Source: a virus
Lineage: Duplodnaviria > Caudoviricetes
DNA length: 62,321 nt
IMG/VR virus record: IMGVR_UViG_3300030202_001124
Span: 1 to 62,321 of that record
Strand: one strand, 5' to 3'
This document shows, in pieces, positions 1 to 62,321 of this stretch (position 1 is the stretch's first letter; each line of letters begins with the position of its first letter). Made by a program: the position numbers and the translations under genes. The notes under the pieces are model-generated. The model saw only the letters and a program-made list of their open reading frames with translations, had not been told where the DNA came from and did no database searches.

Positions 1-2112
1 TTACTATTCGGAACAGACACAATTACCCTTAGAGGCGATTCAGGAATAACTCTTGATGGCCCTGTTACAGCAAATGAAACAGTTACAATAACTGGAAACA
101 TAACAACAGACGGTATATTTATAAACGATTCTGCCCCGGATGGTAATGTTTTTGAAGCAATACAGAGTGGTAGAAAAATGGCATTGTATACGTATTTTTC
201 ATCTAATGCAACTGATAGTGAATGGAGATTTAGAACGTCAACTGGTAATGTAAATGGCACAACAACAGATGCTTTAATACTAAAACCACTAGCAGCAACT
301 TTCGCAGGAAACGTTGGTATAGGTGATAGTGCTCATGTCACTGCTTCTTTAACTCTTAAAAATACAAGCCAACATATTAGATTTGAAAATAATGGTGAGT
401 TTGCCTTCGTTTCAGTTTTATCAACTGGTGAGTTAGATATTTTTGGGCACGGAACTGATGAAACAATAAACTTTAGAACTGGTACTGGTAGTGGTACTGT
501 TGCTATGATTATAGTTGGAGATAAAGTAGGAATTGGAGCGCCTTCGCCTGGTGCTAAGTTAGAAATAAACGATGGTTCTACACAAACTGAATTAAGAATA
601 TCTGTAACAGGAGATACGGGTTATTCTACTATTAATTTTGCAGATGCAAGCGATATAAACCCTGGTCAAATATATTACCACCATGAGCAAAATCTAATGA
701 ATTTTAGAACAAATGATGTTGATAAAATGCAGATAACATCCGCTGGTGATATTTGGCAATTAAATGGAGCTAATAGTACAAGTGCTTTTGCTCCTTGGGA
801 CGTTTCATACCCTGATGAGGGAATTTGCATAAACACACCATCAGGTGGCACAAAGTATTTAAGTTTTGCTGATAGTCAAACACCAAGTTATGGAGCTGGT
901 ATGAGATATTTTGAAGCAAGTAACTTTACTGAACTTTATACTAAATTAGCTGGAGCTTACACTACACATGTTAGACTTGATAGAGCTTCACCATATACTA
1001 CTTGGTTAAACCCTGAATCAGGTGGAAGCGTTGGTATTGGAATTGCAACCGCACCTCTTGCTAAACTACATCTTGAAGGAACTGGTGACATGATTCGGGT
1101 GGTAAAAAATGCAAATACTTATGGCCCACAAATGGATTTGATTTTAAATCAAACCAGCCCATCAAATGGTGATACAGCTGCATATATTAACATGGGGGCA
1201 AAAGATAATTCTGGAAACCCTAAATACTGGGGAAGCATAAGAGCTGTTGTTGATAATATATTTACTGAAATAGGTGGTTTTGAATTTTATACAAGAGCTG
1301 CTAGTGATTTTAGTAAACGGTTAAAAATATCTGCTCAAGGTAAAGTTATAGTTTATCAAAAAGATAATGTTTCTGGTTTTTATTTAGATGGAGCTAACAC
1401 TAGATTATATGCAAACGGTGGAGGTGGAACAGATTATAGAGGAATTGAGTGTAATTCATCTGGTATGTGGTCATGGGGTGAAACTGGTTCATCTAACTTT
1501 TTTGCTAATAAAGTAGGAATTGGTGATTCATCAGTTCCTAATACGTTAAGCGTAAAAGATACTGGAAATTTAGTTTGTAGATTTACAGGTGGAACAACAT
1601 TTTCTTTAATTCAAAACAATACAGATAGTTCAGTTATATTTTCAGCAAATCACGGTAATGCATCTCCTACCGGAGTTGAAAAAAGATTTATATGGCAAAT
1701 GGCTGGAGGCACAGCAAAAATGAAACTTGATGACGGAACGTTAACAGTATCAGCAGATTTAATAGCTTATGGTTCACCATCAGATAAAAGATTAAAAGAA
1801 AATATAAAACCTATTAAATCAGCTTTAGATAAAGTAGAAAAACTACAAGGTGTAACCTTTGATTGGAAAGATAAAAAACAAGATAAAGCTTATGATCCTG
1901 ATCAAAATTGGAAACATGATATAGGGTTTATTGCACAAGATGTACAAAAAATTATACCAGAGCTTGTAAGAGAAAACAAAGATGGTATGCTATCGATGAG
2001 ACATCAAGGTATGGCTCCAATATTACTTGAAGCAATAAAAGAATTAAAAGCTGAAATAGAAGTATTAAAAAATAAGCCGTGTGCTTGTAATAATTGTAAT
2101 TGTAAAGAGTAA
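1..2112 (+). CDS. Tail fibre C-terminal part with peptidase S74 intramolecular chaperone (5' truncated; frame open from base 1)
   Basis: Frame 1 has no stop from position 1 (LLFGTDTITLRG...) into the tracked ORF at 178. Repeated GNVGIG modules; SDKRLKENI...GFIAQDV...LLEAIKEL S74 signature. Confidence 0.85.
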   Translation, partial: LLFGTDTITLRGDSGITLDGPVTANETVTITGNITTDGIFINDSAPDGNVFEAIQSGRKMALYTYFSSNATDSEWRFRTSTGNVNGTTTDALILKPLAATFAGNVGIGDSAHVTASLTLKNTSQHIRFENNGEFAFVSVLSTGELDIFGHGTDETINFRTGTGSGTVAMIIVGDKVGIGAPSPGAKLEINDGSTQTELRISVTGDTGYSTINFADASDINPGQIYYHHEQNLMNFRTNDVDKMQITSAGDIWQLNGANSTSAFAPWDVSYPDEGICINTPSGGTKYLSFADSQTPSYGAGMRYFEASNFTELYTKLAGAYTTHVRLDRASPYTTWLNPESGGSVGIGIATAPLAKLHLEGTGDMIRVVKNANTYGPQMDLILNQTSPSNGDTAAYINMGAKDNSGNPKYWGSIRAVVDNIFTEIGGFEFYTRAASDFSKRLKISAQGKVIVYQKDNVSGFYLDGANTRLYANGGGGTDYRGIECNSSGMWSWGETGSSNFFANKVGIGDSSVPNTLSVKDTGNLVCRFTGGTTFSLIQNNTDSSVIFSANHGNASPTGVEKRFIWQMAGGTAKMKLDDGTLTVSADLIAYGSPSDKRLKENIKPIKSALDKVEKLQGVTFDWKDKKQDKAYDPDQNWKHDIGFIAQDVQKIIPELVRENKDGMLSMRHQGMAPILLEAIKELKAEIEVLKNKPCACNNCNCKE

Positions 2113-2594
2113 TGAGTTTACCAAGTTCAGGAGAAATAAAAGCAAGTCAAATGAATACCGTAGCTGGTAGGTCGGCAACTGCTAATGCACCTTTGTCTGG
2201 TAGTAGCTCAACGCCTCAAACAGGCTCGCTTGTAAAAATATATGCTACAGCTAGTCCGCCTGTAAATCAAAGTGCTCCTCATGCTTTTAGTGAGTTTTAC
2301 GGAAGAAGTTTTGTGTCTTTAAGAGGTTTTTTAGTTGGAGCAGGTATAGTTGAAAGCGGAAACACTTCTTGTAGTACCTTAGGATCTTCTGCTACATACT
2401 ATCATGATGGTAGTGGAACTTACCCTGCTACAGGTGATATAGTGTATACTAATTCTAGTGGAACAACACCAGCCTCTGGTGGTACTGGAACAAACTACGC
2501 TATATTTGCAGCGGGCCCACCAGCACCTCCAGTAAGATTTTTTAGACTACTAGGAAATACAGGAACAGTGCAAGCAACAAGTACATGTCCTTAA
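2112..2594 (+). CDS. Small tail-fibre-associated virion protein with one Cys-flanked YHDGSG repeat module
   Basis: MSLPSSG N-terminus, follows an S74 fibre; YYHDGSG..P..GDIVYT module shared with ORFs 18403 and 23231. Confidence 0.6.
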   Translation: MSLPSSGEIKASQMNTVAGRSATANAPLSGSSSTPQTGSLVKIYATASPPVNQSAPHAFSEFYGRSFVSLRGFLVGAGIVESGNTSCSTLGSSATYYHDGSGTYPATGDIVYTNSSGTTPASGGTGTNYAIFAAGPPAPPVRFFRLLGNTGTVQATSTCP

Positions 2595-2604
2595 TTTAAA
2601 TTAA

Positions 2605-2612
2605 TATCTTTG
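2605..2612 (+). promoter_or_regulatory. Bacteroidota-type -7 promoter box TATCTTTG
   Basis: Matches TAnnTTTG in the intergenic gap 14 nt before the ATG at 2626. Confidence 0.65.
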
Positions 2613-2625
2613 TAAAAACATTATA

Positions 2626-4917
2626 ATGGCGATTAAATTTTTAAGTAGCGGGAATGTAACAGGGGGATTAACACTAAGCGGTGCTTTATCAGGAAGTACT
2701 GCAACTTTTTCAGGTATTGTTGGGATGGGTGCAACTGGAATATATACAAGTGGTATAACCGCTCAATTAAATTTACCTAGTTATGCTTTAGCTATAAAAA
2801 ACAATGTAAGCGGTAGTAATAATAATTGGACTTATATAAGAAACACAGCAACTGGTAGTGGTTCAAATTTAGAATTTACAACTGGTCAAGGTATAGCTTT
2901 AACATTAAATCATGATAAATCTGCAACTTTTACTGGAAACGTTTTTGCAAGGCGTGGAAGTTTTGGCACTGCTTCTAATTTTAATTTTGATTTATATTGT
3001 AATGGAAATGCTTATATAAATGATGAACTAACAGTAGATGATAATGCAACTTTTGCAGGAGATGTAACAATAACTAAAGCCCAACCTAAACTAACAATAA
3101 ACGACACGGCTGCAAGTGACTTACAACTTATAATACAGCAATCTGGTTCAACTGCTCTTTTTCAATCAAGAGGTGGTACTAATACTACAGGTCAATTTAT
3201 ATTTAGGACAACAAACGGAACAGCAAGTACTAATGCCTTAATAATAAATCAACAATCTAATGCAACTTTTGCAGGTAATTTAACTTTAACAGGTGCAACT
3301 GCTTTAGATTTTCAAGTAGCTGATTTTGCACAAATTAAGTTTAGAGAATCAGGTGCTATAATGATTGATTCAGATGATGACCAATCTTCAAGAAACTTTC
3401 AAATAAAAGACGGTAGCGGGTCAAGTTTGTTAACAGTATTAGATACTGGAAATGTTGGTATTGGTGGTACACCTGGACAAAATCTTGATATTCAAAAATC
3501 TGGTGCTAGATTTAGATTAATTGATGGAACAAATCAATTAAATATGGGGCTTTGGGATAGTGTTAATTATAGATTTGAAGGAGACGCAAATAGACCAATG
3601 TTTTTTACCTCTTACCAAGGTAACATATACTTTGGTATTAGTGGTGGCACAACTATGACCATACAAAGCAGCAGCGTAGGAATTGGAGTAACTTTGCCTC
3701 AAGCACAATTACATATTAACGAAGATACATCAAATTCTTATGCTACATTAAGATTAGAAGGAGCTAACAGAGGTGGAATAATTGAAATGTATAATGCGAC
3801 ATATCCTGTTTCAAAAATACAAACAGACCAAAGTGGTAACATTGGTATTTATACCTCAGGTGCTTTTGCTTCTGGAACTATGACAGAAAAAGTTGCTATC
3901 TCAACAGCAGGGGCATTAAAATTAATTGCTAATGGAAATAGTGGAACTGATAGTGGTGGGTTTACTGCTGAATCAAATAATTTTACTTTTGGTGCAACAG
4001 GAGAAACAGGTTTATTAGTAAGAAATAATGGTTCAACAGGTGAATATGCTACTATTGGTTTTGGATATTCAGAAAACAATAGAAGTCCTGTAACAATTGG
4101 AAGTGTAATTACAGATGGTGGTGGTGCTACCAAAGGAGATTTTATAGTCGGAACAAGAAACACAACATCTAATACTGATTATCCAACAATAAAATTACAG
4201 GTAACAGGTGCAGGAAATGTGGGGATAGGAGTAACATCTGCTTCTTATAAATTAAGAGTTTTAACCGATTCAACTTTAGCAAATGGAATTTACTTGAGTG
4301 CAGGTTCATCAAGTTCAAATCACGCTTTTTATGTAGAAAATCTTGCTGCTGCAACTGGAGCATCTGGTGGTGCTGAACATTTTGCAGTTAGAGGTGATGG
4401 GCAAATTAGATTAAATGCAAGTAGGGTTGGAGATGTTTTATTTGGATGTACCGCTTTACCATCTGCAAGTGTTTTTGGTAGCGCTTTTAAATCAGATTCT
4501 AAAGCAAGATATACTTTAATGCAATCTTGTAATAGCGCAACTTTAAGTGATTTACAAGAATTTTTTAATACTAATGGACCAGTGGGTAAAATACAAACTA
4601 GTGGTTCTGCTACAATATTTAACACAAATTCAGATTATAGATTAAAAGAAGATTTACAAGATTTTCAAGGGTTAGATATGGTTTTAAAAATACCTGTTTA
4701 TAATTTTAAATGGAAAATAGATGGTAAAAGAAGTTATGGAGTACTAGCTCATGAACTTCAAGAAGTTATACCAGATGCAGCAGCAGGAGATAAAGATTTA
4801 GTAAATGAAGATGGGAGTATTAATCCACAGGGGGTTGATTATTCAAAAATAGTACCAATACTTGTAAAAGCAATACAAGAACTAAAAGCAGAAGTAGAAA
4901 TTTTAAAAAAGAAATAA
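2626..4917 (+). CDS. Tail fibre with C-terminal peptidase S74 chaperone
   Basis: ATFAG and GNVGIG repeats; SDYRLKED...GVLAHELQEV...GVDYSKIVPILVKAIQEL; N-terminus MAIKFLS shared with ORF 59803. Confidence 0.85.
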   Translation: MAIKFLSSGNVTGGLTLSGALSGSTATFSGIVGMGATGIYTSGITAQLNLPSYALAIKNNVSGSNNNWTYIRNTATGSGSNLEFTTGQGIALTLNHDKSATFTGNVFARRGSFGTASNFNFDLYCNGNAYINDELTVDDNATFAGDVTITKAQPKLTINDTAASDLQLIIQQSGSTALFQSRGGTNTTGQFIFRTTNGTASTNALIINQQSNATFAGNLTLTGATALDFQVADFAQIKFRESGAIMIDSDDDQSSRNFQIKDGSGSSLLTVLDTGNVGIGGTPGQNLDIQKSGARFRLIDGTNQLNMGLWDSVNYRFEGDANRPMFFTSYQGNIYFGISGGTTMTIQSSSVGIGVTLPQAQLHINEDTSNSYATLRLEGANRGGIIEMYNATYPVSKIQTDQSGNIGIYTSGAFASGTMTEKVAISTAGALKLIANGNSGTDSGGFTAESNNFTFGATGETGLLVRNNGSTGEYATIGFGYSENNRSPVTIGSVITDGGGATKGDFIVGTRNTTSNTDYPTIKLQVTGAGNVGIGVTSASYKLRVLTDSTLANGIYLSAGSSSSNHAFYVENLAAATGASGGAEHFAVRGDGQIRLNASRVGDVLFGCTALPSASVFGSAFKSDSKARYTLMQSCNSATLSDLQEFFNTNGPVGKIQTSGSATIFNTNSDYRLKEDLQDFQGLDMVLKIPVYNFKWKIDGKRSYGVLAHELQEVIPDAAAGDKDLVNEDGSINPQGVDYSKIVPILVKAIQELKAEVEILKKK

Positions 4918-4918
4918 G

Positions 4919-4926
4919 TAACTTTG
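4919..4926 (+). promoter_or_regulatory. Bacteroidota-type -7 promoter box TAACTTTG
   Basis: TAnnTTTG directly upstream of ORF 4941. Confidence 0.6.
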
Positions 4927-4940
4927 TAAAAAATTAAATT

Positions 4941-5303
4941 ATGGCAATATTATATAAGTGGACAATTAATCAATTAAACGCAAAGATTGAATCAGACGGA
5001 CAAGACAATGTTATTTATAACATTCATTATACCTACACAGGTATTGATGAAGATGAGCAACAATATCAAGCATCAACTATTGGTGTTTACAGTGTAACTT
5101 ATGTTCCTGGCACTCCATTTATTCCTTGGGCAGATGACCAAGCATTTGAAAATGTAGTCGTTGGATGGTTAGAAGATGGATTAGATACAGCTGTAATGAA
5201 AGATGGTATAGGTAAACAAATAGCTCTAGAAAAAAATCCAGTAGACGAGGATTTATATTTCACATGGAATAACCCAATGCCTATTCCACCCGTAGAAGAA
5301 TAA
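4941..5303 (+). CDS. Hypothetical acidic protein, probably tail-fibre associated
   Basis: Clean ORF with promoter box, downstream of a fibre gene. Confidence 0.6.
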   Translation: MAILYKWTINQLNAKIESDGQDNVIYNIHYTYTGIDEDEQQYQASTIGVYSVTYVPGTPFIPWADDQAFENVVVGWLEDGLDTAVMKDGIGKQIALEKNPVDEDLYFTWNNPMPIPPVEE

Positions 5304-5353
5304 TAATATTTTACTATCTTTACAACTTAAAATTAATCTTTAAAATAAATAAA

Positions 5354-5617
5354 ATGAGTCAAATTAAATTAACTGAAGAAGAACTAAAAAGAATTCAAGA
5401 TTTAAACCAAGAGTTTACAAAAGCTAAACTTGAAATTGCCGATAATGTTTTAAGAGAACAAGCTTCGCTAAAACAGCTTGATGACCTTAGAGCTGCCTTT
5501 GGTGTAGAAGAAAAAAAATTAGCTGAAACTTACGGAAAAGACGCTATTATTGATTTAGCAACAGGAGTTGTTACTAAAAAAGAAGCGGAAGTAGTTGAGG
5601 TTGAAGAAGTGAAATAA
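5354..5617 (+). CDS. Small coiled-coil hypothetical protein
   Basis: Heptad-like charged helix ending YGKDAIIDLATG; AT-rich leader. Confidence 0.65.
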   Translation: MSQIKLTEEELKRIQDLNQEFTKAKLEIADNVLREQASLKQLDDLRAAFGVEEKKLAETYGKDAIIDLATGVVTKKEAEVVEVEEVK

Positions 5618-5624
5618 ATATAAT

Positions 5625-6152
5625 ATGGCTAGAATAAGTAACACGGCTGCGTATGCCAACATCAATCCTGTTTTAACAGACTACTTTGTGTTAACCGACA
5701 AGGGAAATAACCTTGCGACTAAAACATGTACACTACAGTCTCTACAAACATTATTTGGTTTAGGAGATTCGCAACTTAGTGTTAGTGTTCCAGCAGCTTC
5801 ATTACATTTTTTACTTACAACTCCTTATGAATTAATTGCATCACCTGGCGCAGGATATGTTTTGGTTATAAAAGAAATAGTGTGTTTTATGGATGCAGGG
5901 CCCACTCCTTTTGATTTTGCAAACGGAGCTATTCCAAAATTAGGAACTGTTGATTTTAATGCCATTCCACAAGCAACTTTAAATTCTGCAACAGATACTG
6001 TGTTTAATGTAGGAACAAAAGATAATGTTACACTGCCAGCTAGTACACCGTTAACTTTAACATCAGTTGCTAATACCGCAACGACTAATGGAAACGGTAC
6101 TTTATATTTTAATATAACATATCAGACACTTAAATTAGCGTCTACATTTTAA
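5625..6152 (+). CDS. Putative virion structural protein
   Basis: Thr/Ala-rich beta-type sequence; MARIS N-terminus similar to ORF 57525. Confidence 0.55.
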   Translation: MARISNTAAYANINPVLTDYFVLTDKGNNLATKTCTLQSLQTLFGLGDSQLSVSVPAASLHFLLTTPYELIASPGAGYVLVIKEIVCFMDAGPTPFDFANGAIPKLGTVDFNAIPQATLNSATDTVFNVGTKDNVTLPASTPLTLTSVANTATTNGNGTLYFNITYQTLKLASTF

Positions 6153-6156
6153 TTAA

Positions 6157-6381
6157 ATGGATATTAGAAAGATTTCAATAGGAGCAGACTATAAGTCTGG
6201 AGCTATGCATTACATAGTAGGGCAGGATGTTCTTGGGGGTTCCTATTTTATTCATTTAATTCAGCACGATCCTTTATCAAAATCTTACAAAATATGGATA
6301 GAGAAAAACAAAGAAGTGGTTATATGGAAAGAGTTTAAAACAACTCTTCCTATCTCTCTTGAATATAATATAAACTTCTAA
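6157..6381 (+). CDS. Hypothetical phage protein
   Basis: Tightly packed ORF, coupled by TAATG to the next gene. Confidence 0.65.
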   Translation: MDIRKISIGADYKSGAMHYIVGQDVLGGSYFIHLIQHDPLSKSYKIWIEKNKEVVIWKEFKTTLPISLEYNINF

Positions 6382-6944
6382 TGCAGTCTCCATATTCTTT
6401 TATTGTACGTCCTTTAAAAGGTAAAAGGTATGACAATACAAAAGAAATAGGTGGCTTAGATTTTATAGTTAGCACATCAAAAGAAGATCATAAAGCATCA
6501 AATAGGTTTGGACAAGTAATATCTTTACCATTGTCTTATAAGGGTGATGTGAATATTGGAGACATATTACTTGTGCATCATAATGTATTTAAATTTTACT
6601 ACGATATGCAGGGAAGAGAAAAAAGTGGTAAAAGCTTTTTTATGGAAGATATGTTTTTAGTAGATGAAGATCAGTTTTTTTTATACTATCAAAACAAAAA
6701 GTGGATAGCTCATTCTAAATATTGTTTTATAAAACCTGTAAAAGCAAAAGAATCTTTTTTAGGTAAAACAGGAAAAGAAGAACCATTAATAGGAACTGTA
6801 AAATATATTAATAAAGAATTGATTAATCTAGGAGTAAAACAAGGTGATGAAATATCTTACACTCCAGATAGTGATTATGAGTTTATTATTAATGATGAAA
6901 AATTATATCGTATGTATACCGAAAATATTACAATGATTTTATAA
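6381..6944 (+). CDS. Tandem (two-domain) GroES/Cpn10-like protein
   Basis: Two halves each follow the GroES pattern: FIVRP...GQVISLP...VNIGDILLV and CFIKP...GTVKY...GVKQGDEISY...EFIINDEKLYRM.TENI. Confidence 0.6.
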   Translation: MQSPYSFIVRPLKGKRYDNTKEIGGLDFIVSTSKEDHKASNRFGQVISLPLSYKGDVNIGDILLVHHNVFKFYYDMQGREKSGKSFFMEDMFLVDEDQFFLYYQNKKWIAHSKYCFIKPVKAKESFLGKTGKEEPLIGTVKYINKELINLGVKQGDEISYTPDSDYEFIINDEKLYRMYTENITMIL

Positions 6945-7219
6945 TGGATATAAAACAAATAAAGTTAGAAATAATAAAGGCTGGAGAAAGGGCAGTTATT
7001 CAGTTAATTAAAGTTGCTAAAGAAGATATAATTAAATACGATGCTGAAGATGAGTTGGCAGCTGATAGATTAAAAAATGCAGCAGCAACAAAAAAGCTAG
7101 CTATATTTGATGCGTTTGAAATATTAAAAAGAATTGAAGAGGAAAAACAAATGTTAGAAGGAACGGACATAGTTAAAAACAACACCCCTAAAGGATTTGC
7201 AGAATCAAGATCAAAATAA
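6944..7219 (+). CDS. Putative terminase small subunit
   Basis: Small helical protein directly before and overlapping terL; positional inference. Confidence 0.5.
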   Translation: MDIKQIKLEIIKAGERAVIQLIKVAKEDIIKYDAEDELAADRLKNAAATKKLAIFDAFEILKRIEEEKQMLEGTDIVKNNTPKGFAESRSK

Positions 7220-9446
7220 ATTATTTTTTCCGCTATATAATATAGTGCCTAAAAACGTATTGTCAACAAAAAACAAAGCTAAGAGTTGGCAGTATGGTTA
7301 CAACGAAAAGTATGATATTGTTGTTATATCTCGTTCAGGTCAAATTCAAGACATTATAAACATAAGTGGTTTAAACATAGCACTTCCTAAACCACCAAGT
7401 AAAATATACCAGCGTTCAAAAAACAAAGAAGAACAATACTGGGAGCCACACGAGTTACCAAAAGAATTAAAACGTATACAATCAATATTTCATTGGCATG
7501 ATGCGCCACCTCAGTTTAAAAACACCTGGGTAGATTACATTGAAAGCGAGTTTGATAAAAGAGAAGAAGGTTTTTGGTTTCTTAATAATAGTATTCCTAC
7601 ATACATTACAGGAACACATTATATGTATTTACAATGGACAAAGATTGATGTTGGTCATCCTGATTTTAGAGAAGCTAATAGATTGTTTTATATATTTTGG
7701 GAAGCGTGTAAAGCAGACAAAAGAAGTTTTGGAATGTGTTATTTAAAAATAAGACGTTCAGGTTTTTCATTTATGAGCTCGTGCGAGGGCGTGAATACGG
7801 CTACTATAACAAAAGATTCTAGAATTGGTATACTATCAAAAACTGGTGCAGATGCAAAAAAAATGTTTACCGATAAAATAGTTCCTATATCCAATAATTA
7901 TCCTTTCTTTTTTAAACCTATTCAAGATGGTATGGATAAACCTAAAACAGAATTAGCTTATAGGGTTCCAGCTTCTAAGATTACTAAAAAAAATATGTAT
8001 GTATTGGATGATCAAGAGCTTGAAGGATTAGACACAACTATTGACTGGAAGAATACATCTGACAACAGTTATGATGGTGAAAAGTTACAGTTATTGGTTC
8101 ATGATGAAAGTGGTAAGTGGGAGCGTCCTGAAAACATACTTAATAACTGGAGGGTAACTAAAACATGTTTACGTTTAGGTAGTAGAGTTATAGGTAAATG
8201 TATGATGGGATCGACATCAAACGCATTGGATAAAGGAGGTAGAAATTTTAAAGATTTATTTGAGTCTTCTGATTGTAAAAACAGAAACTCTAATGGCCAA
8301 ACAAAAAGTGGGTTATATAATTTGTTTATTCCAATGGAGTGGAATATGGAAGGGTTTATAGATATTCATGGTATGCCTGTTTTTAATAATCCTACAAAAA
8401 AAATAGTTGGCATAGATAAAGAAACAATTACACAAGGTGCTTTAGATTATTGGCAGAACGAAGTGGATTCATTAGCTTCAGACCCCGATGCTTTAAATGA
8501 ATTTTACAGACAATTTCCAAGAACAGAGTCACATGCTTTTAGAGATGAAAGTAAACAGTCTTTGTTTAATTTAACAAAAATTTATCAACAGATTGATTAC
8601 AATGATTCTTTAAATATCCATCATCATGTTACTCAAGGAGGTTTCCATTGGAAAGATGGTGTTAAAGATAGCAAGGTAATATGGACTCCAAATAAAAGAG
8701 GAAGATTTTTTGTAACTTACATACCTAAAGCTACGCTTCAAAATAATGTTATAACTAAGAACGGTAAAAAATATCCAGGAAACGAACATATAGGTTCTTT
8801 TGGATGTGATTCTTATGATATATCAGGAGTTGTTGTTGGTAAAGGCTCTAACGGAGCTTTACATGGAATGACAAAATTTAGTATGGATGATGCGCCTAGC
8901 AATCATATATTTTTAGAATATATTGCTAGACCTCAAACCGCTGAAATATTTTTTGAGGAAGTCTTGATGGCATGTATATTTTATGGCATGCCTATTTTAT
9001 GTGAGAACAACAAACCTCGTTTATTGTATCATTTTAAAAATAGAGGATACCGAGGATATAGTTTAAACCGACCAGACAAGTCTTATAATAAGTTGTCTAA
9101 AACAGAAAAAGAATTAGGGGGTATCCCTAACACTTCTGAAGATGTGAAACAATCACACGCCTCTGCTATTGAGTCGTATATTGAAAAACATATAGGTTTA
9201 GATTTAGAAGGTAGCTATAGAGATAAAGACGATATGGGTAGTATGTATTTTCAAAGAACGCTAGAAGATTGGGCTAAGTTTGATATTTCAAACCGAACAA
9301 AATTTGATGCGGCTATAAGTTCAGGATTAGCAATTATGGCTAATCAAAAGCACCTATACACACCTGTACAAAAACAATCAAAAATAAGCATTAACTTTGC
9401 AAGATATAATAACAAAAACTCAGTAAGCCAATTACTTAATAGATGA
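7197..9446 (+). CDS. terL: Terminase large subunit (start codon uncertain, TTG)
   Basis: Walker A-like KIRRSGFS, Walker B LVHDESGK, MGST coupling motif, nuclease acidic motifs GCDSYD and FDAAISSGLA; followed by portal. Confidence 0.85.
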   Translation: MQNQDQNKLFFPLYNIVPKNVLSTKNKAKSWQYGYNEKYDIVVISRSGQIQDIINISGLNIALPKPPSKIYQRSKNKEEQYWEPHELPKELKRIQSIFHWHDAPPQFKNTWVDYIESEFDKREEGFWFLNNSIPTYITGTHYMYLQWTKIDVGHPDFREANRLFYIFWEACKADKRSFGMCYLKIRRSGFSFMSSCEGVNTATITKDSRIGILSKTGADAKKMFTDKIVPISNNYPFFFKPIQDGMDKPKTELAYRVPASKITKKNMYVLDDQELEGLDTTIDWKNTSDNSYDGEKLQLLVHDESGKWERPENILNNWRVTKTCLRLGSRVIGKCMMGSTSNALDKGGRNFKDLFESSDCKNRNSNGQTKSGLYNLFIPMEWNMEGFIDIHGMPVFNNPTKKIVGIDKETITQGALDYWQNEVDSLASDPDALNEFYRQFPRTESHAFRDESKQSLFNLTKIYQQIDYNDSLNIHHHVTQGGFHWKDGVKDSKVIWTPNKRGRFFVTYIPKATLQNNVITKNGKKYPGNEHIGSFGCDSYDISGVVVGKGSNGALHGMTKFSMDDAPSNHIFLEYIARPQTAEIFFEEVLMACIFYGMPILCENNKPRLLYHFKNRGYRGYSLNRPDKSYNKLSKTEKELGGIPNTSEDVKQSHASAIESYIEKHIGLDLEGSYRDKDDMGSMYFQRTLEDWAKFDISNRTKFDAAISSGLAIMANQKHLYTPVQKQSKISINFARYNNKNSVSQLLNR

Positions 9447-11878
9447 AAAAAGTAGACATAAATATTCAGGCTGCTGCATTCCCAGATCAATTTGTTTCTG
9501 ATGCTACTAAAGACACTATGGAGTATGGTTTACAGATAGGTCAAGCGATACAATACGAATGGTTTAGAAGAGATAATGGCTCTTGTAGATTTTATGATCA
9601 ATGGGGTGAATTTATGCGTTTAAGATTATACGCTAGAGGAGAGCAGTCAATAGCCAAGTACAAAAACGAATTAGCAATAGATGGTGATTTAAGCTATCTT
9701 AATTTAGACTGGACACCAGTCCCTATTATACCAAAGTTTGTAGACATCGTAGTTAACGGAATGTCTGACAGACTTTTTAAAGTTAAGGCTCACGCTGAAG
9801 ATGCAATGTCGGCTGAAAAAAGAAATGAATTTCAAAAAGCAATTGAAGGAGAGGTTCTTGCTAAACCATTGTTTGAGCAAATTGAAACAGATTTTGGTAT
9901 AAATGTTTTTGAAACTAATCAAGATGATTTGCCAGAAAATGATGAGGAGATGGAATTGTTTATGCAAATGAAATATAAACCAGCTATTGAGATAGCAGAA
10001 GAAGAAGCTATTAATGTTCTTTTTGAAGAAAATCATTATAATGACACTAGAAGTAGGGTTGATTATGATTTAACTACTATTGGTTTAGGTATTACTAAGC
10101 ATGAGTTTTTGCCAGGACAAGGTGTAAAAGTTGATTATGTTGATCCTGCAAATGTTGTTTACAGTTACACAGAAGATCCTTTTTTTAAAGATTGTTTTTA
10201 TTGGGGTGAAATTAAAACTGTTCCTATGACAGAATTAATAAAAATAGATCCTACTTTAACAAATGAAGATTTAGAAGAAATTGCTCAGTCAAGTCAGTCA
10301 TGGTATAATTATTTTAATACCGCTCAGTTTTATGAAAACAGTATGTTCTATAGAGATACTGCTACTTTGATGTATTTTAATTACAAAACTACACACTCGT
10401 TTGTTTACAAAAGAAAAAAACTTTCAGATGGTACATATAAAACTGTAGAAAAAGACGATCAATTTAATCCACCAGAAGAAATGATGGAAGAAGGTAATTT
10501 TGAAAAAGTTACAAAAAGAATTGATGTTTGGTACACTGGAGTTATGGTGATGGGGACTAATATTTTATTAGAGTGGAAGTTAGCGGAAAATATGGTAAGG
10601 CCTAAATCAGCAAATCAGTTTGCAATGCCTAATTATGTGGCATGTGCACCTAGAATGTATAAAGGTCAATTAGAGTCTTTAGTAAAAAGAATGGTTCCAT
10701 TTGCAGATTTAATTCAAATGACTCATTTAAAAATACAACAAGTAGTTTCAAGAGTTGTGCCAGATGGTGTGTTTATTGATGCCGATGGTCTGAATGAGGT
10801 GGATTTAGGAACTGGAAATGCTTACAATCCTGAAGACGCTTTAAGGTTATATTTTCAAACAGGTAGCGTAGTGGGGCGAAGCTTTACCCAAGATGGAGAA
10901 TTTAATAACGCTAGAGTTCCTATTACACAACTTACTTCAAATAGTGGAGCCAGTAAAATGCAAATGTTGATTGCTAATTACAATCATTATTTAGATATGA
11001 TTCGAGCAGTCACTGGTTTAAATGAGGCTAGAGATGGGTCTACTCCAGATCCTAATTCACTTGTAGGGGTTCAAAAACTTGCTGCATTAAATTCAAATAC
11101 TGCTACTCGACATATTCTTCAAGGTAGTTTATATATAACTAGAACAATTGCAGAATGTTTATCAATTAGAACAGCTGATATTTTGGAATATGCTGATTTT
11201 AAGGATGAATTTATTATGCAGATTGGGAAATATAATACTAGAATATTAGAAGAAATTAAAGATTTGTATTTATATGACTTTGGGATATTTATAGAAATGG
11301 CTCCAGACGAAGAAGAAAAAGCTATGTTGGAACAGAATATACAAATGGCTTTATCAAAACAAGATATTAATTTAGAAGATGCAATAGATATCAGAGAAAT
11401 TAATAATCTTAAAATGGCTAATCAATTGCTTAAATTAAAAAGAAAACAAAAGCAGGAAATGGAGCAGGAGCAAAAGATGCAAGAACAACAAATGCAAGCT
11501 CAAATGCAAATGCAGGCGCAGCAAGCACAAGCACAATTAGAGTCTCAAAAAATACAAATGGAATCGCAAGCTAAAATTCAATACAGACAAGCTGATGTTG
11601 CGTTTGAAATTGAAAAAATGAAAAATGAGGCTGAATTAAAAAGGCAATTAATGCAAACTGAGTTTGAGTTTCAAATGCAAATAAAAGGAATGGAACAAAC
11701 AAACTTAAGTCAAAGAGAGCAAAATAGAGAAAAGGCAAAAGATGATAGGGTTAGCTTACAGTCTACTGAGCAATCTAAATTAATTGAACAGCGTAAAAAT
11801 AATTTACCACCAATTAACTTTGAGTCTAATGAAGATAGTTTAGATGGTTTTGATTTAGCTGAATTTGAGCCTAGATAA
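9443..11878 (+). CDS. Portal protein
   Basis: 811 aa directly after terL, Gln-rich coiled-coil C-terminus typical of podovirus portals. Confidence 0.8.
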   Translation: MKKVDINIQAAAFPDQFVSDATKDTMEYGLQIGQAIQYEWFRRDNGSCRFYDQWGEFMRLRLYARGEQSIAKYKNELAIDGDLSYLNLDWTPVPIIPKFVDIVVNGMSDRLFKVKAHAEDAMSAEKRNEFQKAIEGEVLAKPLFEQIETDFGINVFETNQDDLPENDEEMELFMQMKYKPAIEIAEEEAINVLFEENHYNDTRSRVDYDLTTIGLGITKHEFLPGQGVKVDYVDPANVVYSYTEDPFFKDCFYWGEIKTVPMTELIKIDPTLTNEDLEEIAQSSQSWYNYFNTAQFYENSMFYRDTATLMYFNYKTTHSFVYKRKKLSDGTYKTVEKDDQFNPPEEMMEEGNFEKVTKRIDVWYTGVMVMGTNILLEWKLAENMVRPKSANQFAMPNYVACAPRMYKGQLESLVKRMVPFADLIQMTHLKIQQVVSRVVPDGVFIDADGLNEVDLGTGNAYNPEDALRLYFQTGSVVGRSFTQDGEFNNARVPITQLTSNSGASKMQMLIANYNHYLDMIRAVTGLNEARDGSTPDPNSLVGVQKLAALNSNTATRHILQGSLYITRTIAECLSIRTADILEYADFKDEFIMQIGKYNTRILEEIKDLYLYDFGIFIEMAPDEEEKAMLEQNIQMALSKQDINLEDAIDIREINNLKMANQLLKLKRKQKQEMEQEQKMQEQQMQAQMQMQAQQAQAQLESQKIQMESQAKIQYRQADVAFEIEKMKNEAELKRQLMQTEFEFQMQIKGMEQTNLSQREQNREKAKDDRVSLQSTEQSKLIEQRKNNLPPINFESNEDSLDGFDLAEFEPR

Positions 11879-12414
11879 TGTTTGATAATTTTAGTATACA
11901 AAAATATAAAACTTTAAAACATCCACCTAGTTCATCTTTAAAAACGCTGAGTGAAATTAAATTTTTAAAATCTAAACAAATAAACGCAGGGTTTGCACAA
12001 AAGTATAATAATATTCAAAGGGTGTTTAAAGATTTGTTCAATAATAAATCTAGAAAATATCCATCTGAGCTTGTAGCTAACTTAATTAAAGAAAGCTCAA
12101 AACCTATTTTAAAAATAAAAAACTACCATAATAGAGAAAGGCCAAATGTTGTAGCAGAAAAATATGGTATAAATTTGCCTTATGTAAAAATGTCCTCAGC
12201 TCAAACTCCTTCATTTCCATCAGGACATTCAGCGCAAGCTTTTTTAATAAAAGAAGTTTTGACTGATATGTATCCTGAAATGAATTCTTTATTTGTTAAG
12301 GCAGCTGACAATATTTCGAAAAGCAGGATTATTGCGAACGTACATTATAATTCAGATAAAGTTGTTGGTGAGCGACTTGGTATTGATTTATATAATCACT
12401 TAAAAAATATATAA
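11878..12414 (+). CDS. PAP2/acid-phosphatase (haloperoxidase) superfamily protein
   Basis: All three motifs present: KNYHNRERP, PSFPSGH, SRIIANVHYNSD. Confidence 0.8.
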   Translation: MFDNFSIQKYKTLKHPPSSSLKTLSEIKFLKSKQINAGFAQKYNNIQRVFKDLFNNKSRKYPSELVANLIKESSKPILKIKNYHNRERPNVVAEKYGINLPYVKMSSAQTPSFPSGHSAQAFLIKEVLTDMYPEMNSLFVKAADNISKSRIIANVHYNSDKVVGERLGIDLYNHLKNI

Positions 12415-12447
12415 ATTTTTGTTTAACTTTACAAAAAATATAATCTA

Positions 12448-13584
12448 ATGGAAATCAAAGTAAAAGACTTAGGGGCGGTCAAAGAAAAGTCTCGTGCAGA
12501 AATCGAAGAACAATTACTTCAAAAACATGAAGAAAAATTTGAAGACACTGCAAAACCTACTGAAAATGTAGAAAAGGTTGAAGTAGAAAAAGAAATACCA
12601 GTTGCAGAAGAACCTGTTGCTGTTGAAAAAGAAAACACTCCCGTGCCAGAGTTAAATGACACAGACGTTCTTTCTTATATTAAAGATAGATACAACAAAG
12701 ATATAAATTCTGTTGACGAACTATTTGCGGAAAAAGAGGCAAATGAAGAATTACCAGAAGATGTATCTGCGTATTTTAAGTACAAAAAAGAAACTGGTCG
12801 TGGTATTGAAGACTTTTACAATTTACAAAAAGACTACAGTAACATGGACGAAGACGATGTACTAGCTAATTATTATTCTGCAACTGAAGAGGGGTTGGAT
12901 GCTATAGATATCCAAGATATCATAATAGATAAATTCAGTGTTGACGATGATGTTGACGACCCTAAAGACGTTAAAAGAATAAGGTTAGCAAAAAAAAGAG
13001 AACTTGCGAAAGCTAAAAAGTTTTTGAATGAACAAAAAGATAAATATAAAATTCCGCTTGAGTCGAGTGGGGATGGATTATCTGCTGAACAACAAGAAAA
13101 TTTAAATGCTTATAAAAGTTACATTGAGGAATCTCAAACTGTTGAGGAAAGGCAAAAGAAAAGGTATGATTATTTTTTAAATAAAACTAGTGAAGTTTTT
13201 AACAACGAATTCAAAGGTTTTGATTTCAAGGTTGGAGAAAATAATATTACTTATAAACCTGGGACTTCTGACGAACTTAAAAATGTTCAATCCGACATAA
13301 ATAATTTTGTCGGTAAATTTATGGACAAAGAAGGTTTAATTTCAGATGCACAAGGTTATCATCGTTCAATGGCGGTAGCTATGAACCCTGAGAAGTTTGC
13401 TCAATTTTTCTACGATCAAGGTGTCACAAACGCTGTAGATAATGTTTCTAGAAAATCTAAAAATATTAACATGGATATGCGACAGGCTCCCCAAACCGTT
13501 TCTAAAGACGGAATGAAAATAAGGCCAGTAGGAAATACTGATAGTGGAAGAGGACTTAAAATTAGAAGTATTAAAAGAAGTTAA
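12448..13584 (+). CDS. Capsid scaffolding protein
   Basis: Acidic, coiled-coil, located between portal and major capsid gene. Confidence 0.65.
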   Translation: MEIKVKDLGAVKEKSRAEIEEQLLQKHEEKFEDTAKPTENVEKVEVEKEIPVAEEPVAVEKENTPVPELNDTDVLSYIKDRYNKDINSVDELFAEKEANEELPEDVSAYFKYKKETGRGIEDFYNLQKDYSNMDEDDVLANYYSATEEGLDAIDIQDIIIDKFSVDDDVDDPKDVKRIRLAKKRELAKAKKFLNEQKDKYKIPLESSGDGLSAEQQENLNAYKSYIEESQTVEERQKKRYDYFLNKTSEVFNNEFKGFDFKVGENNITYKPGTSDELKNVQSDINNFVGKFMDKEGLISDAQGYHRSMAVAMNPEKFAQFFYDQGVTNAVDNVSRKSKNINMDMRQAPQTVSKDGMKIRPVGNTDSGRGLKIRSIKRS

Positions 13585-13606
13585 ACATTATTAAATTATT
13601 AAAATT

Positions 13607-15079
13607 ATGGCAGTAAATGCAATCCCTGGTTTTGATTTGCAACCAAGTTCACAGCAAGTGCCCTTGTCTACAAATTACATTCCTAGCTCAGGTTTTACTT
13701 GGGTACAACAATATCTTCCTGACACTTACGAAAAAGAATTCGAGCGTTATGGAAATAGAACAGTAGCATCATTCTTAAGAATGGTAGGCGCTGAAATGCC
13801 TTCTAATTCTGACCTTATCAAATGGGCAGAACAAGGAAGATTACACACTAAATACGTCAACTGTACTTCGGGAGGAGCTGCGGGCGTAGATGCTGGTGTA
13901 TGGACAATCAACAATGCTCTTGAAAATTTCAACCCTGCATTAGCTGGAACTCCAAACCAAGCGTCTCTTAGAGTGGGACAAACTGTAGTTATTTCTGACA
14001 AAACTGTTGGATCTAATTTACAAAACAAAGGTATAATTACTGTAGCTCCTACAGCTGCTAATCCAAATGTAGTAACAATAGCTTACTATGAAGCAGGAGG
14101 ACAAGCAATGGCTGCTGGAGTAAATTGTGATATCTTTATTTATGGTTCTGAATTTAACAAAGGAACTAACGGTATGGTAGGTTCTAACGATGCAGATGAC
14201 TTCATCTTTGAGAACAAACCAATTATCATAAAAGATAAATACCAAGTTTCAGGATCTGATATGGCTCAAATAGGTTGGATAGAAATTACAACTGAAAATG
14301 GCGCTAGCGGATATTTATGGTACTTAAAATCTGAGCATGAAACAAGACTTAGATTTGAAGATTATTTAGAAACTGCTATGCTAGAAGCTGTACCTGCTGC
14401 TGCTGGTTCTGGAGCGGCATCTTACCTGCAAAATGGTGGTGTTGGTTTAGGAGCTGCTGGTGTTGCAAACCTTAATGGTTCTGACGGTGTATTTTTCGTA
14501 GTTGGAAATAGAGGAAATGTATTTGGTGGTGGTAACCCACAAAACCTAGCTGCATTTGATTCTATTATCCAAAGACTAGATAAGCAAGGAGCTATAGAAG
14601 AAAATGTAATTTTCTGTAATAGACAATTTTCATTTGATATGGACGATATGTTAGCTGCACAAAACTCTCACGGAGCGGGTGGTACATCGTATGGTTTATT
14701 TGACAATGATAAGGATATGGCTTTAAATCTTGGATTTACAGGATTTAGAAGAGGTTATGATTTCTATAAGTCTGACTGGAAATATCTTAACGATCCTACT
14801 ATGAGAGGTGGTGTTAGTGCTGGCGCAATCAACGGGCTTTTAGTTCCTGCTGGTTCAACTACAGTTTATGACCAAATCTTAGGTAAGAATGCTAAGAGAC
14901 CTTTCTTACATGTTAGATATAGAGCTTCAGAAACTGAAGACAGAAGATACAAAACTTGGATTACTGGTTCAGCTGGTGGCGCAAGAACTTCTGACTTGGA
15001 TGCGATGGAAGTAAACTTCCTATCAGAAAGAGCTGTATGTACTTTAGGTGCAAACAACTTCTTCTTATTCCAAAACTAG
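13607..15079 (+). CDS. Major capsid protein
   Basis: 490 aa after the scaffold, Gly/Ala-rich, followed by a strong terminator; resembles flavobacterial podophage capsids. Confidence 0.8.
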   Translation: MAVNAIPGFDLQPSSQQVPLSTNYIPSSGFTWVQQYLPDTYEKEFERYGNRTVASFLRMVGAEMPSNSDLIKWAEQGRLHTKYVNCTSGGAAGVDAGVWTINNALENFNPALAGTPNQASLRVGQTVVISDKTVGSNLQNKGIITVAPTAANPNVVTIAYYEAGGQAMAAGVNCDIFIYGSEFNKGTNGMVGSNDADDFIFENKPIIIKDKYQVSGSDMAQIGWIEITTENGASGYLWYLKSEHETRLRFEDYLETAMLEAVPAAAGSGAASYLQNGGVGLGAAGVANLNGSDGVFFVVGNRGNVFGGGNPQNLAAFDSIIQRLDKQGAIEENVIFCNRQFSFDMDDMLAAQNSHGAGGTSYGLFDNDKDMALNLGFTGFRRGYDFYKSDWKYLNDPTMRGGVSAGAINGLLVPAGSTTVYDQILGKNAKRPFLHVRYRASETEDRRYKTWITGSAGGARTSDLDAMEVNFLSERAVCTLGANNFFLFQN

Positions 15080-15095
15080 AATTACCTTAAAGTTT

Positions 15096-15131
15096 ATCTC
15101 CGTCTTCGGACGGAGGTACTCTTTATTTTTT
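15096..15131 (+). terminator. Intrinsic terminator after capsid gene
   Basis: CTCCGTC-TTCG-GACGGAG hairpin (cUUCGg tetraloop) followed by a T-rich tract. Confidence 0.8.
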
Positions 15132-15156
15132 ATAAATCAAATTAAATTATATTATA

Positions 15157-15909
15157 ATGAAAAAAAAGAATACCCAATTAGTAGATAAAGCATACAGACT
15201 AACTAGAGAAGAAAGACCTCTTTCTTATATGCTATCATCACGACACTCAGTAAGATCACCTTTATTATATTTTGACGAAGAACAAGGTGTTAATCGTCCT
15301 TTAAGATATGCAAGAAACCAAAAAACTCCTTTTGAAGATGAGCAAGATGGAAACGCTATTTTAGAGCCTGTTGTTTTTGAAGACGGGATGTTATTTGTCC
15401 CAAGAGAAAATCAAATACTTCAAAAGTTTTTGCATTATCATCCAGGTAACGGAATGGTATTTCAAGAAATAAATAAAGCTGACGATGCTGCTGTTGAATT
15501 AGAACATGTTGAATTAGAGATTGACGCACAAGTTTTAGCAAAAGATTTGTCTACTGAAAAATTAATTTCAGTGTGCAGGATACTTATGGGCAATCAGTCT
15601 AACAACATGACAACACCAGAATTAAAAAGAGATATACTTATCTATGCCAAAAACTATCCAGAGGATTTTATTGATACAGTAAACGATCCTATGTTAGAAA
15701 TGCAAAATGAAGTACATCAATTTTTTGATGCAGGTTTTTTAAGTTTAAGAAACAACAATAAAGATGTTTATTACAACTTGCCTGGAAACAAAAAGAAAAT
15801 GTTGACAGTACCTTTTAATGAAGATCCGTACACAATAACAACATCGTATTTAAAAAGTGATGAAGGTATTGAAGCGTACAAGTTCTTGAAGAAGCGCTTA
15901 AAAAAATAA
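15157..15909 (+). CDS. Hypothetical protein of the head module
   Basis: 250-aa ORF in the structural operon. Confidence 0.7.
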   Translation: MKKKNTQLVDKAYRLTREERPLSYMLSSRHSVRSPLLYFDEEQGVNRPLRYARNQKTPFEDEQDGNAILEPVVFEDGMLFVPRENQILQKFLHYHPGNGMVFQEINKADDAAVELEHVELEIDAQVLAKDLSTEKLISVCRILMGNQSNNMTTPELKRDILIYAKNYPEDFIDTVNDPMLEMQNEVHQFFDAGFLSLRNNNKDVYYNLPGNKKKMLTVPFNEDPYTITTSYLKSDEGIEAYKFLKKRLKK

Positions 15910-15921
15910 ATAAATAAAGAT

Positions 15922-15929
15922 TATCTTTG
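15922..15929 (+). promoter_or_regulatory. -7 promoter box TATCTTTG
   Basis: TAnnTTTG upstream of the ATG at 15960. Confidence 0.55.
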
Positions 15930-15959
15930 TTGTTTATTAACCCATTAACATTATTACCT

Positions 15960-16385
15960 ATGGAAAAATTTATTAAACTATTTATATCAGGCAGCGGACA
16001 AGATGTTGGATATAAACTAATCCCCGTGAATGGAATCATGGAGATTAAACAAGAAAGCACAACAAAAGTTAACATTTTTTACAATGAACTTTCTAGCGCA
16101 CAGGCAGCTGGCTCTATTAATTATGGAGCTGACGCAAGTCAAACAGTACCTGCTGTAACTAATGTAGTGCAGTCTTTTGAAATTACTCATGATGCAATTG
16201 CAGCTAATACTTCTTCATGGAAAGATTTCTTAAATGAGGCGGTAGAAACATCACTTACGCTTTCATGGCAACAACCAGTTCACACACCATTAGGATATCC
16301 TAAGAGTGCTGCATCTGGTAACCCACCTTCTACAATCACTGGAATTGTATCAGGCGTTAAGGCAGCTGGATTACAGACCACATAA
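15960..16385 (+). CDS. Putative structural/decoration protein (likely start MEKFIK at 15960)
   Basis: Has its own promoter box and terminator; the tracked TTG start at 15927 overlaps the promoter. Confidence 0.6.
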   Translation: MEKFIKLFISGSGQDVGYKLIPVNGIMEIKQESTTKVNIFYNELSSAQAAGSINYGADASQTVPAVTNVVQSFEITHDAIAANTSSWKDFLNEAVETSLTLSWQQPVHTPLGYPKSAASGNPPSTITGIVSGVKAAGLQTT

Positions 16386-16404
16386 GTTTTTTACTTATTA
16401 AATT

Positions 16405-16440
16405 AAAGAGGGGTTACAAAAAAGTAACCTCTTTTTTTTT
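16405..16440 (+). terminator. Intrinsic terminator
   Basis: AGAGGGGTTAC-AAAAAA-GTAACCTCT hairpin plus T9 run. Confidence 0.8.
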
Positions 16441-16443
16441 GAC

Positions 16444-16451
16444 TATATTTG
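16444..16451 (+). promoter_or_regulatory. -7 promoter box TATATTTG
   Basis: TAnnTTTG directly after the terminator and before ORF 16467. Confidence 0.65.
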
Positions 16452-16466
16452 TAAAAACAATTTGAG

Positions 16467-17477
16467 ATGATTAACTCAGTTAGAAATACAGTTTTAGCTA
16501 TAGCAAATAAAAATAATTATGGATACATAGCTCCACAGGATTTTAATCTATATGCGCAACAAGCGCAAATGGATATGTTTGAAGATTATTTTTATCAGTA
16601 TAATAGCTGGATAGTAAAACAAAACCAAAGAGTTTCAGGAACAGGATATGCTGATATAGTAAAAAGTTTAGTAGAAGTTATAGATAGTTTTTCTGTAACT
16701 AAAGGCTTGTTGAAACAAGGAAACAACATGTACTACTTGCCTGAAGATTACTATTATATTAATAAAATAAACTACTACCCTAATTTTATAGTATCAGGAA
16801 CTAACAATATGAACACTGTAGTTAATCAAGTAGGAGATTCTAACTCTACTTTTATAACAAGCGGGGTTTTACCAGGACAAATAATAGTTAACACTACAGC
16901 AGGTAGTACTTATAAAGGTTTTAGTGCTTATGTGGTTAGTGTAGATAGCCAGACTCAATTAACATTGAGTACAAATATATTACCAGTTGCTAATCCAGCC
17001 GCTGCTAGTGGAAACACTTTTTCTATATTTACTACTAATGGTATTGTAGAGGCTGAAAGAGTAAATCAAAATAAAATATTTTATTTAAACAATTCACCTT
17101 TAACAGCACCATCTACTGGATATCCAGCATATGTGCTAGGAGGCGCAACTAGTGGTATTACAGGAGTTTCTACAACAGGAAAGTTGGGTAACAGTATATC
17201 TATGTATCCCTCTACATTAACAACAGAAGGTTCAATAATAACTGAATATGTAAGATATCCATTACCTCCAAACTGGACGTATGCTACAGTGTTAGCAGGT
17301 GGCGCTCCAGTGTTTAATTCGGCGGCAGCGGATTATCAAGATTTTGAATTACCATTATCAGATGAGCCTGCGATTGTAGCTAAAATTTGTAAATACATAG
17401 GTATTGAAATTAGAGAGGCAGATGTTTATCAATTTGGTCAAGCAGAAATAGCAGAAGATAATCAAACACAAGGATAA
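16467..17477 (+). CDS. Head-tail adaptor / tail tubular-like protein
   Basis: Position after the head genes; YVRYP..P.W and DFELP motifs of adaptor-like proteins; inference. Confidence 0.55.
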   Translation: MINSVRNTVLAIANKNNYGYIAPQDFNLYAQQAQMDMFEDYFYQYNSWIVKQNQRVSGTGYADIVKSLVEVIDSFSVTKGLLKQGNNMYYLPEDYYYINKINYYPNFIVSGTNNMNTVVNQVGDSNSTFITSGVLPGQIIVNTTAGSTYKGFSAYVVSVDSQTQLTLSTNILPVANPAAASGNTFSIFTTNGIVEAERVNQNKIFYLNNSPLTAPSTGYPAYVLGGATSGITGVSTTGKLGNSISMYPSTLTTEGSIITEYVRYPLPPNWTYATVLAGGAPVFNSAAADYQDFELPLSDEPAIVAKICKYIGIEIREADVYQFGQAEIAEDNQTQG

Positions 17478-17480
17478 GAT

Positions 17481-18401
17481 ATGGCATATATAAATGATTA
17501 CGCATATTACACAAACTCAGGAAATGTTCCTGAAGCAAAAAATTGGGGATCTTACCAATATGTTTCTTTAAACGATATAGTTAATAATTTTATATTAATG
17601 TATCAAGGGAATAATTCTCTTATTAATAACATTGAAAGATATCAAGTATTGTTTCATGCAAAAAGAGGTATTCAAGAATTGAATTACGACGCAATGAAAG
17701 AAATTAAGATATTGCAAATGGATTTAGGGGAAGAGTTGAAGTTTATTCTACCACATGACTATGTTAATTGGGTAAGAATCTCTGAATTTGTAAATGGAGT
17801 TTTACTACCATTAACAGAAAATATTCAAACAGGTTGGGCTTCTACTTACTTACAAGATAATGATGGTAAAATTATATATGATCAAGATGGTAATGTTTTA
17901 AAACCACAAGATTCTCCATTAGATTTATCATTTAGAAGCGGAGAAACAAGTATATACTTAAACGCTGATAGTCCTTATGATGGTCAAGAAGGTTATAATG
18001 TGGATGGATGTTGGTATTTTGATTTTGCAATAGGAAGCAGGTTTGGTTTAAATACAGAAACTGCCAATATAAATAAAACATTTTCTATAGATAAACAAAG
18101 GGGTGTTATAAATTTTAGCTCTGCACAATCAGCAACCTCTATAGTTTTAGAATATGTTTCTGATGGTATGGAAAGAGGAGTAGATGCTGACATTAGTGTC
18201 AATAAGCTTTTTGAGGAATTTATATACGCATACATTAAGTATTCTATTTTAAATAGCAAGTTGGGTGTTCAAGAGTATATAGTCAATAGAGCTAGAAAAG
18301 ATAAGTCATCTTTACTTAGGAATGCTAAAATAAGATTAAGTAATATTCACCCTGGAAGACTCTTGATGAGCATGAGAGGAAAGGATAAATGGATAAAGTA
18401 A
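17481..18401 (+). CDS. Tail ring/structural protein
   Basis: 306-aa ORF between adaptor and stabilisation protein. Confidence 0.55.
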   Translation: MAYINDYAYYTNSGNVPEAKNWGSYQYVSLNDIVNNFILMYQGNNSLINNIERYQVLFHAKRGIQELNYDAMKEIKILQMDLGEELKFILPHDYVNWVRISEFVNGVLLPLTENIQTGWASTYLQDNDGKIIYDQDGNVLKPQDSPLDLSFRSGETSIYLNADSPYDGQEGYNVDGCWYFDFAIGSRFGLNTETANINKTFSIDKQRGVINFSSAQSATSIVLEYVSDGMERGVDADISVNKLFEEFIYAYIKYSILNSKLGVQEYIVNRARKDKSSLLRNAKIRLSNIHPGRLLMSMRGKDKWIK

Positions 18402-18402
18402 A

Positions 18403-21400
18403 ATGCCAATAGTAACTACAAATTTTATCGCTGGACGAATGAACCAAAGCGTGGATGAAAGATTAGTTCCACCAGGCGAATATGTTTCAGCGACAAACGT
18501 AAGACTAGGAGCAACCGAAACGACTGAAATAGGTGCGTTAGAAAACTCTAAAGGAAACACAAAGTTAACCACGCTTCAATACAATAACGGAACTTTACTT
18601 GCAGCAGACGCTTTATGTATAGGAGCTTTTGATGACGGGGCTAATGAAACCATGTATTGGTTTGTGGCTTCAGACGCAGTGGACATGATTGTATCGTATG
18701 AAGTTAAAACCACGCTAGTAAACTATCATGTAGTAGATACTGGTAATGTTTTAAATTTTGACTCTAAATATCTTATAACAGGTGTAAATAAAATAGGAGA
18801 CTTATTGTTTTTTACTGATGATAAAAATCCTCCTAGAAAAATTAATATTACAAGGTCATATCAAAATGTTACAGCAGCTGATTTAAATGTTATAGTTCAG
18901 CCACCGCTTGCAGCGCCTACTATTACTTTATTTACACAAGCTACTGAAGCAAATTTTATGGAAACTAGAATGATATCTTTTGCTTATAGGTATCAATACC
19001 AAGATGAAGAATATAGTGCGTTATCTCAGTTTACAGATATTGCTTTTGCACCAGGAGTTTTTGCTTACGATCCAGCTACTAACCTTAATAAGGGAATGAT
19101 AAATATTTACAACGCTGTAAATATTGGATTTAATACTGGTAATTCAAATGTGATTGGAGTAGATTTAGTTTTTAAGTTTGCCAACAGCAATATAATTAAT
19201 GTAATAGAAAAATTTAAAAAAGCTGATTTTGGTTGGCCAGATAACTCAACTCAAACTCAAGTATTTACAAACAGTAAAATATATACCACATTACCAGAAA
19301 GTGAGTTATTAAGATTATACGACAATGTGCCATTGATTGCAAAAGCACAAACCATTATGGCTAATAGACTTATATATGGTAATTATGAAGACGGAAGAGA
19401 TGTAGTTGATAGTGATGGTGTTAATTGTAGAATGAATTATGTTGCTGATTTAAATACTGAAGAAATACAAACAGCAGATATTGGAACATCATTAGGAAGT
19501 GGATTAGATTACACAATTGATACCACACAAACAGTAGCCAACTCTACTTTAATTTTAGACTTAGCGGGTGTTAGTACTACTTTAAAATCAGGTGCTGTTT
19601 TTGCAGTTTCTATTTCATATCTAAAAGATAGATATACTGGCAATAATGGAACAGTTACGGGTAATCAAGGATCTACTACAATAGACTTTATATATACATT
19701 GCCTCAAGATTTTTCATCAGTTCAAGAGTTAGCTACTAGCGACTCGTTTAAATCAGCTATACTAACAGGGTTTCAAACAGTTGGAAATTGCGCTACAGGA
19801 ACAACTTTAACAGATTCTTTTAATTGCTCAGTTGAAAACCCTGCTGAAGGAAATCCAGATATAACATGGCAAAAAGATGAGTCAGGAATTACAGGGTTAA
19901 ATCAAGGTATTTTAATATCATCAGGCCCTGGAAGTAATGTTATTACACTACAGCTTCCAGCAATGAGATTTGCTGACATAGAAGGAACAGCGCCTACCCC
20001 ACCTTACCTGTACGCATACTATAAAATTATTAGCTCTAACGCAACTTTTATAGTAAACTCTAGTATACAAAGTTTACATAGTAATAGAAACTACGAAGTG
20101 GGTATAGTGTATATGGATGAATACTTAAGAAGTACTACAGCTTTAGTGTCACAAGGTGTTGACCCTACAGTTTTTGTTCCTGCTAGTAATTCAATATTAC
20201 AAAATAAAATTAAAGTTACTATTCCTACATTTCAAAATCCACCAGTGTGGGCTACAAAATATAAGTTTGTAATAAAAAAAGCTGAAGGGCCTTATGAAAC
20301 TATTTATAGTAATTTTTATTATTCTGATTCAACAGACAATTCTATTTATTTTAAGCTAGAAGGTCAAAACCAAAATAAAGTTAAAACAGGAGATATATTA
20401 AGAATAAAGGCTGATAGTTCTGGTGCACTTGCTCAATTAGCAGTTGCAGAAGTCTTGGGGGTTGAAGCTAAAGAACAAAATTTTTTAACACCATCAGCAA
20501 ATGTAAGAAGTAGCGATAACTCTGTAGAGCCTTATATCGCTGAACTACCTGGGTTATATATGCAAATGAAACCTACATCGTTTTCAGTTGACACATCAGG
20601 AGACACAACTTTTTTTGATAGCGGACGAAGAACTACTTGTAGAAAATCAAGCAATGGCTTTCCTGGCATTCAACTTCCATGTTTTAAAACATCATCTGAT
20701 GGCCAAACAAAAACTAATTTAGCAATACCTGTAGGGAGTATTGTTAATTTTAATATAGAATTAACAAGGATAGGTCAAAATGGTGTAGGTAAAAGATGTG
20801 GAAAAATATTTTACATATACGACAAAACTTTTCAAGCTAGTCAAGATTATAATAATATGTATGATTTTGTTAATGGTGAAAATATAGATTTTAAAGGTGG
20901 TACGTTTACTAATTTTGATGATGGTGGTGATCCTACTATTCAATATATAAATACCATATCAAGCACTAACCCAGCAAGTGTTAGGGGAGTTCATCAATTT
21001 AAATTTATTACAAGCGATGGTCAAGCGCCAGGCAATACAAATGAATTACAATTAGTTGTTATTAGTGGTGTATCAGGATGTTTTGGACAAAAAAATTCGT
21101 GTGCAGATGGAAGGATTACAGTTCAAATTGCAGACTCACTAATGGTTTTCGAAACCACTCCGATTGACATTGACAATGATATATATTACGAAAATGATAC
21201 TTGTTATGACATAACAAACAATCGACATATGTCAGGTTCATCAGCAACAGACCAAAATCAAACTAACCTATTACCAGCTATTGTTAATTTAGGATTTTTT
21301 GATTGTTATGCTTTTGGAAATGGAGTTGAGAGTTTTAAAATAAAAGATTCGTTAGTTGGTCAATCTTTTGATTTAGGGCAAAGAGTAACATCTGTGTCAT

Positions 21401-23226
21401 CACAGGATTTTAAAAAAGCTGACAGATTTGCTGGTTTGACGTATAGTGGTACATATAACGAAGAAACTAACATAAACAAACTTAACGAATTTAATTTAGG
21501 ATTAGTTAATTTTAAAGATTTAGAAGTAAGCTACGGTGATATAGAAATTTTACACGGAAGAGAAACGGATGTTCTTGTTTTACAGGAAGATAAAATATCG
21601 TATGTGTTAGCTGGTAAAAACTTATTATCAAGCGCAGCAGCAGGAGGAGCAATAACCAATACAGCAGAGGTTTTAGGAACACAGATAGCTAGAGTAGAAG
21701 AGTTTGGAATTAGTAATAATCCAGAAAGTTTTGTGACTTATGGTTTTGATAAATACTTTACAGATTCAAAAAGAAATGTAGTATTAAAATTAAGCGGATC
21801 TGGGCAACAAGAAAGTTTAGAAGTAATTTCTGAAATAGGAATGAGGTCATTCTTTAGAGATATGTTTACGACTGGATTTCAAACACAAAAACTTGGAGGA
21901 TTTGATCCTTACATGAATGAATTTGTGTTGTCAAGTAATTCATTAGCTATACCCGTTGCGGTAGTACCTATTAGTTGTGGTGCTACTATATCAAGACAAA
22001 ATGTTACAGACGCATCGTCTTACACACTTTCTTTGGGTAATGCTCAGGGTTCTGTTGTGTTTAATTTTGACGTTACAGGAACAGTAAATCTACAAGTGGT
22101 GTATAATAGCGCTTCAGTTATTAATCAATCTATTACTGGTTCTAGTTCTGTTAATTTTATCAAAAGCTCTTCTACACCAACTACAGCTACGGTAACAATT
22201 ACACCTACAGGTACAGCATCATTTGATATTACACCTCAGTGTCCTCAAACATCAGAATTAAGGATTGTGCAGATAACTTTAGGTTCACCACAAGATGACA
22301 ATAAGTTTATTCATAACGAATACTATTGGTCAGAAGGTTCTACTAGTAGTCCAGTATCAAGTGAATTAATTAATTTTATAACAGATACTACAACTCCAGT
22401 AGAAAGTTGGATTCAAAATATAGGCCAATCTTCTTTAGGAGTTTTTCCACCAAGTGGAGCTACTGTTAAAATGCAGTCAAATAAAAAAGATTTTGATGAT
22501 TTTGTTTTTGACCCTGCGGTAGATAAATTTAAATATTTAGTAACTGCTGTTGGTTATGCTGAGTCACAATGGGCAACTATTGATGCAGCTGCTACTACAG
22601 CTACACCGATTGCAAATCCATCAACTGGCGTGTATGAAGCTTCTTTTACTTACACTAACACAGTACCTGTTGCATTTCTTTATTTAATATGGGATTATAG
22701 AAATCCAACAAGTATAAGTTTGAGGTATGGTTCGTCTACTTCTATTGCGTGTTGTTCTGGCCCATCTGCTACATACTTTTTAGACACATCTGATTTCGCA
22801 ACCGCAACTGCTGTTTTTGCAGATTCAACATTACATACTAAAGCAGGGGATCAATATTATCAAACAGGAAATTCTGTAAGAAGACAGTTAAATGGTGTGT
22901 TAGAATTAGCCACTTCTTGTGGGCCTTGTGGTACTACAATTCCTTTGTGTTTTGGTAGTTCGGCAGATGATGTGTGTTGTACGGCGTGTACATATTCGTC
23001 TTATAGTTCTTCTTTAATGTCTACAACAAGATCAGGTGCATGTGGGTTGTCTCAAACAGCGACATATTATCATAACGGATCTGGAACAACTCCAGTAGTA
23101 AATAATTTTGTTTTCTCTGATGATAAAGGAACTACAAAATTAGGTGTAGGATATTATTCTTTAAGTGCAACTTCAGTAATTTATGTTGACTCTAGCGGAA
23201 TGGTAGAAAATTTATTAACTTGTTAA
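18403..23226 (+). CDS. Tail stabilisation/nozzle protein (P22 gp10-like) with Cys-rich C-terminal repeats
   Basis: N-terminus GRMNQSVDERLVPPGEY..A.N, beta-propeller-like FFTDDKNPPRKIN; 1607 aa in the tail module. Confidence 0.65.
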   Translation: MPIVTTNFIAGRMNQSVDERLVPPGEYVSATNVRLGATETTEIGALENSKGNTKLTTLQYNNGTLLAADALCIGAFDDGANETMYWFVASDAVDMIVSYEVKTTLVNYHVVDTGNVLNFDSKYLITGVNKIGDLLFFTDDKNPPRKINITRSYQNVTAADLNVIVQPPLAAPTITLFTQATEANFMETRMISFAYRYQYQDEEYSALSQFTDIAFAPGVFAYDPATNLNKGMINIYNAVNIGFNTGNSNVIGVDLVFKFANSNIINVIEKFKKADFGWPDNSTQTQVFTNSKIYTTLPESELLRLYDNVPLIAKAQTIMANRLIYGNYEDGRDVVDSDGVNCRMNYVADLNTEEIQTADIGTSLGSGLDYTIDTTQTVANSTLILDLAGVSTTLKSGAVFAVSISYLKDRYTGNNGTVTGNQGSTTIDFIYTLPQDFSSVQELATSDSFKSAILTGFQTVGNCATGTTLTDSFNCSVENPAEGNPDITWQKDESGITGLNQGILISSGPGSNVITLQLPAMRFADIEGTAPTPPYLYAYYKIISSNATFIVNSSIQSLHSNRNYEVGIVYMDEYLRSTTALVSQGVDPTVFVPASNSILQNKIKVTIPTFQNPPVWATKYKFVIKKAEGPYETIYSNFYYSDSTDNSIYFKLEGQNQNKVKTGDILRIKADSSGALAQLAVAEVLGVEAKEQNFLTPSANVRSSDNSVEPYIAELPGLYMQMKPTSFSVDTSGDTTFFDSGRRTTCRKSSNGFPGIQLPCFKTSSDGQTKTNLAIPVGSIVNFNIELTRIGQNGVGKRCGKIFYIYDKTFQASQDYNNMYDFVNGENIDFKGGTFTNFDDGGDPTIQYINTISSTNPASVRGVHQFKFITSDGQAPGNTNELQLVVISGVSGCFGQKNSCADGRITVQIADSLMVFETTPIDIDNDIYYENDTCYDITNNRHMSGSSATDQNQTNLLPAIVNLGFFDCYAFGNGVESFKIKDSLVGQSFDLGQRVTSVSSQDFKKADRFAGLTYSGTYNEETNINKLNEFNLGLVNFKDLEVSYGDIEILHGRETDVLVLQEDKISYVLAGKNLLSSAAAGGAITNTAEVLGTQIARVEEFGISNNPESFVTYGFDKYFTDSKRNVVLKLSGSGQQESLEVISEIGMRSFFRDMFTTGFQTQKLGGFDPYMNEFVLSSNSLAIPVAVVPISCGATISRQNVTDASSYTLSLGNAQGSVVFNFDVTGTVNLQVVYNSASVINQSITGSSSVNFIKSSSTPTTATVTITPTGTASFDITPQCPQTSELRIVQITLGSPQDDNKFIHNEYYWSEGSTSSPVSSELINFITDTTTPVESWIQNIGQSSLGVFPPSGATVKMQSNKKDFDDFVFDPAVDKFKYLVTAVGYAESQWATIDAAATTATPIANPSTGVYEASFTYTNTVPVAFLYLIWDYRNPTSISLRYGSSTSIACCSGPSATYFLDTSDFATATAVFADSTLHTKAGDQYYQTGNSVRRQLNGVLELATSCGPCGTTIPLCFGSSADDVCCTACTYSSYSSSLMSTTRSGACGLSQTATYYHNGSGTTPVVNNFVFSDDKGTTKLGVGYYSLSATSVIYVDSSGMVENLLTC

Positions 23227-23230
23227 AATT

Positions 23231-25144
23231 ATGGCAACTGACAATACATTTTATATAGACGCTACAACTTTTGCAAATGCTACGGCTGTTTACACAGACC
23301 AAGCGTTGACAGTAAAAGCCGCAGATGGTTTTTATCAAGCGCCAATTGAAGGTGTTGTAACATACAGAGAACAAAGCGGAGGTACTTTAGGTACAGCTGC
23401 AAACTGTACATGTGCTGTTAGTCAAGTTTTAGATTTCAACACTTCACCTACTAATTTATGTTGTGTAAGCCAAACAGGAGTTACATATTTTATTGACCAA
23501 GGAACTACGTTTGATACAACAACAGGGCTGTATACAGACGCAACAGCACAAACTCCCGCACCTGACAATACATATCAGGTTAACGGAACAACAACTTATA
23601 GAGTACAGAGTGGAGGAAGTTTAGGTGCGGTTACAGCTTGTGCTACATGTCCTGTATCATGTGGCGCTATATCTATTCCTAGTGGAGCCAAGGGATCTTA
23701 CAGTTTAAATGTAACTTTAGGAACAGACTTAGGAGCAATTGTAGTTTATTTCAATCCTCAATCTATACCAGATGGAGTTAGAGGGGTTTATAACAATGTA
23801 AGTTACAACGCATTATCAATACCAGGAGCTGGTTATGTTAAATCAACTAGTGGTGTGTTAGATGCTTTTACTGTTTTAGGAGATGCTAGTGATGCGTGTC
23901 TACCTTCTATTCCAAACACAACTACCTATAATTTATATGACTCTATAAGTGGAGGAGCTTGGGTACAAAATGGAACAGAATCAGTAACTATTAATACTGG
24001 AGACGTACAAGGGGGGGGAATAAATGTATACAGTACTATGGTAATTCCAAAAGCAAATGCTAATCCTCAAACAATGGATTTAAAAGCTTTAGGCCCTTGT
24101 AATTCTACTGCTTGGAATTTAGAAGTTGTTTGCCCAACAGCTTTACCCTCATGGTCTACAAGTACAATTGCACAAAACAGTTCAGCTAATTCAGCATGCG
24201 CAGGTTCTGGTGCAACAGCATATTTTGCTAAACAATACACAGATAGAAATGATGCTAGTGTAGTGCTACCAATATTGCACAATTGGGTGTTCTCAGATAG
24301 CACTGGCGCAACTACATTGCCTGATGGGTTTTATAAGATAACTGCAACTACTGTAGCTCAAGTAGCTAATGGTGTTGTCACAGCTATCACGGCTTGTTCA
24401 GGCGGAAATGTATCATTCTCTAGTTCTGGGGTTCAATCTACTGTTGTTGCAGCATGTGTTGATACAGTAGATGAAACTTATTTCCATAATGGATCAGGTG
24501 GTGCAGGATCTCTTCCTTCATCTGGTAATACAGCGTGGTCGGATAACGGAACTACAGTATTACCTAACGGTATATATAAACTTAACGGAACGTCATACTA
24601 TGAAATTACAGGCGGTAATGGGACTGTAGCAGGCCCGTATAGTTTTGCTTTAGGTGTAGCATGGACAAGTAGCGTTTCAGCTGCGAGTGTAAATGCAGCA
24701 TGTGCTTTATCAACCAGCACTACTTTTTATCACAATGGAAATTCAGGTGTTGATCCTGTGGTTAATAACACTTGTTATACAGACGCTTGTAAAAGCACAA
24801 CACTACCAGATGGTTTTTATAAAACATCAAACAGTACAGTTGTAACAATTTCTGGTGGATCTGGAAATGTATCAGCAGTAACAACTTGTGTAACTTATTA
24901 TTCTTTTGCAGTACACCAAGTAGCCAATCCTACACTAGCTTGTAGTTATAGTGGTACGTTAGACGAAACTATTTACACTACAATAGGAACAGGCCCTGCA
25001 CCTGGTGTCATAATTTATAGTGATCAGTCGGGTACAGCTGTATCTTCAGGAGTTTATGTTTATCAAGTGGTAGGAACCAATGCGTACTTTGCTACGTTAG
25101 GTAATGGTGCTGTAGATAGTAACGGAGTACAGAGTTGCCCTTAA
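23231..25144 (+). CDS. Cys/Thr/Gly-rich repeat virion protein
   Basis: Multiple YHNG..P....Y.D....LPDG.Y repeats separated by Cys residues. Confidence 0.6.
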   Translation: MATDNTFYIDATTFANATAVYTDQALTVKAADGFYQAPIEGVVTYREQSGGTLGTAANCTCAVSQVLDFNTSPTNLCCVSQTGVTYFIDQGTTFDTTTGLYTDATAQTPAPDNTYQVNGTTTYRVQSGGSLGAVTACATCPVSCGAISIPSGAKGSYSLNVTLGTDLGAIVVYFNPQSIPDGVRGVYNNVSYNALSIPGAGYVKSTSGVLDAFTVLGDASDACLPSIPNTTTYNLYDSISGGAWVQNGTESVTINTGDVQGGGINVYSTMVIPKANANPQTMDLKALGPCNSTAWNLEVVCPTALPSWSTSTIAQNSSANSACAGSGATAYFAKQYTDRNDASVVLPILHNWVFSDSTGATTLPDGFYKITATTVAQVANGVVTAITACSGGNVSFSSSGVQSTVVAACVDTVDETYFHNGSGGAGSLPSSGNTAWSDNGTTVLPNGIYKLNGTSYYEITGGNGTVAGPYSFALGVAWTSSVSAASVNAACALSTSTTFYHNGNSGVDPVVNNTCYTDACKSTTLPDGFYKTSNSTVVTISGGSGNVSAVTTCVTYYSFAVHQVANPTLACSYSGTLDETIYTTIGTGPAPGVIIYSDQSGTAVSSGVYVYQVVGTNAYFATLGNGAVDSNGVQSCP

Positions 25145-25154
25145 ATAAATAATT

Positions 25155-25940
25155 ATGTCAGTAACAACATTAACATACAGTAACGATAAAAGAACACCAG
25201 GGTGGCCTTCTTTTTATTCATATATTCCCGACTACATGAAAGGTTTAAATGGATTTTTTTATACTTTTAAAAACGGAGAACTTTACAGGCACAACACTAA
25301 TGAAACTAGAAACAATTATTATAACGTACAATATAGTTCAAGTATAAAAAGTGTATTTAACCCTGAGCCTACTCTTTCAATTAAATTGTTTAAGACTATG
25401 TCTTACGAAAGTGATGACAAGTGGTCGGTAACATTAACAACAGATTTAAATGCAGGTTCAATGTTAGGAACATATTTTGAACAAAAAGAGGGAGAGTGGT
25501 TTACATATATTAGAAGTAATTCAGGAGCTGTAAATTGGAAGCTTAGATCCGCTCAAGGTATTGGAATTGCTCAAGCCGTTTCTGGCCCAACTTCTGCAAG
25601 AGAAATAAAATTTGCAGAACCAATTGGCAACATAGTAAATATAGGCGATATCGTATATGTATCAACCAATAATGGAGGGGTATACACAACCCCAGTGTTA
25701 GCGTCTGCAATAATAGCTAAAACAAGCAATAGCATTACTATTGATGTTTCACAGAACCCACCACCCGTACCACCATTAGCAAATCCTCAAGCTGGCGATG
25801 CTATATTAGCTTATAAAGATAGTGTTGCGGAGTCAAATGGAGCAAGAGGATATTATATGGAATTTAATATGACTAACGATAGCACCTCAGCAGTTGAGCT
25901 ATTTTCTGTAGGTAGTAGTGTGATGAAAAGTTATCCTTAG
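25155..25940 (+). CDS. Putative tail structural protein
   Basis: GWPSFYSY.P...FYTFKNGELY.HN resembles the C-terminal part of stabilisation proteins; inference. Confidence 0.55.
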   Translation: MSVTTLTYSNDKRTPGWPSFYSYIPDYMKGLNGFFYTFKNGELYRHNTNETRNNYYNVQYSSSIKSVFNPEPTLSIKLFKTMSYESDDKWSVTLTTDLNAGSMLGTYFEQKEGEWFTYIRSNSGAVNWKLRSAQGIGIAQAVSGPTSAREIKFAEPIGNIVNIGDIVYVSTNNGGVYTTPVLASAIIAKTSNSITIDVSQNPPPVPPLANPQAGDAILAYKDSVAESNGARGYYMEFNMTNDSTSAVELFSVGSSVMKSYP

Positions 25941-25947
25941 AATTTCT

Positions 25948-25955
25948 TATCTTTG
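25948..25955 (+). promoter_or_regulatory. -7 promoter box TATCTTTG
   Basis: TAnnTTTG before ORF 25971. Confidence 0.6.
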
Positions 25956-25970
25956 TTCATATTTGAATAA

Positions 25971-26498
25971 ATGGAAGTATTAGACTCTAGTGCTGGACAA
26001 GAAGTTTTAAAAAGTATTCCGTTGATTAGAGGAATGATGTGGGAAAAGATTGAAACTTTTAAAAATCAAATAGAACAACTGGAAGGGTGTCTTACACACA
26101 AGCCTGGTGAAATACAATCAGACAAATTGAAAGATACATTTCCTATAAAACAACATATTGAAGGAGGAATGTATACAAGAGAAATATTTATGCCTAAAGG
26201 AAGTTTAGTTATAAGTATGATACATAAACAAAACCATCCTTCATTTTTGTTAAAAGGAGAAGTGTCTTATTTAACGGATAACGGAGAGGTTGAAAGAATA
26301 GCAGCTCCACATAAAATATTTACAAAACAAGGTACTCAAAGAGTGTTATATATACATGAAGATACAGAGTGGTGTTGTGTTTACAAAACAGACGCTACTA
26401 ATTATGAAGAAGCAGAAGCTGATGTATACGCTGAAACTTATAAAGAATTACCTAAAAAATTAATTAAAAAAAATAAATTATTATGGCTGGATTATTGA
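25971..26498 (+). CDS. Cupin-fold protein
   Basis: GMYTREIFMPKGSLVISMIHKQNHPSFLLKGEV...APH...GTQR cupin-like pattern. Confidence 0.6.
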   Translation: MEVLDSSAGQEVLKSIPLIRGMMWEKIETFKNQIEQLEGCLTHKPGEIQSDKLKDTFPIKQHIEGGMYTREIFMPKGSLVISMIHKQNHPSFLLKGEVSYLTDNGEVERIAAPHKIFTKQGTQRVLYIHEDTEWCCVYKTDATNYEEAEADVYAETYKELPKKLIKKNKLLWLDY

Positions 26499-27406
26499 CT
26501 GGATTAGCTATTGCAAGTACAGCGATGGGTGGTGTTAGTATGATTGGGGGATTAACGCAAGCTTCCAAACAAAGAAAAGCTGCTGCTCAAGCAGAAGCCC
26601 AAAGTAGAAAATTAATGAGCGAAGCAAAAGCATTGGCTACAAAAAATTATTTTGAAAAAATTCAAATACCTATGCAAGCTTACGAAAGACAATTTAGAGA
26701 AAACACTGCACAGCAAATGCAAAATGTACAGTCACTTCAAGAAGCTGGAGGACGAAGTTTAGCTGCTGGAATAGGAAAAGTAGCTGGGCAAGGCACTCAA
26801 GGTAATCAAATTATTGCTGACAAAATGGCTCAAGATTTATATGAAAATCAAGTATTAAAAGCCGAGGCCGCTAGAGATGTGAATAACGATTTGATAGATA
26901 TAAATGTTGGTGCTGCTAGAGATGAATCGTTAAGAGCAAGAGACGCTAGAACTTTAGGTAATCAAGCTATGGGACAAGCAGTTAAGGGCATGCAAGCAGG
27001 TTTAAAAGGTGCATCAGATTTGTTTGGTGAAGGTGGATATATGAGTGGCGGACAAGCTGGTAGGACGTTTAGAAATTTAACCCCAGAGCAAAAGAAATCT
27101 TTTATAAATTCAAGGGGTGTTCAAATGAGTGATGATGAAATAAAAATGGAATTAGCAAAAATAAAAGATAAAGGCACTCTTAAAAACATTAGAGATGGTA
27201 ATTATGATATGAAAAATTTTAGCTATGGTAATACCCCTGGAATTACTTTTGGAGGTACGGGTGCAAACACATTAACTACTCCACCTGCTGTTACTGGAAA
27301 TGCGTTGGGTAATTTTCAAAGCTTAAGCCCTAATGCTCAGCAATCATTTATAAACCCTATACAATTAGATCCTTTACTTTTCCCACAATCAAATTTTACT
27401 AACTAA
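26483..27406 (+). CDS. Internal virion (ejection) protein
   Basis: Hydrophobic Gly/Ala N-terminus followed by Gln/Ala helices, typical of ejection proteins. Confidence 0.6.
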   Translation: MAGLLTGLAIASTAMGGVSMIGGLTQASKQRKAAAQAEAQSRKLMSEAKALATKNYFEKIQIPMQAYERQFRENTAQQMQNVQSLQEAGGRSLAAGIGKVAGQGTQGNQIIADKMAQDLYENQVLKAEAARDVNNDLIDINVGAARDESLRARDARTLGNQAMGQAVKGMQAGLKGASDLFGEGGYMSGGQAGRTFRNLTPEQKKSFINSRGVQMSDDEIKMELAKIKDKGTLKNIRDGNYDMKNFSYGNTPGITFGGTGANTLTTPPAVTGNALGNFQSLSPNAQQSFINPIQLDPLLFPQSNFTN

Positions 27407-29358
27407 TGGCAGATTCTAAAAAAGCAACAGGCGGTAACAGATTTTCAGTTTATGCTGGTTTAGGTGATTCACCTGAAATTAGCTGGAGTACAGTAGCCTC
27501 TACGTTAAGTGAAGACTTGACTTCTATGCGTGAGACTAAAATGAAAGAGCGTGCAGCTATAGAAAAAGCTACCAATGAACAGATGGAAGCTTTAAATAAG
27601 CTTCAAGATGTTAACAGTAGATCTTTAGGTAGAGTAGTGTTAGAAGGTTCATCGCAATCAAAAGAAGAACTTAGACTTCGTATGGATTTAGTTAGAAAAG
27701 GTTTATTAAAACCTGCTGACTATAAATTATTTATGCAAGAACAAAAAAGTGGCTATAGTAATTTCAGCAACATTGTAAAAACTTATGATCAATGGCACAC
27801 TAAAGCAATGGAAAAAGTGAATGCAGGGACAGCTACAGATGCTGAAATATTTGTATTAAAACAAATAGAATCGTTTGGTAATTTAAATAATAAAAAAATA
27901 TATACTAATCCAGCAAATGGGCAGATACAGGTAGTTACAATGGAAAAAGATGCGGATGGTAAGTATACTAAAATGCCTAGCGCAAAAGATAACCCGAATA
28001 GCTTTAGTAATCCAGGTAGTATGTTAGACTTAATGTCTTATGATGGTGGAGTAAAAAAAGAATTAAGAGATGAAGCTAAAAAAATAACCGACTCAATAGC
28101 AACAATTATTACCTCTAGCGTATCAAACGGAAGTGTAACAAAGACTTCTGACTTTAGACAAATTTTTGATGATCCTGCCAGCTTAAAAGATTTTGGTATT
28201 ACAGACGAAAATATTACTACATTCGATCAGTGGTTAGACTCTCAAGTAGATACACTAACGGCAACAGATGCGGATATGGCTCAAATACTTTCTCAAAGAG
28301 GTTATCAATACAATGATCCAAAAGCGGCTAACTATATAAAGACCGATTTATCTGGTGGGCAATTAGTATTTGAATTAACTGACGAGCAAAAAGCAAAAGC
28401 TAGACAAATTGCTAAGAATGAAATTAATATGCAAATTGATTCTGAGATAACAAAAACACCTGGGTTTGATCCTTTAAGATCTAATGCAAGAGGGTTTGAA
28501 CAAGAGGAAGATAATAAATTTGGAAGAGTGAAAGCTATGAATGATATATTAAGTGCTGACAACAGTCAGGATGCTATAAATAGAATTGATACGGATCCAA
28601 CTTATGAAAACGTAGAATCAATGCAAATGGTAGATGAAAATGGAAACAATATAGATCAAAAAGATTGGCTCAAAGCTAAAGAAATAAAAATTCAATATTA
28701 CGACCCTAACAAAGGAGAGTTAACAGAAGGTACGGTTAGGTTGTTTGATGACAAAGGTGATAGAAAGAACAGTGATAAAATAGTTATGGATATGGTAGAA
28801 AAACTTGGTATACCTACAGAACAATTGGAAGCATATAAAAAAGCATTTTTAGCTAAAAAAGGTAAATTTAACTCATTTAAAGGAATTGCAAACTATACTA
28901 GAGGCGCTAGTGAATTAACAGAATCAGGTAATGTTGAAGTGTCTTTAGGTAAATCTAAGTATCCTTCTTCTCAAGCGATAAGTAATATATTAAAAGAAGA
29001 TTTTAAAGACGATGAACAAGGTGTGACTTTGTTATCATTGAAATCAAAAGCTGATGAAGGAGAAGATTCTGAAGAACAAAAAGCGGCTGATCAAAAAATT
29101 GATCAATACAAATGGTCTCAAATAACAAACATGATAAACGCAACATTTAAACCTCGATTAAGAGGAAAATCATTTGAATTTAACATACAATCAGACGGTA
29201 ATTTACAAGTAATTTATAATTCTAAACCTATTAATCTAGGTGTAAGCAAAGAAGGTTTAGGTAATGACGGTTCTAAATTGATAAAATTAATAGAACAAAA
29301 AATTAATGAAATTAATTTTTCTAAACCCCCTTCAGGTGGTGGTGGTGAATTAGATTAA
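27406..29358 (+). CDS. Internal virion (ejection) protein
   Basis: 650-aa helical protein in the ejection-protein position. Confidence 0.55.
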   Translation: MADSKKATGGNRFSVYAGLGDSPEISWSTVASTLSEDLTSMRETKMKERAAIEKATNEQMEALNKLQDVNSRSLGRVVLEGSSQSKEELRLRMDLVRKGLLKPADYKLFMQEQKSGYSNFSNIVKTYDQWHTKAMEKVNAGTATDAEIFVLKQIESFGNLNNKKIYTNPANGQIQVVTMEKDADGKYTKMPSAKDNPNSFSNPGSMLDLMSYDGGVKKELRDEAKKITDSIATIITSSVSNGSVTKTSDFRQIFDDPASLKDFGITDENITTFDQWLDSQVDTLTATDADMAQILSQRGYQYNDPKAANYIKTDLSGGQLVFELTDEQKAKARQIAKNEINMQIDSEITKTPGFDPLRSNARGFEQEEDNKFGRVKAMNDILSADNSQDAINRIDTDPTYENVESMQMVDENGNNIDQKDWLKAKEIKIQYYDPNKGELTEGTVRLFDDKGDRKNSDKIVMDMVEKLGIPTEQLEAYKKAFLAKKGKFNSFKGIANYTRGASELTESGNVEVSLGKSKYPSSQAISNILKEDFKDDEQGVTLLSLKSKADEGEDSEEQKAADQKIDQYKWSQITNMINATFKPRLRGKSFEFNIQSDGNLQVIYNSKPINLGVSKEGLGNDGSKLIKLIEQKINEINFSKPPSGGGGELD

Positions 29359-29362
29359 TAAT

Positions 29363-32300
29363 ATGGAAGAATTACAAAAATTATTTGATGTGTTAACAAG
29401 GGATGGTTATTATACTAAATCTTTTGAAGAATTTAAAACTCAGTTTGGAACAACAGAATATCAAGATAAAGTTTTTGATGTCGTAACACGAGATGGTTTA
29501 TTTACACAAGATAAAGCAACTTTTTTAAATAAATATACGGTAAAAAAAAAAGACGAATTCGACTTATCTGTTCTGGAAAAGGATTTGGTATTTGGTACAG
29601 CACAAAAAAAAGCAAGTGGTTTATCGGATGGTTTAGAAGTAAAAAATGAAGAAATTCCAGAGAAAATACCAGAAGAAGTTACAAAAGAAGTTTCCTTACA
29701 GCCCGATAATGTAGTTGTAACAGAAGAAGAACAAAAAACTACTAACAATAAAAAACAATTCTTAATTTCTCAAAACATAAACATTGATGCTTTATATAAA
29801 CAAGCTCGGTTTGGCAACCCCTCTACTGGACAGGGTGGTGATTTTACTGGGTCTGAAGAAGAGTTTGTGGATGGATATTACGCTACTTACTTAGTAGATA
29901 AAGGTAATAATAAAACTCAAATAGACTTTGATTCTAAAATATTAAAACCTAAAATTGAAAGAGAGGCTAGTGAAGATTATGAGACAAGTGTAACAGAAGC
30001 TTTACTTGATAAAGTTCAAATAGACCCTGACGATTACAAAGCTTGGGAAGAAGAAACCACGAGAGATGAGGGTAAGGCTTTTCAGTGGACAAAAAATCTT
30101 TTAACTACAGATAAAACTGAAACTTTTAATAAAGAACAAAGAGATTTTGAAAAGATTGCTAGTTATAAAGCTTCTGTGTTAGGGAAATTAAATGATGATA
30201 TTAATTTAGTCAATACTAAATTAGAATTAGCTAAAAATCCTGTAGATAAATTACAACTTCAAAATATTAAAAGTCAACTTGAATCAAAATACATAGAAGA
30301 ATTACAGCAATTAAATAACTTAGCAAATTCTTTTCCTACCTTAAAACAATATACCACTGATAGAGATGTAAAAAGAAGAAAAAATATTTATGATGCTGCA
30401 TATTCAGATGATAATGTAGGAGAAGTAACTACGGAAATTGGAAATGTTTTAAAAACTATACCTGTGGCATTAGGAGATTTTGTAATGGGTAGTTTAGCTT
30501 TTATAACTTCAGGAGCTGATCAAGTTTTGAGTGGAGTAGGTTTTAATCAAAAAGGTTTATTAGCTGGATTAACAGAAAGGTTTTTAGACGGACAAGAAAG
30601 TTTTGAGCAGTTTGTCGATCCAGTACAGCGTAGTGGAATTATTGACGGTAAGGCTGTGACTGTAAGTGGGAAAGAATATATAGTTACAAATGATGGTACA
30701 GTTTTAGACAGAAAGTCTCATGTCAGAATGAACGGAATAATTTCTGATGATTTAATAAAAGAAGTAAAAGAGCGATCTAAAAAAGTATCAAATACAGAAA
30801 CATTTTTTGACGGAGGAGGAGTAATATCTTCAGGGTTTACAACTTTAGCCAACCTTTATGGTTTAATTAGGGGAGGTAAAGGTCTAAGCAAAACACTAGG
30901 CGTATCTCCAGGAGTAGGAATGGGATTAGCATCTTACGGAAGTTCTATGGCTGGAGAAGTTGAAAGTATGAGGGCTGATTTGATGGCTGCTGGATTAACA
31001 GAAAAAGAAGCCATGGCTAAAGCTATTATAGCTGGTAATGCAATTGCTTCTTTAGATGGATTGTTTTCAGGTTTAGCTGGTGGCAATCAAAAAGTATTAT
31101 CAAACTTAGCAGGGTTTAAACAACAGGTAATTAATATAGTAAAAAAAGATGGAGCTAAATTTAGTAAAGATGAGTTAAAAAGAAAACTTAAAGATTTAGG
31201 AATTGAGATGAGCAGAGAAACTTTAATTGAAGAGCTTCCTGTTTTGTTTTCAACTAAAGCAGTTAACGCAGCTGTAAATTATAATATTGGTAGAGAGGTA
31301 AGAAGCGCGGAAGTGTCTCAAGCAGAAATTTTAGAAACAGTAATATTAACTTTGGGCGCTACTGGAACTCTTGGTGGTAGAACTTTACTCAGCAAAAACA
31401 CTAGATTAGATGCTTTAAGGTATGTAGGAATGAATGTAAATGACCTTCAAAAAACAATAGATCAACTTGTAAAAAATGGAGAGATAACAATTCAGGAAGG
31501 GCAAAATGTTTATCAAGAAGTTTATGACATGCAAGCTGCTGAATTAAGAACTAAAGGAACTATTACTAATAGTAATAATATGTTAGAGACTTCTGATCTA
31601 CTACAGCAACGACAACAGTTAATATCTCAAAGAGAAGGTTTAGAAGGTAGATTAAAAGAAGATGTAGATAAAAAAATTGAAGATATTGATGAACAAATAA
31701 ATGAAGTAGTTAATAGAGATAAAAAAGAAACCGAAGATAAACTTAAAATAGAAAAAGATGCCATTCAAAAGCAAAGCCCAGAAAGCGTGGATGATAAAAA
31801 ACTTACCGAAAGTAGCCAAAAAGTGGATGAGTCTTTACTCGACTCAGAATCTACCACAAAGAGTGACCCCGAAAGTAAAAGTAAAGCTAAAAAGAAGACC
31901 CAAAAGGAAATAAACTCTTTAAAGAAAAAAATAGAAGAAACTAAAGCTGATTCCAAAATAAATAGACCTACAAAAGCTGCTAGAATAAAAGAATTAAATG
32001 ATAAAATTTCTGAATTAGAAGCTCAAGCAGAAACAGAAACAAACATTGAAGAAGAAGTAGAGTTAACAGAAAACGAAAAGTTAGATAGAGACACAAGATT
32101 AAGTGAACAAGAAGTAAAAGAAGCGCAAAGAAAAGAAGGTTATACCTCTCTTGATGGAGACGCAGAAATCACTGTACCTATTTTATCAAAAATATTTAAA
32201 GGATTAAAGTTGAATATAGATTCTAAGAAAAATCCTAATATAGCAAAAGCGGTAAATTTCATAAACAGTTACACTAAAAAAGCTTTTCAAGCAGCTGGTA

Positions 32301-35092
32301 ATGTGCCAAAGAGTATATTCAAAGCTAAAGAAGCTAAAGGTGATCAATACAATGCGCTACTATTTAAGGCAGAAAAAACTGCAACAGAATTTAACAGGTT
32401 GTTTGAAAAATTAAAAAAATCTAAAAAGTTAGACCAAAAAGCTTTAGAAAAATTAAACGAGGATTTAGGTAAAGTGCTAAGAGGTGAGATGAACGCTAAA
32501 GATATTGTATTTAAAAATAAAAAAGGACAAGCAAAAGAAATTAGTGATAGGTTAGCTCAAGTTGTTACCAACATGAGACAAGATATAGATGCTATGTCCA
32601 AGCAGATATTAGAAAATTCTAATTTAGCAAAGGATGGTGCAAAAGAAACAATAGAAAGTCAGATAGGTAAATATGTAACTAGATCATACAGATTGTTTGA
32701 AGGGAGGGTAAAAGGTGAAAAATATAAAGAAACTTTAAGTGAAGAGGTTTTGGAGGAGGCTAGAGATTTTATAAAAAAAGATAAAGGGTTTATAAAAGAA
32801 GTTGAATCTGAAGCCGCTAAAACAAATGAAAAGTTTGAAGATGCATTAAAAAGACTGGTAGAAACACGAATAGATGATTTATTAGCGGACACATCTTTTG
32901 GTACAGATTATTTAAACAGGCCAACGGGTGGAAAAAATTTAAAAATATTAAAACAAAGAAAAGAAGTCCCTGAACCTATTAGAAAATTGTATGGAGAGAT
33001 TACTGATCCAGTAGCAAATTACTTGACAACAATGACAAAAGTTGGTTCAGTTTTAAGTAGCGCAAATTTCTTACAATCCGTTTATGAAAATGGAATTGGT
33101 AAATATATTTTTAGTGAAAATGATCCTAACAGACCTCCAGGTGTAAAGCCTATTGCAACTAAAGATAATGAAAACTATTCACCTTTGGATGGATTATATA
33201 CTTATCCTGATATTCAAAATTCTTTGTTTCCCAAAAAAACATCTATAATTCCAAGACCAGAGGGACAAGACACTAAATCTAAACTAGCTAGAGGAATTTA
33301 TGATTTTTACATGAAAGTTTTAGTAGCTTATCCAAGAGCAGCTAAAACAATATTATCTCCTTCAACTCAATTAATAAATGTTTTATCAAACGTAAACTTT
33401 GCAATTGCTAACGGACACCTTCCAATATCTATTGTAAATGGAGAGTTAAATTTTAGTAGTTATGTAAAAGCCGCTAAAGGTATAAAAGCTATATGGAATA
33501 ATAAAAGTAGTGAAGAACAAGCTAAGACGTTAGAAGAGTATTACAAGTTAGGTATAATTGATCAGAATGTAGATGTAAGAGAATTACAAGATTTGTTAAA
33601 TGAAGCTGATAACGAAAGAGATATGTTTGAAAGATTATCACAAGAGCCTAGTTATAGAAAAAATCTAGTTAGTTTTTTATGGAGTAAGACTGGTGGGAAG
33701 TTATATAAGAAAGCTGCAAAAAGTTATAGAATAGGAGATGATTTTTGGAAAATTATGGGTTATGAACAAGAGTCAAAAAACTTATCTAAAGTTTTGTTTA
33801 ATAAAGAAGTAAAAGATTTAAATAAAAATGAATTAAAAAAAGTTCAAGAAAAAGCGGCAGAAATGGTTAAAAACCAATATCCTAACTATTCTAGAATACC
33901 AGCTTTAGCTAGGTTTTTTAAAACTTTTCCATTAGCTGGTAACTTTATTTCTTTTCAAGCTGAATCTTATAGAACAGCTTACAATACTGTGGGTAACGCT
34001 TATAATATGATAGTAGAAGGTAATAAACTTATAAAAGATAAGTCCGATAAAGCAAAAGGAGAACGATTAAGAAAAGAAGGTATAAGAAAAATAGGCAATA
34101 TAATGTCGTATATAGGTTTTAGAGATGGAGCGTTTTATACAACTGCGACTGCGTTAGGAGGTAAAGTGTTAGGAGGGTTCTTACCTTTATTTGGTTTAGG
34201 GTTTAAGGGTGAGGAGCCTGAAGAAGAAGAGGCTCAAACTTTTGGACAGCTATCCGCTAAGGAGCTTGCAATTAGAAATTTTGTTTATACATGGCAAAAA
34301 AACCAAAAACTAATAATAACTCAAGCTGAAGATGGTAAGTTAAAATTTACAGATGCATCTACATTTGATCCGCATCAGTTACTAGAAGCTAATATTAGTG
34401 TTTTATTGCAGTCAAAAAATTGGAAAGATGCGCTTAAAGGATTAGCTGTTGAACAAGTAAGAACATTTGCTAGTCCTGATTTTGTTGTTCAAGCTTATGT
34501 AGATGCTGTTAAAAAACTAGAATCAAAAGGTAAAGCTGGTGAATTTACTGATGATTTTTTAGTTCCTTTTGTAAGAAGAGCCATACTACCTGGAGCAGTA
34601 TTGCAGCTTGAAGATGCATTTGGGAATGGCTTTTTGTCAGGAAGAGATCTTACAGAATCTAAAATAGGAAAGTTGTTAGGTAAAAGAGATTATGATATTG
34701 ATGTTTCAAGGCAATTGTATTTTAATTTACAACCTGAAAGAGAGTCTCAGATGTTGGCAGAAAAAGAATATTATAATGATGTTAGTAATTTTATAAGAAA
34801 AAACCAAATAACAGATGAAGGGGTTGATGAGTTAATTAAGTTGTATGAAAAAACAAATGAACAAAAAAAAGAAAGTTTTCTGTATGCATACGAACAAATT
34901 AGAGCGGCTTTATATTTAGGGGTAGATCCTAAAAAAATAGAAAATACACTTAGAGGAAGAAAAATTAATTTTAGTAAAAAAGAAATTAACGCTATAGTTC
35001 AAGCGGCATACATTCCTTTAAAAGAAATGCCCTCTAAATTTAGACCTGATGGAAAGAAAAAATCTCAAACAGAAAAGGATTTAGGATTATGA
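29363..35092 (+). CDS. Large internal virion/DNA ejection protein
   Basis: 1909 aa, coiled-coil with Gly-rich hydrophobic segments, last large gene of the structural arm. Confidence 0.6.
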   Translation: MEELQKLFDVLTRDGYYTKSFEEFKTQFGTTEYQDKVFDVVTRDGLFTQDKATFLNKYTVKKKDEFDLSVLEKDLVFGTAQKKASGLSDGLEVKNEEIPEKIPEEVTKEVSLQPDNVVVTEEEQKTTNNKKQFLISQNINIDALYKQARFGNPSTGQGGDFTGSEEEFVDGYYATYLVDKGNNKTQIDFDSKILKPKIEREASEDYETSVTEALLDKVQIDPDDYKAWEEETTRDEGKAFQWTKNLLTTDKTETFNKEQRDFEKIASYKASVLGKLNDDINLVNTKLELAKNPVDKLQLQNIKSQLESKYIEELQQLNNLANSFPTLKQYTTDRDVKRRKNIYDAAYSDDNVGEVTTEIGNVLKTIPVALGDFVMGSLAFITSGADQVLSGVGFNQKGLLAGLTERFLDGQESFEQFVDPVQRSGIIDGKAVTVSGKEYIVTNDGTVLDRKSHVRMNGIISDDLIKEVKERSKKVSNTETFFDGGGVISSGFTTLANLYGLIRGGKGLSKTLGVSPGVGMGLASYGSSMAGEVESMRADLMAAGLTEKEAMAKAIIAGNAIASLDGLFSGLAGGNQKVLSNLAGFKQQVINIVKKDGAKFSKDELKRKLKDLGIEMSRETLIEELPVLFSTKAVNAAVNYNIGREVRSAEVSQAEILETVILTLGATGTLGGRTLLSKNTRLDALRYVGMNVNDLQKTIDQLVKNGEITIQEGQNVYQEVYDMQAAELRTKGTITNSNNMLETSDLLQQRQQLISQREGLEGRLKEDVDKKIEDIDEQINEVVNRDKKETEDKLKIEKDAIQKQSPESVDDKKLTESSQKVDESLLDSESTTKSDPESKSKAKKKTQKEINSLKKKIEETKADSKINRPTKAARIKELNDKISELEAQAETETNIEEEVELTENEKLDRDTRLSEQEVKEAQRKEGYTSLDGDAEITVPILSKIFKGLKLNIDSKKNPNIAKAVNFINSYTKKAFQAAGNVPKSIFKAKEAKGDQYNALLFKAEKTATEFNRLFEKLKKSKKLDQKALEKLNEDLGKVLRGEMNAKDIVFKNKKGQAKEISDRLAQVVTNMRQDIDAMSKQILENSNLAKDGAKETIESQIGKYVTRSYRLFEGRVKGEKYKETLSEEVLEEARDFIKKDKGFIKEVESEAAKTNEKFEDALKRLVETRIDDLLADTSFGTDYLNRPTGGKNLKILKQRKEVPEPIRKLYGEITDPVANYLTTMTKVGSVLSSANFLQSVYENGIGKYIFSENDPNRPPGVKPIATKDNENYSPLDGLYTYPDIQNSLFPKKTSIIPRPEGQDTKSKLARGIYDFYMKVLVAYPRAAKTILSPSTQLINVLSNVNFAIANGHLPISIVNGELNFSSYVKAAKGIKAIWNNKSSEEQAKTLEEYYKLGIIDQNVDVRELQDLLNEADNERDMFERLSQEPSYRKNLVSFLWSKTGGKLYKKAAKSYRIGDDFWKIMGYEQESKNLSKVLFNKEVKDLNKNELKKVQEKAAEMVKNQYPNYSRIPALARFFKTFPLAGNFISFQAESYRTAYNTVGNAYNMIVEGNKLIKDKSDKAKGERLRKEGIRKIGNIMSYIGFRDGAFYTTATALGGKVLGGFLPLFGLGFKGEEPEEEEAQTFGQLSAKELAIRNFVYTWQKNQKLIITQAEDGKLKFTDASTFDPHQLLEANISVLLQSKNWKDALKGLAVEQVRTFASPDFVVQAYVDAVKKLESKGKAGEFTDDFLVPFVRRAILPGAVLQLEDAFGNGFLSGRDLTESKIGKLLGKRDYDIDVSRQLYFNLQPERESQMLAEKEYYNDVSNFIRKNQITDEGVDELIKLYEKTNEQKKESFLYAYEQIRAALYLGVDPKKIENTLRGRKINFSKKEINAIVQAAYIPLKEMPSKFRPDGKKKSQTEKDLGL

Positions 35093-35361
35093 GACATTTT
35101 GACGAACATACATGTATGCTTACAAGTTATTATGTTATAACCAACCAAGTGGGTTACGAGCAGTTACTAAATCGTGACTTGAAAGTTACTTTGATATTTG
35201 ATCCTACCCAAGAAGTTATAGAAGATTACCAGAATATATTTGATGAATTAATTGATTACTTTGAAGACTTAGAAGAGTATGAGAAATGCGCTCATCTTTT
35301 GCACTCTAAAAAATTAATGAGTAAACTAGAAAAAATGAGTCAGCCTCGCCACCTGGCCTAG
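35089..35361 (+). CDS. Hypothetical protein with UVR-like EEYEKCA motif
   Basis: YFEDLEEYEKCAHL motif; overlaps the stop of the previous gene. Confidence 0.55.
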   Translation: MRHFDEHTCMLTSYYVITNQVGYEQLLNRDLKVTLIFDPTQEVIEDYQNIFDELIDYFEDLEEYEKCAHLLHSKKLMSKLEKMSQPRHLA

Positions 35362-36426
35362 TTCTTTATGGTGTATAAACCCCTCACAAGCCTTAGGAAC
35401 GCCTGTGTAGCCTTTTCGTGAGTGCCAGCTGTCAGTGCCTGAAGGAGACCTCATGTACTCTACAGTGACTCCTATGAAGTCCTTAGCGTCTCTCCACTTA
35501 TATTTAACTTTATGGTGTAAATGATGTAAGTACCAATACCTAGTCTTTGTATTAGCCCACATTTTAGGTTTTTCTTGAGCCATAAGTAAAGGTAAGTTAT
35601 CCATCTTAGCCCCATCACCATGCTCAATTCCTATTAAAGACGAACCGTATTTATAATACTTTCTGTGGGCAACACTTACATCAAAAGTAACATCATCAGT
35701 CTTTCTAAACCACGCCCGCAAAGTGTGAGCTAAATGAAACCCTGATTGGTAGTCGTGATTACTCATACTATGAACTACATCTACAGGAGCTATTTGTCTA
35801 AGAATTTCTATACACTCTACATAAAGCGCCAATGCAAGCTCGTAATGTTCCCACCACTTACCATCAGTATCCTGGTGAGTACCTTTTGTTGTAGTGCTAT
35901 ACACATTATCTATATGTAACACATCATTACCTATACAGAACAAAATCTTTTCTACTTGAAAGCCTTGTGCCTTCTCTATCAAACCATACAACCCATCCAT
36001 AACCCGCTTTACTGCAATTTCTGAATTATAATCTTCTCCTGTCTCAACAGCTTTAGCGTATTTTCCAATATGAATATCAGCAGGATTAATTACAAGCAAG
36101 TGCGAATCAGATAGTTTTTTTCTTTTTACAGGTTTGTAGTCAGGAGAATAATTTTCTATAAATTTATTAACCTTTTCAAATATATCTTTTTCTTTAATTC
36201 CTAAATTTTCTTTAGTTACAATAGAAAAACGATATTCACCACTTGCGCTTTGCCAATGCTTTACACTAATAACATCATCTTTATCTATACCTCTTTCGTT
36301 TAAATGGTCGGTGAGAGCAGAGTTTTCGTTAAGGTTGTCTATCTTGTTAGCCCTCAACTCCCTTATCATATCTACTTCATCCATAGATAATCTAAGGCGT
36401 GGGCCTTCAGCTTTTTTAGACTTCAT
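35326..36426 (-). CDS. Calcineurin-like metallophosphoesterase
   Basis: DIHIG, GNDVLH, SNHD, EHGD and HHLHH metal-binding motifs. Confidence 0.8.
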   Translation of the reverse strand: MKSKKAEGPRLRLSMDEVDMIRELRANKIDNLNENSALTDHLNERGIDKDDVISVKHWQSASGEYRFSIVTKENLGIKEKDIFEKVNKFIENYSPDYKPVKRKKLSDSHLLVINPADIHIGKYAKAVETGEDYNSEIAVKRVMDGLYGLIEKAQGFQVEKILFCIGNDVLHIDNVYSTTTKGTHQDTDGKWWEHYELALALYVECIEILRQIAPVDVVHSMSNHDYQSGFHLAHTLRAWFRKTDDVTFDVSVAHRKYYKYGSSLIGIEHGDGAKMDNLPLLMAQEKPKMWANTKTRYWYLHHLHHKVKYKWRDAKDFIGVTVEYMRSPSGTDSWHSRKGYTGVPKACEGFIHHKELGQVARLTHFF

Positions 36427-36607
36427 CTGAAAGTGATTGGATAAGATCTGTCATAATTTTGCAGACATTCTGAGCCTTTACTTTAGCATCAGCATGATCC
36501 CTTTCCATTAAATCTTCGTAAAGTTCAGTTATAAGGTCATGGGAGTTATTAGTCACATAATTTATGTGATTTATAGCATTTACGTCATCAACTGAAATCT
36601 TAGTCAT
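36416..36607 (-). CDS. Hypothetical protein
   Basis: Preceded by a minus-strand TATCTTTG box; overlaps the next gene. Confidence 0.6.
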   Translation of the reverse strand: MTKISVDDVNAINHINYVTNNSHDLITELYEDLMERDHADAKVKAQNVCKIMTDLIQSLSDEV

Positions 36608-36624
36608 TAGTTATCCCATCTAAT

Positions 36625-36632
36625 CAAAGATA
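36625..36632 (-). promoter_or_regulatory. -7 promoter box TATCTTTG (minus strand)
   Basis: CAAAGATA on the + strand, upstream of the start at 36607. Confidence 0.55.
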
Positions 36633-36638
36633 GTAAAT

Positions 36639-36929
36639 TTAATTAATATGTTTATTATAGATATGTGAGGAGACTGATATATCTTGCTTTTTAAACAACT
36701 CTAAATCATAAATAAATATTTCTATGCGAGAGATTTCTTTACAAATTGCTAAAATTTCATTAGCATTTAAATTATGTTTTGCCCTTTTATAATATCCAGA
36801 TTTATAAGCACAAGAACAAATAATAAATTGAATTAATCTTTTTTTATAATCAGAAAAGTAGTCTATTTCTTTATCTATTGGGCTTCTATTGTCTTCTTCA
36901 GAACTATATTTTATTACTGTTTCTTTCAT
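36639..36929 (-). CDS. Hypothetical protein
   Basis: Abuts the VRR-NUC gene in the minus-strand operon. Confidence 0.55.
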   Translation of the reverse strand: MKETVIKYSSEEDNRSPIDKEIDYFSDYKKRLIQFIICSCAYKSGYYKRAKHNLNANEILAICKEISRIEIFIYDLELFKKQDISVSSHIYNKHIN

Positions 36930-37169
36930 TTATCCTTTATATACTTCAGTTTTTATACCATGGTCATTTAATTCTTTCATTCTATATTTCTGTAATGCCG
37001 ACACATGTCCTCTTTTAGTTTTAATTTCAGAAAACAAAGCATTACAATCTTTAGGAAATGCAACAAGATCAGGAATACCATTCTTATTTGTCTTAATTAA
37101 TTTTAAAACATAGTAGCCCTGGGCTTCTAACTCTTTTATTCTTTTGGATTGTACTTGTTGTTCTGTCAT
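36930..37169 (-). CDS. VRR-NUC / Holliday-junction resolvase-like nuclease
   Basis: E..VQ...GIPDL...FSEIK...SALQ.YR PD-(D/E)xK pattern next to a SNF2 helicase. Confidence 0.8.
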   Translation of the reverse strand: MTEQQVQSKRIKELEAQGYYVLKLIKTNKNGIPDLVAFPKDCNALFSEIKTKRGHVSALQKYRMKELNDHGIKTEVYKG

Positions 37170-38401
37170 TACAAACTTAATAAGTCCTTTTTAAAATGCT
37201 TTAATGTATAATCTTTTTTATTTAATACGCTTTTGTAAATTTGTTTTTCAATACCACCTTTGGAAAACACCCAATATATTTTATTATACTTTCTGTCTTT
37301 GGTTGTCATTCTATCTCGTGACTGCCAATAGCTAGTAGCACTAAAATCTATGTTATAATATACAAGAGCTTCAGCCTTTCTTAAACTAATACCTTCTCGT
37401 CCAGAAACAATTTGCAAAGCTATAGATTTATCTGTAGAGTTAAACTCTTCTAAATCAAAACAAATAGTATCCTGGAATACTTGTTTTATAGCGTTAAGCT
37501 CTTCTTTAAACTTATAAAATATACCTATTTTTTTATTTTGAAACCTGTTTTTTATAAATTCAGCCTTGTCAGTACATAACACCATAGACTTACCACTCTC
37601 AAACTTCACAGTTCCAGAAAACATTTGATGAGTTTTACTCATTAACTTTACAGCTGTATCGGCAAGTATTACCTCCTCCTTGCCTTGTACTACTAAACTT
37701 TTCTTTAACTCACTTATAATCCCTAATACTTTTTTACACATATCTACATACAATATCTCTTCATCAGTCTGCACCTCGAACCCAGCTTCTTTTTGCGTGT
37801 AAGATATAGTAAAAGGTTTCATTTCATCTATAATAGAATTATAGCCCCCACTATAATCATTAATAGTCATAGAACCTATTTTTTTCTGCGTCACATTAAC
37901 ATACTCATGAGCAAACTTATAGAAACTCTTGTGTCGTTTAAACGGGTTGTTGTTGATTGAATAAACCTGATGATACATTTGAGAATAAGATTCAGGTGTA
38001 GGTGTTCCTGACAATAAAATTATATATGGGTTGTCATTGATCTGTATTAAAGATTTAACATCTTTAGCTCTTTTGCTTGGCTTAGGAAAAGCTCCCATGC
38101 CGTGAGCTTCATCACATATTATTACATCATAAGGAGAATAAGCTATTTTATGAAGAGACTCGTAATTGATAATAGTAATGTCAAAATCAGGATTGAGTAA
38201 ATTGTAATCATCTTGTATACTAGATATGGCTTTTTTTTTTGTTATAAACAATACGCTAGAAACGGCAAGAGAATTACTTATACTCAAACTCGTAAGTGTC
38301 TTGCCAGTTCTAACTTCCATGGCAAGATATAAAAATTTATGCTTCTTTAATACATCAATTCCTGTTTTCGCAATATTTTTTTGATAATCTCTAAGTTGCA
38401 T
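37169..38401 (-). CDS. SNF2/SF2 helicase
   Basis: LRDYQ, EVRTGKT, DEAH, LSGTP, GISL and QSRDR motifs. Confidence 0.85.
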   Translation of the reverse strand: MQLRDYQKNIAKTGIDVLKKHKFLYLAMEVRTGKTLTSLSISNSLAVSSVLFITKKKAISSIQDDYNLLNPDFDITIINYESLHKIAYSPYDVIICDEAHGMGAFPKPSKRAKDVKSLIQINDNPYIILLSGTPTPESYSQMYHQVYSINNNPFKRHKSFYKFAHEYVNVTQKKIGSMTINDYSGGYNSIIDEMKPFTISYTQKEAGFEVQTDEEILYVDMCKKVLGIISELKKSLVVQGKEEVILADTAVKLMSKTHQMFSGTVKFESGKSMVLCTDKAEFIKNRFQNKKIGIFYKFKEELNAIKQVFQDTICFDLEEFNSTDKSIALQIVSGREGISLRKAEALVYYNIDFSATSYWQSRDRMTTKDRKYNKIYWVFSKGGIEKQIYKSVLNKKDYTLKHFKKDLLSL

Positions 38402-38403
38402 AA

Positions 38404-40812
38404 TTAAAATTCAATAATTCCGTCAGTTTCCAACTCTTGTTTATGTCTAAATCTGATCCATCTTTGAGTATCTCTACCTTCTTCAGGATCACAGTCATAC
38501 TTAAATTGATTATACGCAATAAGCCACTTGTTAAATTTAATTCTTGACACAGTCATTTTTGCTTTTGGGGCAAAGTCTGGATTGTCTTCTATAAAATCAA
38601 TGTACAAGTCTTGTTTATAAGACCTTTTATTTAATCGCAACGACTCATGTTCAGTCATTCCTTTTAACAATCCACACCATTCTATAAACTCATGGCATGT
38701 TTCAGCTGACAATCTTCTAATTTTAAGATTTACAAACTCGCTTTTTATAAGACCATGTTGTAAATACATTTGTAAGCATTCTATCATGTAATTATCAAAA
38801 GCACACCACTCGTCTTCATCCCATTCTCCAAACATTAATCTTCCAAACTCTCTTAATGGAGTATTGTCTCTAGTATAATGTTGGGCCAATTCTAACTCCC
38901 ATTTTCTTCTTTCAAACGAACTTCCTTTTCCTTTAATAGCATAATTAGTAGTAATACAAACTTTTGGAGATTTCTTAAATGGTATTTTAATTGCATCTTT
39001 ATTTTTCTTTTCTAATGTCAAGCCTTCTGTTACAACAGAAAATAATCTTTCAAAATTAAAATGCTTACTAACATCATCAAAACAAAGTATTTGAGTGTCG
39101 GCACTTACAAGTTGATAAGCAAAACTTTTTTCAAAATTAAAAGACTTACCATCAATAACTACTAATTTTTTCATATACCCTAATGCAGTCATAAACAAAC
39201 CCTTGCCTGTGCCACCCTCTGGATTATCAGAAATAACTTCATCATTTAATATGGTTGCAGGACAATAAGATAAATTTTTCCAGGCGTGCAATAAATAACC
39301 AATAGTTGACTTCATTGAGTTTATTCTTGTTTTTTCGCCATTACAAATATTCTCTATAAATGATTTGTAATCACAATCTGATGATTCGCAATCTATATAT
39401 GGCCTATCAATTACATGGTCTTTCCAAACATAGCCACCTAAATCTAAATAATCTATAGATTTAATTTCATTATATGTAATTTTTACAGCTGAATTATTGT
39501 AATATAAATAAGCACTACCTTTTGTGTCTTCAATAAAATACACATCAATAGATGAAAGCAAGGTCAAAAACTCTTCCCTAAAATACCGAGTACATTCAGC
39601 AAAATGATTATAAGCCTGGAGTTCGTCAAGCTCTATCAAATGATTTAATATAAAATCTTTAATTTCTTTTTCACTTGTGTGGTCAATTAAATTATTAGTT
39701 ACCCTTACAAACACATAGTTCTTACTTCCCTCTGGATTAAACTTATAAAATCCATGCTCTTCTAGAAAGTGTTTAAACATGATGTGTATAATTTTGACTA
39801 CACCTTTTTCTGATACAGACCAAAATTTTTGATTCGTTTGCTCTTCTTCAATTCGATGAATAACATTATCAATCGTTCCGACCTCAATACTTGAATCCTC
39901 TAATTGAGATCGGATTTCTTTTTTTGGCACTCCTCTTTTAAGTTTTGCTCTAACCAAATTTACTTTATCTTCATCTTCATAGTACTTTGTGCCAAAATTT
40001 TGTACGTTTTGATAAGCTGAATCAATCGTTCTTTTAATTTCTCTTTTGTTAAAATCTTTAGATGAAAAATTATTCATCACATATTCGGCTAAAGTTTTGT
40101 TAATTCCAAAATCATTAAATGCTGAGGCCAACACAAACACATTATGATTACGTTGTCCCTCTATCATTGGAAACTTTTTTTCCCACCACTTGACTAGTAT
40201 TTCTACAATTTTATTTTCATCTGTTATAGGTATTGTTGGAACATCAATATTTTTTGTAACCTCATTAAATTGTTCTTCCTCAATTTTATCCCAGGTGCTT
40301 GATAGTTCGTTTACATATATTAAAGGGTCATAAGACTCGTAACAAACTCTAGATACATTTTTACAAGTCTTATCAAAATAAGGAGAATTTAAATTGTTTT
40401 GTATACTTATAAAGTAATTGACATGATTTTTAGGATCAGCGGGTATTCTAACTAACGCTTTTAAACCTTTGCCACTTGGAGAAACAAACACACTAAATAT
40501 ATATTTGTTTTTTGTAAGTTTTTCCTTGTCAGACAACAACTCTTTGTTTGTTTTGTAACCATCAAAATCTAAACACAACAACCCGCTATGCTCTTGTAAA
40601 GATTTATCGTTTCTTTTGGTAAACTTTCCACTAAAACAAACTGCTGGTAATTTTTGTTTTAATAAATTCCTAGTGTCTTTATTTTTTTCTAATCTAATTT
40701 TTTTTACTAAGTCTTTGGAGGCTCCCTCTTGTATTCTTTTTAGAATTACATGGACATCTCTAAAAAAAGGCTGGGAGGTAACCTTGATGTCTTTAAATAT
40801 TGTTATTTGCAT
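38404..40812 (-). CDS. Primase-helicase (BT4734/VirE-N primase, PriCT, SF3-like ATPase); likely start MQITIF at 40812
   Basis: KLPAVCFSG, LCLDFD, SPSGKGLK, SRVCYESYD; EGQRN; EGGTGKG Walker A and LCFDD Walker B. Confidence 0.8.
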   Translation of the reverse strand: MQITIFKDIKVTSQPFFRDVHVILKRIQEGASKDLVKKIRLEKNKDTRNLLKQKLPAVCFSGKFTKRNDKSLQEHSGLLCLDFDGYKTNKELLSDKEKLTKNKYIFSVFVSPSGKGLKALVRIPADPKNHVNYFISIQNNLNSPYFDKTCKNVSRVCYESYDPLIYVNELSSTWDKIEEEQFNEVTKNIDVPTIPITDENKIVEILVKWWEKKFPMIEGQRNHNVFVLASAFNDFGINKTLAEYVMNNFSSKDFNKREIKRTIDSAYQNVQNFGTKYYEDEDKVNLVRAKLKRGVPKKEIRSQLEDSSIEVGTIDNVIHRIEEEQTNQKFWSVSEKGVVKIIHIMFKHFLEEHGFYKFNPEGSKNYVFVRVTNNLIDHTSEKEIKDFILNHLIELDELQAYNHFAECTRYFREEFLTLLSSIDVYFIEDTKGSAYLYYNNSAVKITYNEIKSIDYLDLGGYVWKDHVIDRPYIDCESSDCDYKSFIENICNGEKTRINSMKSTIGYLLHAWKNLSYCPATILNDEVISDNPEGGTGKGLFMTALGYMKKLVVIDGKSFNFEKSFAYQLVSADTQILCFDDVSKHFNFERLFSVVTEGLTLEKKNKDAIKIPFKKSPKVCITTNYAIKGKGSSFERRKWELELAQHYTRDNTPLREFGRLMFGEWDEDEWCAFDNYMIECLQMYLQHGLIKSEFVNLKIRRLSAETCHEFIEWCGLLKGMTEHESLRLNKRSYKQDLYIDFIEDNPDFAPKAKMTVSRIKFNKWLIAYNQFKYDCDPEEGRDTQRWIRFRHKQELETDGIIEF

Positions 40813-40830
40813 TTGTTTGTTAAATTTAAT

Positions 40831-40914
40831 TGGCATTAAAAGAGGACTCGAACCTCAATTACTCGTCAGTAAATCTCGCCTCCTCCTTGAGTGTGGCTTC
40901 TCCTGATTTAATGC
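40831..40914 (-). ncRNA. tRNA-like element (acceptor stem and T-arm; non-canonical D and anticodon arms)
   Basis: GCATTAAA/TTTAATGC 8-bp closing stem then CA; GAGG-TTCGAGT-CCTC T-arm; TTACT-GACG-AGTAA extra arm; intergenic. Confidence 0.5.
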
Positions 40915-40922
40915 TTGGTTAG

Positions 40923-41180
40923 TTAAAATATATCCTCAGACGATTTGCTTTTGGGCGCATCATTTGATTCAGGTTGTGTTGGTGGAACATAAGGAGCTTT
41001 GACATCGCCAGATTTATAACTATTACCAGCTTGTGAAATATTGTTCCACATACTTACTTCAAATTTTTCTCCTTTGTACATACCCCAACCAGTATGATCA
41101 GGTTGTTTACCCTCTTTTTTTGTGTTGGTAAATAAAATTATTTTACCCTCTTTGTACTTGCTTTCTTTGTTTTCTTCCAT
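40923..41180 (-). CDS. Putative single-stranded DNA-binding protein (DUF736-like)
   Basis: LF.N..KEGKQPD.TG...VSMW pattern with an acidic tail ending EDIF. Confidence 0.6.
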   Translation of the reverse strand: MEENKESKYKEGKIILFTNTKKEGKQPDHTGWGMYKGEKFEVSMWNNISQAGNSYKSGDVKAPYVPPTQPESNDAPKSKSSEDIF

Positions 41181-41371
41181 TATTTAATTATTTTAATTTC
41201 ACGCTCCAATCTATTAATAGTATCATAGAGAATTGATTCTTTCTCTAATCTAGAGGCGCAGGTGTTTGGAACATCCACCCACATAATACCTTTTCTTGTT
41301 GTGTTTACACCACTACAAAATTTAAAGAATTTCTTTATGAATGTAGTTATGTATGTTATGAGTCTTTTCAT
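41180..41371 (-). CDS. Hypothetical protein
   Basis: Fills the gap between exonuclease and SSB genes with overlapping ends. Confidence 0.45.
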   Translation of the reverse strand: MKRLITYITTFIKKFFKFCSGVNTTRKGIMWVDVPNTCASRLEKESILYDTINRLEREIKIIK

Positions 41372-42059
41372 TGCTAAAAAATTTATTATATACTTCAGTT
41401 GCTTTTTCTACTTTATTTTTACCACCCTCTATAAAATTAGGGGAGCAGTCGTAGATACCTAACTGAAACGATTGTTTATCTATTACATAAAACCTTAATG
41501 GTTTATTAAAAAACCTTTGATATAAGTAAGCCTGTGAATCGTAATTATAATTCATACAGCTCCAGTAAAATTTAGTTATATCATTGGTTGACTTGATGTC
41601 AATTACAAATTCATCTGTAACAATATCAGCTTTACCTTTCCAGGTGTTTCCCATTATTTGTGCAATTTGAGGCACTTCATACTGGTTGCCCTCTTTATAA
41701 ATTTCATCAAACATTTCAAGATTAGATTGCATTTTGTCAATCAAAGCGTCAAGATGAATCTTTTCTTTTTGTAATAATAATATCTCATCTTCGCCACACG
41801 CTTCTTTATATGCTTTTGTGGATCTAGAGGCTACATCTATTATTTGGAAATCTTTAAGTTTTTTTGGTTCCAAAATTGCAGTATGGAAATAATTACCCTC
41901 TACCATAGCTTTTGTTTTGGGTTGTGAAACCTTAAATTTTTCAGGAAACTTAAGCAAGTTTAGTATATCGGAGTTTGACAAAAATTGTTGTCCATATTCC
42001 CCATAATATTTGTTATCATCAGTCAAATTACTAATAATTTGTTTTGTAGAATCAGCCAT
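41322..42059 (-). CDS. PD-(D/E)xK exonuclease VIII/RecE-like (DUF3799 type)
   Basis: LSNSDI, G..FHTAILEP, KGKADIV...DIKST, Y.YD.QAYLY motifs. Confidence 0.8.
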   Translation of the reverse strand: MADSTKQIISNLTDDNKYYGEYGQQFLSNSDILNLLKFPEKFKVSQPKTKAMVEGNYFHTAILEPKKLKDFQIIDVASRSTKAYKEACGEDEILLLQKEKIHLDALIDKMQSNLEMFDEIYKEGNQYEVPQIAQIMGNTWKGKADIVTDEFVIDIKSTNDITKFYWSCMNYNYDSQAYLYQRFFNKPLRFYVIDKQSFQLGIYDCSPNFIEGGKNKVEKATEVYNKFFSNEKTHNIHNYIHKEIL

Positions 42060-42060
42060 A

Positions 42061-42651
42061 TTATATTTTTTTAGCTATTTCTTTTTTAACCTGAGAAGTA
42101 ATTTTATACTTAGTAGATAAAGTTTGAACTATTTTTTCTAATCCATCTCCACGCTTTTTAGATATGTAATTAAGAACTTTATCCCAATTACCGTCCCCTA
42201 CCTTTAAAGTGTATGTAATCTCTTTTTTTGGCTCTTTAGGTACGTTAGATTTAGGACTTGCAATATTTACTAAATCTTCGCCTTTAAATATAGCTATACC
42301 TAATCCATGCATGGCAATAGCTTTTGCAGTAGACCTTTGTATGGCAGTATTGACATCCATAGATGTTATTTTAGAGATAGGAATTGAATTGTTTCTGTAA
42401 TCCATTACAGGTAAATAATCAATATGTTCAATGCCATTTACTATTATACCAACTTTTACTGAAGCAGTATTTCCATCAGTAAAATAAGGCAATTCTGTTT
42501 GTGCTGATTCATAAACTTTTCTTTGTGCATCAGGATAAGCCTCTTTAACAAGCGACCAAGCATTTGCCCATGACAAGTAATTAAAATTTCCCTTTTTTTC
42601 CGCCATTCCTTTTACGTTGATGGCAGACAACTTTTTAAAATAATTTTCCAT
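42061..42651 (-). CDS. Sak-type single-strand annealing protein (DUF1071)
   Basis: YLSWANAW, LPVMDYRN, DVNTAIQRSTAKAIAMHGLG motifs. Confidence 0.85.
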   Translation of the reverse strand: MENYFKKLSAINVKGMAEKKGNFNYLSWANAWSLVKEAYPDAQRKVYESAQTELPYFTDGNTASVKVGIIVNGIEHIDYLPVMDYRNNSIPISKITSMDVNTAIQRSTAKAIAMHGLGIAIFKGEDLVNIASPKSNVPKEPKKEITYTLKVGDGNWDKVLNYISKKRGDGLEKIVQTLSTKYKITSQVKKEIAKKI

Positions 42652-43060
42652 TTTGTTTCGATTTTAGTTTATTTAATTTTCTTTTGTTGATTGTGTATTT
42701 GTTCAATATTCTCTCTCGGCTATTTTTTAAGTTCTGTATGTGCTTGTCATTCTTCCGAGTATTGACTTCTGTTTTTATATTATTCTCTATGATATCTAAT
42801 TTATGTAAGCAGTTGTTAATTGCTACTAGAAGAACCCCTTTTTCCCAACCATGGTCGTAGAAATAATCATATTCCTCTAAGGTGCATTCTCTTCCATAAT
42901 CGCCACCCTTAGCTACATTAAATATTTCTATTCTATCTTTAAATTTTTCTATCTTGACTCCTTTACATAAAATTGTTTGACTCTTGGCTTTGTTTAAACA
43001 CACTGCCTTTGGGTCTTCTAACGCTTGTCTATATATATATTCTAAATCCCAATTAATCAT
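42635..43060 (-). CDS. Hypothetical protein
   Basis: Overlapping ORF in the operon. Confidence 0.6.
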   Translation of the reverse strand: MINWDLEYIYRQALEDPKAVCLNKAKSQTILCKGVKIEKFKDRIEIFNVAKGGDYGRECTLEEYDYFYDHGWEKGVLLVAINNCLHKLDIIENNIKTEVNTRKNDKHIQNLKNSRERILNKYTINKRKLNKLKSKQNGKLF

Positions 43061-43349
43061 TGGCTTGAATATCTTTTATAAGTTTATTATAATCAGGATC
43101 AGAATCAATAAGTTTTTTTGCCTGTCTGTATCCATGAATAATAGTGGAATGAGAAACATCGTAATTATAGTCTTGCATAAAACATCTTATATAGCTTATT
43201 CTAATAGGTCTTTCCATGCAAAGAAAATACAACATTTGTCTAGCATCTACTACGTCTCTTTTTTTTGATTTGGTAAACATTTCTTCTAGTGTAAGATGAA
43301 ATTGTTTTGCGATTGCATTTGAATATTTAATAAATATTTCTTTTTTCAT
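43053..43349 (-). CDS. Stand-alone DnaA domain IV (C-terminal HTH)-like protein
   Basis: K.KKRDVVDARQMLYFL...HSTIIHG matches the DnaA domain IV signature R....ARQ.AMYL...DHSTV.H. Confidence 0.75.
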   Translation of the reverse strand: MKKEIFIKYSNAIAKQFHLTLEEMFTKSKKRDVVDARQMLYFLCMERPIRISYIRCFMQDYNYDVSHSTIIHGYRQAKKLIDSDPDYNKLIKDIQAND

Positions 43350-43368
43350 TTAATTTAATTAAAGTTTT

Positions 43369-43418
43369 TACCACCAAAACCCCTTAGCTTTTGACTAAGA
43401 GGCTGGCGCAATTTAAAC
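43369..43418 (-). promoter_or_regulatory. Repeated leader hairpin element, copy 1
   Basis: TTTAAA..CGCCAG-CCTCTTAG-loop-CTAAGGGG-TTTTGGTGGTA, 20 nt before the ATG at 43349. Confidence 0.65.
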
Positions 43419-43502
43419 AAACAAACCTTATTATACAAACAGAAATTCTGTTTCGTATAGTTCTTCTAATTCAGGATCAATAATATACATAAGAATACGA
43501 AT

Positions 43503-43787
43503 TTACTTTATTTTTTTAGCAATTCCTAATGAATTAATTTCATAAAACCCTACTTTCGATTTTTTCATGTTTTCTTCATACTCCTCATCTCCATCAGCAA
43601 ATCCACATGCCTCAGCATCTACGTTGCTATAAACTTTACCTATGTAATTGCCATAAACCCTGAACCAATTTAACTCCTCCGTTATCTTAGCTTTATGCTC
43701 CAGAACTTTGTTAAATTTTTTTGTCAATTTTAACAAATCCTCTTGTGTTTCTAATAATTCTCCGTACAATTCTGTTGTATCTTTCAT
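43503..43787 (-). CDS. Hypothetical early protein
   Basis: Clean ORF; W...Y...I...Y.NVD.EAC.FAD segment similar to ORF 43925. Confidence 0.6.
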   Translation of the reverse strand: MKDTTELYGELLETQEDLLKLTKKFNKVLEHKAKITEELNWFRVYGNYIGKVYSNVDAEACGFADGDEEYEENMKKSKVGFYEINSLGIAKKIK

Positions 43788-43791
43788 AACT

Positions 43792-43932
43792 TTATTTATC
43801 TTCTAAATTTTCGATTAAATTTTGGGCTTCAGTTATTTTTTCTAAAGCTTTTTTTTTGTCTTCGCTTTCTAAAGCATACTCGTCTACTTCCTGATAAACA
43901 TTATCAAGCATTACTATTATATGTCTAGGCAT
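43792..43932 (-). CDS. Small hypothetical protein (likely start MPRHII at 43932)
   Basis: Start overlaps the end of ORF 43925; the longer tracked version overlaps that gene heavily. Confidence 0.5.
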   Translation of the reverse strand: MPRHIIVMLDNVYQEVDEYALESEDKKKALEKITEAQNLIENLEDK

Positions 43933-44215
43933 TACTATCCTCCTCCCTTTTATCAGCATATTCACAAGCATTGTTATAAATGTTTCTATGATTATCCTGA
44001 ACAAAATCCACAAAATTATTAAACCATATATATAAAGAGGTTTGTGAAAACTTCTCTACATCAGTCGGTTCGGTTTCTTTTAAATGAGATATTAATCTAT
44101 CTAAGCCATGAACAACGCCCTTGTGTTCATATTCTGAATGACTATCGTTAACCCATTCAGTATCGTTTTTTAAGTCGGTAGCAATTGCTACAATTCTATC
44201 TAAATTCATATTCAT
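43925..44215 (-). CDS. Hypothetical early protein
   Basis: Packed ORF with ATGA overlap. Confidence 0.6.
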   Translation of the reverse strand: MNMNLDRIVAIATDLKNDTEWVNDSHSEYEHKGVVHGLDRLISHLKETEPTDVEKFSQTSLYIWFNNFVDFVQDNHRNIYNNACEYADKREEDSNA

Positions 44216-44418
44216 GATTTTTTCTTTTTAATTGATTCGATTATAATGTCTTCACATTTTTTCATGTGTTTTTTCATAGGCATGAAATCATCAAAGTCGA
44301 TGTGTTCGTGTCTATCGCCAAATGTTAACGAGATTTTCTCTATTAAATCTTTTGGCGTGAATGTGTCGATGAATTCATCGACAACTTGCTGATCTGTTTT
44401 TTTTACTTTTTTACTCAT
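44212..44418 (-). CDS. Hypothetical early protein
   Basis: AT-rich leader, packed ORF. Confidence 0.6.
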   Translation of the reverse strand: MSKKVKKTDQQVVDEFIDTFTPKDLIEKISLTFGDRHEHIDFDDFMPMKKHMKKCEDIIIESIKKKKS

Positions 44419-44445
44419 AATTTATTATTTAATTTAATTTAATTT

Positions 44446-44745
44446 TTAATCTATTGTTCCTGATGTATTACCTCTTTTTAAATAATACTCTTTTTCTTTT
44501 ACTCTTTCCCTTTGCAATGCTTTTGCATGATTATAAATCTGAGCCTCAAAAAACCCTCTAACTTCCTCCATTATTTCTGTGCCATAATTTTTAAAAGTAT
44601 CGTGAAGAATTTTATCATAGTCATCAAAATCTAAATAATTAATATCTAAATTTTTAGCTATGGACTCTATATCTTCTGTTGACCATATCATTTCACTACC
44701 CCTATAATCTGAATATTGGTAAGTGGTTTTTATTTCTTTACTCAT
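44446..44745 (-). CDS. Hypothetical early protein (likely start MSKEIK at 44745)
   Basis: Start overlaps the end of the upstream gene. Confidence 0.55.
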   Translation of the reverse strand: MSKEIKTTYQYSDYRGSEMIWSTEDIESIAKNLDINYLDFDDYDKILHDTFKNYGTEIMEEVRGFFEAQIYNHAKALQRERVKEKEYYLKRGNTSGTID

Positions 44746-44980
44746 GGTTTTCATGTTTATTATCGTATGCGTATCGCCAAACTTCATCGTGAAATTCATC
44801 ACACAGAAAGTCAATATAAAAAGTGGTTATATCCATGGCGTTTAAACGCACTTCTTTAATTTCTATATCATCTTCAAAAGGATGTTCGTGTGTTTGCTCT
44901 TTCCAATAATACTTATAATCTATCTCAAGATCATAACTTCCCATGTTTTCTTTTATTGTATAAGTTCCTTTTACATTCAT
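44738..44980 (-). CDS. Hypothetical acidic early protein
   Basis: Packed ORF; contains the CGTTTAAACG palindrome (RLN). Confidence 0.6.
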   Translation of the reverse strand: MNVKGTYTIKENMGSYDLEIDYKYYWKEQTHEHPFEDDIEIKEVRLNAMDITTFYIDFLCDEFHDEVWRYAYDNKHENHE

Positions 44981-45240
44981 GATAAATTGAATTTAGCTTT
45001 AAACTTTTTTTCTTCCTCTAATCTTTGATATGGTGTTATTCCCAGAAATTCATCAATTAGAATTTCAAGCTGATATTCTGTTAAATGATGATACTCATCA
45101 TTTCTTTCTGAATTTTCAATAAACGTACCGCCTCCGTCCCCGTCATTCCAAATTTCAATTCCCTTTACGTTTGTTTTACATTCATACCCTACTCCTCTTC
45201 GAGTATTAAATTCTCTGTAACTTGTTACTTTTAATTTCAT
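44977..45240 (-). CDS. Hypothetical early protein
   Basis: TRRGVGYE and WNDGDGGGT motifs; packed ORF. Confidence 0.6.
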   Translation of the reverse strand: MKLKVTSYREFNTRRGVGYECKTNVKGIEIWNDGDGGGTFIENSERNDEYHHLTEYQLEILIDEFLGITPYQRLEEEKKFKAKFNLS

Positions 45241-45443
45241 TATTTAAATGTTTGTTTGATTAGACATAATATCATCCATGAAGTAGTTCCTAAAAGAGAC
45301 AAAATAAATGCCCATAGAACGCCCATAGCGACTCCCTGTAAGAGTGTTTCAATAGTAGGGGTAATATAGATTAATAAATCTATTATAACGTATCCTATAA
45401 AGAACATAACCATAGTTAATAAAATAATTAATAGTTTTTTCAT
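45240..45443 (-). CDS. Small two-TM membrane protein
   Basis: Two long hydrophobic stretches. Confidence 0.6.
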   Translation of the reverse strand: MKKLLIILLTMVMFFIGYVIIDLLIYITPTIETLLQGVAMGVLWAFILSLLGTTSWMILCLIKQTFK

Positions 45444-45445
45444 AG

Positions 45446-45718
45446 TTATTTATTTTTTAATTCTGTTTCTTTTTCAAATTGTGCGTGTTGTTTCCAATAG
45501 GAAAAAAACATTTCAATTTCTTCAATATCTTTTTTAAAGTTTTCATTTTGTCCACTTGCATAGATATTCTCTACTATTTCGTTAACATGATGTTCTACTT
45601 TTTTTAAGTCATCAATTAAAAATTCTTGTAATCTTGGACTGATTAACTTTCTATTTTCTTTTAATAGTTTGGCTTTATCTTTTTCTAGCTGAGCAATTTT
45701 TATTTCTGATTTATTCAT
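45446..45718 (-). CDS. Hypothetical coiled-coil protein
   Basis: Clean ORF with AT-rich leader. Confidence 0.6.
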   Translation of the reverse strand: MNKSEIKIAQLEKDKAKLLKENRKLISPRLQEFLIDDLKKVEHHVNEIVENIYASGQNENFKKDIEEIEMFFSYWKQHAQFEKETELKNK

Positions 45719-45736
45719 AATTAATAATTTACTTTT

Positions 45737-45776
45737 AAAAAAAATGCCGAGGGGTTTGGAGTATCGCCACCCCTCG
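45737..45776 (-). terminator. Terminator-like hairpin downstream of the tRNA
   Basis: CGAGGGG...CCCCTCG stem followed by GCA and T8 on the minus strand. Confidence 0.55.
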
Positions 45777-45826
45777 TTAGAAATTAGTACCCTTTTTTCA
45801 ATACTCGCCTATTTCTACATTTATTG

Positions 45827-45899
45827 TTGCGGGTAAAGGATTCGAACCTATGACCTTGAGTTTATGAGACTCACGAGCTGACCACTGCTCTAACCCGCA
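45827..45899 (-). tRNA. tRNA with CAT anticodon, fMet-like scaffold
   Basis: TGCGGGT/ACCCGCA acceptor, GAGC/GCTC D stem, TGAGT-CTCATAA-ACTCA anticodon arm, GGTTCGAATCC T loop; CCA not encoded. Confidence 0.9.
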
Positions 45900-45907
45900 T
45901 TTATTTT

Positions 45908-46258
45908 TTACCATGCGTCCATATGAACAACATCGCCTGTCATTGCTTTCTTTTTCATTTCCGCCTCTAACAACATATACTCGTCAAACATTTTAGTAAA
46001 ACTTTCTTGCAAGGTTTTTTTACTTCCCTTGATTCCAAAGTATTCTTTTACTTGTGATACTTTCCACCCTCTATGAGGTTTTACATTTAACTTAGTCCAA
46101 AGGGAGACATCTCTTTTTGAAACTATTAAATTGTACTTCGCCAAATTCATTTTCTTTCCACCATTGATACAATTTTCCATGTAGTGCAGAAAATCAGCCC
46201 AAAATTTAGTGTGGCGTTTAAACACCATCGGATAATCATTTAAATTAATTTTAGTCAT
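45908..46258 (-). CDS. Hypothetical early protein
   Basis: KPHRGWKVSQVKEYFGIKG motif; clean ORF. Confidence 0.65.
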   Translation of the reverse strand: MTKINLNDYPMVFKRHTKFWADFLHYMENCINGGKKMNLAKYNLIVSKRDVSLWTKLNVKPHRGWKVSQVKEYFGIKGSKKTLQESFTKMFDEYMLLEAEMKKKAMTGDVVHMDAW

Positions 46259-46494
46259 TTTATTTATTTTAAATTACAGGTGTTTTAATTTGTCTTTGAG
46301 TAAGTGCCACCATTTTACACTTTTTTACTATTTATTTGATAGTTCAATTGTAATGTTTAAACTCGGGAACTCTGACCTTTTACGCGTTGTCCTTTAAGAT
46401 TAATAACTTTTATTTCTAAGTGTTTTAATCTTTTGCTGTCAATTACTTTGCTAATATATAACTAAATATTTATTAATTCCTAATTAATTTATAA

Positions 46495-46806
46495 TTATTT
46501 TCTTTTACCTCTGTTATTTTTTTTCTTCGTTACGTTTAAACGCTCTTTAATTTGTGCTTTGTCGTACTCGTTCGCTGACTTCCACAAACTTTTTCCGATT
46601 CTTTCTAAAAATGTTTCTAATCTTTCAACCTCTGTTTCTTCCATTACATTGTGGTTAGTTAATAAAGATGTAATTTCCTCAATGTTTGTTTTTTTATCTT
46701 TTTGAAGAAAAAAAGTCTCTAAAATTTCGCCGACTCGATCCCTTAATATTGCGGATTCAATTTTAATGTGATTTAATTTTGATAATTCAATATGTTTACT
46801 GCTCAT
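46495..46806 (-). CDS. Hypothetical early protein (likely start MSSKHI at 46806)
   Basis: AT-rich leader before 46806; contains the palindrome (RLN). Confidence 0.55.
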   Translation of the reverse strand: MSSKHIELSKLNHIKIESAILRDRVGEILETFFLQKDKKTNIEEITSLLTNHNVMEETEVERLETFLERIGKSLWKSANEYDKAQIKERLNVTKKKNNRGKRK

Positions 46807-46823
46807 GATTTTATTTAATTTAA

Positions 46824-47051
46824 TTAATAATAATTTATAATTTCTTCGGGTGTCTCGTGGTTTTCCCAAATTACATTCTTTATACTTCGCACTTCAAATG
46901 TTGTTTCTTTTGTCGTGTAATTGTAATGCGGGTAAACGTCAATAAATTTGCCCTTGAAGAATTTTAATAATTCGCTTTTAGTATAGACCGCGTTTAAACG
47001 TTGTCTTTTTGCTTTCTTTACATTGTGGAAAAACTGCGCTTTGTTGCTCAT
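46824..47051 (-). CDS. Hypothetical early protein
   Basis: Clean ORF; contains the palindrome (RLN). Confidence 0.6.
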   Translation of the reverse strand: MSNKAQFFHNVKKAKRQRLNAVYTKSELLKFFKGKFIDVYPHYNYTTKETTFEVRSIKNVIWENHETPEEIINYY

Positions 47052-47068
47052 AATTTATTTATTTTAAT

Positions 47069-47713
47069 TTAACTTATTTTTAATTGTTCTTTTTTCATGC
47101 TTGCCCCGTGTCCCATGTACGCAATTATTTTGTTTTCTTTGCTCCAACAGGCGCGACACTTCAAACACTTTCCGCCATTCTCGTACGCCTTACAGATTTT
47201 GAAACTAGGATTTAATTTTGTTTTGTCGCTTATTATTGTGCTTTGATACTCCGCCCCGTCTATGGTTTCCCCGTTCACACCGTCGGAACTATAACGGACA
47301 ACGACGTTAGGGAGCGCGTTTAAACGCTCTAATATTGGGCGGAACCTTGAAAGTTTGTACATTCTTGTCGGGATCCAATGGAAAACCCAAGGCGTTGCGG
47401 TGCAAACTTCGAGGATTTTTTCAGCTAATTTAATACTGTAAATGTCGCCTGAATCAAACCACCTAAAAAAGCGGTCATTTAAATTCAATTCCTCAGTCAT
47501 ATCTTTTACCCAATCGTCACGCCTCCAATCTTTGCGATTTTCTTCGCGTACGCTTTTGACGTTCTTAAATCTATAATTTCCGCCGACCGCGTAGCAACCT
47601 TTACAGGCGGGAACAAGTTCCCCGTTTTTATCACGGGAGGCGGGGCAAGTGTCCAACGCTTGAAGACTCCAAGATCGACATGGCATTTTCCCCGCTTTGC
47701 TAAATCTTATCAT
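47069..47713 (-). CDS. GP88-like (radical-SAM-related, Cys-rich) protein
   Basis: KMP..SWSL.A..TCP, C.GCYA..GNY.F, RWFDSGD, HWIPTR, C..CRACW motifs. Confidence 0.75.
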   Translation of the reverse strand: MIRFSKAGKMPCRSWSLQALDTCPASRDKNGELVPACKGCYAVGGNYRFKNVKSVREENRKDWRRDDWVKDMTEELNLNDRFFRWFDSGDIYSIKLAEKILEVCTATPWVFHWIPTRMYKLSRFRPILERLNALPNVVVRYSSDGVNGETIDGAEYQSTIISDKTKLNPSFKICKAYENGGKCLKCRACWSKENKIIAYMGHGASMKKEQLKIS

Positions 47714-47735
47714 AATTTAATTTAATTAAAGTTAC

Positions 47736-47786
47736 TACCACCAAAACCCCGCAACGAATGAACGAGGCGAGGCGATGAGGTTTAAA
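47736..47786 (-). promoter_or_regulatory. Repeated leader hairpin element, copy 2
   Basis: TTTAAA..CATCG-CCTCGC-loop-GCGGGG-TTTTGGTGGTA upstream of the ATG at 47713. Confidence 0.65.
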
Positions 47787-47791
47787 AATTT

Positions 47792-48004
47792 TTAGTCGAA
47801 TAATTCTTCTAGTTTACATTTTAAAAGGTTGTTTTTGTCCAACTGGCGCAATGCTTCAAAAATTACATTCATTGAGAGTTTTTGTTCGGATGATGTTAAA
47901 TTAACATTATCTAATTTATCTAAATATTGACCGATTGAATTCATCGCTAATACTTCCGCGTTTGAGAACATTTTAATTGTTTTAACTTCTTTTTGTGTGT
48001 TCAT
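47792..48004 (-). CDS. Hypothetical early protein (likely start MNTQKE at 48004)
   Basis: Leader TTAATTAAAACCCTTAAAAATATG nearly identical to that of ORF 48715-48963. Confidence 0.6.
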   Translation of the reverse strand: MNTQKEVKTIKMFSNAEVLAMNSIGQYLDKLDNVNLTSSEQKLSMNVIFEALRQLDKNNLLKCKLEELFD

Positions 48005-48040
48005 ATTTTTAAGGGTTTTAATTAAAAACTTAATTGTTTT

Positions 48041-48092
48041 TACCACGAAAACCCCGCGCTATTGCTAGGCGGGGCGTCGGGGCGTTTAAACG
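48041..48092 (-). promoter_or_regulatory. Repeated leader hairpin element, copy 3 (includes a CGTTTAAACG palindrome)
   Basis: CGTTTAAACG..CGACG-CCCCGC-loop-GCGGGG-TTTTCGTGGTA. Confidence 0.65.
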
Positions 48093-48095
48093 CGG

Positions 48096-48707
48096 TTAAG
48101 CCTCCGCCATATATCCCGCCTCATTTTGACAAGCTGGGCAAGTAAAATTTGTAATCAAATCAAAGTTTTTGCGCGATGTTCTGAAACTGAACCCGCACCC
48201 GTTTCCGTAATCGTCGGTGCATTCAATTTTTATATTTCGACTAGTTTGCTTTTTGCGTGCGCTGAGTAATATTTCCGCGTGTGGATATTTGCCTAATTTC
48301 TGAGCTATTTTTTCAAGCTCTACAATTAAACCGGGGCTCTCTGTGGTCATGGTCATTCTACCTTCTAAACCAATGGCGTGCGCCATGTCTCGAAATACTT
48401 TTCCGTGACCGTTTTTACAGTCGTCTATCGCGTGGATTAATTCATGAGCCAAAACGCCGAGCGTTTTTATAGTGTCATCATTTTGCGGGCTCATAAAAAT
48501 CTCATTCACATTAGCCGAAGAATGACTGCGCGGATGACATACGCCGAGTGTTAAAAATCTTGATGCCTTAGTTTTACGCGTTCCAAGTGCGAACCCGCAA
48601 GATATTTTAACGTCCTTTGGGATAGTCAAATTTGCGGTTTTAAATACTCCTTTTTGAAGTAAATTTTTAGCTTCGTTAAGCCAATTTTCACGAGTTAATT
48701 TTTTCAT
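48096..48707 (-). CDS. SprT-like zinc metalloprotease with C-terminal Zn ribbon
   Basis: LAHELIHA...GHGKVF HExxH motif; C-terminal Cys residues including CPAC. Confidence 0.75.
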   Translation of the reverse strand: MKKLTRENWLNEAKNLLQKGVFKTANLTIPKDVKISCGFALGTRKTKASRFLTLGVCHPRSHSSANVNEIFMSPQNDDTIKTLGVLAHELIHAIDDCKNGHGKVFRDMAHAIGLEGRMTMTTESPGLIVELEKIAQKLGKYPHAEILLSARKKQTSRNIKIECTDDYGNGCGFSFRTSRKNFDLITNFTCPACQNEAGYMAEA

Positions 48708-48714
48708 AATTTTA

Positions 48715-48963
48715 TTATTTTAATAAGTTAGTATCAACAAAAGACGCATTTTCTAAATCTTCCGTAATAGTGTTAAAGATTCTCATAGATGTACCCATTA
48801 AGCGCCCATCCCAATAAGATGGCGCATAAATTAAATATTCAGTTTCATTTAATTTTTTTACTTTAAAATCTGATAATCTTTGATTAAAAAATTTTAATGT
48901 ATTTGCGCTGAAATAATGAGGCGCATTTTTTTTCGTTCTTTGTTTTATTTCTTGTATAGTCAT
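48715..48963 (-). CDS. Hypothetical protein, first gene of the early arm
   Basis: MTIQEIK...HYFS..TLKFF pattern; preceded by a -7 box. Confidence 0.65.
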   Translation of the reverse strand: MTIQEIKQRTKKNAPHYFSANTLKFFNQRLSDFKVKKLNETEYLIYAPSYWDGRLMGTSMRIFNTITEDLENASFVDTNLLK

Positions 48964-48995
48964 ATTTTTAAGGGGTTTTAATTAAACAATTTAAG

Positions 48996-49003
48996 CAAAT
49001 ATA
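48996..49003 (-). promoter_or_regulatory. -7 promoter box TATATTTG driving the early arm
   Basis: CAAATATA on the + strand about 33 nt upstream of the first early ATG. Confidence 0.6.
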
Positions 49004-49472
49004 ACGAATAAATGTTTATAAACTAATTAAATTATAATTAAATCATGTTTAAACACTACCCAACAGAAAAAAAATAATTTTTTTTATACTTCATTCAATG
49101 CGTTTAAACGCTTTTAATATCTGTGCGTCAATTGTTTATATCTGTTGTATTTGGGGAGGTTTTGTTTTCGTTTATTTGAGCGCGTTAGGGGTTTACTCTT
49201 TAACCGCGTACGCGTGAACAGGGGTAAAAGGGGGGAAGGTTAACAGATTGAGACGTTAAGGCGTAATATGTAGGGGTGTACAGGTACAATATAACGCGCG
49301 CGTGTGCGTGTGGTGTGCTACCCCTTAGACCAAAAGCTAAAAAATCCGAAAAGAAATTTTGATTTCCTCTGTTGACCTCTGTAAAATATCGGTTTCATAT
49401 TGGGGGGTGTGTTGCTCAGAAGTATATATAACCCTCAGGTTCTTTGTATCTGATGCTCAAAAAAATTTTTAC

Positions 49473-49480
49473 TATATTTG
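49473..49480 (+). promoter_or_regulatory. -7 promoter box TATATTTG
   Basis: TAnnTTTG before the ATG at 49498. Confidence 0.6.
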
Positions 49481-49497
49481 TTCTAAACTTTACTACT

Positions 49498-49695
49498 ATG
49501 AAAGATATGAACTACACAGGTGGCCTATACGTTAAGAATGGCAGGTTAATAAACGATCGTATGGATGGACAGACTGGAATTGCTAGAGTTGCTTCTATGA
49601 AAAGAGCTGTAGACAATGACAAAAAAATTAACATGATAGCTGAAGGTATTCAGTTAGCAGAAGATAAAAAAGGATTTAATCAATTAGAGTATTAA
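49498..49695 (+). CDS. Small hypothetical protein (likely start MKDMNY at 49498)
   Basis: Monocistronic unit with promoter box and terminator. Confidence 0.6.
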   Translation: MKDMNYTGGLYVKNGRLINDRMDGQTGIARVASMKRAVDNDKKINMIAEGIQLAEDKKGFNQLEY

Positions 49696-49727
49696 TACAA
49701 TATAGTTCTGTTTCGATTCGTTGATTG

Positions 49728-49762
49728 AAGAAGGGTTCTTAGTTGAATCCTTCTTTTTTTTT
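49728..49762 (+). terminator. Intrinsic terminator
   Basis: AAGAAGGGTTC-TTAGTT-GAATCCTTCTT hairpin followed by a T run. Confidence 0.7.
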
Positions 49763-49864
49763 ACGACGAATTTGGATTTAACATAATGTTGAAAATAAAA
49801 ATATGTTATGCACGCATAATAAATTATTTTTTAGAATTTTTAAAAAACATTAAAAAACGTCAAG

Positions 49865-50059
49865 AGTTGTCGTAAGAAAAAAAAGTTGTCGTAATAGTTG
49901 TCGTAAATTAATTTATTGATAATCAATACTTTAACTATATATTTATATTAAAACGTCGTCTTCGACAACTAAAAGTACTATTATACTATAGAAAAAAAAT
50001 AAAATAAATAAAAAATACTATAGGCTGTATATACAACAAAAAGTTGTCGAAAGCGACGT
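49865..50059. repeat. Iteron-like direct and inverted repeats (putative origin)
   Basis: AGTTGTCGTAA at 49865, 49884, 49896; 18-bp inverted repeat 49953-49970 / 50042-50059 around an AT-rich spacer. Confidence 0.7.
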
Positions 50060-50082
50060 AAACAATTTGTTTATTTATTTAC

Positions 50083-50090
50083 TATCTTTG
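50083..50090 (+). promoter_or_regulatory. -7 promoter box TATCTTTG for groEL
   Basis: TAnnTTTG 25 nt before the ATG at 50115. Confidence 0.65.
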
Positions 50091-50114
50091 TTTAAAATTA
50101 AATTAAATCTTAAC

Positions 50115-51716
50115 ATGAACAAAGCTGGATACATACCTAAAGACTTAACATTTGATAGTGAGGGTCGTTCTAAACTCATTAATGGCATAACATCTATTTC
50201 TAAAGCAGTAAAGAGCACCTTAGGCCCTAGAGGCCGTACGGTACTAATAGAATCTCCTGAACACCTGGCAGGAATTACAGTGACTAAAGACGGTGTAACC
50301 GTAGCCAACTCCATTTTCTTAGACGATCCTATTGAGAATCTTGCGATTCAGATGATGAAGGATGCAGCTAGTCGAACCGCCCAGCAAGCTGGTGATGGTA
50401 CTACTACAGCCATTGTACTGACTGAAGCTATAGTCAATGCAGGTGAGAAACATTTAACTGCGGAACATAATATAACCGAGGTAATTAAATTTATAAATGA
50501 ATATAAAAATAAATTAATAGGTGAGTTAGAGAAAAGTTCTAAGAAAATAACGAAGTCTAGATTGTTAGACGTAGCTACCATTTCAGCTAACAACGACAAA
50601 GAGATTGGGTCAATCATTGCCGATGCCTACAAAAAGGTTGGAACGGACGGTATAGTAACGGTTGAGAAGAGTATGAACCACGAGACATATGCCGAGGTAA
50701 CAAATGGAATAAAAATAGACAGGGGATATACATCTAATTTATTTTTAAACAACCAACGTAAGGATGAGTGTATCATGGAGGATGTAATGGTTCTAGTTTG
50801 TGACCAGGAAATTAATAACATATTACAAATTGAGAATGTAATAAAACCAATCATACAAAAAAATAAAAAATTATTAATCATTGCACCATGTGCAACTAAT
50901 GTTGTAAATACCTTAGCCGCTAATGTGGTTAGAAATGGATTGCAACTTTGTAATGTCTCGCCACCAAACTTTGGATACAAACAACACGAGCTGATGCAGG
51001 ACATCGCTTTTGCGGTTGGAGCGAAATATTATTCTGAAAAGACAGGAGATGATTTGAGTCTGCTAAATCTTGATGACCTAGGGCATGTAGATAAAATAAT
51101 AGTGGGCAAGGATAATAGCGTGCTAATAAAAGATGCGCCCATCACACAACAGACTACTGATCGAATAGCGGAGCTTAGAGAACAACAACAAGCTACGGCA
51201 TTTCAGGCTGACCGAGATTTTATAAATCAAAGGATAGCAAGTTTAGCAGGAGCGATAGGGTGTATATACGTTGGGGCTAATAGCGATGTGGAACAAAAAG
51301 AAAAATTTGACCGAGTCGATGACTCGGTGTGCGCCGTGCGCAGTGCCTTACAAGAAGGCATAATAACGGGAGGAGGACTGGCACTGTTCAATTGTGTTGA
51401 CCAAGTGTTTAGTGAGACGGATAATCAAAACAAAGACGTAGCGTATGAGATATTGCGAGATGCCGTTAGAGTACCGCTACAACAAATTATAATTAATGCA
51501 GGTAAAGAACCAAATGATATAATAGTTCTTTTAAACAGAAATAACGAATTTAATCACGGTTATGATGTTAAGAACGAAAAGATGGGAGACATGTTCAAGA
51601 TGGGCGTGATAGATCCCCTTAAGGTTACGAAGAATGCGCTTATAAACGCAGTGTCTGTAGCAACAACCATATTATCAACTAATGCGATTGTAACACATGC
51701 AAGAGCAAAAAATTAA
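50115..51716 (+). CDS. groEL: Chaperonin GroEL (likely start MNKAGY at 50115; no GGM tail)
   Basis: TLGPRGR, VTKDGVTVA, AGDGTTTA, DRGY, GVIDPLKVT motifs. Confidence 0.95.
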   Translation: MNKAGYIPKDLTFDSEGRSKLINGITSISKAVKSTLGPRGRTVLIESPEHLAGITVTKDGVTVANSIFLDDPIENLAIQMMKDAASRTAQQAGDGTTTAIVLTEAIVNAGEKHLTAEHNITEVIKFINEYKNKLIGELEKSSKKITKSRLLDVATISANNDKEIGSIIADAYKKVGTDGIVTVEKSMNHETYAEVTNGIKIDRGYTSNLFLNNQRKDECIMEDVMVLVCDQEINNILQIENVIKPIIQKNKKLLIIAPCATNVVNTLAANVVRNGLQLCNVSPPNFGYKQHELMQDIAFAVGAKYYSEKTGDDLSLLNLDDLGHVDKIIVGKDNSVLIKDAPITQQTTDRIAELREQQQATAFQADRDFINQRIASLAGAIGCIYVGANSDVEQKEKFDRVDDSVCAVRSALQEGIITGGGLALFNCVDQVFSETDNQNKDVAYEILRDAVRVPLQQIIINAGKEPNDIIVLLNRNNEFNHGYDVKNEKMGDMFKMGVIDPLKVTKNALINAVSVATTILSTNAIVTHARAKN

Positions 51717-51726
51717 AATTAAAATT

Positions 51727-51876
51727 ATGGCACACACACCAAATGCTTTTGAAAATGAAATTTTTGAACATTTCAGAACAAAAGAAAAAAGATTGAAGGA
51801 AGCAAAAAAACTTTTGAAAAACAATGGCCACATAGTCATTGAAGCAAAAAACAAGATAGAAGGACAATACACATGA
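51727..51876 (+). CDS. 49-aa hypothetical protein between groEL and groES (not in ORF track)
   Basis: MAHTPNAFENEIFEHFRTKEKRLKEAKKLLKNNGHIVIEAKNKIEGQYT; ATGA overlap with groES. Confidence 0.6.
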   Translation: MAHTPNAFENEIFEHFRTKEKRLKEAKKLLKNNGHIVIEAKNKIEGQYT

Positions 51877-52130
51877 AGCCAATAGGTAAGTATATTATCA
51901 TCAACAAGATTGATGAAGAAATAAAAACAAATTCAGGGTTATTATTATCAGCAGCCGATGTGCAAGAGTTTCGTTACATAAAAGGCCAAGTTGTAAAACC
52001 AGGCAGTGAGGTAAGCGTAATAAAAGAAAACGATTTAATTTATTACGACAGCGGCTCAGGTCACAGCATGCTTATAAACGATGAACCCTACACAATTATT
52101 CTTGAGAGAGATGTCGTTGTTGTTTTATAA
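51873..52130 (+). CDS. groES: Co-chaperonin GroES
   Basis: MKPIGKYIII...KTNSGLLL...GQVVKPG...ILERDVVVVL. Confidence 0.9.
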   Translation: MKPIGKYIIINKIDEEIKTNSGLLLSAADVQEFRYIKGQVVKPGSEVSVIKENDLIYYDSGSGHSMLINDEPYTIILERDVVVVL

Positions 52131-52578
52131 AGTTGTTTATTTCGACAATCATGTTACGGTAAACCTTATCCATGTAAGAAGCATCATTGCGGAATAAAGG
52201 GTTGGAGTGCGCTGTTTCAGCAATTTCTTCACCGTTTAATTTTTTATAAACTAATGTTATTATGCGTTTCGCCTTATAAGTTAGTTCATAGAGTGTAGTC
52301 TCTTTGCCCTTTCTCTTCCTCCAAACATGTATCCAATCATCTCTTAGTAATCTTTTAAATCTTTTAACATCCCAGCTCATTACCTCCTCGTATTTTAAAA
52401 ATTCTGTTTTGTTAAATATATCTTCGCTGTATAAAAACAATAGCATTTCTAAGTCAGGAGTAGTTAATCCATACTTAGCTTTTACCCAATACCTAATAAC
52501 TCTCCAATATTTTAAATAATCATGGCTAGGCTTACGTCTTGTGGTAGGTTTTCTTTTGGTTACGCCTTTAACTTTCAT
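52096..52578 (-). CDS. Winged-helix (MarR-like) DNA-binding protein
   Basis: YGLTTPDLEMLLFL...FKRLLRDDWI...LYELTYKAK pattern. Confidence 0.55.
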   Translation of the reverse strand: MKVKGVTKRKPTTRRKPSHDYLKYWRVIRYWVKAKYGLTTPDLEMLLFLYSEDIFNKTEFLKYEEVMSWDVKRFKRLLRDDWIHVWRKRKGKETTLYELTYKAKRIITLVYKKLNGEEIAETAHSNPLFRNDASYMDKVYRNMIVEINNFIKQQRHLSQE

Positions 52579-52591
52579 TTAATTTAATTTG

Positions 52592-52599
52592 TATATTTG
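52592..52599 (+). promoter_or_regulatory. -7 promoter box TATATTTG for the basic-peptide cluster
   Basis: TAnnTTTG before the ATG at 52622. Confidence 0.6.
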
Positions 52600-52621
52600 T
52601 AAAAATACATAAATAATATAA

Positions 52622-52750
52622 ATGGCTAAACCCAATGCATCAAAGTATATATCTAAATCTAGCAAGCGTCCTGGAGTACATTCCAAAAACGCTTCTAGAG
52701 GACAAAGCGGATATAAAAACATATACAGAGGGCAAGGCCGAAACAGATAA
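52622..52750 (+). CDS. 42-aa basic peptide ending YRGQGR (not in ORF track)
   Basis: MAKPNASKYISKSSKRPGVHSKNASRGQSGYKNIYRGQGRNR. Confidence 0.6.
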   Translation: MAKPNASKYISKSSKRPGVHSKNASRGQSGYKNIYRGQGRNR

Positions 52751-52753
52751 ATT

Positions 52754-53014
52754 ATGATGAATAAAAAACCAATGCTAAATGCAGTTCAAAAACCTATGAT
52801 GTCTATGAAAAAACCTAAGTTTAATGCAAAACTCAAATCAGCAGCTAAGTCTGGTAAGTTAGACAAAAATCCAAAATTCAAAGCAGCAGTTATGAAAAGC
52901 AAGCCTAAAATGTCAATCAAAAAGAAACCTATGATGATGGCTAAGAAAAAGAAACCTATGATGATGGCTAAAAAAAAGAAGCCTATGATGATGGCTAAGA
53001 AGAAGAAAAAGTAA
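52754..53014 (+). CDS. Lys/Met-rich basic protein
   Basis: KKKKPMMMA repeats; synonymous variation between repeat units supports coding. Confidence 0.65.
   Translation: MMNKKPMLNAVQKPMMSMKKPKFNAKLKSAAKSGKLDKNPKFKAAVMKSKPKMSIKKKPMMMAKKKKPMMMAKKKKPMMMAKKKKK
52922..53002 (+). repeat. 27-nt tandem repeat x3 encoding KKPMMMAKK
   Basis: AAGAAACCTATGATGATGGCTAAGAAA and two variants. Confidence 0.85.
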
Positions 53015-53353
53015 ATGTCATTTAAGTTAAAAAATACCTACGAAATGTTTGGGTATAATAAACAATTTAGTAATGGAGATAGACTCGTTACTGAAAAAAA
53101 ATTACCTAAAGATGTTTATGGACAAATAAATCCTAATGGAGTTATTGAAATAAACAAAGACATTTCTAATAAAAATAAAAAGCGTGCGGTTGCACATGAA
53201 CAAGTTCACTTGAATCAAATGAACGAAGGCAGGTTGCGTTATGATCATAATAATTATTATTACAGAACAAGTAGTACTTCACCTATAGAAGTGATACCTG
53301 TTTCTAAAATTAACACAAGAGACAGGGATTTACCTTGGGAAAATCATAGTTAA
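53015..53353 (+). CDS. Small zincin-like metallopeptidase
   Basis: G.I.IN...AVAHEQVHLNQ HExxH motif and LPWE. Confidence 0.6.
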   Translation: MSFKLKNTYEMFGYNKQFSNGDRLVTEKKLPKDVYGQINPNGVIEINKDISNKNKKRAVAHEQVHLNQMNEGRLRYDHNNYYYRTSSTSPIEVIPVSKINTRDRDLPWENHS

Positions 53354-53365
53354 ATTAAAAATATC

Positions 53366-53683
53366 ATGCCACGCAATAACGTTACAACTATATACACTTC
53401 TAAATCTAATAATAAAAAAGTAAAACGTAAAGAACGAACGGTAGTAACTAATTCGACTGGCGCATATAAATCTAAAAGCTCGAGTTCATTAAGAAAGCCT
53501 AGGGGAAGATATAAACAAAAAGGTGTATTTTTAAATAATGATGGAACTGCTACAGTATCTACTAGTAGTTTGAGAAATCCTAAAGGAAGAACTAGAGTGA
53601 TTACTAACAAAAAGAAAGCAAAAAGAAAAGTGGATAAAAGTAAAAAAAGATTTCAAAAACAAATAGATAAAAAACTAAAATAA
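53366..53683 (+). CDS. Highly basic hypothetical protein
   Basis: K/R-rich ORF with internal repeat SSSLR.P.GR. Confidence 0.55.
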   Translation: MPRNNVTTIYTSKSNNKKVKRKERTVVTNSTGAYKSKSSSSLRKPRGRYKQKGVFLNNDGTATVSTSSLRNPKGRTRVITNKKKAKRKVDKSKKRFQKQIDKKLK

Positions 53684-53835
53684 TGGCAAAGGGAAGAACT
53701 AAAAAAAAAGGCAACAAAATATGTTCAGCAGGTATAGCTTGGGCAAAAAGAACATTTGATAAATATCCGTCTGCTTATGCTAACATGGCGGCTAGTAAAT
53801 ATTGCAAGGATCCTAATTATGGCAAAAAGAAATAA
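53683..53835 (+). CDS. 50-aa basic protein with YPSAYAN motif (not in ORF track)
   Basis: MAKGRTKKKGNKICSAGIAWAKRTFDKYPSAYANMAASKYCKDPNYGKKK; TAATG coupling at both ends. Confidence 0.65.
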   Translation: MAKGRTKKKGNKICSAGIAWAKRTFDKYPSAYANMAASKYCKDPNYGKKK

Positions 53836-54077
53836 TGGGTGAGCTAGCAAAATGGAGAAAACAAAAATGGGTTCGTGTTGGAACTGATGGAAAAATTAAA
53901 GGAGCTTGTGGAACAAGTAAGAATAAAAAAAATCCAGACAGGTGTCTACCGTTAGCCAAAGCTCGTAGTTTATCAAAAAGACAATTAGCAGCAACAGCTA
54001 GAAAAAAGAAAAAAGCAGGTTCAAAAGGCAAACAGTTTGTATCAAATACATCAGCAGCAAAAGTAAGAAGTTCGTAA
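53835..54077 (+). CDS. Basic protein (DUF5872-like)
   Basis: L.KW.KQKWV...CG...P.RCLP motif; family name from memory. Confidence 0.6.
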   Translation: MGELAKWRKQKWVRVGTDGKIKGACGTSKNKKNPDRCLPLAKARSLSKRQLAATARKKKKAGSKGKQFVSNTSAAKVRSS

Positions 54078-54334
54078 TGGCCGAAAAAAACATCAGAAAA
54101 ACTACTGTAGGTAAAGGAAGAAACTTTCGTAAAGCTTCTGAAGGTGCAGGTATGACTAAAGCAGGGGTGGCTGCGTACAGAAGAGCTAACCCTGGATCAA
54201 AACTTAAAACAGCCGTTACAGGTAGGGTAAAAAAAGGAAGTAAAGCAGCAAAACGAAGAAAAGCTTTTTGTGCAAGATCGAGAAGTTGGACAGGAGAACG
54301 AGGAAGAGCGGCTAGAAGACGCTGGAGATGCTAA
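54077..54334 (+). CDS. Basic protein (DUF6321-like)
   Basis: GMTKAGVAAYRRANPGSKLK...RRKAFCAR...RRWRC; family name from memory. Confidence 0.65.
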   Translation: MAEKNIRKTTVGKGRNFRKASEGAGMTKAGVAAYRRANPGSKLKTAVTGRVKKGSKAAKRRKAFCARSRSWTGERGRAARRRWRC

Positions 54335-54345
54335 AAAATATTTAT

Positions 54346-54353
54346 TATATTTG
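54346..54353 (+). promoter_or_regulatory. -7 promoter box TATATTTG
   Basis: TAnnTTTG before ORF 54371. Confidence 0.55.
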
Positions 54354-54370
54354 TTACTTAAATTATTATT

Positions 54371-54568
54371 ATGAAAAAACAAGGGTATAATTCTAGACTA
54401 GATGAATCTTTAGGTTCTAGAAACGGAAAAAAGTCTCAATCTATGAAGGATCGTAGAGATGAGTCTAAAGCAATGTCTAAAAAAATGTATGGTCATGCTT
54501 ATGGCGCTGACAAATCTATGTCATACAGACATACACCAAAAGTTGTTAAGCACGATCATTTAAAGTAA
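54371..54568 (+). CDS. Basic hypothetical protein
   Basis: QGYNSRLDESLG...QSMKDRRDESKAM. Confidence 0.6.
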   Translation: MKKQGYNSRLDESLGSRNGKKSQSMKDRRDESKAMSKKMYGHAYGADKSMSYRHTPKVVKHDHLK

Positions 54569-54572
54569 AATT

Positions 54573-54731
54573 ATGAGCTTTAAAAAAGTAGCTGCAAAAA
54601 TTGCAAGAAAAGGAGGGTACTCTAAAAAAGCAGCTTCTGCTATATTAGCCTCTGCAAGTAGAAAAGCTAGCGCTAAAGCTAAAAGAAAAAACCCTAAACT
54701 TAAAAAAGTTAAAGGAAAAGCAAAGAAATAA
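54573..54731 (+). CDS. 52-aa Lys/Ala-rich peptide (not in ORF track)
   Basis: MSFKKVAAKIARKGGYSKKAASAILASASRKASAKAKRKNPKLKKVKGKAKK. Confidence 0.6.
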   Translation: MSFKKVAAKIARKGGYSKKAASAILASASRKASAKAKRKNPKLKKVKGKAKK

Positions 54732-54741
54732 ATCAAATTAA

Positions 54742-54888
54742 ATGGCTAAAAAGAAAAAAAAATTAGTTTTAAAAGAAAAGAAAAATCCTATCAATGCTCA
54801 AAAAGAATATCAATTGAGAATGATAGAAAGAGCTAAAGAAATAGAAGAAAGAATTAAAGGAAGAAATGCACTGTTAAATGAAAAATAA
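54742..54888 (+). CDS. 48-aa basic peptide (not in ORF track)
   Basis: MAKKKKKLVLKEKKNPINAQKEYQLRMIERAKEIEERIKGRNALLNEK. Confidence 0.5.
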   Translation: MAKKKKKLVLKEKKNPINAQKEYQLRMIERAKEIEERIKGRNALLNEK

Positions 54889-54964
54889 AGTAAAACCTTG
54901 TCAATGCGGTTACACTGAAGATCCTTCAGGAAAATGCGATGGCTCTCATTTAAATAATAATTAA
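54878..54964 (+). CDS. 28-aa CDGSH iron-sulfur-domain peptide (not in ORF track)
   Basis: MKNKVKPCQCGYTEDPSGKCDGSHLNNN; stop coupled (TAATG) to the next ORF. Confidence 0.6.
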   Translation: MKNKVKPCQCGYTEDPSGKCDGSHLNNN

Positions 54965-55143
54965 TGTTAGGAAGCAAGAAATCAGACACGTTGAAAGTTA
55001 AGAAAAAAATGTCTAAATTAGATTCAATTAATTTTAGCAATAAAAACGTGTCTAAATTAATGAAGAAGTTTAGAAAAAGTTTATATAACAAGTCAAAGAA
55101 ACATATGGATTCTATGGCCCAATTTGTTAAACCTAAAAAATGA
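54964..55143 (+). CDS. 59-aa basic peptide (not in ORF track)
   Basis: MLGSKKSDTLKVKKKMSKLD...FVKPKK; overlaps neighbours at both ends. Confidence 0.5.
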   Translation: MLGSKKSDTLKVKKKMSKLDSINFSNKNVSKLMKKFRKSLYNKSKKHMDSMAQFVKPKK

Positions 55144-55286
55144 AATCTAAAGGATTAGGTGATAGTATAGAAAAGTTTACTAAAGCCACAGGAATAAAAA
55201 GAGTTGTAGAGTCAGTCACTAATGGCGATTGCGGGTGCAACAAGCGTAAGGATTCTTTAAATAGAATGTTTCCTTACAAAAAATAA
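55140..55286 (+). CDS. 48-aa protein with GLGD and CGC motifs (not in ORF track)
   Basis: MKSKGLGDSIEKFTKATGIKRVVESVTNGDCGCNKRKDSLNRMFPYKK. Confidence 0.65.
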   Translation: MKSKGLGDSIEKFTKATGIKRVVESVTNGDCGCNKRKDSLNRMFPYKK

Positions 55287-55317
55287 AAGAGAATTTTTAA
55301 CCCTCTAAATTAAAATA

Positions 55318-56130
55318 ATGGCATATCCAAAAATAACGGTTAACACCACACAAGCGATTCAAGTTACTCCAAGTGATTCGATTCCAATTCCAAACCCAAA
55401 TTTTTTAGCAGCAATAGGTACAGGTAACTTTGTTACAACTGGTACAACTACAAACACTGTTACAAATAAATTAATTGACGCATCGGCAACATTTCAAGCG
55501 GCTAACCCGCCACTTCCAATTATTATTGGAGATGTTGCTTATAATATCACCAATACTGCAAACGCAGCTGTAACTGCTGTAGATAGCGGGACACAACTTA
55601 GTCTAGCTTCTGATGCTTTTCAAGCAGGAGGTAATAGTGAGAATTATAAGATAGTAAGACAAAACTCTTTGATTGACGAAGAAATAAACTTTGTAAATTT
55701 AGGTGTTAAAGTTGGAGATATTGTAGTTAATACTGACAATGCAGGAATCGCAACAGTAACTGCTGTAGGAAATGAAGACCAGCTTACTTTAAGTGCCAAT
55801 ATTTTTGGTTCATTAACAACAGCTGACGATAATTTTAGAATTTATTCTCAACAAGAAGGATCTGAATATTATCCTGCTTATTTAGGAAGTAATGGAGGTT
55901 CATCAACTACTTCAAATAACCCTGGATGTTTAATTTATGTAGGAGATACAGGAGTTATAAATACAGGTGCTGATGCAACTTCTAATCAATATAAAAATGT
56001 GACAGTAAGAACTGTAAGCGGAGAAATTATATCATTCAAAAATTTCCCTGTAGGTGATTACCTACCTGTACAAGTGATTCAGGTAATGTCAGGAGGAACA
56101 ACTGCTAATTCTTTGATAGGAATATGGTAA
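55318..56130 (+). CDS. Putative virion structural protein with internal duplication
   Basis: Two copies of LID...GD...N.....A.VTAV....QL.L....F...D/ENY/F.I. Confidence 0.55.
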   Translation: MAYPKITVNTTQAIQVTPSDSIPIPNPNFLAAIGTGNFVTTGTTTNTVTNKLIDASATFQAANPPLPIIIGDVAYNITNTANAAVTAVDSGTQLSLASDAFQAGGNSENYKIVRQNSLIDEEINFVNLGVKVGDIVVNTDNAGIATVTAVGNEDQLTLSANIFGSLTTADDNFRIYSQQEGSEYYPAYLGSNGGSSTTSNNPGCLIYVGDTGVINTGADATSNQYKNVTVRTVSGEIISFKNFPVGDYLPVQVIQVMSGGTTANSLIGIW

Positions 56131-56190
56131 ATTATACACAAACAAACTCTTTACTTTTAGATTTAGAGATAACATATGAAATTGTTAATA

Positions 56191-56340
56191 ATGACAGACT
56201 GGAAACTATACACGATTAACAGTATAGCCTTAGGATTATCTTTAACTCAAATAGAAATTTGGCTCAAGATTATTCTACTTGTATTAACTATTGGCTACAC
56301 TGCACACAAATGGCTAAAGTTAAAACAAAATGATAAGTAA
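56191..56340 (+). CDS. Small membrane protein, possible holin (not in ORF track)
   Basis: MTDWKLYTINSIALGLSLTQIEIWLKIILLVLTIGYTAHKWLKLKQNDK; overlaps the endolysin start. Confidence 0.55.
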   Translation: MTDWKLYTINSIALGLSLTQIEIWLKIILLVLTIGYTAHKWLKLKQNDK

Positions 56341-56794
56341 AAATATTTCAGAGAAAGAAGCAACAAAATCCATAACAGCTTTACGATTAGGTATTGCAAA
56401 CACTCCTGATGGCACGATTTTAGCCAATATGAAAGCGTTAGCGGAAAAAGTATTTCAACCATTAAGACAATGGGTTGGAGGGCCTATAAAAATTAATAGT
56501 TTTTATAGATCTGAAGCTTTAAATAAAGCAATTGGCGGAAGTGCTACTTCACAACACTGTGAAGGAAAGGCAATGGACATAGATGATTTGTATGGTTACA
56601 AAACAAATATGGAAATGTTTAATTATATTAAAGAAAATCTAGATTTTGATCAAATGATTTACGAGTTTGGGAATGAATCAAATCCAGATTGGATTCATGT
56701 TAGCTATGAATCAAAAGAAGAGAATAGAAACAGAATATTAAAAGCGGTGAGAGATAAAGGTAAAACAATTTATATAGATATTACAAATGGCTAA
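56330..56794 (+). CDS. Endolysin, peptidase M15A family
   Basis: INSFYRS..LN..IGG...SQH..G.A.D and WIHVS zinc-peptidase motifs. Confidence 0.85.
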   Translation: MISKNISEKEATKSITALRLGIANTPDGTILANMKALAEKVFQPLRQWVGGPIKINSFYRSEALNKAIGGSATSQHCEGKAMDIDDLYGYKTNMEMFNYIKENLDFDQMIYEFGNESNPDWIHVSYESKEENRNRILKAVRDKGKTIYIDITNG

Positions 56795-57092
56795 CAATAA
56801 TATAGAAAAAAAAGCGGTAGGGATTGATTTAGATGGAGATGGAGTTAAAGACTTCACTCTTGACTTAAAAACAATAATAGTGTGTTTAGGTGGATTAATT
56901 TCTTTGGTATTAACTTACTCAAAGTTGACTGAACAGATAGAATTAAACAAACAAGAGATTGAAGTTGCTAAAACTTTACCACCCTCACAATCACTTGAAA
57001 TAATTAATCAAAAAATATTATTTTTAGAACAACATATTGAGGCAGAAGCAAAACGACTGGATAAAATAGAAGATAAAGTTTATAAAAGATGA
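56787..57092 (+). CDS. Membrane-anchored lysis-cassette protein
   Basis: DLDGDG loop, one TM helix, coiled-coil C-terminus; between endolysin and holin. Confidence 0.5.
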   Translation: MANNNIEKKAVGIDLDGDGVKDFTLDLKTIIVCLGGLISLVLTYSKLTEQIELNKQEIEVAKTLPPSQSLEIINQKILFLEQHIEAEAKRLDKIEDKVYKR

Positions 57093-57487
57093 AAGAAATA
57101 TTAGCAAAATTATTTGGCAAAGCTGGTGGGGGGTTAGCTAGTAAAATATCATCCATAGTTGACAAGTTTGTACACACTAAAGATGAGCAGGCTGCTTTTA
57201 AAAAAGAAATGGATAAAATATGGATAGCAGCAGAAGCTGATATGCAAAAAAATGTGACGGAAAGATGGAAGGTAGATTTACAGCATGGAAACTGGCTAAC
57301 AAGATCAGTACGCCCTTTAATTCTTATATTTCTAGTAGTGTCTACAGTACTTATGGTTTTTATAGACAGCGGGTTTATCGCTTTTGAGGTTGATGAAAAA
57401 TGGACGGATCTTTTGCAGCTTGTTTTAATGACAACCATCGGAGCTTATTTCGGAGGAAGGTCGATTGAAAAAGTAAAAAAAGGATAA
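57089..57487 (+). CDS. Holin (3TM, GTA-holin type)
   Basis: RW..D...WL.RSVRPL...YFGGRS.EK signature. Confidence 0.8.
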   Translation: MKEILAKLFGKAGGGLASKISSIVDKFVHTKDEQAAFKKEMDKIWIAAEADMQKNVTERWKVDLQHGNWLTRSVRPLILIFLVVSTVLMVFIDSGFIAFEVDEKWTDLLQLVLMTTIGAYFGGRSIEKVKKG

Positions 57488-57499
57488 AATCTTTTTGAT

Positions 57500-57507
57500 T
57501 ATCTTTG
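57500..57507 (+). promoter_or_regulatory. -7 promoter box TATCTTTG
   Basis: TAnnTTTG before ORF 57525. Confidence 0.6.
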
Positions 57508-57524
57508 TTTCATAATAAATTAAT

Positions 57525-58295
57525 ATGGCTAGAATTAGTACCTACCCCTTAGACACAAATCTTGTAGGAACAGATTATTGGATTGGGTCAGACGCTAACA
57601 GTGCGTATGCTACCAAAAACTTTACAATTGATTCTGTTGCTGCCTACATGAACCAAGAAGGAGCTGCAAGACAAGCTCTTAATTACAAATATACAGAAAC
57701 AGTACCTGTAGGTGCTGGGACAATAGGTTTTAGAAATCCTGCATCTGGAGTGTTGACTCCATTGGGAAATATAAATTTTGATCAAATAGGAAATGGTGTT
57801 AGTGGAAAGCCTGTAAGTGTAGCATTAAGCAAAAATGAGTTATCTGAAATTGGAGTAGACATATCTCCATTTTACATTAATCCATTAGCTAGTGCTGATG
57901 TTTTAATTACACAAACAGACAATGTAAATAATTTTGGAATTTTTACATGGGGATCTGCAACAGCATTACCAGCTCCACATGAAGATTTTTATAATGTTCC
58001 GCTTACCTTTATTTCAGGGGCTGGAACCTTAACAATAGGAAAAGAATATTTCATATCTTTGCTTACGCCAGCAGGTAGTTCTGGAGATGCAACTAAAAAA
58101 GTTACATTAACTGGAGCAAGTACCTATACGGTGACACATGGATTGAATAAATATCCATCTGTTTCAATTGCTTCATTAGTAAGTGGAACAACAAAATATA
58201 AAGAAGTTTATGCGGACGTAACGTATGATGATATAAACACTGTCACTATTGACTTTGCCACAACATTTAACAACGGAGAAGCATATTTTAATTAA
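57525..58295 (+). CDS. Tail/fibre-anchoring structural protein
   Basis: MARISTYP N-terminus; C-terminal VTHGLNKYPSV...F...G.AY.N domain. Confidence 0.55.
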   Translation: MARISTYPLDTNLVGTDYWIGSDANSAYATKNFTIDSVAAYMNQEGAARQALNYKYTETVPVGAGTIGFRNPASGVLTPLGNINFDQIGNGVSGKPVSVALSKNELSEIGVDISPFYINPLASADVLITQTDNVNNFGIFTWGSATALPAPHEDFYNVPLTFISGAGTLTIGKEYFISLLTPAGSSGDATKKVTLTGASTYTVTHGLNKYPSVSIASLVSGTTKYKEVYADVTYDDINTVTIDFATTFNNGEAYFN

Positions 58296-58309
58296 GAAAA
58301 CAAAAAGCT

Positions 58310-59785
58310 ATGGCAATATCATATTTATCGAATATAAACCTTAACAATAATCAATTAAAATCTTTTTCAGTTGATAATTTAGGTTCTGATCCAACTCAAG
58401 GAAATTCTGTACAAGGTCAGTTAATATACAGAACTGACACAGATGTTTTAAAGTTTAATAATGGTACTGCCTGGGTAACACTAGATGGATCATTATATAG
58501 CTGGACAATTGACGGTGATAATTCAAATCCATTATCAGTTCCAAACTCAAAAGTAGTAAATTTTAAAGGTTTACAAGGTATTACAACTAATGTTGCGGCT
58601 AATGGAGCTGCTATTGACACTACCATAACCTTAAACAACACGGCCACAGACATGACTGGCCAAACTTATACAAATGCTACGGTAACTGTTGACAGGCAAG
58701 GTAGGTTATTGACCGCTGCTTCAGGAGCATCACCAGTTGTTTCTTTTGATATTGAAGGTAATGGAGCAAATGCTCAAACAATTACAAATGGAGTTACTAT
58801 TGATTTTGTTTCTAACACAGGAATTACCCTTGTAACGTCAAGTGTTGATGCTAGCAATAAGGCGGCTACAATTAATTTAGCTTTACAAGATTTACCAGAC
58901 ATGACTCAAGCTTGGGTTGCGACTGATGAATTTATTGTTTTGGATGGAACGGATCAAAAAAGAAAAGCAGGTAATGAAATTGCAATAAACTTATTAGGAA
59001 CTCCTAATGCAGATCTAGCTATAGGAAGTAATAAAATTACAGGTGTAACAGATCCTACTGCTGCTCAAGATGCCGCTACAAAAGCGTATGTTGATGCGGC
59101 AACAGCTGGGGGAGTTATATTTCAGGGAGGGTATAACGCAGCAACCAACACGCCTGACTTAGATAGCAGCCCAAGTGCAGCTATTAAAAAAGGATGGATG
59201 TACACTGTTACACATGCGGGAGACTTTTTTACAGAAGCAGTTGAAGTAGGAGATTCTTTAATAGCTCAATCAGATTCACCAACCGCATTATCAGACTGGA
59301 CAACAATTCAGAATAATATTGATGTAGCTACGGCAACCGTAAGAGGTATTGCTAATTTTCCTACAGCAGGAGGATTAGTTGTTACAGCTGGAGCAGTTTC
59401 TATAGCACCACAAACATCAAACGGAACTTATGGAGGTGCAGCCAAATCATTATCAGCCACTATTAATACAGACGGTATTGTAACAGGAATGTCAGACCAA
59501 AATATTGCTATTACAGCATCTCAAGTGACTGATTTTTGTACAACAGTTCAAACATGTGTTGGAACAAATTTAAATTTCTCAGCTAATATTGGAGATGGTA
59601 CTACAAATCCTATTACCGTAACTCATTCATTAAACACTAAAGATGTTATAGTTCAATTGTTTGATATTGCAACAGGAGATACTGTTTACTGTGATGTTCA
59701 AAGAGATTCTACCACAACAGTTGTAATAAGTACCACTACGGCACTTGCAAATGCATCGACAAGAATATTGATATCTGTAGTGTAA
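58310..59785 (+). CDS. Tail fibre-related structural protein
   Basis: VTVDRQGR, DPTAAQDAATKAYVD and VTHSLNT.DVIVQ fibre motifs. Confidence 0.65.
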   Translation: MAISYLSNINLNNNQLKSFSVDNLGSDPTQGNSVQGQLIYRTDTDVLKFNNGTAWVTLDGSLYSWTIDGDNSNPLSVPNSKVVNFKGLQGITTNVAANGAAIDTTITLNNTATDMTGQTYTNATVTVDRQGRLLTAASGASPVVSFDIEGNGANAQTITNGVTIDFVSNTGITLVTSSVDASNKAATINLALQDLPDMTQAWVATDEFIVLDGTDQKRKAGNEIAINLLGTPNADLAIGSNKITGVTDPTAAQDAATKAYVDAATAGGVIFQGGYNAATNTPDLDSSPSAAIKKGWMYTVTHAGDFFTEAVEVGDSLIAQSDSPTALSDWTTIQNNIDVATATVRGIANFPTAGGLVVTAGAVSIAPQTSNGTYGGAAKSLSATINTDGIVTGMSDQNIAITASQVTDFCTTVQTCVGTNLNFSANIGDGTTNPITVTHSLNTKDVIVQLFDIATGDTVYCDVQRDSTTTVVISTTTALANASTRILISVV

Positions 59786-59802
59786 AAATTTAATTTACCT
59801 AC

Positions 59803-62321
59803 ATGGCGATAAAATTTCTTAGCGGACAAACCATAACAGGCAATATAACGCTTTCTGGAGATATAACAGCTGCTACGTTTAACAGTCTAGCTATTAATTC
59901 TACAGGCACTAATAATGTTGCTAATCAAATAGTAAGAACTCAAGCTAATGGTTATGCGAACTTTGGCTGGATAAACTCAGTATCTGGAAACCATACAGGA
60001 TCAATCACAAGAATTACAGCAAGCAACGATGCGTATTTAAGATATGTAACACCAGCTCAATTTAGAACAGGAGTAACTGACGGATACTATGCTTCAGCAG
60101 GAACAGTGGATGGTGTAACATCTGTGGCTACAGGCAACGGATTATCAGGTGGCACAATAACATCAACTGGAACACTTACTATGTCTGGTTCTTATACAGG
60201 TGATTTTAGTGTAACTGGAGAGGTTGGTATTGCAACATCATCACCTAATTATTCTTTAGATATTCAATCTACTGCCACAGGATTAACTAGTAATTTAAAA
60301 CTTAATAAAAATTCAACTACAGGTGATTATGCAGAAATTGCTTTTCAACTATGGAGCGGCGCTGGATCAGGTTTAAATACTTTTGGTGGTACTGGAAACT
60401 CTAGACCAAGCGTTGTATTAAGAGCTATTAATGAAGATGGAAATCAAGCTGCAGGAGCTTTTGTTGTTGGAACATTTACAGGTGGTTCTAACAACTCAAC
60501 TTTAACAGAGAAATTTAGAATTTCATCTGCTGGAAACGTTGGAATTGGAACGGATTCACCTGATGCTAAACTTGAGGTTGAAGGCAACGTAAACAGTGGG
60601 TTGTTTAGTGTTTTTGCTAAAAATTCAAATGCTGGAAGTTCTGCTTATGTAAGTAAAAAGTGGTTAAATGATGATGCTGCTTTTGGTGAAATATGGAGAA
60701 ATAGTTCTGCTAGATCAAGCGGTGGGCAAGGTGCTTCATCTTTTAATATGTACAATAGTGCAGATATAAACTTTTGGTCTGGTGCTTCACACACTATGGC
60801 TTTAGTGGGTAACAACGTTGGAATAGGCGCAACTTCTCCTAATGAAAAGTTAGTTCTTAGAGAAACTAGTAACACAGCGACAACAACGTTAAAAATAGAA
60901 GGAGGATCATATGGTTTTGAGCTTAGTAAAACAAGTCAATCAGCTGATTATGTACACTTAAAACCTAGAGGTAGTAGTATAAGTGTTTTAAGAGTAATGC
61001 CTAATGCCACTAATTCTGATTCTTATGTTGAAGTTTGGGGAAGTGATTATGATAATGATACTTCTAATTGGAATAGAGCATATATGCACTTAGCCGCCTC
61101 TACTGGAAATTTTCACATAAAAACAAGTAGTTCTGGAAACAGGCCTGTAGGAAAATTAATTTTAGGCACTCAAAATACTTCAGATGCAATAACAATATTA
61201 GATAACGGAAATGTTGGATTTTCAGATACATCTCCAAATTTAAAATTAACAGTAAACGGTGCTATACAAAGAAAAAACAAAAGAGGAAATACTGGAAAAC
61301 ACAGCGTAGGTCATTATGATAGGGGTGAGGCAGTATGGGAATTAGATCCTACAATGTCAAGTCAAGAAATTGCAGATTTATTTGGTGGAACTACTTCTAC
61401 TGTATATTGGGATCAAACTAGTGGACAATCATCTCTAGCACCAGGAGGCTGGTGTTTATATTTAGCAGGTGGTGTATATGTAGGTGGTGTATATAATTCA
61501 GGTTTTCCCTACTTGCCTGTAGAAACTGATTCACCTACTCAAGCTGATTATTACATGGAATGTTATATTCAAAATGTAGGTACCGATCAACGCCATTACA
61601 TGGGTAGTAACGAATTTAATGAAAATTTTAGTAGTTTAGGTGGTCATCCAGGTTCTTATGGATATTGGGTTATGTCTAATACAAATCCAGGTACATCATG
61701 GACTAAAGTTTCTGGTTATATTGGTGGTTTTAGTGCAAGCACTATTGGCACATTTGAAAACGGAACAAAATATTGGACACCTCAGGCTTTGTTTAACTAT
61801 GGAGCTGGAAGCGGAACAAGGGCTTGTAGAATATCAGGATGGAAAGTATATAAAGTATATCAAAAAGGAAATAGAAAACTAGCTGGGACTTTAGATGTTG
61901 AAAGCACTAATTCACAATTAAGATTAACAGATTCAGACGATAATAAATTTGTATTATTCAGTTATTCAAGTAGTATATTAGCAGTTAGGAATAATTCAAC
62001 TAATACAACAGTAAATCAATTTACTTTAACGGAATCAGGAAATTTTGGAGTTGGTACAATTTCGCCTGATATGAAAATAGATGTAGAAGATAATTCTACA
62101 ACTTGGGCAGGTAGAATATTAAACACAAATTCAAATGGAGCAGGTTTACTAGTTAGGTCAGATTCAACTACTGCTTCAAACCTTGTTTTGGGTGTATATG
62201 GCAACGGCGGTTATAAAATGGTAGTTAGATCTGACGGCAACGTAGGAATCGGAACAACTTCGCCTGGACAAAAGCTTCATGTAAATGACGGAAGTACGGT
62301 GACTACTACTGACGCAAATAA
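59803..62321 (+). CDS. Long tail fibre, N-terminal part (3' truncated; absent from ORF track)
   Basis: ATG at 59803 (MAIKFLSGQ), open for 839 codons to the window end; GNVGIG..SP repeats. Confidence 0.85.
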   Translation, partial: MAIKFLSGQTITGNITLSGDITAATFNSLAINSTGTNNVANQIVRTQANGYANFGWINSVSGNHTGSITRITASNDAYLRYVTPAQFRTGVTDGYYASAGTVDGVTSVATGNGLSGGTITSTGTLTMSGSYTGDFSVTGEVGIATSSPNYSLDIQSTATGLTSNLKLNKNSTTGDYAEIAFQLWSGAGSGLNTFGGTGNSRPSVVLRAINEDGNQAAGAFVVGTFTGGSNNSTLTEKFRISSAGNVGIGTDSPDAKLEVEGNVNSGLFSVFAKNSNAGSSAYVSKKWLNDDAAFGEIWRNSSARSSGGQGASSFNMYNSADINFWSGASHTMALVGNNVGIGATSPNEKLVLRETSNTATTTLKIEGGSYGFELSKTSQSADYVHLKPRGSSISVLRVMPNATNSDSYVEVWGSDYDNDTSNWNRAYMHLAASTGNFHIKTSSSGNRPVGKLILGTQNTSDAITILDNGNVGFSDTSPNLKLTVNGAIQRKNKRGNTGKHSVGHYDRGEAVWELDPTMSSQEIADLFGGTTSTVYWDQTSGQSSLAPGGWCLYLAGGVYVGGVYNSGFPYLPVETDSPTQADYYMECYIQNVGTDQRHYMGSNEFNENFSSLGGHPGSYGYWVMSNTNPGTSWTKVSGYIGGFSASTIGTFENGTKYWTPQALFNYGAGSGTRACRISGWKVYKVYQKGNRKLAGTLDVESTNSQLRLTDSDDNKFVLFSYSSSILAVRNNSTNTTVNQFTLTESGNFGVGTISPDMKIDVEDNSTTWAGRILNTNSNGAGLLVRSDSTTASNLVLGVYGNGGYKMVVRSDGNVGIGTTSPGQKLHVNDGSTVTTTDAN

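Follow-up and report, generated by a model that had tools for sequence, protein, structure and literature searches.

A 10-bp palindrome, CGTTTAAACG, is repeated along the early arm of a phage genome. Its sites are under selection at the level of DNA and are co-inherited with a family of SprT-like genes across many unrelated phages. On balance, the sequence comparisons favour the palindromes being cis-acting sites that work together with the early SprT-like protein, and the likeliest mode of action would be direct, specific binding by a symmetric dimer. The window analysed here is the whole 62,321-nt stretch of viral DNA (IMGVR_UViG_3300030202_001124:1-62321). No description of the palindrome array was found in print.

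A palindrome concentrated in the early arm

All seven perfect copies of CGTTTAAACG reported in the initial annotation were recovered, at 37935, 44839, 46533, 46991, 47317, 48083 and 49101, and six of them do fall within 4.3 kb (44839-49110). None of 100 dinucleotide shuffles reached seven copies (mean 0.03, largest 1). A count of k-mers against a Markov background, named beforehand as a check, showed enrichment at every order from 1 to 5; no other 10-mer of the window is as over-represented as CGTTTAAACG (14 observed on both strands against 0.064-0.129 expected). Two further copies carry one mismatch, namely the near copy already noted at 46215 (CGTTTAAACA) and one at 36297 that had been overlooked. 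The conserved part of the motif is an 8-base core, GTTTAAAC, of which CGTTTAAACG is the preferred full form. The core occurs 15 times in the window, and 12 of these copies lie within the 14.1-kb minus-strand early arm. The structural arm had been described as free of copies, which is true of the 10-mer but not of the core, three copies of which are located there (7369, 9061 and 31114). The upstream edge of the array is formed by the 49101 copy, in a divergent promoter region that also holds the 49046 copy; the sites mark the early arm, as had been suggested, from its promoter region onwards.

The early-arm sites, eight of which lie inside ORFs, are listed here with the SprT-like gene; no strand is assigned to the sites.

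37935..37944, perfect CGTTTAAACG, in the SNF2-type helicase gene 37169-38401 (minus strand), read P-F-K-R
39770..39779, core copy TGTTTAAACA, in the primase-helicase gene
42991..43000, core copy TGTTTAAACA, in ORF 42635-43060
44839..44848, perfect CGTTTAAACG, in the small ORF 44738-44980, read EVRLNA; 10/10 in L357, L360 and L362
46215..46224, near copy CGTTTAAACA with intact core, in ORF 45908-46258; conserved in L360
46354..46363, core copy TGTTTAAACT, intergenic; core kept in 2/3 close relatives
46533..46542, perfect CGTTTAAACG, in ORF 46495-46869, read KERLNV
46991..47000, perfect CGTTTAAACG, in ORF 46824-47051, read RQRLNA
47317..47326, perfect CGTTTAAACG, in the GP88-family gene 47069-47713, read LERLNA
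48083..48092, perfect CGTTTAAACG, 3 nt past the SprT-like stop, followed by a terminator-like hairpin
48096..48707, minus strand, second early-operon gene, encoding the SprT-like zinc protein of 203 aa, which has the HELIH motif and, at its C terminus, a four-cysteine ribbon
49046..49055, core copy TGTTTAAACA, 83 nt upstream of the first early gene, in the divergent intergenic region
49101..49110, perfect CGTTTAAACG, 138 nt upstream of that same gene

Could the array simply reflect chance or local base composition? The CpG observed/expected ratio is 0.90 in the early arm vs 0.57 elsewhere, and it reaches 1.47 between 44800 and 49150. However, with Markov models of orders 1-4 trained on the early arm only, 0.012-0.024 copies of CGTTTAAACG are expected against the seven observed, and 0.035 against six in the densest 4.35 kb; the word is also found again in phages that are unrelated. 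Chance or local composition as the source of the array, including the locally higher CpG raised in the initial annotation, was rejected with the shuffles and with both the global and the early-arm models; we place its probability close to nil.

Selection on DNA

The initial annotation had read the site as R-L-N in four ORFs and as F-K-R in the helicase, and these readings are correct. The third reading frame of the palindrome contains TAA. A coding gene can therefore read it in just two ways, and little can be made of a 4:1 ratio between them. That selection acts on DNA rather than protein is supported by conservation and by the way in which sites are built. In close relatives of 80-93% nucleotide identity (L356-L364 and L369; 10 positions per site), 369/380 site positions are identical vs 2015/2264 positions of the 40-nt flanks. 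The 47317 site is kept at 10/10 in all six close relatives, with 65-66 of 79-80 flanking positions identical in three of them. The 49101 site is likewise 10/10 in the five relatives, from ten compared, whose alignment reaches it.

New sites in the primase and helicase genes of other lineages are formed with rare codons and residue changes. In the L116 clade, the primase site reads ACG or TCG, then TTT AAA, then CGC or CGT, where relatives have other residues and encode arginine by AGA or AGG. The helicase site of the window reads CCG TTT AAA CGA, where relatives mostly have CCT or CCA TTT and other residues; its column is not the one at which the L116-clade site arose. The 39770 primase site may be inherited coding sequence, as the core is present at the same column in 12 of 81 aligned primases. 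The palindromes are under DNA-level selection.

An alternative explanation is that the motif is an RNA or DNA hairpin element, serving as a terminator tip, a processing site or a stem-loop that shuffles early gene cassettes. Some copies in relatives do lie in long perfect palindromes or in G/C stems followed by T runs (L116 at 1840 and 2026; L204 at 12565), and sites are frequent at gene ends. In the window, however, the perfect palindrome extends by at most 2 bp at all 15 cores, as it does by 0-1 bp at most copies in the related genomes G001 and G002. Most early-arm copies are within ORFs, and sites also arise in the conserved primase and helicase genes. A terminator scan of the window found none at any palindrome site. 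One copy had been taken to form the TTTAAA of a hairpin (element 3), which is not supported; the 48083 copy adjoins the terminator-like hairpin on the 5' side and stays outside the loop in the minimum-energy fold, which is itself ordinary (z = -1.72). A hairpin function therefore seems improbable. As to promoters, the window sites do not coincide with boxes of the Bacteroidetes type (one of 12 near a box vs 0.45 expected). The sites of some relatives overlap promoter-like hexamers.

Co-inheritance with SprT-like genes

Among near-complete relatives of the phage, 15/18 are without any copy of the motif. The SprT-like gene is present in two of the 18 records that are at least 90% complete, and both have 21 copies. 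Only one of the 81 ORFs of the window, 48096-48707, for which the initial annotation had proposed no part, matches G001 and G002 and none of seven motif-poor complete genomes. A phmmer search with all ORFs of at least 35 aa gave the same gene as the sole match to all four motif-rich sets and to no poor one. The SprT gene was not found in the motif-rich partial records G003-G007 (52-69% complete) or in G027 (11 copies, rated complete), and the early-arm ends of these records appear to be cut. The initial annotation had held that absence from related phages would speak against the array. Such absence is literally what was seen, yet it coincides with the absence of the SprT-like gene and thus refines the idea of an array rather than refuting it.

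The association was also seen in both directions outside the family. In 79 IMG/VR loci chosen solely by SprT homology, GTTTAAAC was observed 353 times vs 20.9 expected, with at least three copies in 43 loci. High-GC loci carry a one-base variant, GTTTACAC (88 observed vs 3.0 expected). With both forms counted, 64/79 loci have at least three copies vs 6/80 and 15/80 control loci. Many of the 79 loci are related, however, and thus represent a smaller number of independent lineages. The other 15 loci have fewer than three sites, and one (L275) has none. Three control words were not enriched in these loci: the core backwards, the G/C ends around a reversed centre, and the core with its middle letters swapped. 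In the reverse direction, searching for pairs of copies spaced 165-195 nt apart yielded 30 stretches of GC 0.32-0.62, and tblastn located SprT in 14 of them, in ten as the sole homolog of the window. SprT was present in 16/26 of the whole records and in 5/6 of those at least 90% complete; the sixth, without SprT, is a 29-bp tandem array. The form of the motif does not change across phages of GC 0.32 to 0.58, an E. coli phage included.

The sites are also placed with respect to the gene. In 41 of 62 SprT loci with GC <0.6, a site lies within -10 to +60 nt of the SprT stop, and in 12 of these the motif contains the TAA stop. An increase in site density is seen about 1-1.5 kb before the stop, and beyond the stop the density remains near 1 per kb for over 6 kb. 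Of the other gene families within 3 kb of SprT, none is common to more than 14 of the 62 loci. Together, these data show that the sites are co-inherited with the SprT-like family across many unrelated phages.

The survey bears on two further explanations. In the first, the palindromes would be operators bound by one of two proteins encoded in the window, the DnaA-domain-IV HTH protein (43053-43349) or the wHTH-like protein (52096-52578). Both have DNA-binding-type domains: the former matches Bac_DnaA_C at 35.4 bits, above the cut-off, and the latter a SarA/Rot-like family at 19.9 bits, below it. However, homologs of the former (51-75% identity) occur in all ten related genomes compared, seven of them motif-free, and homologs of the latter in 5/7 motif-poor genomes. 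Both proteins are absent from the unrelated loci rich in the motif, and SprT alone is common to those loci. We consider such operators highly doubtful. The broader proposal of a dimeric binder acting on the early arm survives in part: DNA-level selection, the early-arm location and the plausibility of a symmetric binder remain, but these two candidates do not track the motif.

In the second, the motif would belong with the HIP-type iterated palindromes, linked to methylation or driven by repair, or would serve a restriction system as a modification or decoy site; the core is the PmeI site. Its occurrence within and outside genes, partly built by synonymous changes, would suit this. Against it, the motif is confined to one arm (12/15 window cores in 14 kb, 33/46 in G001), and pairs of sites in cellular genomes are tandem or unrelated repeats, with SprT in 1/38 stretches. 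The high-GC variant is non-palindromic, and no methyltransferase domain was found among the 30 window ORFs scanned with Pfam. No enrichment was seen in host genomes. An origin of this kind is very unlikely.

The SprT-like protein

The protein encoded by 48096-48707 matches Pfam SprT-like at 26.9 bits (cut-off 25.6) and phrog_6361 at 1.2e-29, and the Pfam family matches 42 of 43 aligned homologs (E up to 0.05). Its AF2 model has a mean pLDDT of 88.4, and the best PDB fold matches are to human SPRTN (6MDX/6MDW; probability 0.95-0.98, yet with low TM of 0.30-0.38 and E of 5e-3 to 8e-3). H88, E89 and H92 of the HExxH motif are invariant in the 43-row alignment, as are R157, K160, C163 and C171; K152, K153, Q154, C190 and C193 are nearly so. 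About one in three conserved columns falls in the zinc ribbon and its basic stretch. Both are retained in the two homologs without HExxH, which are still located among motifs (L230 with 31 cores, L221 with 12). A homodimer model scored 0.61 vs 0.00 for the best of three controls, a mark that was reached by 20/30 proteins solved as same-chain pairs and by 1/23 solved as single chains. Three runs share at least 64% of contacts, with a partner pLDDT of at least 79 and a symmetric interface. The model makes a two-fold symmetric binder of the palindrome plausible, and the SprT-like protein is probably what reads the motif.

The SprT/Spartan fold is that of DNA-dependent proteases that cut DNA-bound proteins. 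Another DNA-binder, either a host protein or the product of an undetected phage gene, might recognise GTTTAAAC, and the SprT-like protease might be co-inherited for acting on that protein rather than for reading the site. The SPRTN fold match and the invariant HExxH would suit this arrangement, and the co-occurrence of SprT and motif also fits it. However, the motif is identical across phages of such different GC, the E. coli phage among them, so a host reader would need to be conserved across phyla. In addition, no second phage gene is common near SprT, and the homologs lacking HExxH remain among motifs. We regard a separate reader as rather unlikely.

A model for the array

The array begins in the divergent promoter region (49101 and 49046), one site follows 3 nt past the SprT stop, and others are spread across the early and replication genes downstream. 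In the favoured reading, binding by the SprT-like protein itself, the protein, made from the second early gene, would load onto the early arm. Once loaded, it could throttle early transcription, by autoregulation or as a roadblock. Alternatively, the protein could be a Spartan-like, DNA-dependent protease that the sites keep on the early DNA of the phage, within reach of bound proteins that it could cleave. The high-GC variant GTTTACAC is both non-palindromic and strand-biased (71 copies on the same strand vs 17), a pattern easier to reconcile with a monomer or with a promoter-linked role than with a simple dimer on a palindrome.

More speculatively, phage SprT-like proteins may be widespread sequence-addressed, DNA-tethered proteases or regulators that read GTTTAAAC, or GTTTACAC in high-GC phages. 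A Spartan-type dimer would then be parked along the first-expressed arm and could remove or block host proteins on the incoming DNA, such as polymerase, silencers or translocating defence nucleases. If true, this would provide a function for a gene family that spans Bacteroidota phages, actinobacteriophages and coliphages.

Comparison with known systems

A 2025 mycobacteriophage annotation paper describes phage SprT-like proteins as structurally similar to the SPRTN family and gives no function (PMC12363180). The protein of the window resembles SPRTN, Wss1 and bacterial SprT in its Pfam match above cut-off, its HExxH and four-cysteine zinc subdomain, and its best fold matches (6MDX/6MDW); unlike them, two homologs found here (L221 and L230) have no HExxH. 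To our knowledge, the solved members of the SPRTN/SprT family bind DNA by structure and are not known to read its sequence, and we know of no site array for SPRTN, Wss1 or SprT.

ArdC-type antirestriction metalloproteases are named alongside SprT-like peptidases (PMC7824862). No ArdC domain was found in 48096-48707 with Pfam. One Bordetella phage SprT homolog is annotated 'antirestriction protein'. Plasmid ArdC is similar in combining a zincin-type protease with a DNA-binding part and in being an early product of an incoming mobile element. It differs in having a separate ssDNA-binding domain at its N terminus, and we are aware of no sequence-specific site array for it. The C-terminal ribbon also recalls the P2/P4 Ogr/Delta zinc-finger activators: weak, partial matches to Ogr_Delta were obtained for 3/43 homologs (best 1.5e-5; the window's own 0.039, below cut-off), but the remainder of 48096-48707 is a protease fold.

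The sites themselves resemble those of parS/ParB or KorB, which are short dimer-bound palindromes scattered over a domain and tolerated in coding genes. Here, however, the tracked gene is from another family and a partition context is not evident; no ParB-like gene was seen among the 30 window ORFs scanned with Pfam. The other parallel is with the stoperators of Cluster A mycobacteriophages, sites of the L5-type repressor that occur by the dozens across the genome beyond promoters and are thought to block transcription. Stoperators are asymmetric, oriented and read by the HTH immunity repressor of a temperate phage, whereas the site of the window is an 8-10 bp palindrome (or its one-base variant), is concentrated in one arm and tracks a protein of SprT/Spartan-like zinc protease fold. 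An orientation of the stoperator type was seen only for the high-GC variant, and the present array occurs in phages of many host phyla. What the two systems share is one short site used many times over, conserved beyond its flanks and co-inherited with one phage protein, here its putative reader.

Distribution of the palindrome in the window

Across the 62,321 bases of this complete virus record, the 10-base palindrome CGTTTAAACG was found at each of the seven positions where the initial annotation had placed it. The mean was 0.03 copies in 100 dinucleotide-preserving shuffles, none of which reached seven. Under Markov models of orders 1-5, the k-mer check proposed at that stage, it is the most over-represented 10-mer of the window (14 counts over both strands vs 0.064-0.129 expected). 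The near copy reported at 46215 does differ by one mismatch, and a second such copy, at 36297, had been overlooked. What is conserved is an 8-base core, GTTTAAAC, found 15 times in the window. Twelve of these are in the early arm (35326-49443), where 0.66-1.16 are expected, and three are in the remaining 48.2 kb.

Layout of the window
Up to 35.3 kb, plus strand: large structural ORFs
35.3-48.96 kb, minus strand: early and replication genes
45826-45899, minus strand: tRNA-Met (CAT), among small early genes
48096-48707, minus strand: SprT-like zinc protein, second gene of the early operon
48964-49443: divergent intergenic region

The minus-strand genes encode an SNF2-type helicase, a primase-helicase, a PDDEXK nuclease, a Sak annealing protein, a DnaA-C HTH protein, the tRNA-Met, a GP88-family protein, the SprT-like protein and a DUF7447 protein. 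Eight of the 12 early-arm cores lie within ORFs, always in one of the two frames that do not read the in-motif TAA. Of the four intergenic cores, two precede the first early gene, a third comes 3 nt past the SprT stop and the fourth is at 46355.

Could local composition account for these counts? CpG has an observed/expected ratio of 0.90 across the early arm, with 1.47 at 44800-49150, vs 0.57 elsewhere. The composition objection fails because models fitted to the early arm alone still expect only 0.012-0.024 copies of the 10-mer. The dinucleotide make-up of the two arms (35326-49443 vs the rest) is in itself unlike. The second most enriched palindromic 10-mer of the window is TACAGCTGTA (3 copies vs 0.2 expected).

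Codon usage at the sites reflects selection on the DNA. In the motif-rich clade, a primase column has the codons ACG or TCG, TTT, AAA, and CGC or CGT; whether the opening residue is T or S, its codon ends in CG, and the arginine is encoded by CGN, where relatives carry AGA, AGG or another residue. The helicase site of the window (CCG TTT AAA CGA) and that of the clade fall at different alignment columns and are therefore of independent origin. Metagenome contigs that match the early arm at 80-93% nucleotide identity keep the sites: 369 of 380 site positions were identical vs 2015 of 2264 in the 40-nt flanks, a comparison that gives a direction rather than a p-value since close relatives are not mutually independent. 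The site array is thus real, restricted to one arm and constrained at the DNA level.

The sites do not behave as hairpins or as promoter elements in the window. Perfect palindrome extension is at most 2 bp at every window core and 0-1 bp for most copies in G001 and G002, two motif-rich relatives. The copy at 48083 had been assigned to a hairpin; the RNA fold sets the motif beside a terminator-like hairpin and outside it, and the fold is unremarkable (z = -1.72). The Bacteroidetes-type -7 box was found 25-70 nt downstream of one of 12 window sites vs 0.45 by chance, which is no association.

Several other elements of the window were recorded. The tRNA-Met is closest at the DNA level to tRNA genes from large phages of Vibrio and Roseobacter. 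In the AT-rich region upstream of a chaperonin-like ORF (50067-51716; assigned by eye), GTTGTCGTAA occurs three times in direct orientation over about 45 nt, with a variant and an inverted copy nearby (49866-50060); the group resembles iterons or a set of operators. A near-identical stretch, TTAATTAAAACCC(C)TTAAAAATATG in the minus-strand reading, precedes the early genes starting at 48046 and 48963 (47990-48046 and 48964-49000), and neither copy holds a Shine-Dalgarno-like purine run. Beside the upstream site pair, at 49227-49260, is a noncoding G-rich element made up of GGGGAAGGT and GACGTT with a short gap between them. It recurs in other loci (L116 944-960, L124 662-678, L234, L250 and L259), and the exact pattern was present in 9 of 385 loci, from about four different phages, with seven of the nine shown to be motif-rich. 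L167 and L169 are stretches of the motif-rich G001 and G002.

Occurrence among related phages

Loci retrieved with the primase-helicase are true relatives of the phage, with 68-83% identity. In 80 such loci (1.19 Mb), 68 copies were found, 66 of them within seven loci. Of the 27 whole records, two (G001 and G002) have 21 copies apiece, at least 19 of them in the early arm. Five partial records (G003-G007) have 4-9 copies, G027 has 11, G008 and G009 (each about half complete) have one each, and 17 have none. The initial annotation had set absence of the enrichment in related phages against its reading. The enrichment is indeed missing from the nearest core-gene relatives, as only 3 of the 18 records at least 90% complete have a match, yet the array is real: enrichment can be genuine though absent from the closest core-gene relatives because the motif follows an accessory gene.

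The record G027 (source of locus L139; 105,284 bases, rated 100% complete) resembles two joined phage genomes. Its 11 copies lie at 117-35115, with none in the 22 kb around a second primase copy. The start of the motif-rich part, at base 117, falls within the early arm; the other half is similar to a second, motif-poor genome.

The 80 loci retrieved with GP88 were rejected as relatives, having only GP88 in common with the window in the three checked; they hold 6 copies in 852 kb and were used solely as controls. One of them, an unrelated GP88-bearing phage contig (L050, 4255-7394), has a palindrome of its own, TTCGTCTAGACGA(A/T), in five full copies and one partial copy within AT-rich stretches upstream of GP88. 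These share the CGT...ACG ends of the window motif, with a different centre, and are unrelated to it.

One gene tracks the motif within the family

The 81 window ORFs were compared by tblastn with the complete motif-rich G001 and G002, the partial motif-rich G003 and seven motif-poor genomes. The SprT-like gene at 48096-48707 was the only ORF that both G001 and G002 have and all seven motif-poor genomes lack. A phmmer search with all ORFs of at least 35 aa returned the same single gene and added three motif-rich loci (L203, L204 and L206). Among the 27 related records, the gene was found in G001 and G002 only: G003 (69% complete) gave no match, it is absent from the known part of each of the partial, motif-rich G003-G007, and the motif-rich G027, rated complete, is also without it. 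The two proteins first suggested as binders do not track the motif. The HTH protein (43053-43349) is present in all ten genomes, motif-poor ones included, and the wHTH-like ORF (52096-52578) was found in five of the seven motif-poor genomes.

The motif and the gene in unrelated phages

The association was also observed beyond the family. The four nearest IMG/VR homologs of the SprT-like gene (45-47% identity) each have 4-6 cores around them. A motif-only scan, which used two 10-mers 165-195 nt apart and no protein information, returned 30 stretches with GC of 0.32-0.62. A SprT homolog was found by tblastn in 14 of these, in 10 of which it was the sole window homolog, and by phmmer in 15. In whole records outside the window's own family, the gene was present in 16 of 26 and in five of the six at least 90% complete; the sixth, together with one fragment, consists of tandem repeats that chance to include the word.

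In the converse direction, 79 loci were picked by SprT homology alone (33-55% identity, from a 5-row alignment). They contain 353 cores vs 20.9 expected: 216 vs 14.0 at GC below 0.45 and 134 vs 6.5 at 0.45-0.6. Above 0.6, the one-base variant GTTTACAC takes over (88 vs 3.0 expected). Control words and control loci showed no enrichment in the comparison with SprT loci, and at least three sites were present in 64 of 79 SprT loci vs 6 of 80 and 15 of 80 control loci. The layout is conserved as well. Among the 62 loci with GC below 0.6, 41 have a core at -10 to +60 nt relative to the SprT stop, and 12 of these have the TAA stop inside the motif. Site density rises from about 1-1.5 kb upstream of this stop and stays near 1/kb for more than 6 kb downstream, vs about 0.15/kb further upstream. 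No other gene family within 3 kb of SprT was common to more than 14 of the 62 loci. In E. coli phage ECO1230-10, one of five cores lies just after a TATAAT box, between the box and the downstream SprT-like gene (orf1). The array is thus co-inherited with one gene family across unrelated phages, in a conserved gene-plus-site layout.

Microbacterium phage Zeta1847, which has SprT and no GTTTAAAC, was considered as a counter-example and set aside: it carries 22 copies of GTTTACAC, mostly in promoter spacers. This variant is not palindromic and is strand-biased (71 vs 17). The bias and the promoter positions point to a transcription-linked role in high-GC phages.

A scan of cellular genomes returned 38 stretches and no sign of a host-wide motif. 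SprT was present in one (L319), and all four inspected (L335, L337, L342 and L350) were tandem or other repeats. In the Ignavibacteria MAG contig L342, a perfect palindrome of 24 bases that includes the motif occurs five times with a period of about 65 bp (354-620); these copies look like a CRISPR-type repeat array, unrelated to the phage sites.

The SprT-like protein

The product of 48096-48707 scores narrowly above the Pfam SprT-like cut-off and matches phrog_6361, a family of unknown function. Its AF2 model has a mean pLDDT of 88.4, and the best PDB fold matches were to human SPRTN, at high probability and low TM. A viral library search returned SprT-named phage proteins, the zinc ribbon gave weak Ogr/Delta matches, and no match was obtained in a PDB sequence search with this protein or in an NCBIfam search with five homologs. 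HExxH and four cysteines are conserved among the homologs. Two of them (L221 1324-1923 and L230 8417-9037) have lost HExxH and kept the C-terminal ribbon, with many sites around both, including 31 cores within 10.7 kb around the L230 homolog.

A two-copy model scored 0.61 vs 0.00 for the best of three controls, a mark met by 20 of 30 proteins solved as one-chain pairs and, among 23 single-chain structures, by one. Three runs share at least 64% of contacts, with a partner pLDDT of at least 79 and a symmetric interface. The modelling supports a predicted dimer.

Implications

From the joint inheritance of gene and sites, we infer that the SprT-like protein may read the site, probably as a dimer, and that it would regulate or guard the early arm. 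Hundreds of cultured phages have an annotated SprT-like gene, and 162 records were found. The passages on these proteins in two papers (PMC12363180, PMC7824862) go no further than a resemblance in structure and a guess that host proteins are cleaved, and leave the role unknown. In the literature searched, no published description linked the core or the variant word to phage SprT-like genes. A fixed 8-base word travelling with a gene across host phyla is directly open to experiment, as the site and the protein are both defined and cultured systems such as E. coli phage ECO1230-10 exist. If the protein does read the site, the Spartan family would gain its first sequence-specific member, and phages would have a new means of organising or guarding their early DNA.

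Follow-up and report, generated by a model that had tools for sequence, protein, structure and literature searches.

The three minus-strand intergenic sites described here lie in a 62,321-nt stretch of DNA (the window) from a phage of the marine Flavobacteriaceae type, and they are members of an undescribed family of phage RNA elements. The evidence supports a conserved, covarying, strand-specific, RNA-level element without a named family, and we infer that it most likely punctuates transcripts through weak termination together with RNA processing. Searching phage contigs for homologues, as proposed in the original prediction, yielded 51 or more distinct instances, spread over about 40 contigs of uncultured phages or prophages, with 1-5 copies per record. 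An instance is built from a variable GC hairpin, then UUUU, then a tail, GGUGGUA(R)AAAC, that hardly varies; in many cases an ACCACC(AA)-like stretch on the 5' side of the hairpin pairs with this tail. A 20-base pattern gave 20 matches in viral contigs, as against 2 for the same pattern read backwards, so that the three-copy motif is more than a chance recurrence. No copy was found in 50,697 GenBank phage records, and nothing was found in the published literature on the sequence of the element. The anticipated lack of a named family agrees with the comparison with Rfam 15, in which the tRNA alone passed the gathering score across the whole window, no match fell on the elements between 43300 and 48200 at E up to 10, and the loci of 5 relatives gave 0 matches at E up to 1.

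All three copies are present where they had been predicted, with the core GGGGTTTT[G/C]GTGGTA at 43383-43369, 47750-47736 and 48055-48041 (minus strand), and no further copy with up to one mismatch to this core occurs in the whole record. Copy 1 (43364..43410, minus strand) comprises the outer 5' strand UGCGCCA (43410-43404), the inner hairpin GCCUCUUAGU/CAAAA/GCUAAGGGGU (43403-43379) and the tail UUUUGGUGGUAAAAAC (43379-43364), with the core GGGGUUUUGGUGGUA at 43369..43383; its GUA lies 19 nt from the ATG (43349) of a DnaA_C-like HTH gene. Copy 2 (47731..47781, minus strand) begins 18 nt past the stop of ORF 47792-48004 and consists of the outer 5' strand ACCUCA (47781-47776), an inner hairpin (47773-47746) and the tail UUUUGGUGGUAGUAAC (47746-47731), with the same core GGGGUUUUGGUGGUA (47736..47750) and its GUA 22 nt from the ATG (47713) of a GP88-family gene. 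Copies 1 and 2 have 36 nt in common at 94% identity, up to the start codon (family D6). Copy 3 (48036..48081, minus strand) begins 20 nt past the stop of a SprT-like gene and is formed by the outer 5' strand CCCGA (48081-48077), an inner hairpin (48075-48051) and the tail UUUUCGUGGUAAAAAC (48051-48036), with the core GGGGUUUUCGUGGUA at 48041..48055 and its GUA 36 nt from the ATG of ORF 48004. The G-to-C change in the tail of copy 3 is matched by the CGA of its 5' strand, and its outer duplex (-8.9 kcal/mol) is equalled in 0.7% of control 22-mers. The TTTAAA of this copy is part of a separate CGTTTAAACG palindrome.

Minus-strand RNA of copies 1-3 folds better than shuffled sequences (z of -3.10, -2.83 and -3.39), whereas the plus strand does not (-0.76, -0.34 and -1.46), as expected from the predicted preference for minus-strand RNA. 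The stems named in the prediction form in the minimum-energy folds, as does the outer helix around them, which changes from CCA/UGG in copy 1 to CGA/UCG in copy 3. The distances from tail end to ATG likewise accord with the roughly 20-40 nt foreseen, and the spacing of 43-45 nt between TTTAAA and GTA was reproduced (43, 45 and 44 nt, counting from the final A of TTTAAA up to that of GTA). As a shared part of the element, TTTAAA had to be abandoned: it occurs within 60 nt upstream of the tail in 6 of 51 instances.

Covariation in homologues, the check suggested for the hairpin, was clear. The inner hairpin aligns as 9 pairs with 92.2% of cells paired and changes on both sides at 8 of the 9 pairs; the whole-structure covariation score was 0.457, compared with 0.165 for shuffles (0 of 500 reached 0.457) and about 0.09 with slid partners. 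That the structure belongs to the sense strand follows from a conserved U.G pair, present in 33 of 40 cells, and from many further G.U pairs. Stems and loops vary in sequence and length across the family, loop length being 4-10 nt in 50 of 51 instances (the 30-nt outlier is a mis-defined hairpin in L104), and the U run after the stem is four in 50 of 51.

These features bear on a further role in the original prediction, a hairpin promoter on entering DNA. N4 early promoters combine a hairpin with a conserved flank, as do hairpin-type CRISPR repeats, which carry a ...GAAAC 3' handle, and the window encodes large virion proteins of undefined fold; the element might serve a virion RNA polymerase as promoter on the incoming single-stranded DNA, or be a CRISPR-repeat mimic (RNA anti-CRISPR). 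We regard this as extremely improbable. Stems and loops are not conserved, the conserved U.G pairs would become A.C mismatches on the template strand, homologues of the 1909-aa protein do not retain its DYDID, and the complete element-bearing genomes G006 and G010 have no ORF above 1200 aa, that is, no giant virion protein. A T7-type RNA polymerase was not found, in a search whose control likewise gave no match anywhere. An N4-type hairpin promoter, with its conserved short stem and 3-nt loop, is not supported, given loops of 4-10 nt in 50 of 51 instances, variable sequence and no polymerase found. As for a CRISPR mimic, at least 120 genome loci and all viral loci are, among the matches listed, single unspaced matches, with no arrays. 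The hairpin promoter is thus unsupported, whereas the attenuator (based on the four U) and the RNase processing site proposed alongside it are the leading readings.

A second helix joins the two flanks of the hairpin. The ACCACC(AA)-like 5' stretch pairs with the tail, and compensatory changes were found in at least three lineages, which places 5' flank and tail on one RNA. The tail carries a G-to-C change in three lineages (window copy 3, L092/L097 and L227), and every one of them has CG(A) in its 5' strand; the GGUAGUA tail of L226 is paired with CUACCACC and the GGGGGUA tail of L105 with ACCCCUAU. The mean energy of the outer duplex is -6.6 kcal/mol, compared with -3.9 for random 22-mers from the same loci, and 16 of 53 instances rank with the top 5% of controls (2.7 expected). 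The strongest outer helices (mean of -10.7 against about -6 kcal/mol elsewhere) accompany the eight inner hairpins that are weakest, with dG above -9 kcal/mol; in six of these the stem has 6 bp. Inner and outer parts together make up a two-tier helix, about 14-17 bp long. The outer helix is weak in about half of the instances, which nonetheless keep the tail; this share is partly a matter of ascertainment, since most such instances were found through the tail itself.

The position of the element relative to genes is also constrained. None of the 51 instances lies inside a same-strand ORF; the hairpin follows a stop codon by a median of 21 nt (IQR 19-41), and the tail precedes an ATG by a median of 30 nt (IQR 19-35; about 11-40 nt overall), a distance too short to leave room for a separate promoter. 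The predicted location in front of early genes holds for the early operons, but is too narrow: in eight related loci (L090, L093, L094, L095, L096, L098, L101 and L124; PHROG major head protein matches were obtained for L093 and L124) the element lies directly 3' of the major head protein gene, and there the tail is 11-14 nt from the ATG. Two instances only, in L091 and L099, are in 5' leaders, with a host-type -7 box TATATTTG about 60 nt upstream. In L104, two identical copies flank one ORF, the second standing at the operon end and facing a convergent ORF; small early ORFs are flanked by copies in both L089 and L104.

Such flanking, together with a position always just upstream of a start and in the orientation of the gene, recalls a composite of terminator and promoter, in which the hairpin would end the upstream transcript and the tail would be a compact promoter from which a phage-redirected RNA polymerase restarts at the next gene. 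The tail is conserved as a promoter might be, in carrier phages whose proteins are 35-70% identical. Bacteroidota promoters have the consensus -33 TTTG / -7 TAnnTTTG, however, and no such pair (TTTG-N19-TAnnTTTG) occurs at the right spacing in or after the tail. A promoter would have no need of the compensation between 5' flank and tail, the head-gene group leaves it little space before the ATG, and copy 2 of L104 has nothing to start. No sigma factor or RNA polymerase gene was detected among the 36 window ORFs scanned with Pfam and/or PHROGs, a set that leaves out other small ORFs. A precedent exists in the PeSLs of T4-type phages (see also PMC2839356), which are described as conserved terminator/promoter composites flanking small variable ORFs (PMC4122927). 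Both PeSLs and the present element combine a variable stem-loop with a conserved sequence, lie between small, variable, mostly early ORFs and are common to related phages; nevertheless, the conserved half of a PeSL is a sigma-70-type -35/-10 promoter, whereas the tail of the element fits no host promoter layout and pairs with its 5' flank on the RNA. Taken together, a composite of this kind is quite unlikely.

Neighbouring genes of the element differ between phages, and the carriers themselves differ in build (records of 37.6, 51.7 and 56-67 kb) and have few genes in common. This, the identical pair around one ORF in L104, and the Sak annealing protein and exonuclease encoded in the window would suit a recombination linker, in which 16-20 nt provide short homology for module exchange by these enzymes and regulation is secondary. 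Homology at the DNA level does not need strand-specific, compensated RNA pairing, 1-5 copies per genome are few, and the fixed position with respect to stop and start codons points to expression; such a linker is very unlikely.

Our preferred reading, which we put forward tentatively, is that of a weak, pause-assisted terminator with a basal-helix clamp, serving as attenuator and as processing and stabilising site. The element would act on the sense RNA during its synthesis by the host RNA polymerase, as an intercistronic or leader 'punctuation' signal. The GC hairpin, UUUU and a consensus-type pause (GG...U followed by G) 6-7 nt past the stem would form a weak, leaky intrinsic terminator and lower the level of downstream genes. 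The core of copy 1 matches the elemental pause consensus (GG at -11/-10, U at -1, G at +1), with the pause at the U of GGU, before GG. In polymerases that read through, the observed pairing of UUGGUGGU(AG) with the ACCACC(AA)-like stretch 5' of the hairpin would close it into the two-tier helix, with a U-rich internal loop. Clamp and invariant single-stranded GUA-RAAAC would then constitute the processing and stabilising site, the upstream message keeping a protected 3' hairpin and the downstream message starting with a short A-rich leader 10-40 nt before the AUG.

This weak, clamped terminator with a processing site is favoured by the covarying hairpin on the sense strand, by an outer helix stronger than controls and compensated, and by the placement between stop and start codons, after the head gene and at the operon end in L104. 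Like intrinsic terminators, the element has a GC-rich hairpin followed directly by U about 20 nt past a stop codon; unlike them, it has four U and then GGUGG, short of the at least five U in eight after a GC-rich hairpin, an invariant downstream sequence and an upstream strand that pairs across the U run. A consensus terminator scan listed none of the three window sites, while a canonical terminator, its U run eight long, stands 3' of the tRNA in this operon (about 45776-45737). The U run fixed at four fits a structural role better than tuned termination strength, and a plain terminator makes little sense in the leaders of L091 and L099. RNase III sites between the early genes of phage T7 are irregular hairpins with upper stem, internal loop and lower stem, located in the leader and between early cistrons, several per genome and with the lower part alike between copies; the upstream message is left with a 3' hairpin. 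The element resembles them in its two-tier irregular hairpin, leader or intercistronic position and several copies, but it has a U run after the upper stem and single-stranded GUA-RAAAC next, its host belongs to the Bacteroidota and not to E. coli, cleavage is hypothetical here, and its combined helix falls short of the 20 bp or so typical of RNase III substrates. The clamp model also leaves the near-fixed sequence of the tail unexplained; as this sequence is kept and not merely its pairing, a sequence-reading partner is implied.

Loading of an elongation factor by the tail, as non-template DNA or nascent RNA, at a pause stabilised by the hairpin is an alternative reading, the factor being either a host NusG paralogue or a phage protein, with the outer helix as 'escape duplex' and read-through of later terminators, or coupling of polymerase and ribosome on Shine-Dalgarno-less genes, as the outcome. 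We consider this reading unlikely, if less so than the other rivals. The fixed four-U spacing fits a polymerase-bound geometry. The family tail, GGTGGTAG or GGTGGTAA, is in its first form identical at 7 of 8 bases to the RfaH ops core GGCGGTAG, and the G-T-A aligned with ops G5-T6-A7 never varies across instances. Sites of the ops type are usually single per operon and in the leader, where the elements of L091 and L099 also lie, right after the promoter box; here, copies follow genes, including a head gene. Saba et al. (2024, PMC11685472) report that the E. coli consensus makes Bacteroides RNA polymerase pause as well. The opsX sites that they describe combine an RNA pause hairpin, stabilised by NusA, with conserved sequence of about 12 nt or more downstream of it; the start codon is at +9 or +41, and escape is helped by an extension of the hairpin towards the 3' end. 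Our element shares this layout, with a hairpin, a 16-nt tail that is fixed, an extension helix and an ATG 11-40 nt further on. The same text quotes GCGGTAGC as the ops sequence and a GCG..(A)GC stem as common to ops and opsX (PMC11685472), a stem broken in the element by a C-to-T difference; neither form of the tail contains the non-template hairpin GCGGTAGC or YGCGNAGCR. The distance from stem to consensus-pause match is 6-7 nt instead of 9-14. No NGN-domain protein (PF02357) is encoded in the window, the control matching in 11 of 14 genomes, and the 300 nt upstream of the two NusG paralogues of one Flavobacteriaceae genome (G024) show no such tail by eye. A 16-mer scan of bacterial genomes found the element, among the matches listed, in prophage-like places only. 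In comparison with the opsX sites for UpxY (PMC11685472) and with RfaH ops, the element has no cognate NusG paralogue, is multi-copy and belongs to phages, not polysaccharide operons.

Flavobacteriia hosts have unusual promoters and no Shine-Dalgarno pairing, and gene control in their marine phages is, to our knowledge, almost unstudied. In its fullest form, which is rather unlikely, factor loading would make the element a portable, phage-borne counterpart of opsX: the hairpin would stall the host polymerase at a set distance, GGUGGUA-RAAAC would load the factor and the ACCACC strand would zip up as escape duplex, phages of these Shine-Dalgarno-poor hosts using it for read-through or for coupling ribosomes to chosen genes. 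If so, this would amount to a new, protein-light kind of processive antitermination, and the recently described hairpin-assisted ops logic would reach from capsule operons to phages. A terminator with a processing site, in turn, would help to annotate the transcription units of uncultured phage genomes and would provide a compact insulator part for Bacteroidota genetics. The constancy of the 16-base tail while the proteins of its carriers drift to 35-70% identity points to a strongly selected expression step, and the element combines a freely covarying hairpin, fixed four-U spacing and a compensating clamp helix. Short, conserved sequences repeated upstream of start codons, whose reader is not established, are also present in cluster K mycobacteriophages as start-associated sequences; in those, the distance to the start is 3-8 nt and the ribosome-binding site is part of the sequence, whereas the element is 11-40 nt away and tied to a hairpin.

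The three copies put forward in the original prediction match the minus strand exactly at the positions claimed for them, and both the spacing of 43-45 nt between TTTAAA and the final GTA and the distances to the downstream starts hold. No fourth copy was found elsewhere in the record, a linear sequence of 62,321 bp that is an entire IMG/VR virus record and is rated 100% complete by CheckV. The copies (copy 1, 43364-43410; copy 2, 47731-47781; copy 3, 48036-48081; all on the minus strand) consist of a GC hairpin, four U and a tail of the GGUGGUA(R)AAAC type. Folding of the minus-strand RNA gives, for all three copies, an inner GC hairpin and an outer helix to which the tail contributes GGUGG, separated by a small U-rich internal loop, with z-scores of -2.8 to -3.4 on the minus strand versus -0.3 to -1.5 on the plus strand. 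Copies 1 and 2 are also alike over 20 nt past the tail, up to the ATG (repeat family D6).

These copies belong to a real, strongly selected family of cis-elements of Flavobacteriia-type phages that was not previously described. The pattern GGGGTTTTSGTGGTARWAAC gave 20 matches in viral contigs versus 2 for the reversed pattern, and the 15-nt core GGGGTTTT[G/C]GTGGTA occurs 22 times in those 20 loci, always preceded by a hairpin of unrelated sequence and followed by an ATG. A covariance model built from 16 sequences revealed additional variant-tail copies at these loci (five within 4 kb in locus L089, for instance), and looser patterns recovered more distant members with different hairpins. Out of 62 distinct model hits, 11 without a credible hairpin were dropped before counting, nine of them with no adjoining hairpin (L111, L112, L114, L122, L131, L188, L197, L202 and L214) and two as doubtful (L194 and L207), leaving 51 distinct instances after removal of duplicates. 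Whole records carry one to five copies, with a match in 19 of 20 records at E values up to 0.01; the complete genomes G006 and G010 hold one copy each, and G007 holds two. Among the matches listed for bacterial genomes, the element occupies prophage-like places only (a Mucilaginibacter MAG, beside a tRNA-Arg; a Bacteroidota MAG; a contig binned as Parvibaculum; Empedobacter brevis). The cultured relatives phi38:1, phi13:2, MW202828.1, elemoB and Calle_1 yielded no matches to the covariance model R1, and a BLAST search of 50,697 GenBank phage records with copy 1 returned short chance-level matches only. The comparison with Rfam suggested in the original prediction identified no family matching the element, and text searches of the literature for the tail sequence retrieved only unrelated items such as primers.

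Between 1 and 35 kb the plus strand carries the structural genes of the phage, among them those for the large terminase (7197-9446), the portal (9443-11878) and two virion proteins, of 1607 and 1909 aa. A single long minus-strand block runs from ~48.96 to 35.3 kb, with small ORFs first and a replication/recombination module last (DnaA_C-like HTH, Sak annealing protein, exonuclease, primase-helicase, SNF2 helicase and VRR-NUC), and the GroEL, GroES, lysis and tail-fibre-like genes all lie in a rightward block. The terminase is 72% identical to that of MW202828.1, 45% to that of Flavobacterium phage elemo and 36-38% to those of Cellulophaga phages phi13:2 and phi38:1, identities that make a member of the Flavobacteriaceae the most likely host. 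The GroEL and GroES homologues (50115-51716 and 51873-52130, plus strand; Cpn60 E 4e-62, Cpn10 E 1e-10) are kept in 7-8 related loci at 59-70% identity. Also on the plus strand, three tandem 27-nt repeats with an ATG at the start of each (52910-53008, family D3) appear to encode a repeated peptide rich in lysine and methionine.

No instance among the 51 sits within a same-strand ORF, and an opposite-strand ORF of at least 60 aa is overlapped in four cases. From the upstream stop codon to the start of the hairpin the median distance is 21 nt (IQR 19-41), placing the strand that pairs with the tail just outside a terminating ribosome, and the GUA of the tail precedes the next ATG by a median of 30 nt (IQR 19-35, minimum 11). 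The gene context varies: small early ORFs in the window and L089, the surroundings of an anti-restriction gene in L084, L130 and L217, and the major head protein gene directly upstream in eight loci (with PHROG hits to head proteins in L093 and L124). The leader copies of L091 and L099 stand ~60 nt past a TATATTTG box, and L104 holds a copy at an operon end with a convergent ORF opposite. At this last locus (4176-4890, minus strand, of the Mucilaginibacter MAG), an 83-aa ORF sits between two identical 40-nt copies adjoining the convergent 272-aa ORF and the tRNA-Arg, with three GTTCTTTAT repeats upstream and an additional GGTGGTAG, without a hairpin, between the copies.

In an alignment that was fitted to the model and hence favours it, 92.2% of cells are paired across the nine modelled pairs of the inner hairpin, with both sides changed in eight of the nine and one U.G pair retained in 33 of 40 cells; the whole structure is paired in 81.1% of cells versus 63.2% in shuffles, a level reached by 0 of 500, and the covariation score is 0.457 versus 0.165 for shuffles and ~0.09 with slid partners. 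Hairpin loops are free in sequence (GNRA in 18 of 51), and the run of exactly four U found in 50 of 51 instances closes the stem with its first U. The tail G-G-U-G-G-U-A-R-A-A-A-C follows, and conservation stops at the C; part of this conservation arises by construction, the tail having served as bait for most members, but the secondary copies that the model picked up also retain GGUA and, for the most part, GAAAC. Some members carry a second small hairpin straight after the tail, such as GGCAAUAGUGCC and UGGCAAGGUGCCA, and may represent a two-hairpin subtype (L088, 13383-13440; L104, 4150-4217; L226, 6830-6900 and 12851-12950).

In many copies, ACCACC(AA), CCA, GCC or a similar strand stands immediately 5' of the hairpin and complements UUGGUGGU, forming an outer helix, or clamp. 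Across 53 instances, a set that includes the doubtful L194 and L207, its mean duplex energy is -6.6 versus -3.9 kcal/mol for control 22-mers, with 16 instances within the best 5% of controls. Only 62.7% of this helix is paired in the fixed-register model alignment because the spacer varies. Compensation is the decisive point. The tail variant UUUUCGUGG faces CG(A) in 3 of 3 lineages (copy 3 of the window, L092/L097 and L227), the GGUAGUA tail is partnered by CUACCACC in L226 and, in L089, by UAUCA in one copy but by no compensating change in the other, and a GGGGGUA tail meets ACCCCUAU in L105. The longest clamps, up to CUAACCACCAA/UUGGUGGUAG, occur where the inner hairpin is weakest (eight instances with dG above -9 kcal/mol, six of them having 6-bp stems), and over all instances the trade-off has a Spearman correlation of -0.29 (p = 0.04, among lineages that are not independent). 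A subgroup with short hairpins and long clamps (L123, L141, L170, L183, L217, L227, L229 and L233) shows a GGAG-type, Shine-Dalgarno-like motif 7-12 nt ahead of the downstream ATG; the window lacks one.

RNA pairing is not needed by a pure recombination linker, which we consider very improbable. A terminator-promoter of the PeSL kind has an analogous system in the cassettes described in PMC4122927; the tail of the element, however, pairs with the 5' flank and fits no Bacteroidota promoter layout, making this reading quite doubtful. The hairpin promoter allowed for in the original prediction, taken jointly with a mimic of a CRISPR repeat, failed several tests and is now hardly credible.

The compensations and G.U pairs show that 5' flank, hairpin and tail are read together, on the same sense RNA, and thus that transcripts pass through the hairpin. 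With its four U, the hairpin resembles a weak terminator; counted from the U of GGU, it is accompanied by GG at -11/-10 and U|G at -1/+1, which match the consensus elemental pause. This consensus is obeyed by Bacteroides RNA polymerase, according to PMC11685472. Given the four-U hairpin and the pause match, the core may be a leaky, pause-assisted terminator, and the clamp and GUA-RAAAC could form a processing and stabilising site on the read-through RNA, much as the RNase III sites of T7 do. We put this combination forward tentatively. It is consistent with a location behind the head gene, with the copy at an operon end and with a gap too short to hold a promoter ahead of the following gene, but does not account for the fixed tail sequence or the leader copies. 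A consensus terminator scan of the window called none of the three sites. The same operon also contains, at another place, a canonical terminator with eight U, which counts against this reading. An opsX-like pause and loading site is an unlikely alternative to the terminator and processing site: the Bacteroides opsX layout is strikingly similar (hairpin, conserved element, escape duplex and nearby start codon; PMC11685472), and GGTGGTAG is one base off the RfaH ops core, whereas the ntDNA stem described there for ops and opsX is not retained in the tail, the window encodes no NusG paralogue, and neither of the two NusG paralogues of one host-family genome (G024) is preceded by such a tail within 300 nt, as judged by eye. 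The function class, transcript punctuation, is probably familiar; the fixed tail and clamp are unusual.

Several other candidates were rejected. The element does not travel with the GP88 gene, as no tail was seen by eye in the 131 nt upstream in 80 viral GP88 homologue loci; in four unrelated marine phage contigs (L014, L019, L028 and L045), CUGAUGAG...CGAAAC stretches ~60-100 nt upstream of GP88 homologues look like hammerhead ribozyme cores. A small hairpin within the tail, GUUUU(GGUGGUA)RAAAC, showed no compensation in variant copies by inspection. A T-box, with its GGGUGGUACC, has its parts in a different order, and Rfam gave no match. The search for a reader protein by co-occurrence found no family common to all loci; the only one in four of the five complete genomes, the DnaA_C-like HTH, was discarded, since PF08299 occurs in 4 of 6 element-free records and is lacking in 8 of the 20 that bear the element, many of which are fragments. 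As to a virion RNA polymerase, the DYDID of the 1909-aa protein (residue 1776) is unconserved in the homologues of genomes G004 and G007, and no PDB sequence matches were found. For Cellulophaga phage phi14:2, which is crAss-like, no upstream motif is reported to be common to the early transcripts that its virion polymerase makes (10.1101/2020.03.07.982082).

A literature search on Cellulophaga phage terminators and promoters gave nothing. Host promoters within the element were also rejected: TAnnTTTG occurs 106 times in the window versus 104 expected, and never within elements. The first minus-strand gene is preceded by the host-type -7 box TATATTTG (49003-48996), and two plus-strand stretches that are 77% alike (49460-49503 and 54333-54376), with the same box ~20 nt before an ATG, are likely host-type promoters. 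The repeat comparison that gave these stretches (families D13 and D12) also detected a leader, TTTAATTAAAACCC(C)TTAAAAATATG, common to ORFs 48004 and 48963 (47971-48027 and 48930-48986). A canonical intrinsic terminator in the operon of the copies (~45776-45737, minus strand; CGAGGGGU...ACCCCUCG, then eight U) lies directly past the phage tRNA-Met (45826-45899). Ahead of the primase-helicase gene, the intergenic stretch 40837-40922 (minus strand) ends in GAGGUUCGAGUCCUC, a hairpin like a tRNA T-arm that may be what is left of a tRNA or of an attachment site; ARAGORN called no tRNA there. The palindrome GTTTAAAC has 15 sites in the window versus 3.0 expected (reached by 0 of 100 shuffles), 12 of them at 37936-49109, in the minus-strand early/replication block, and the others at 7369, 9061 and 31114. 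Six have the longer form CGTTTAAACG, mainly within coding sequence, one site adjoins copy 3 and the early promoter region holds two; the palindrome could be a binding or modification site. Finally, a C-rich noncoding block of ~300 nt (~49140-49440), in a genome of 33% GC, separates the divergent early promoters and could be an origin or a noncoding RNA; its conserved islands GGGTTATATATA and ATTTTTTAGCTTTT are common to five related phages (the window; L087, 920-1190; L084, 4514-5021; L097; L105).
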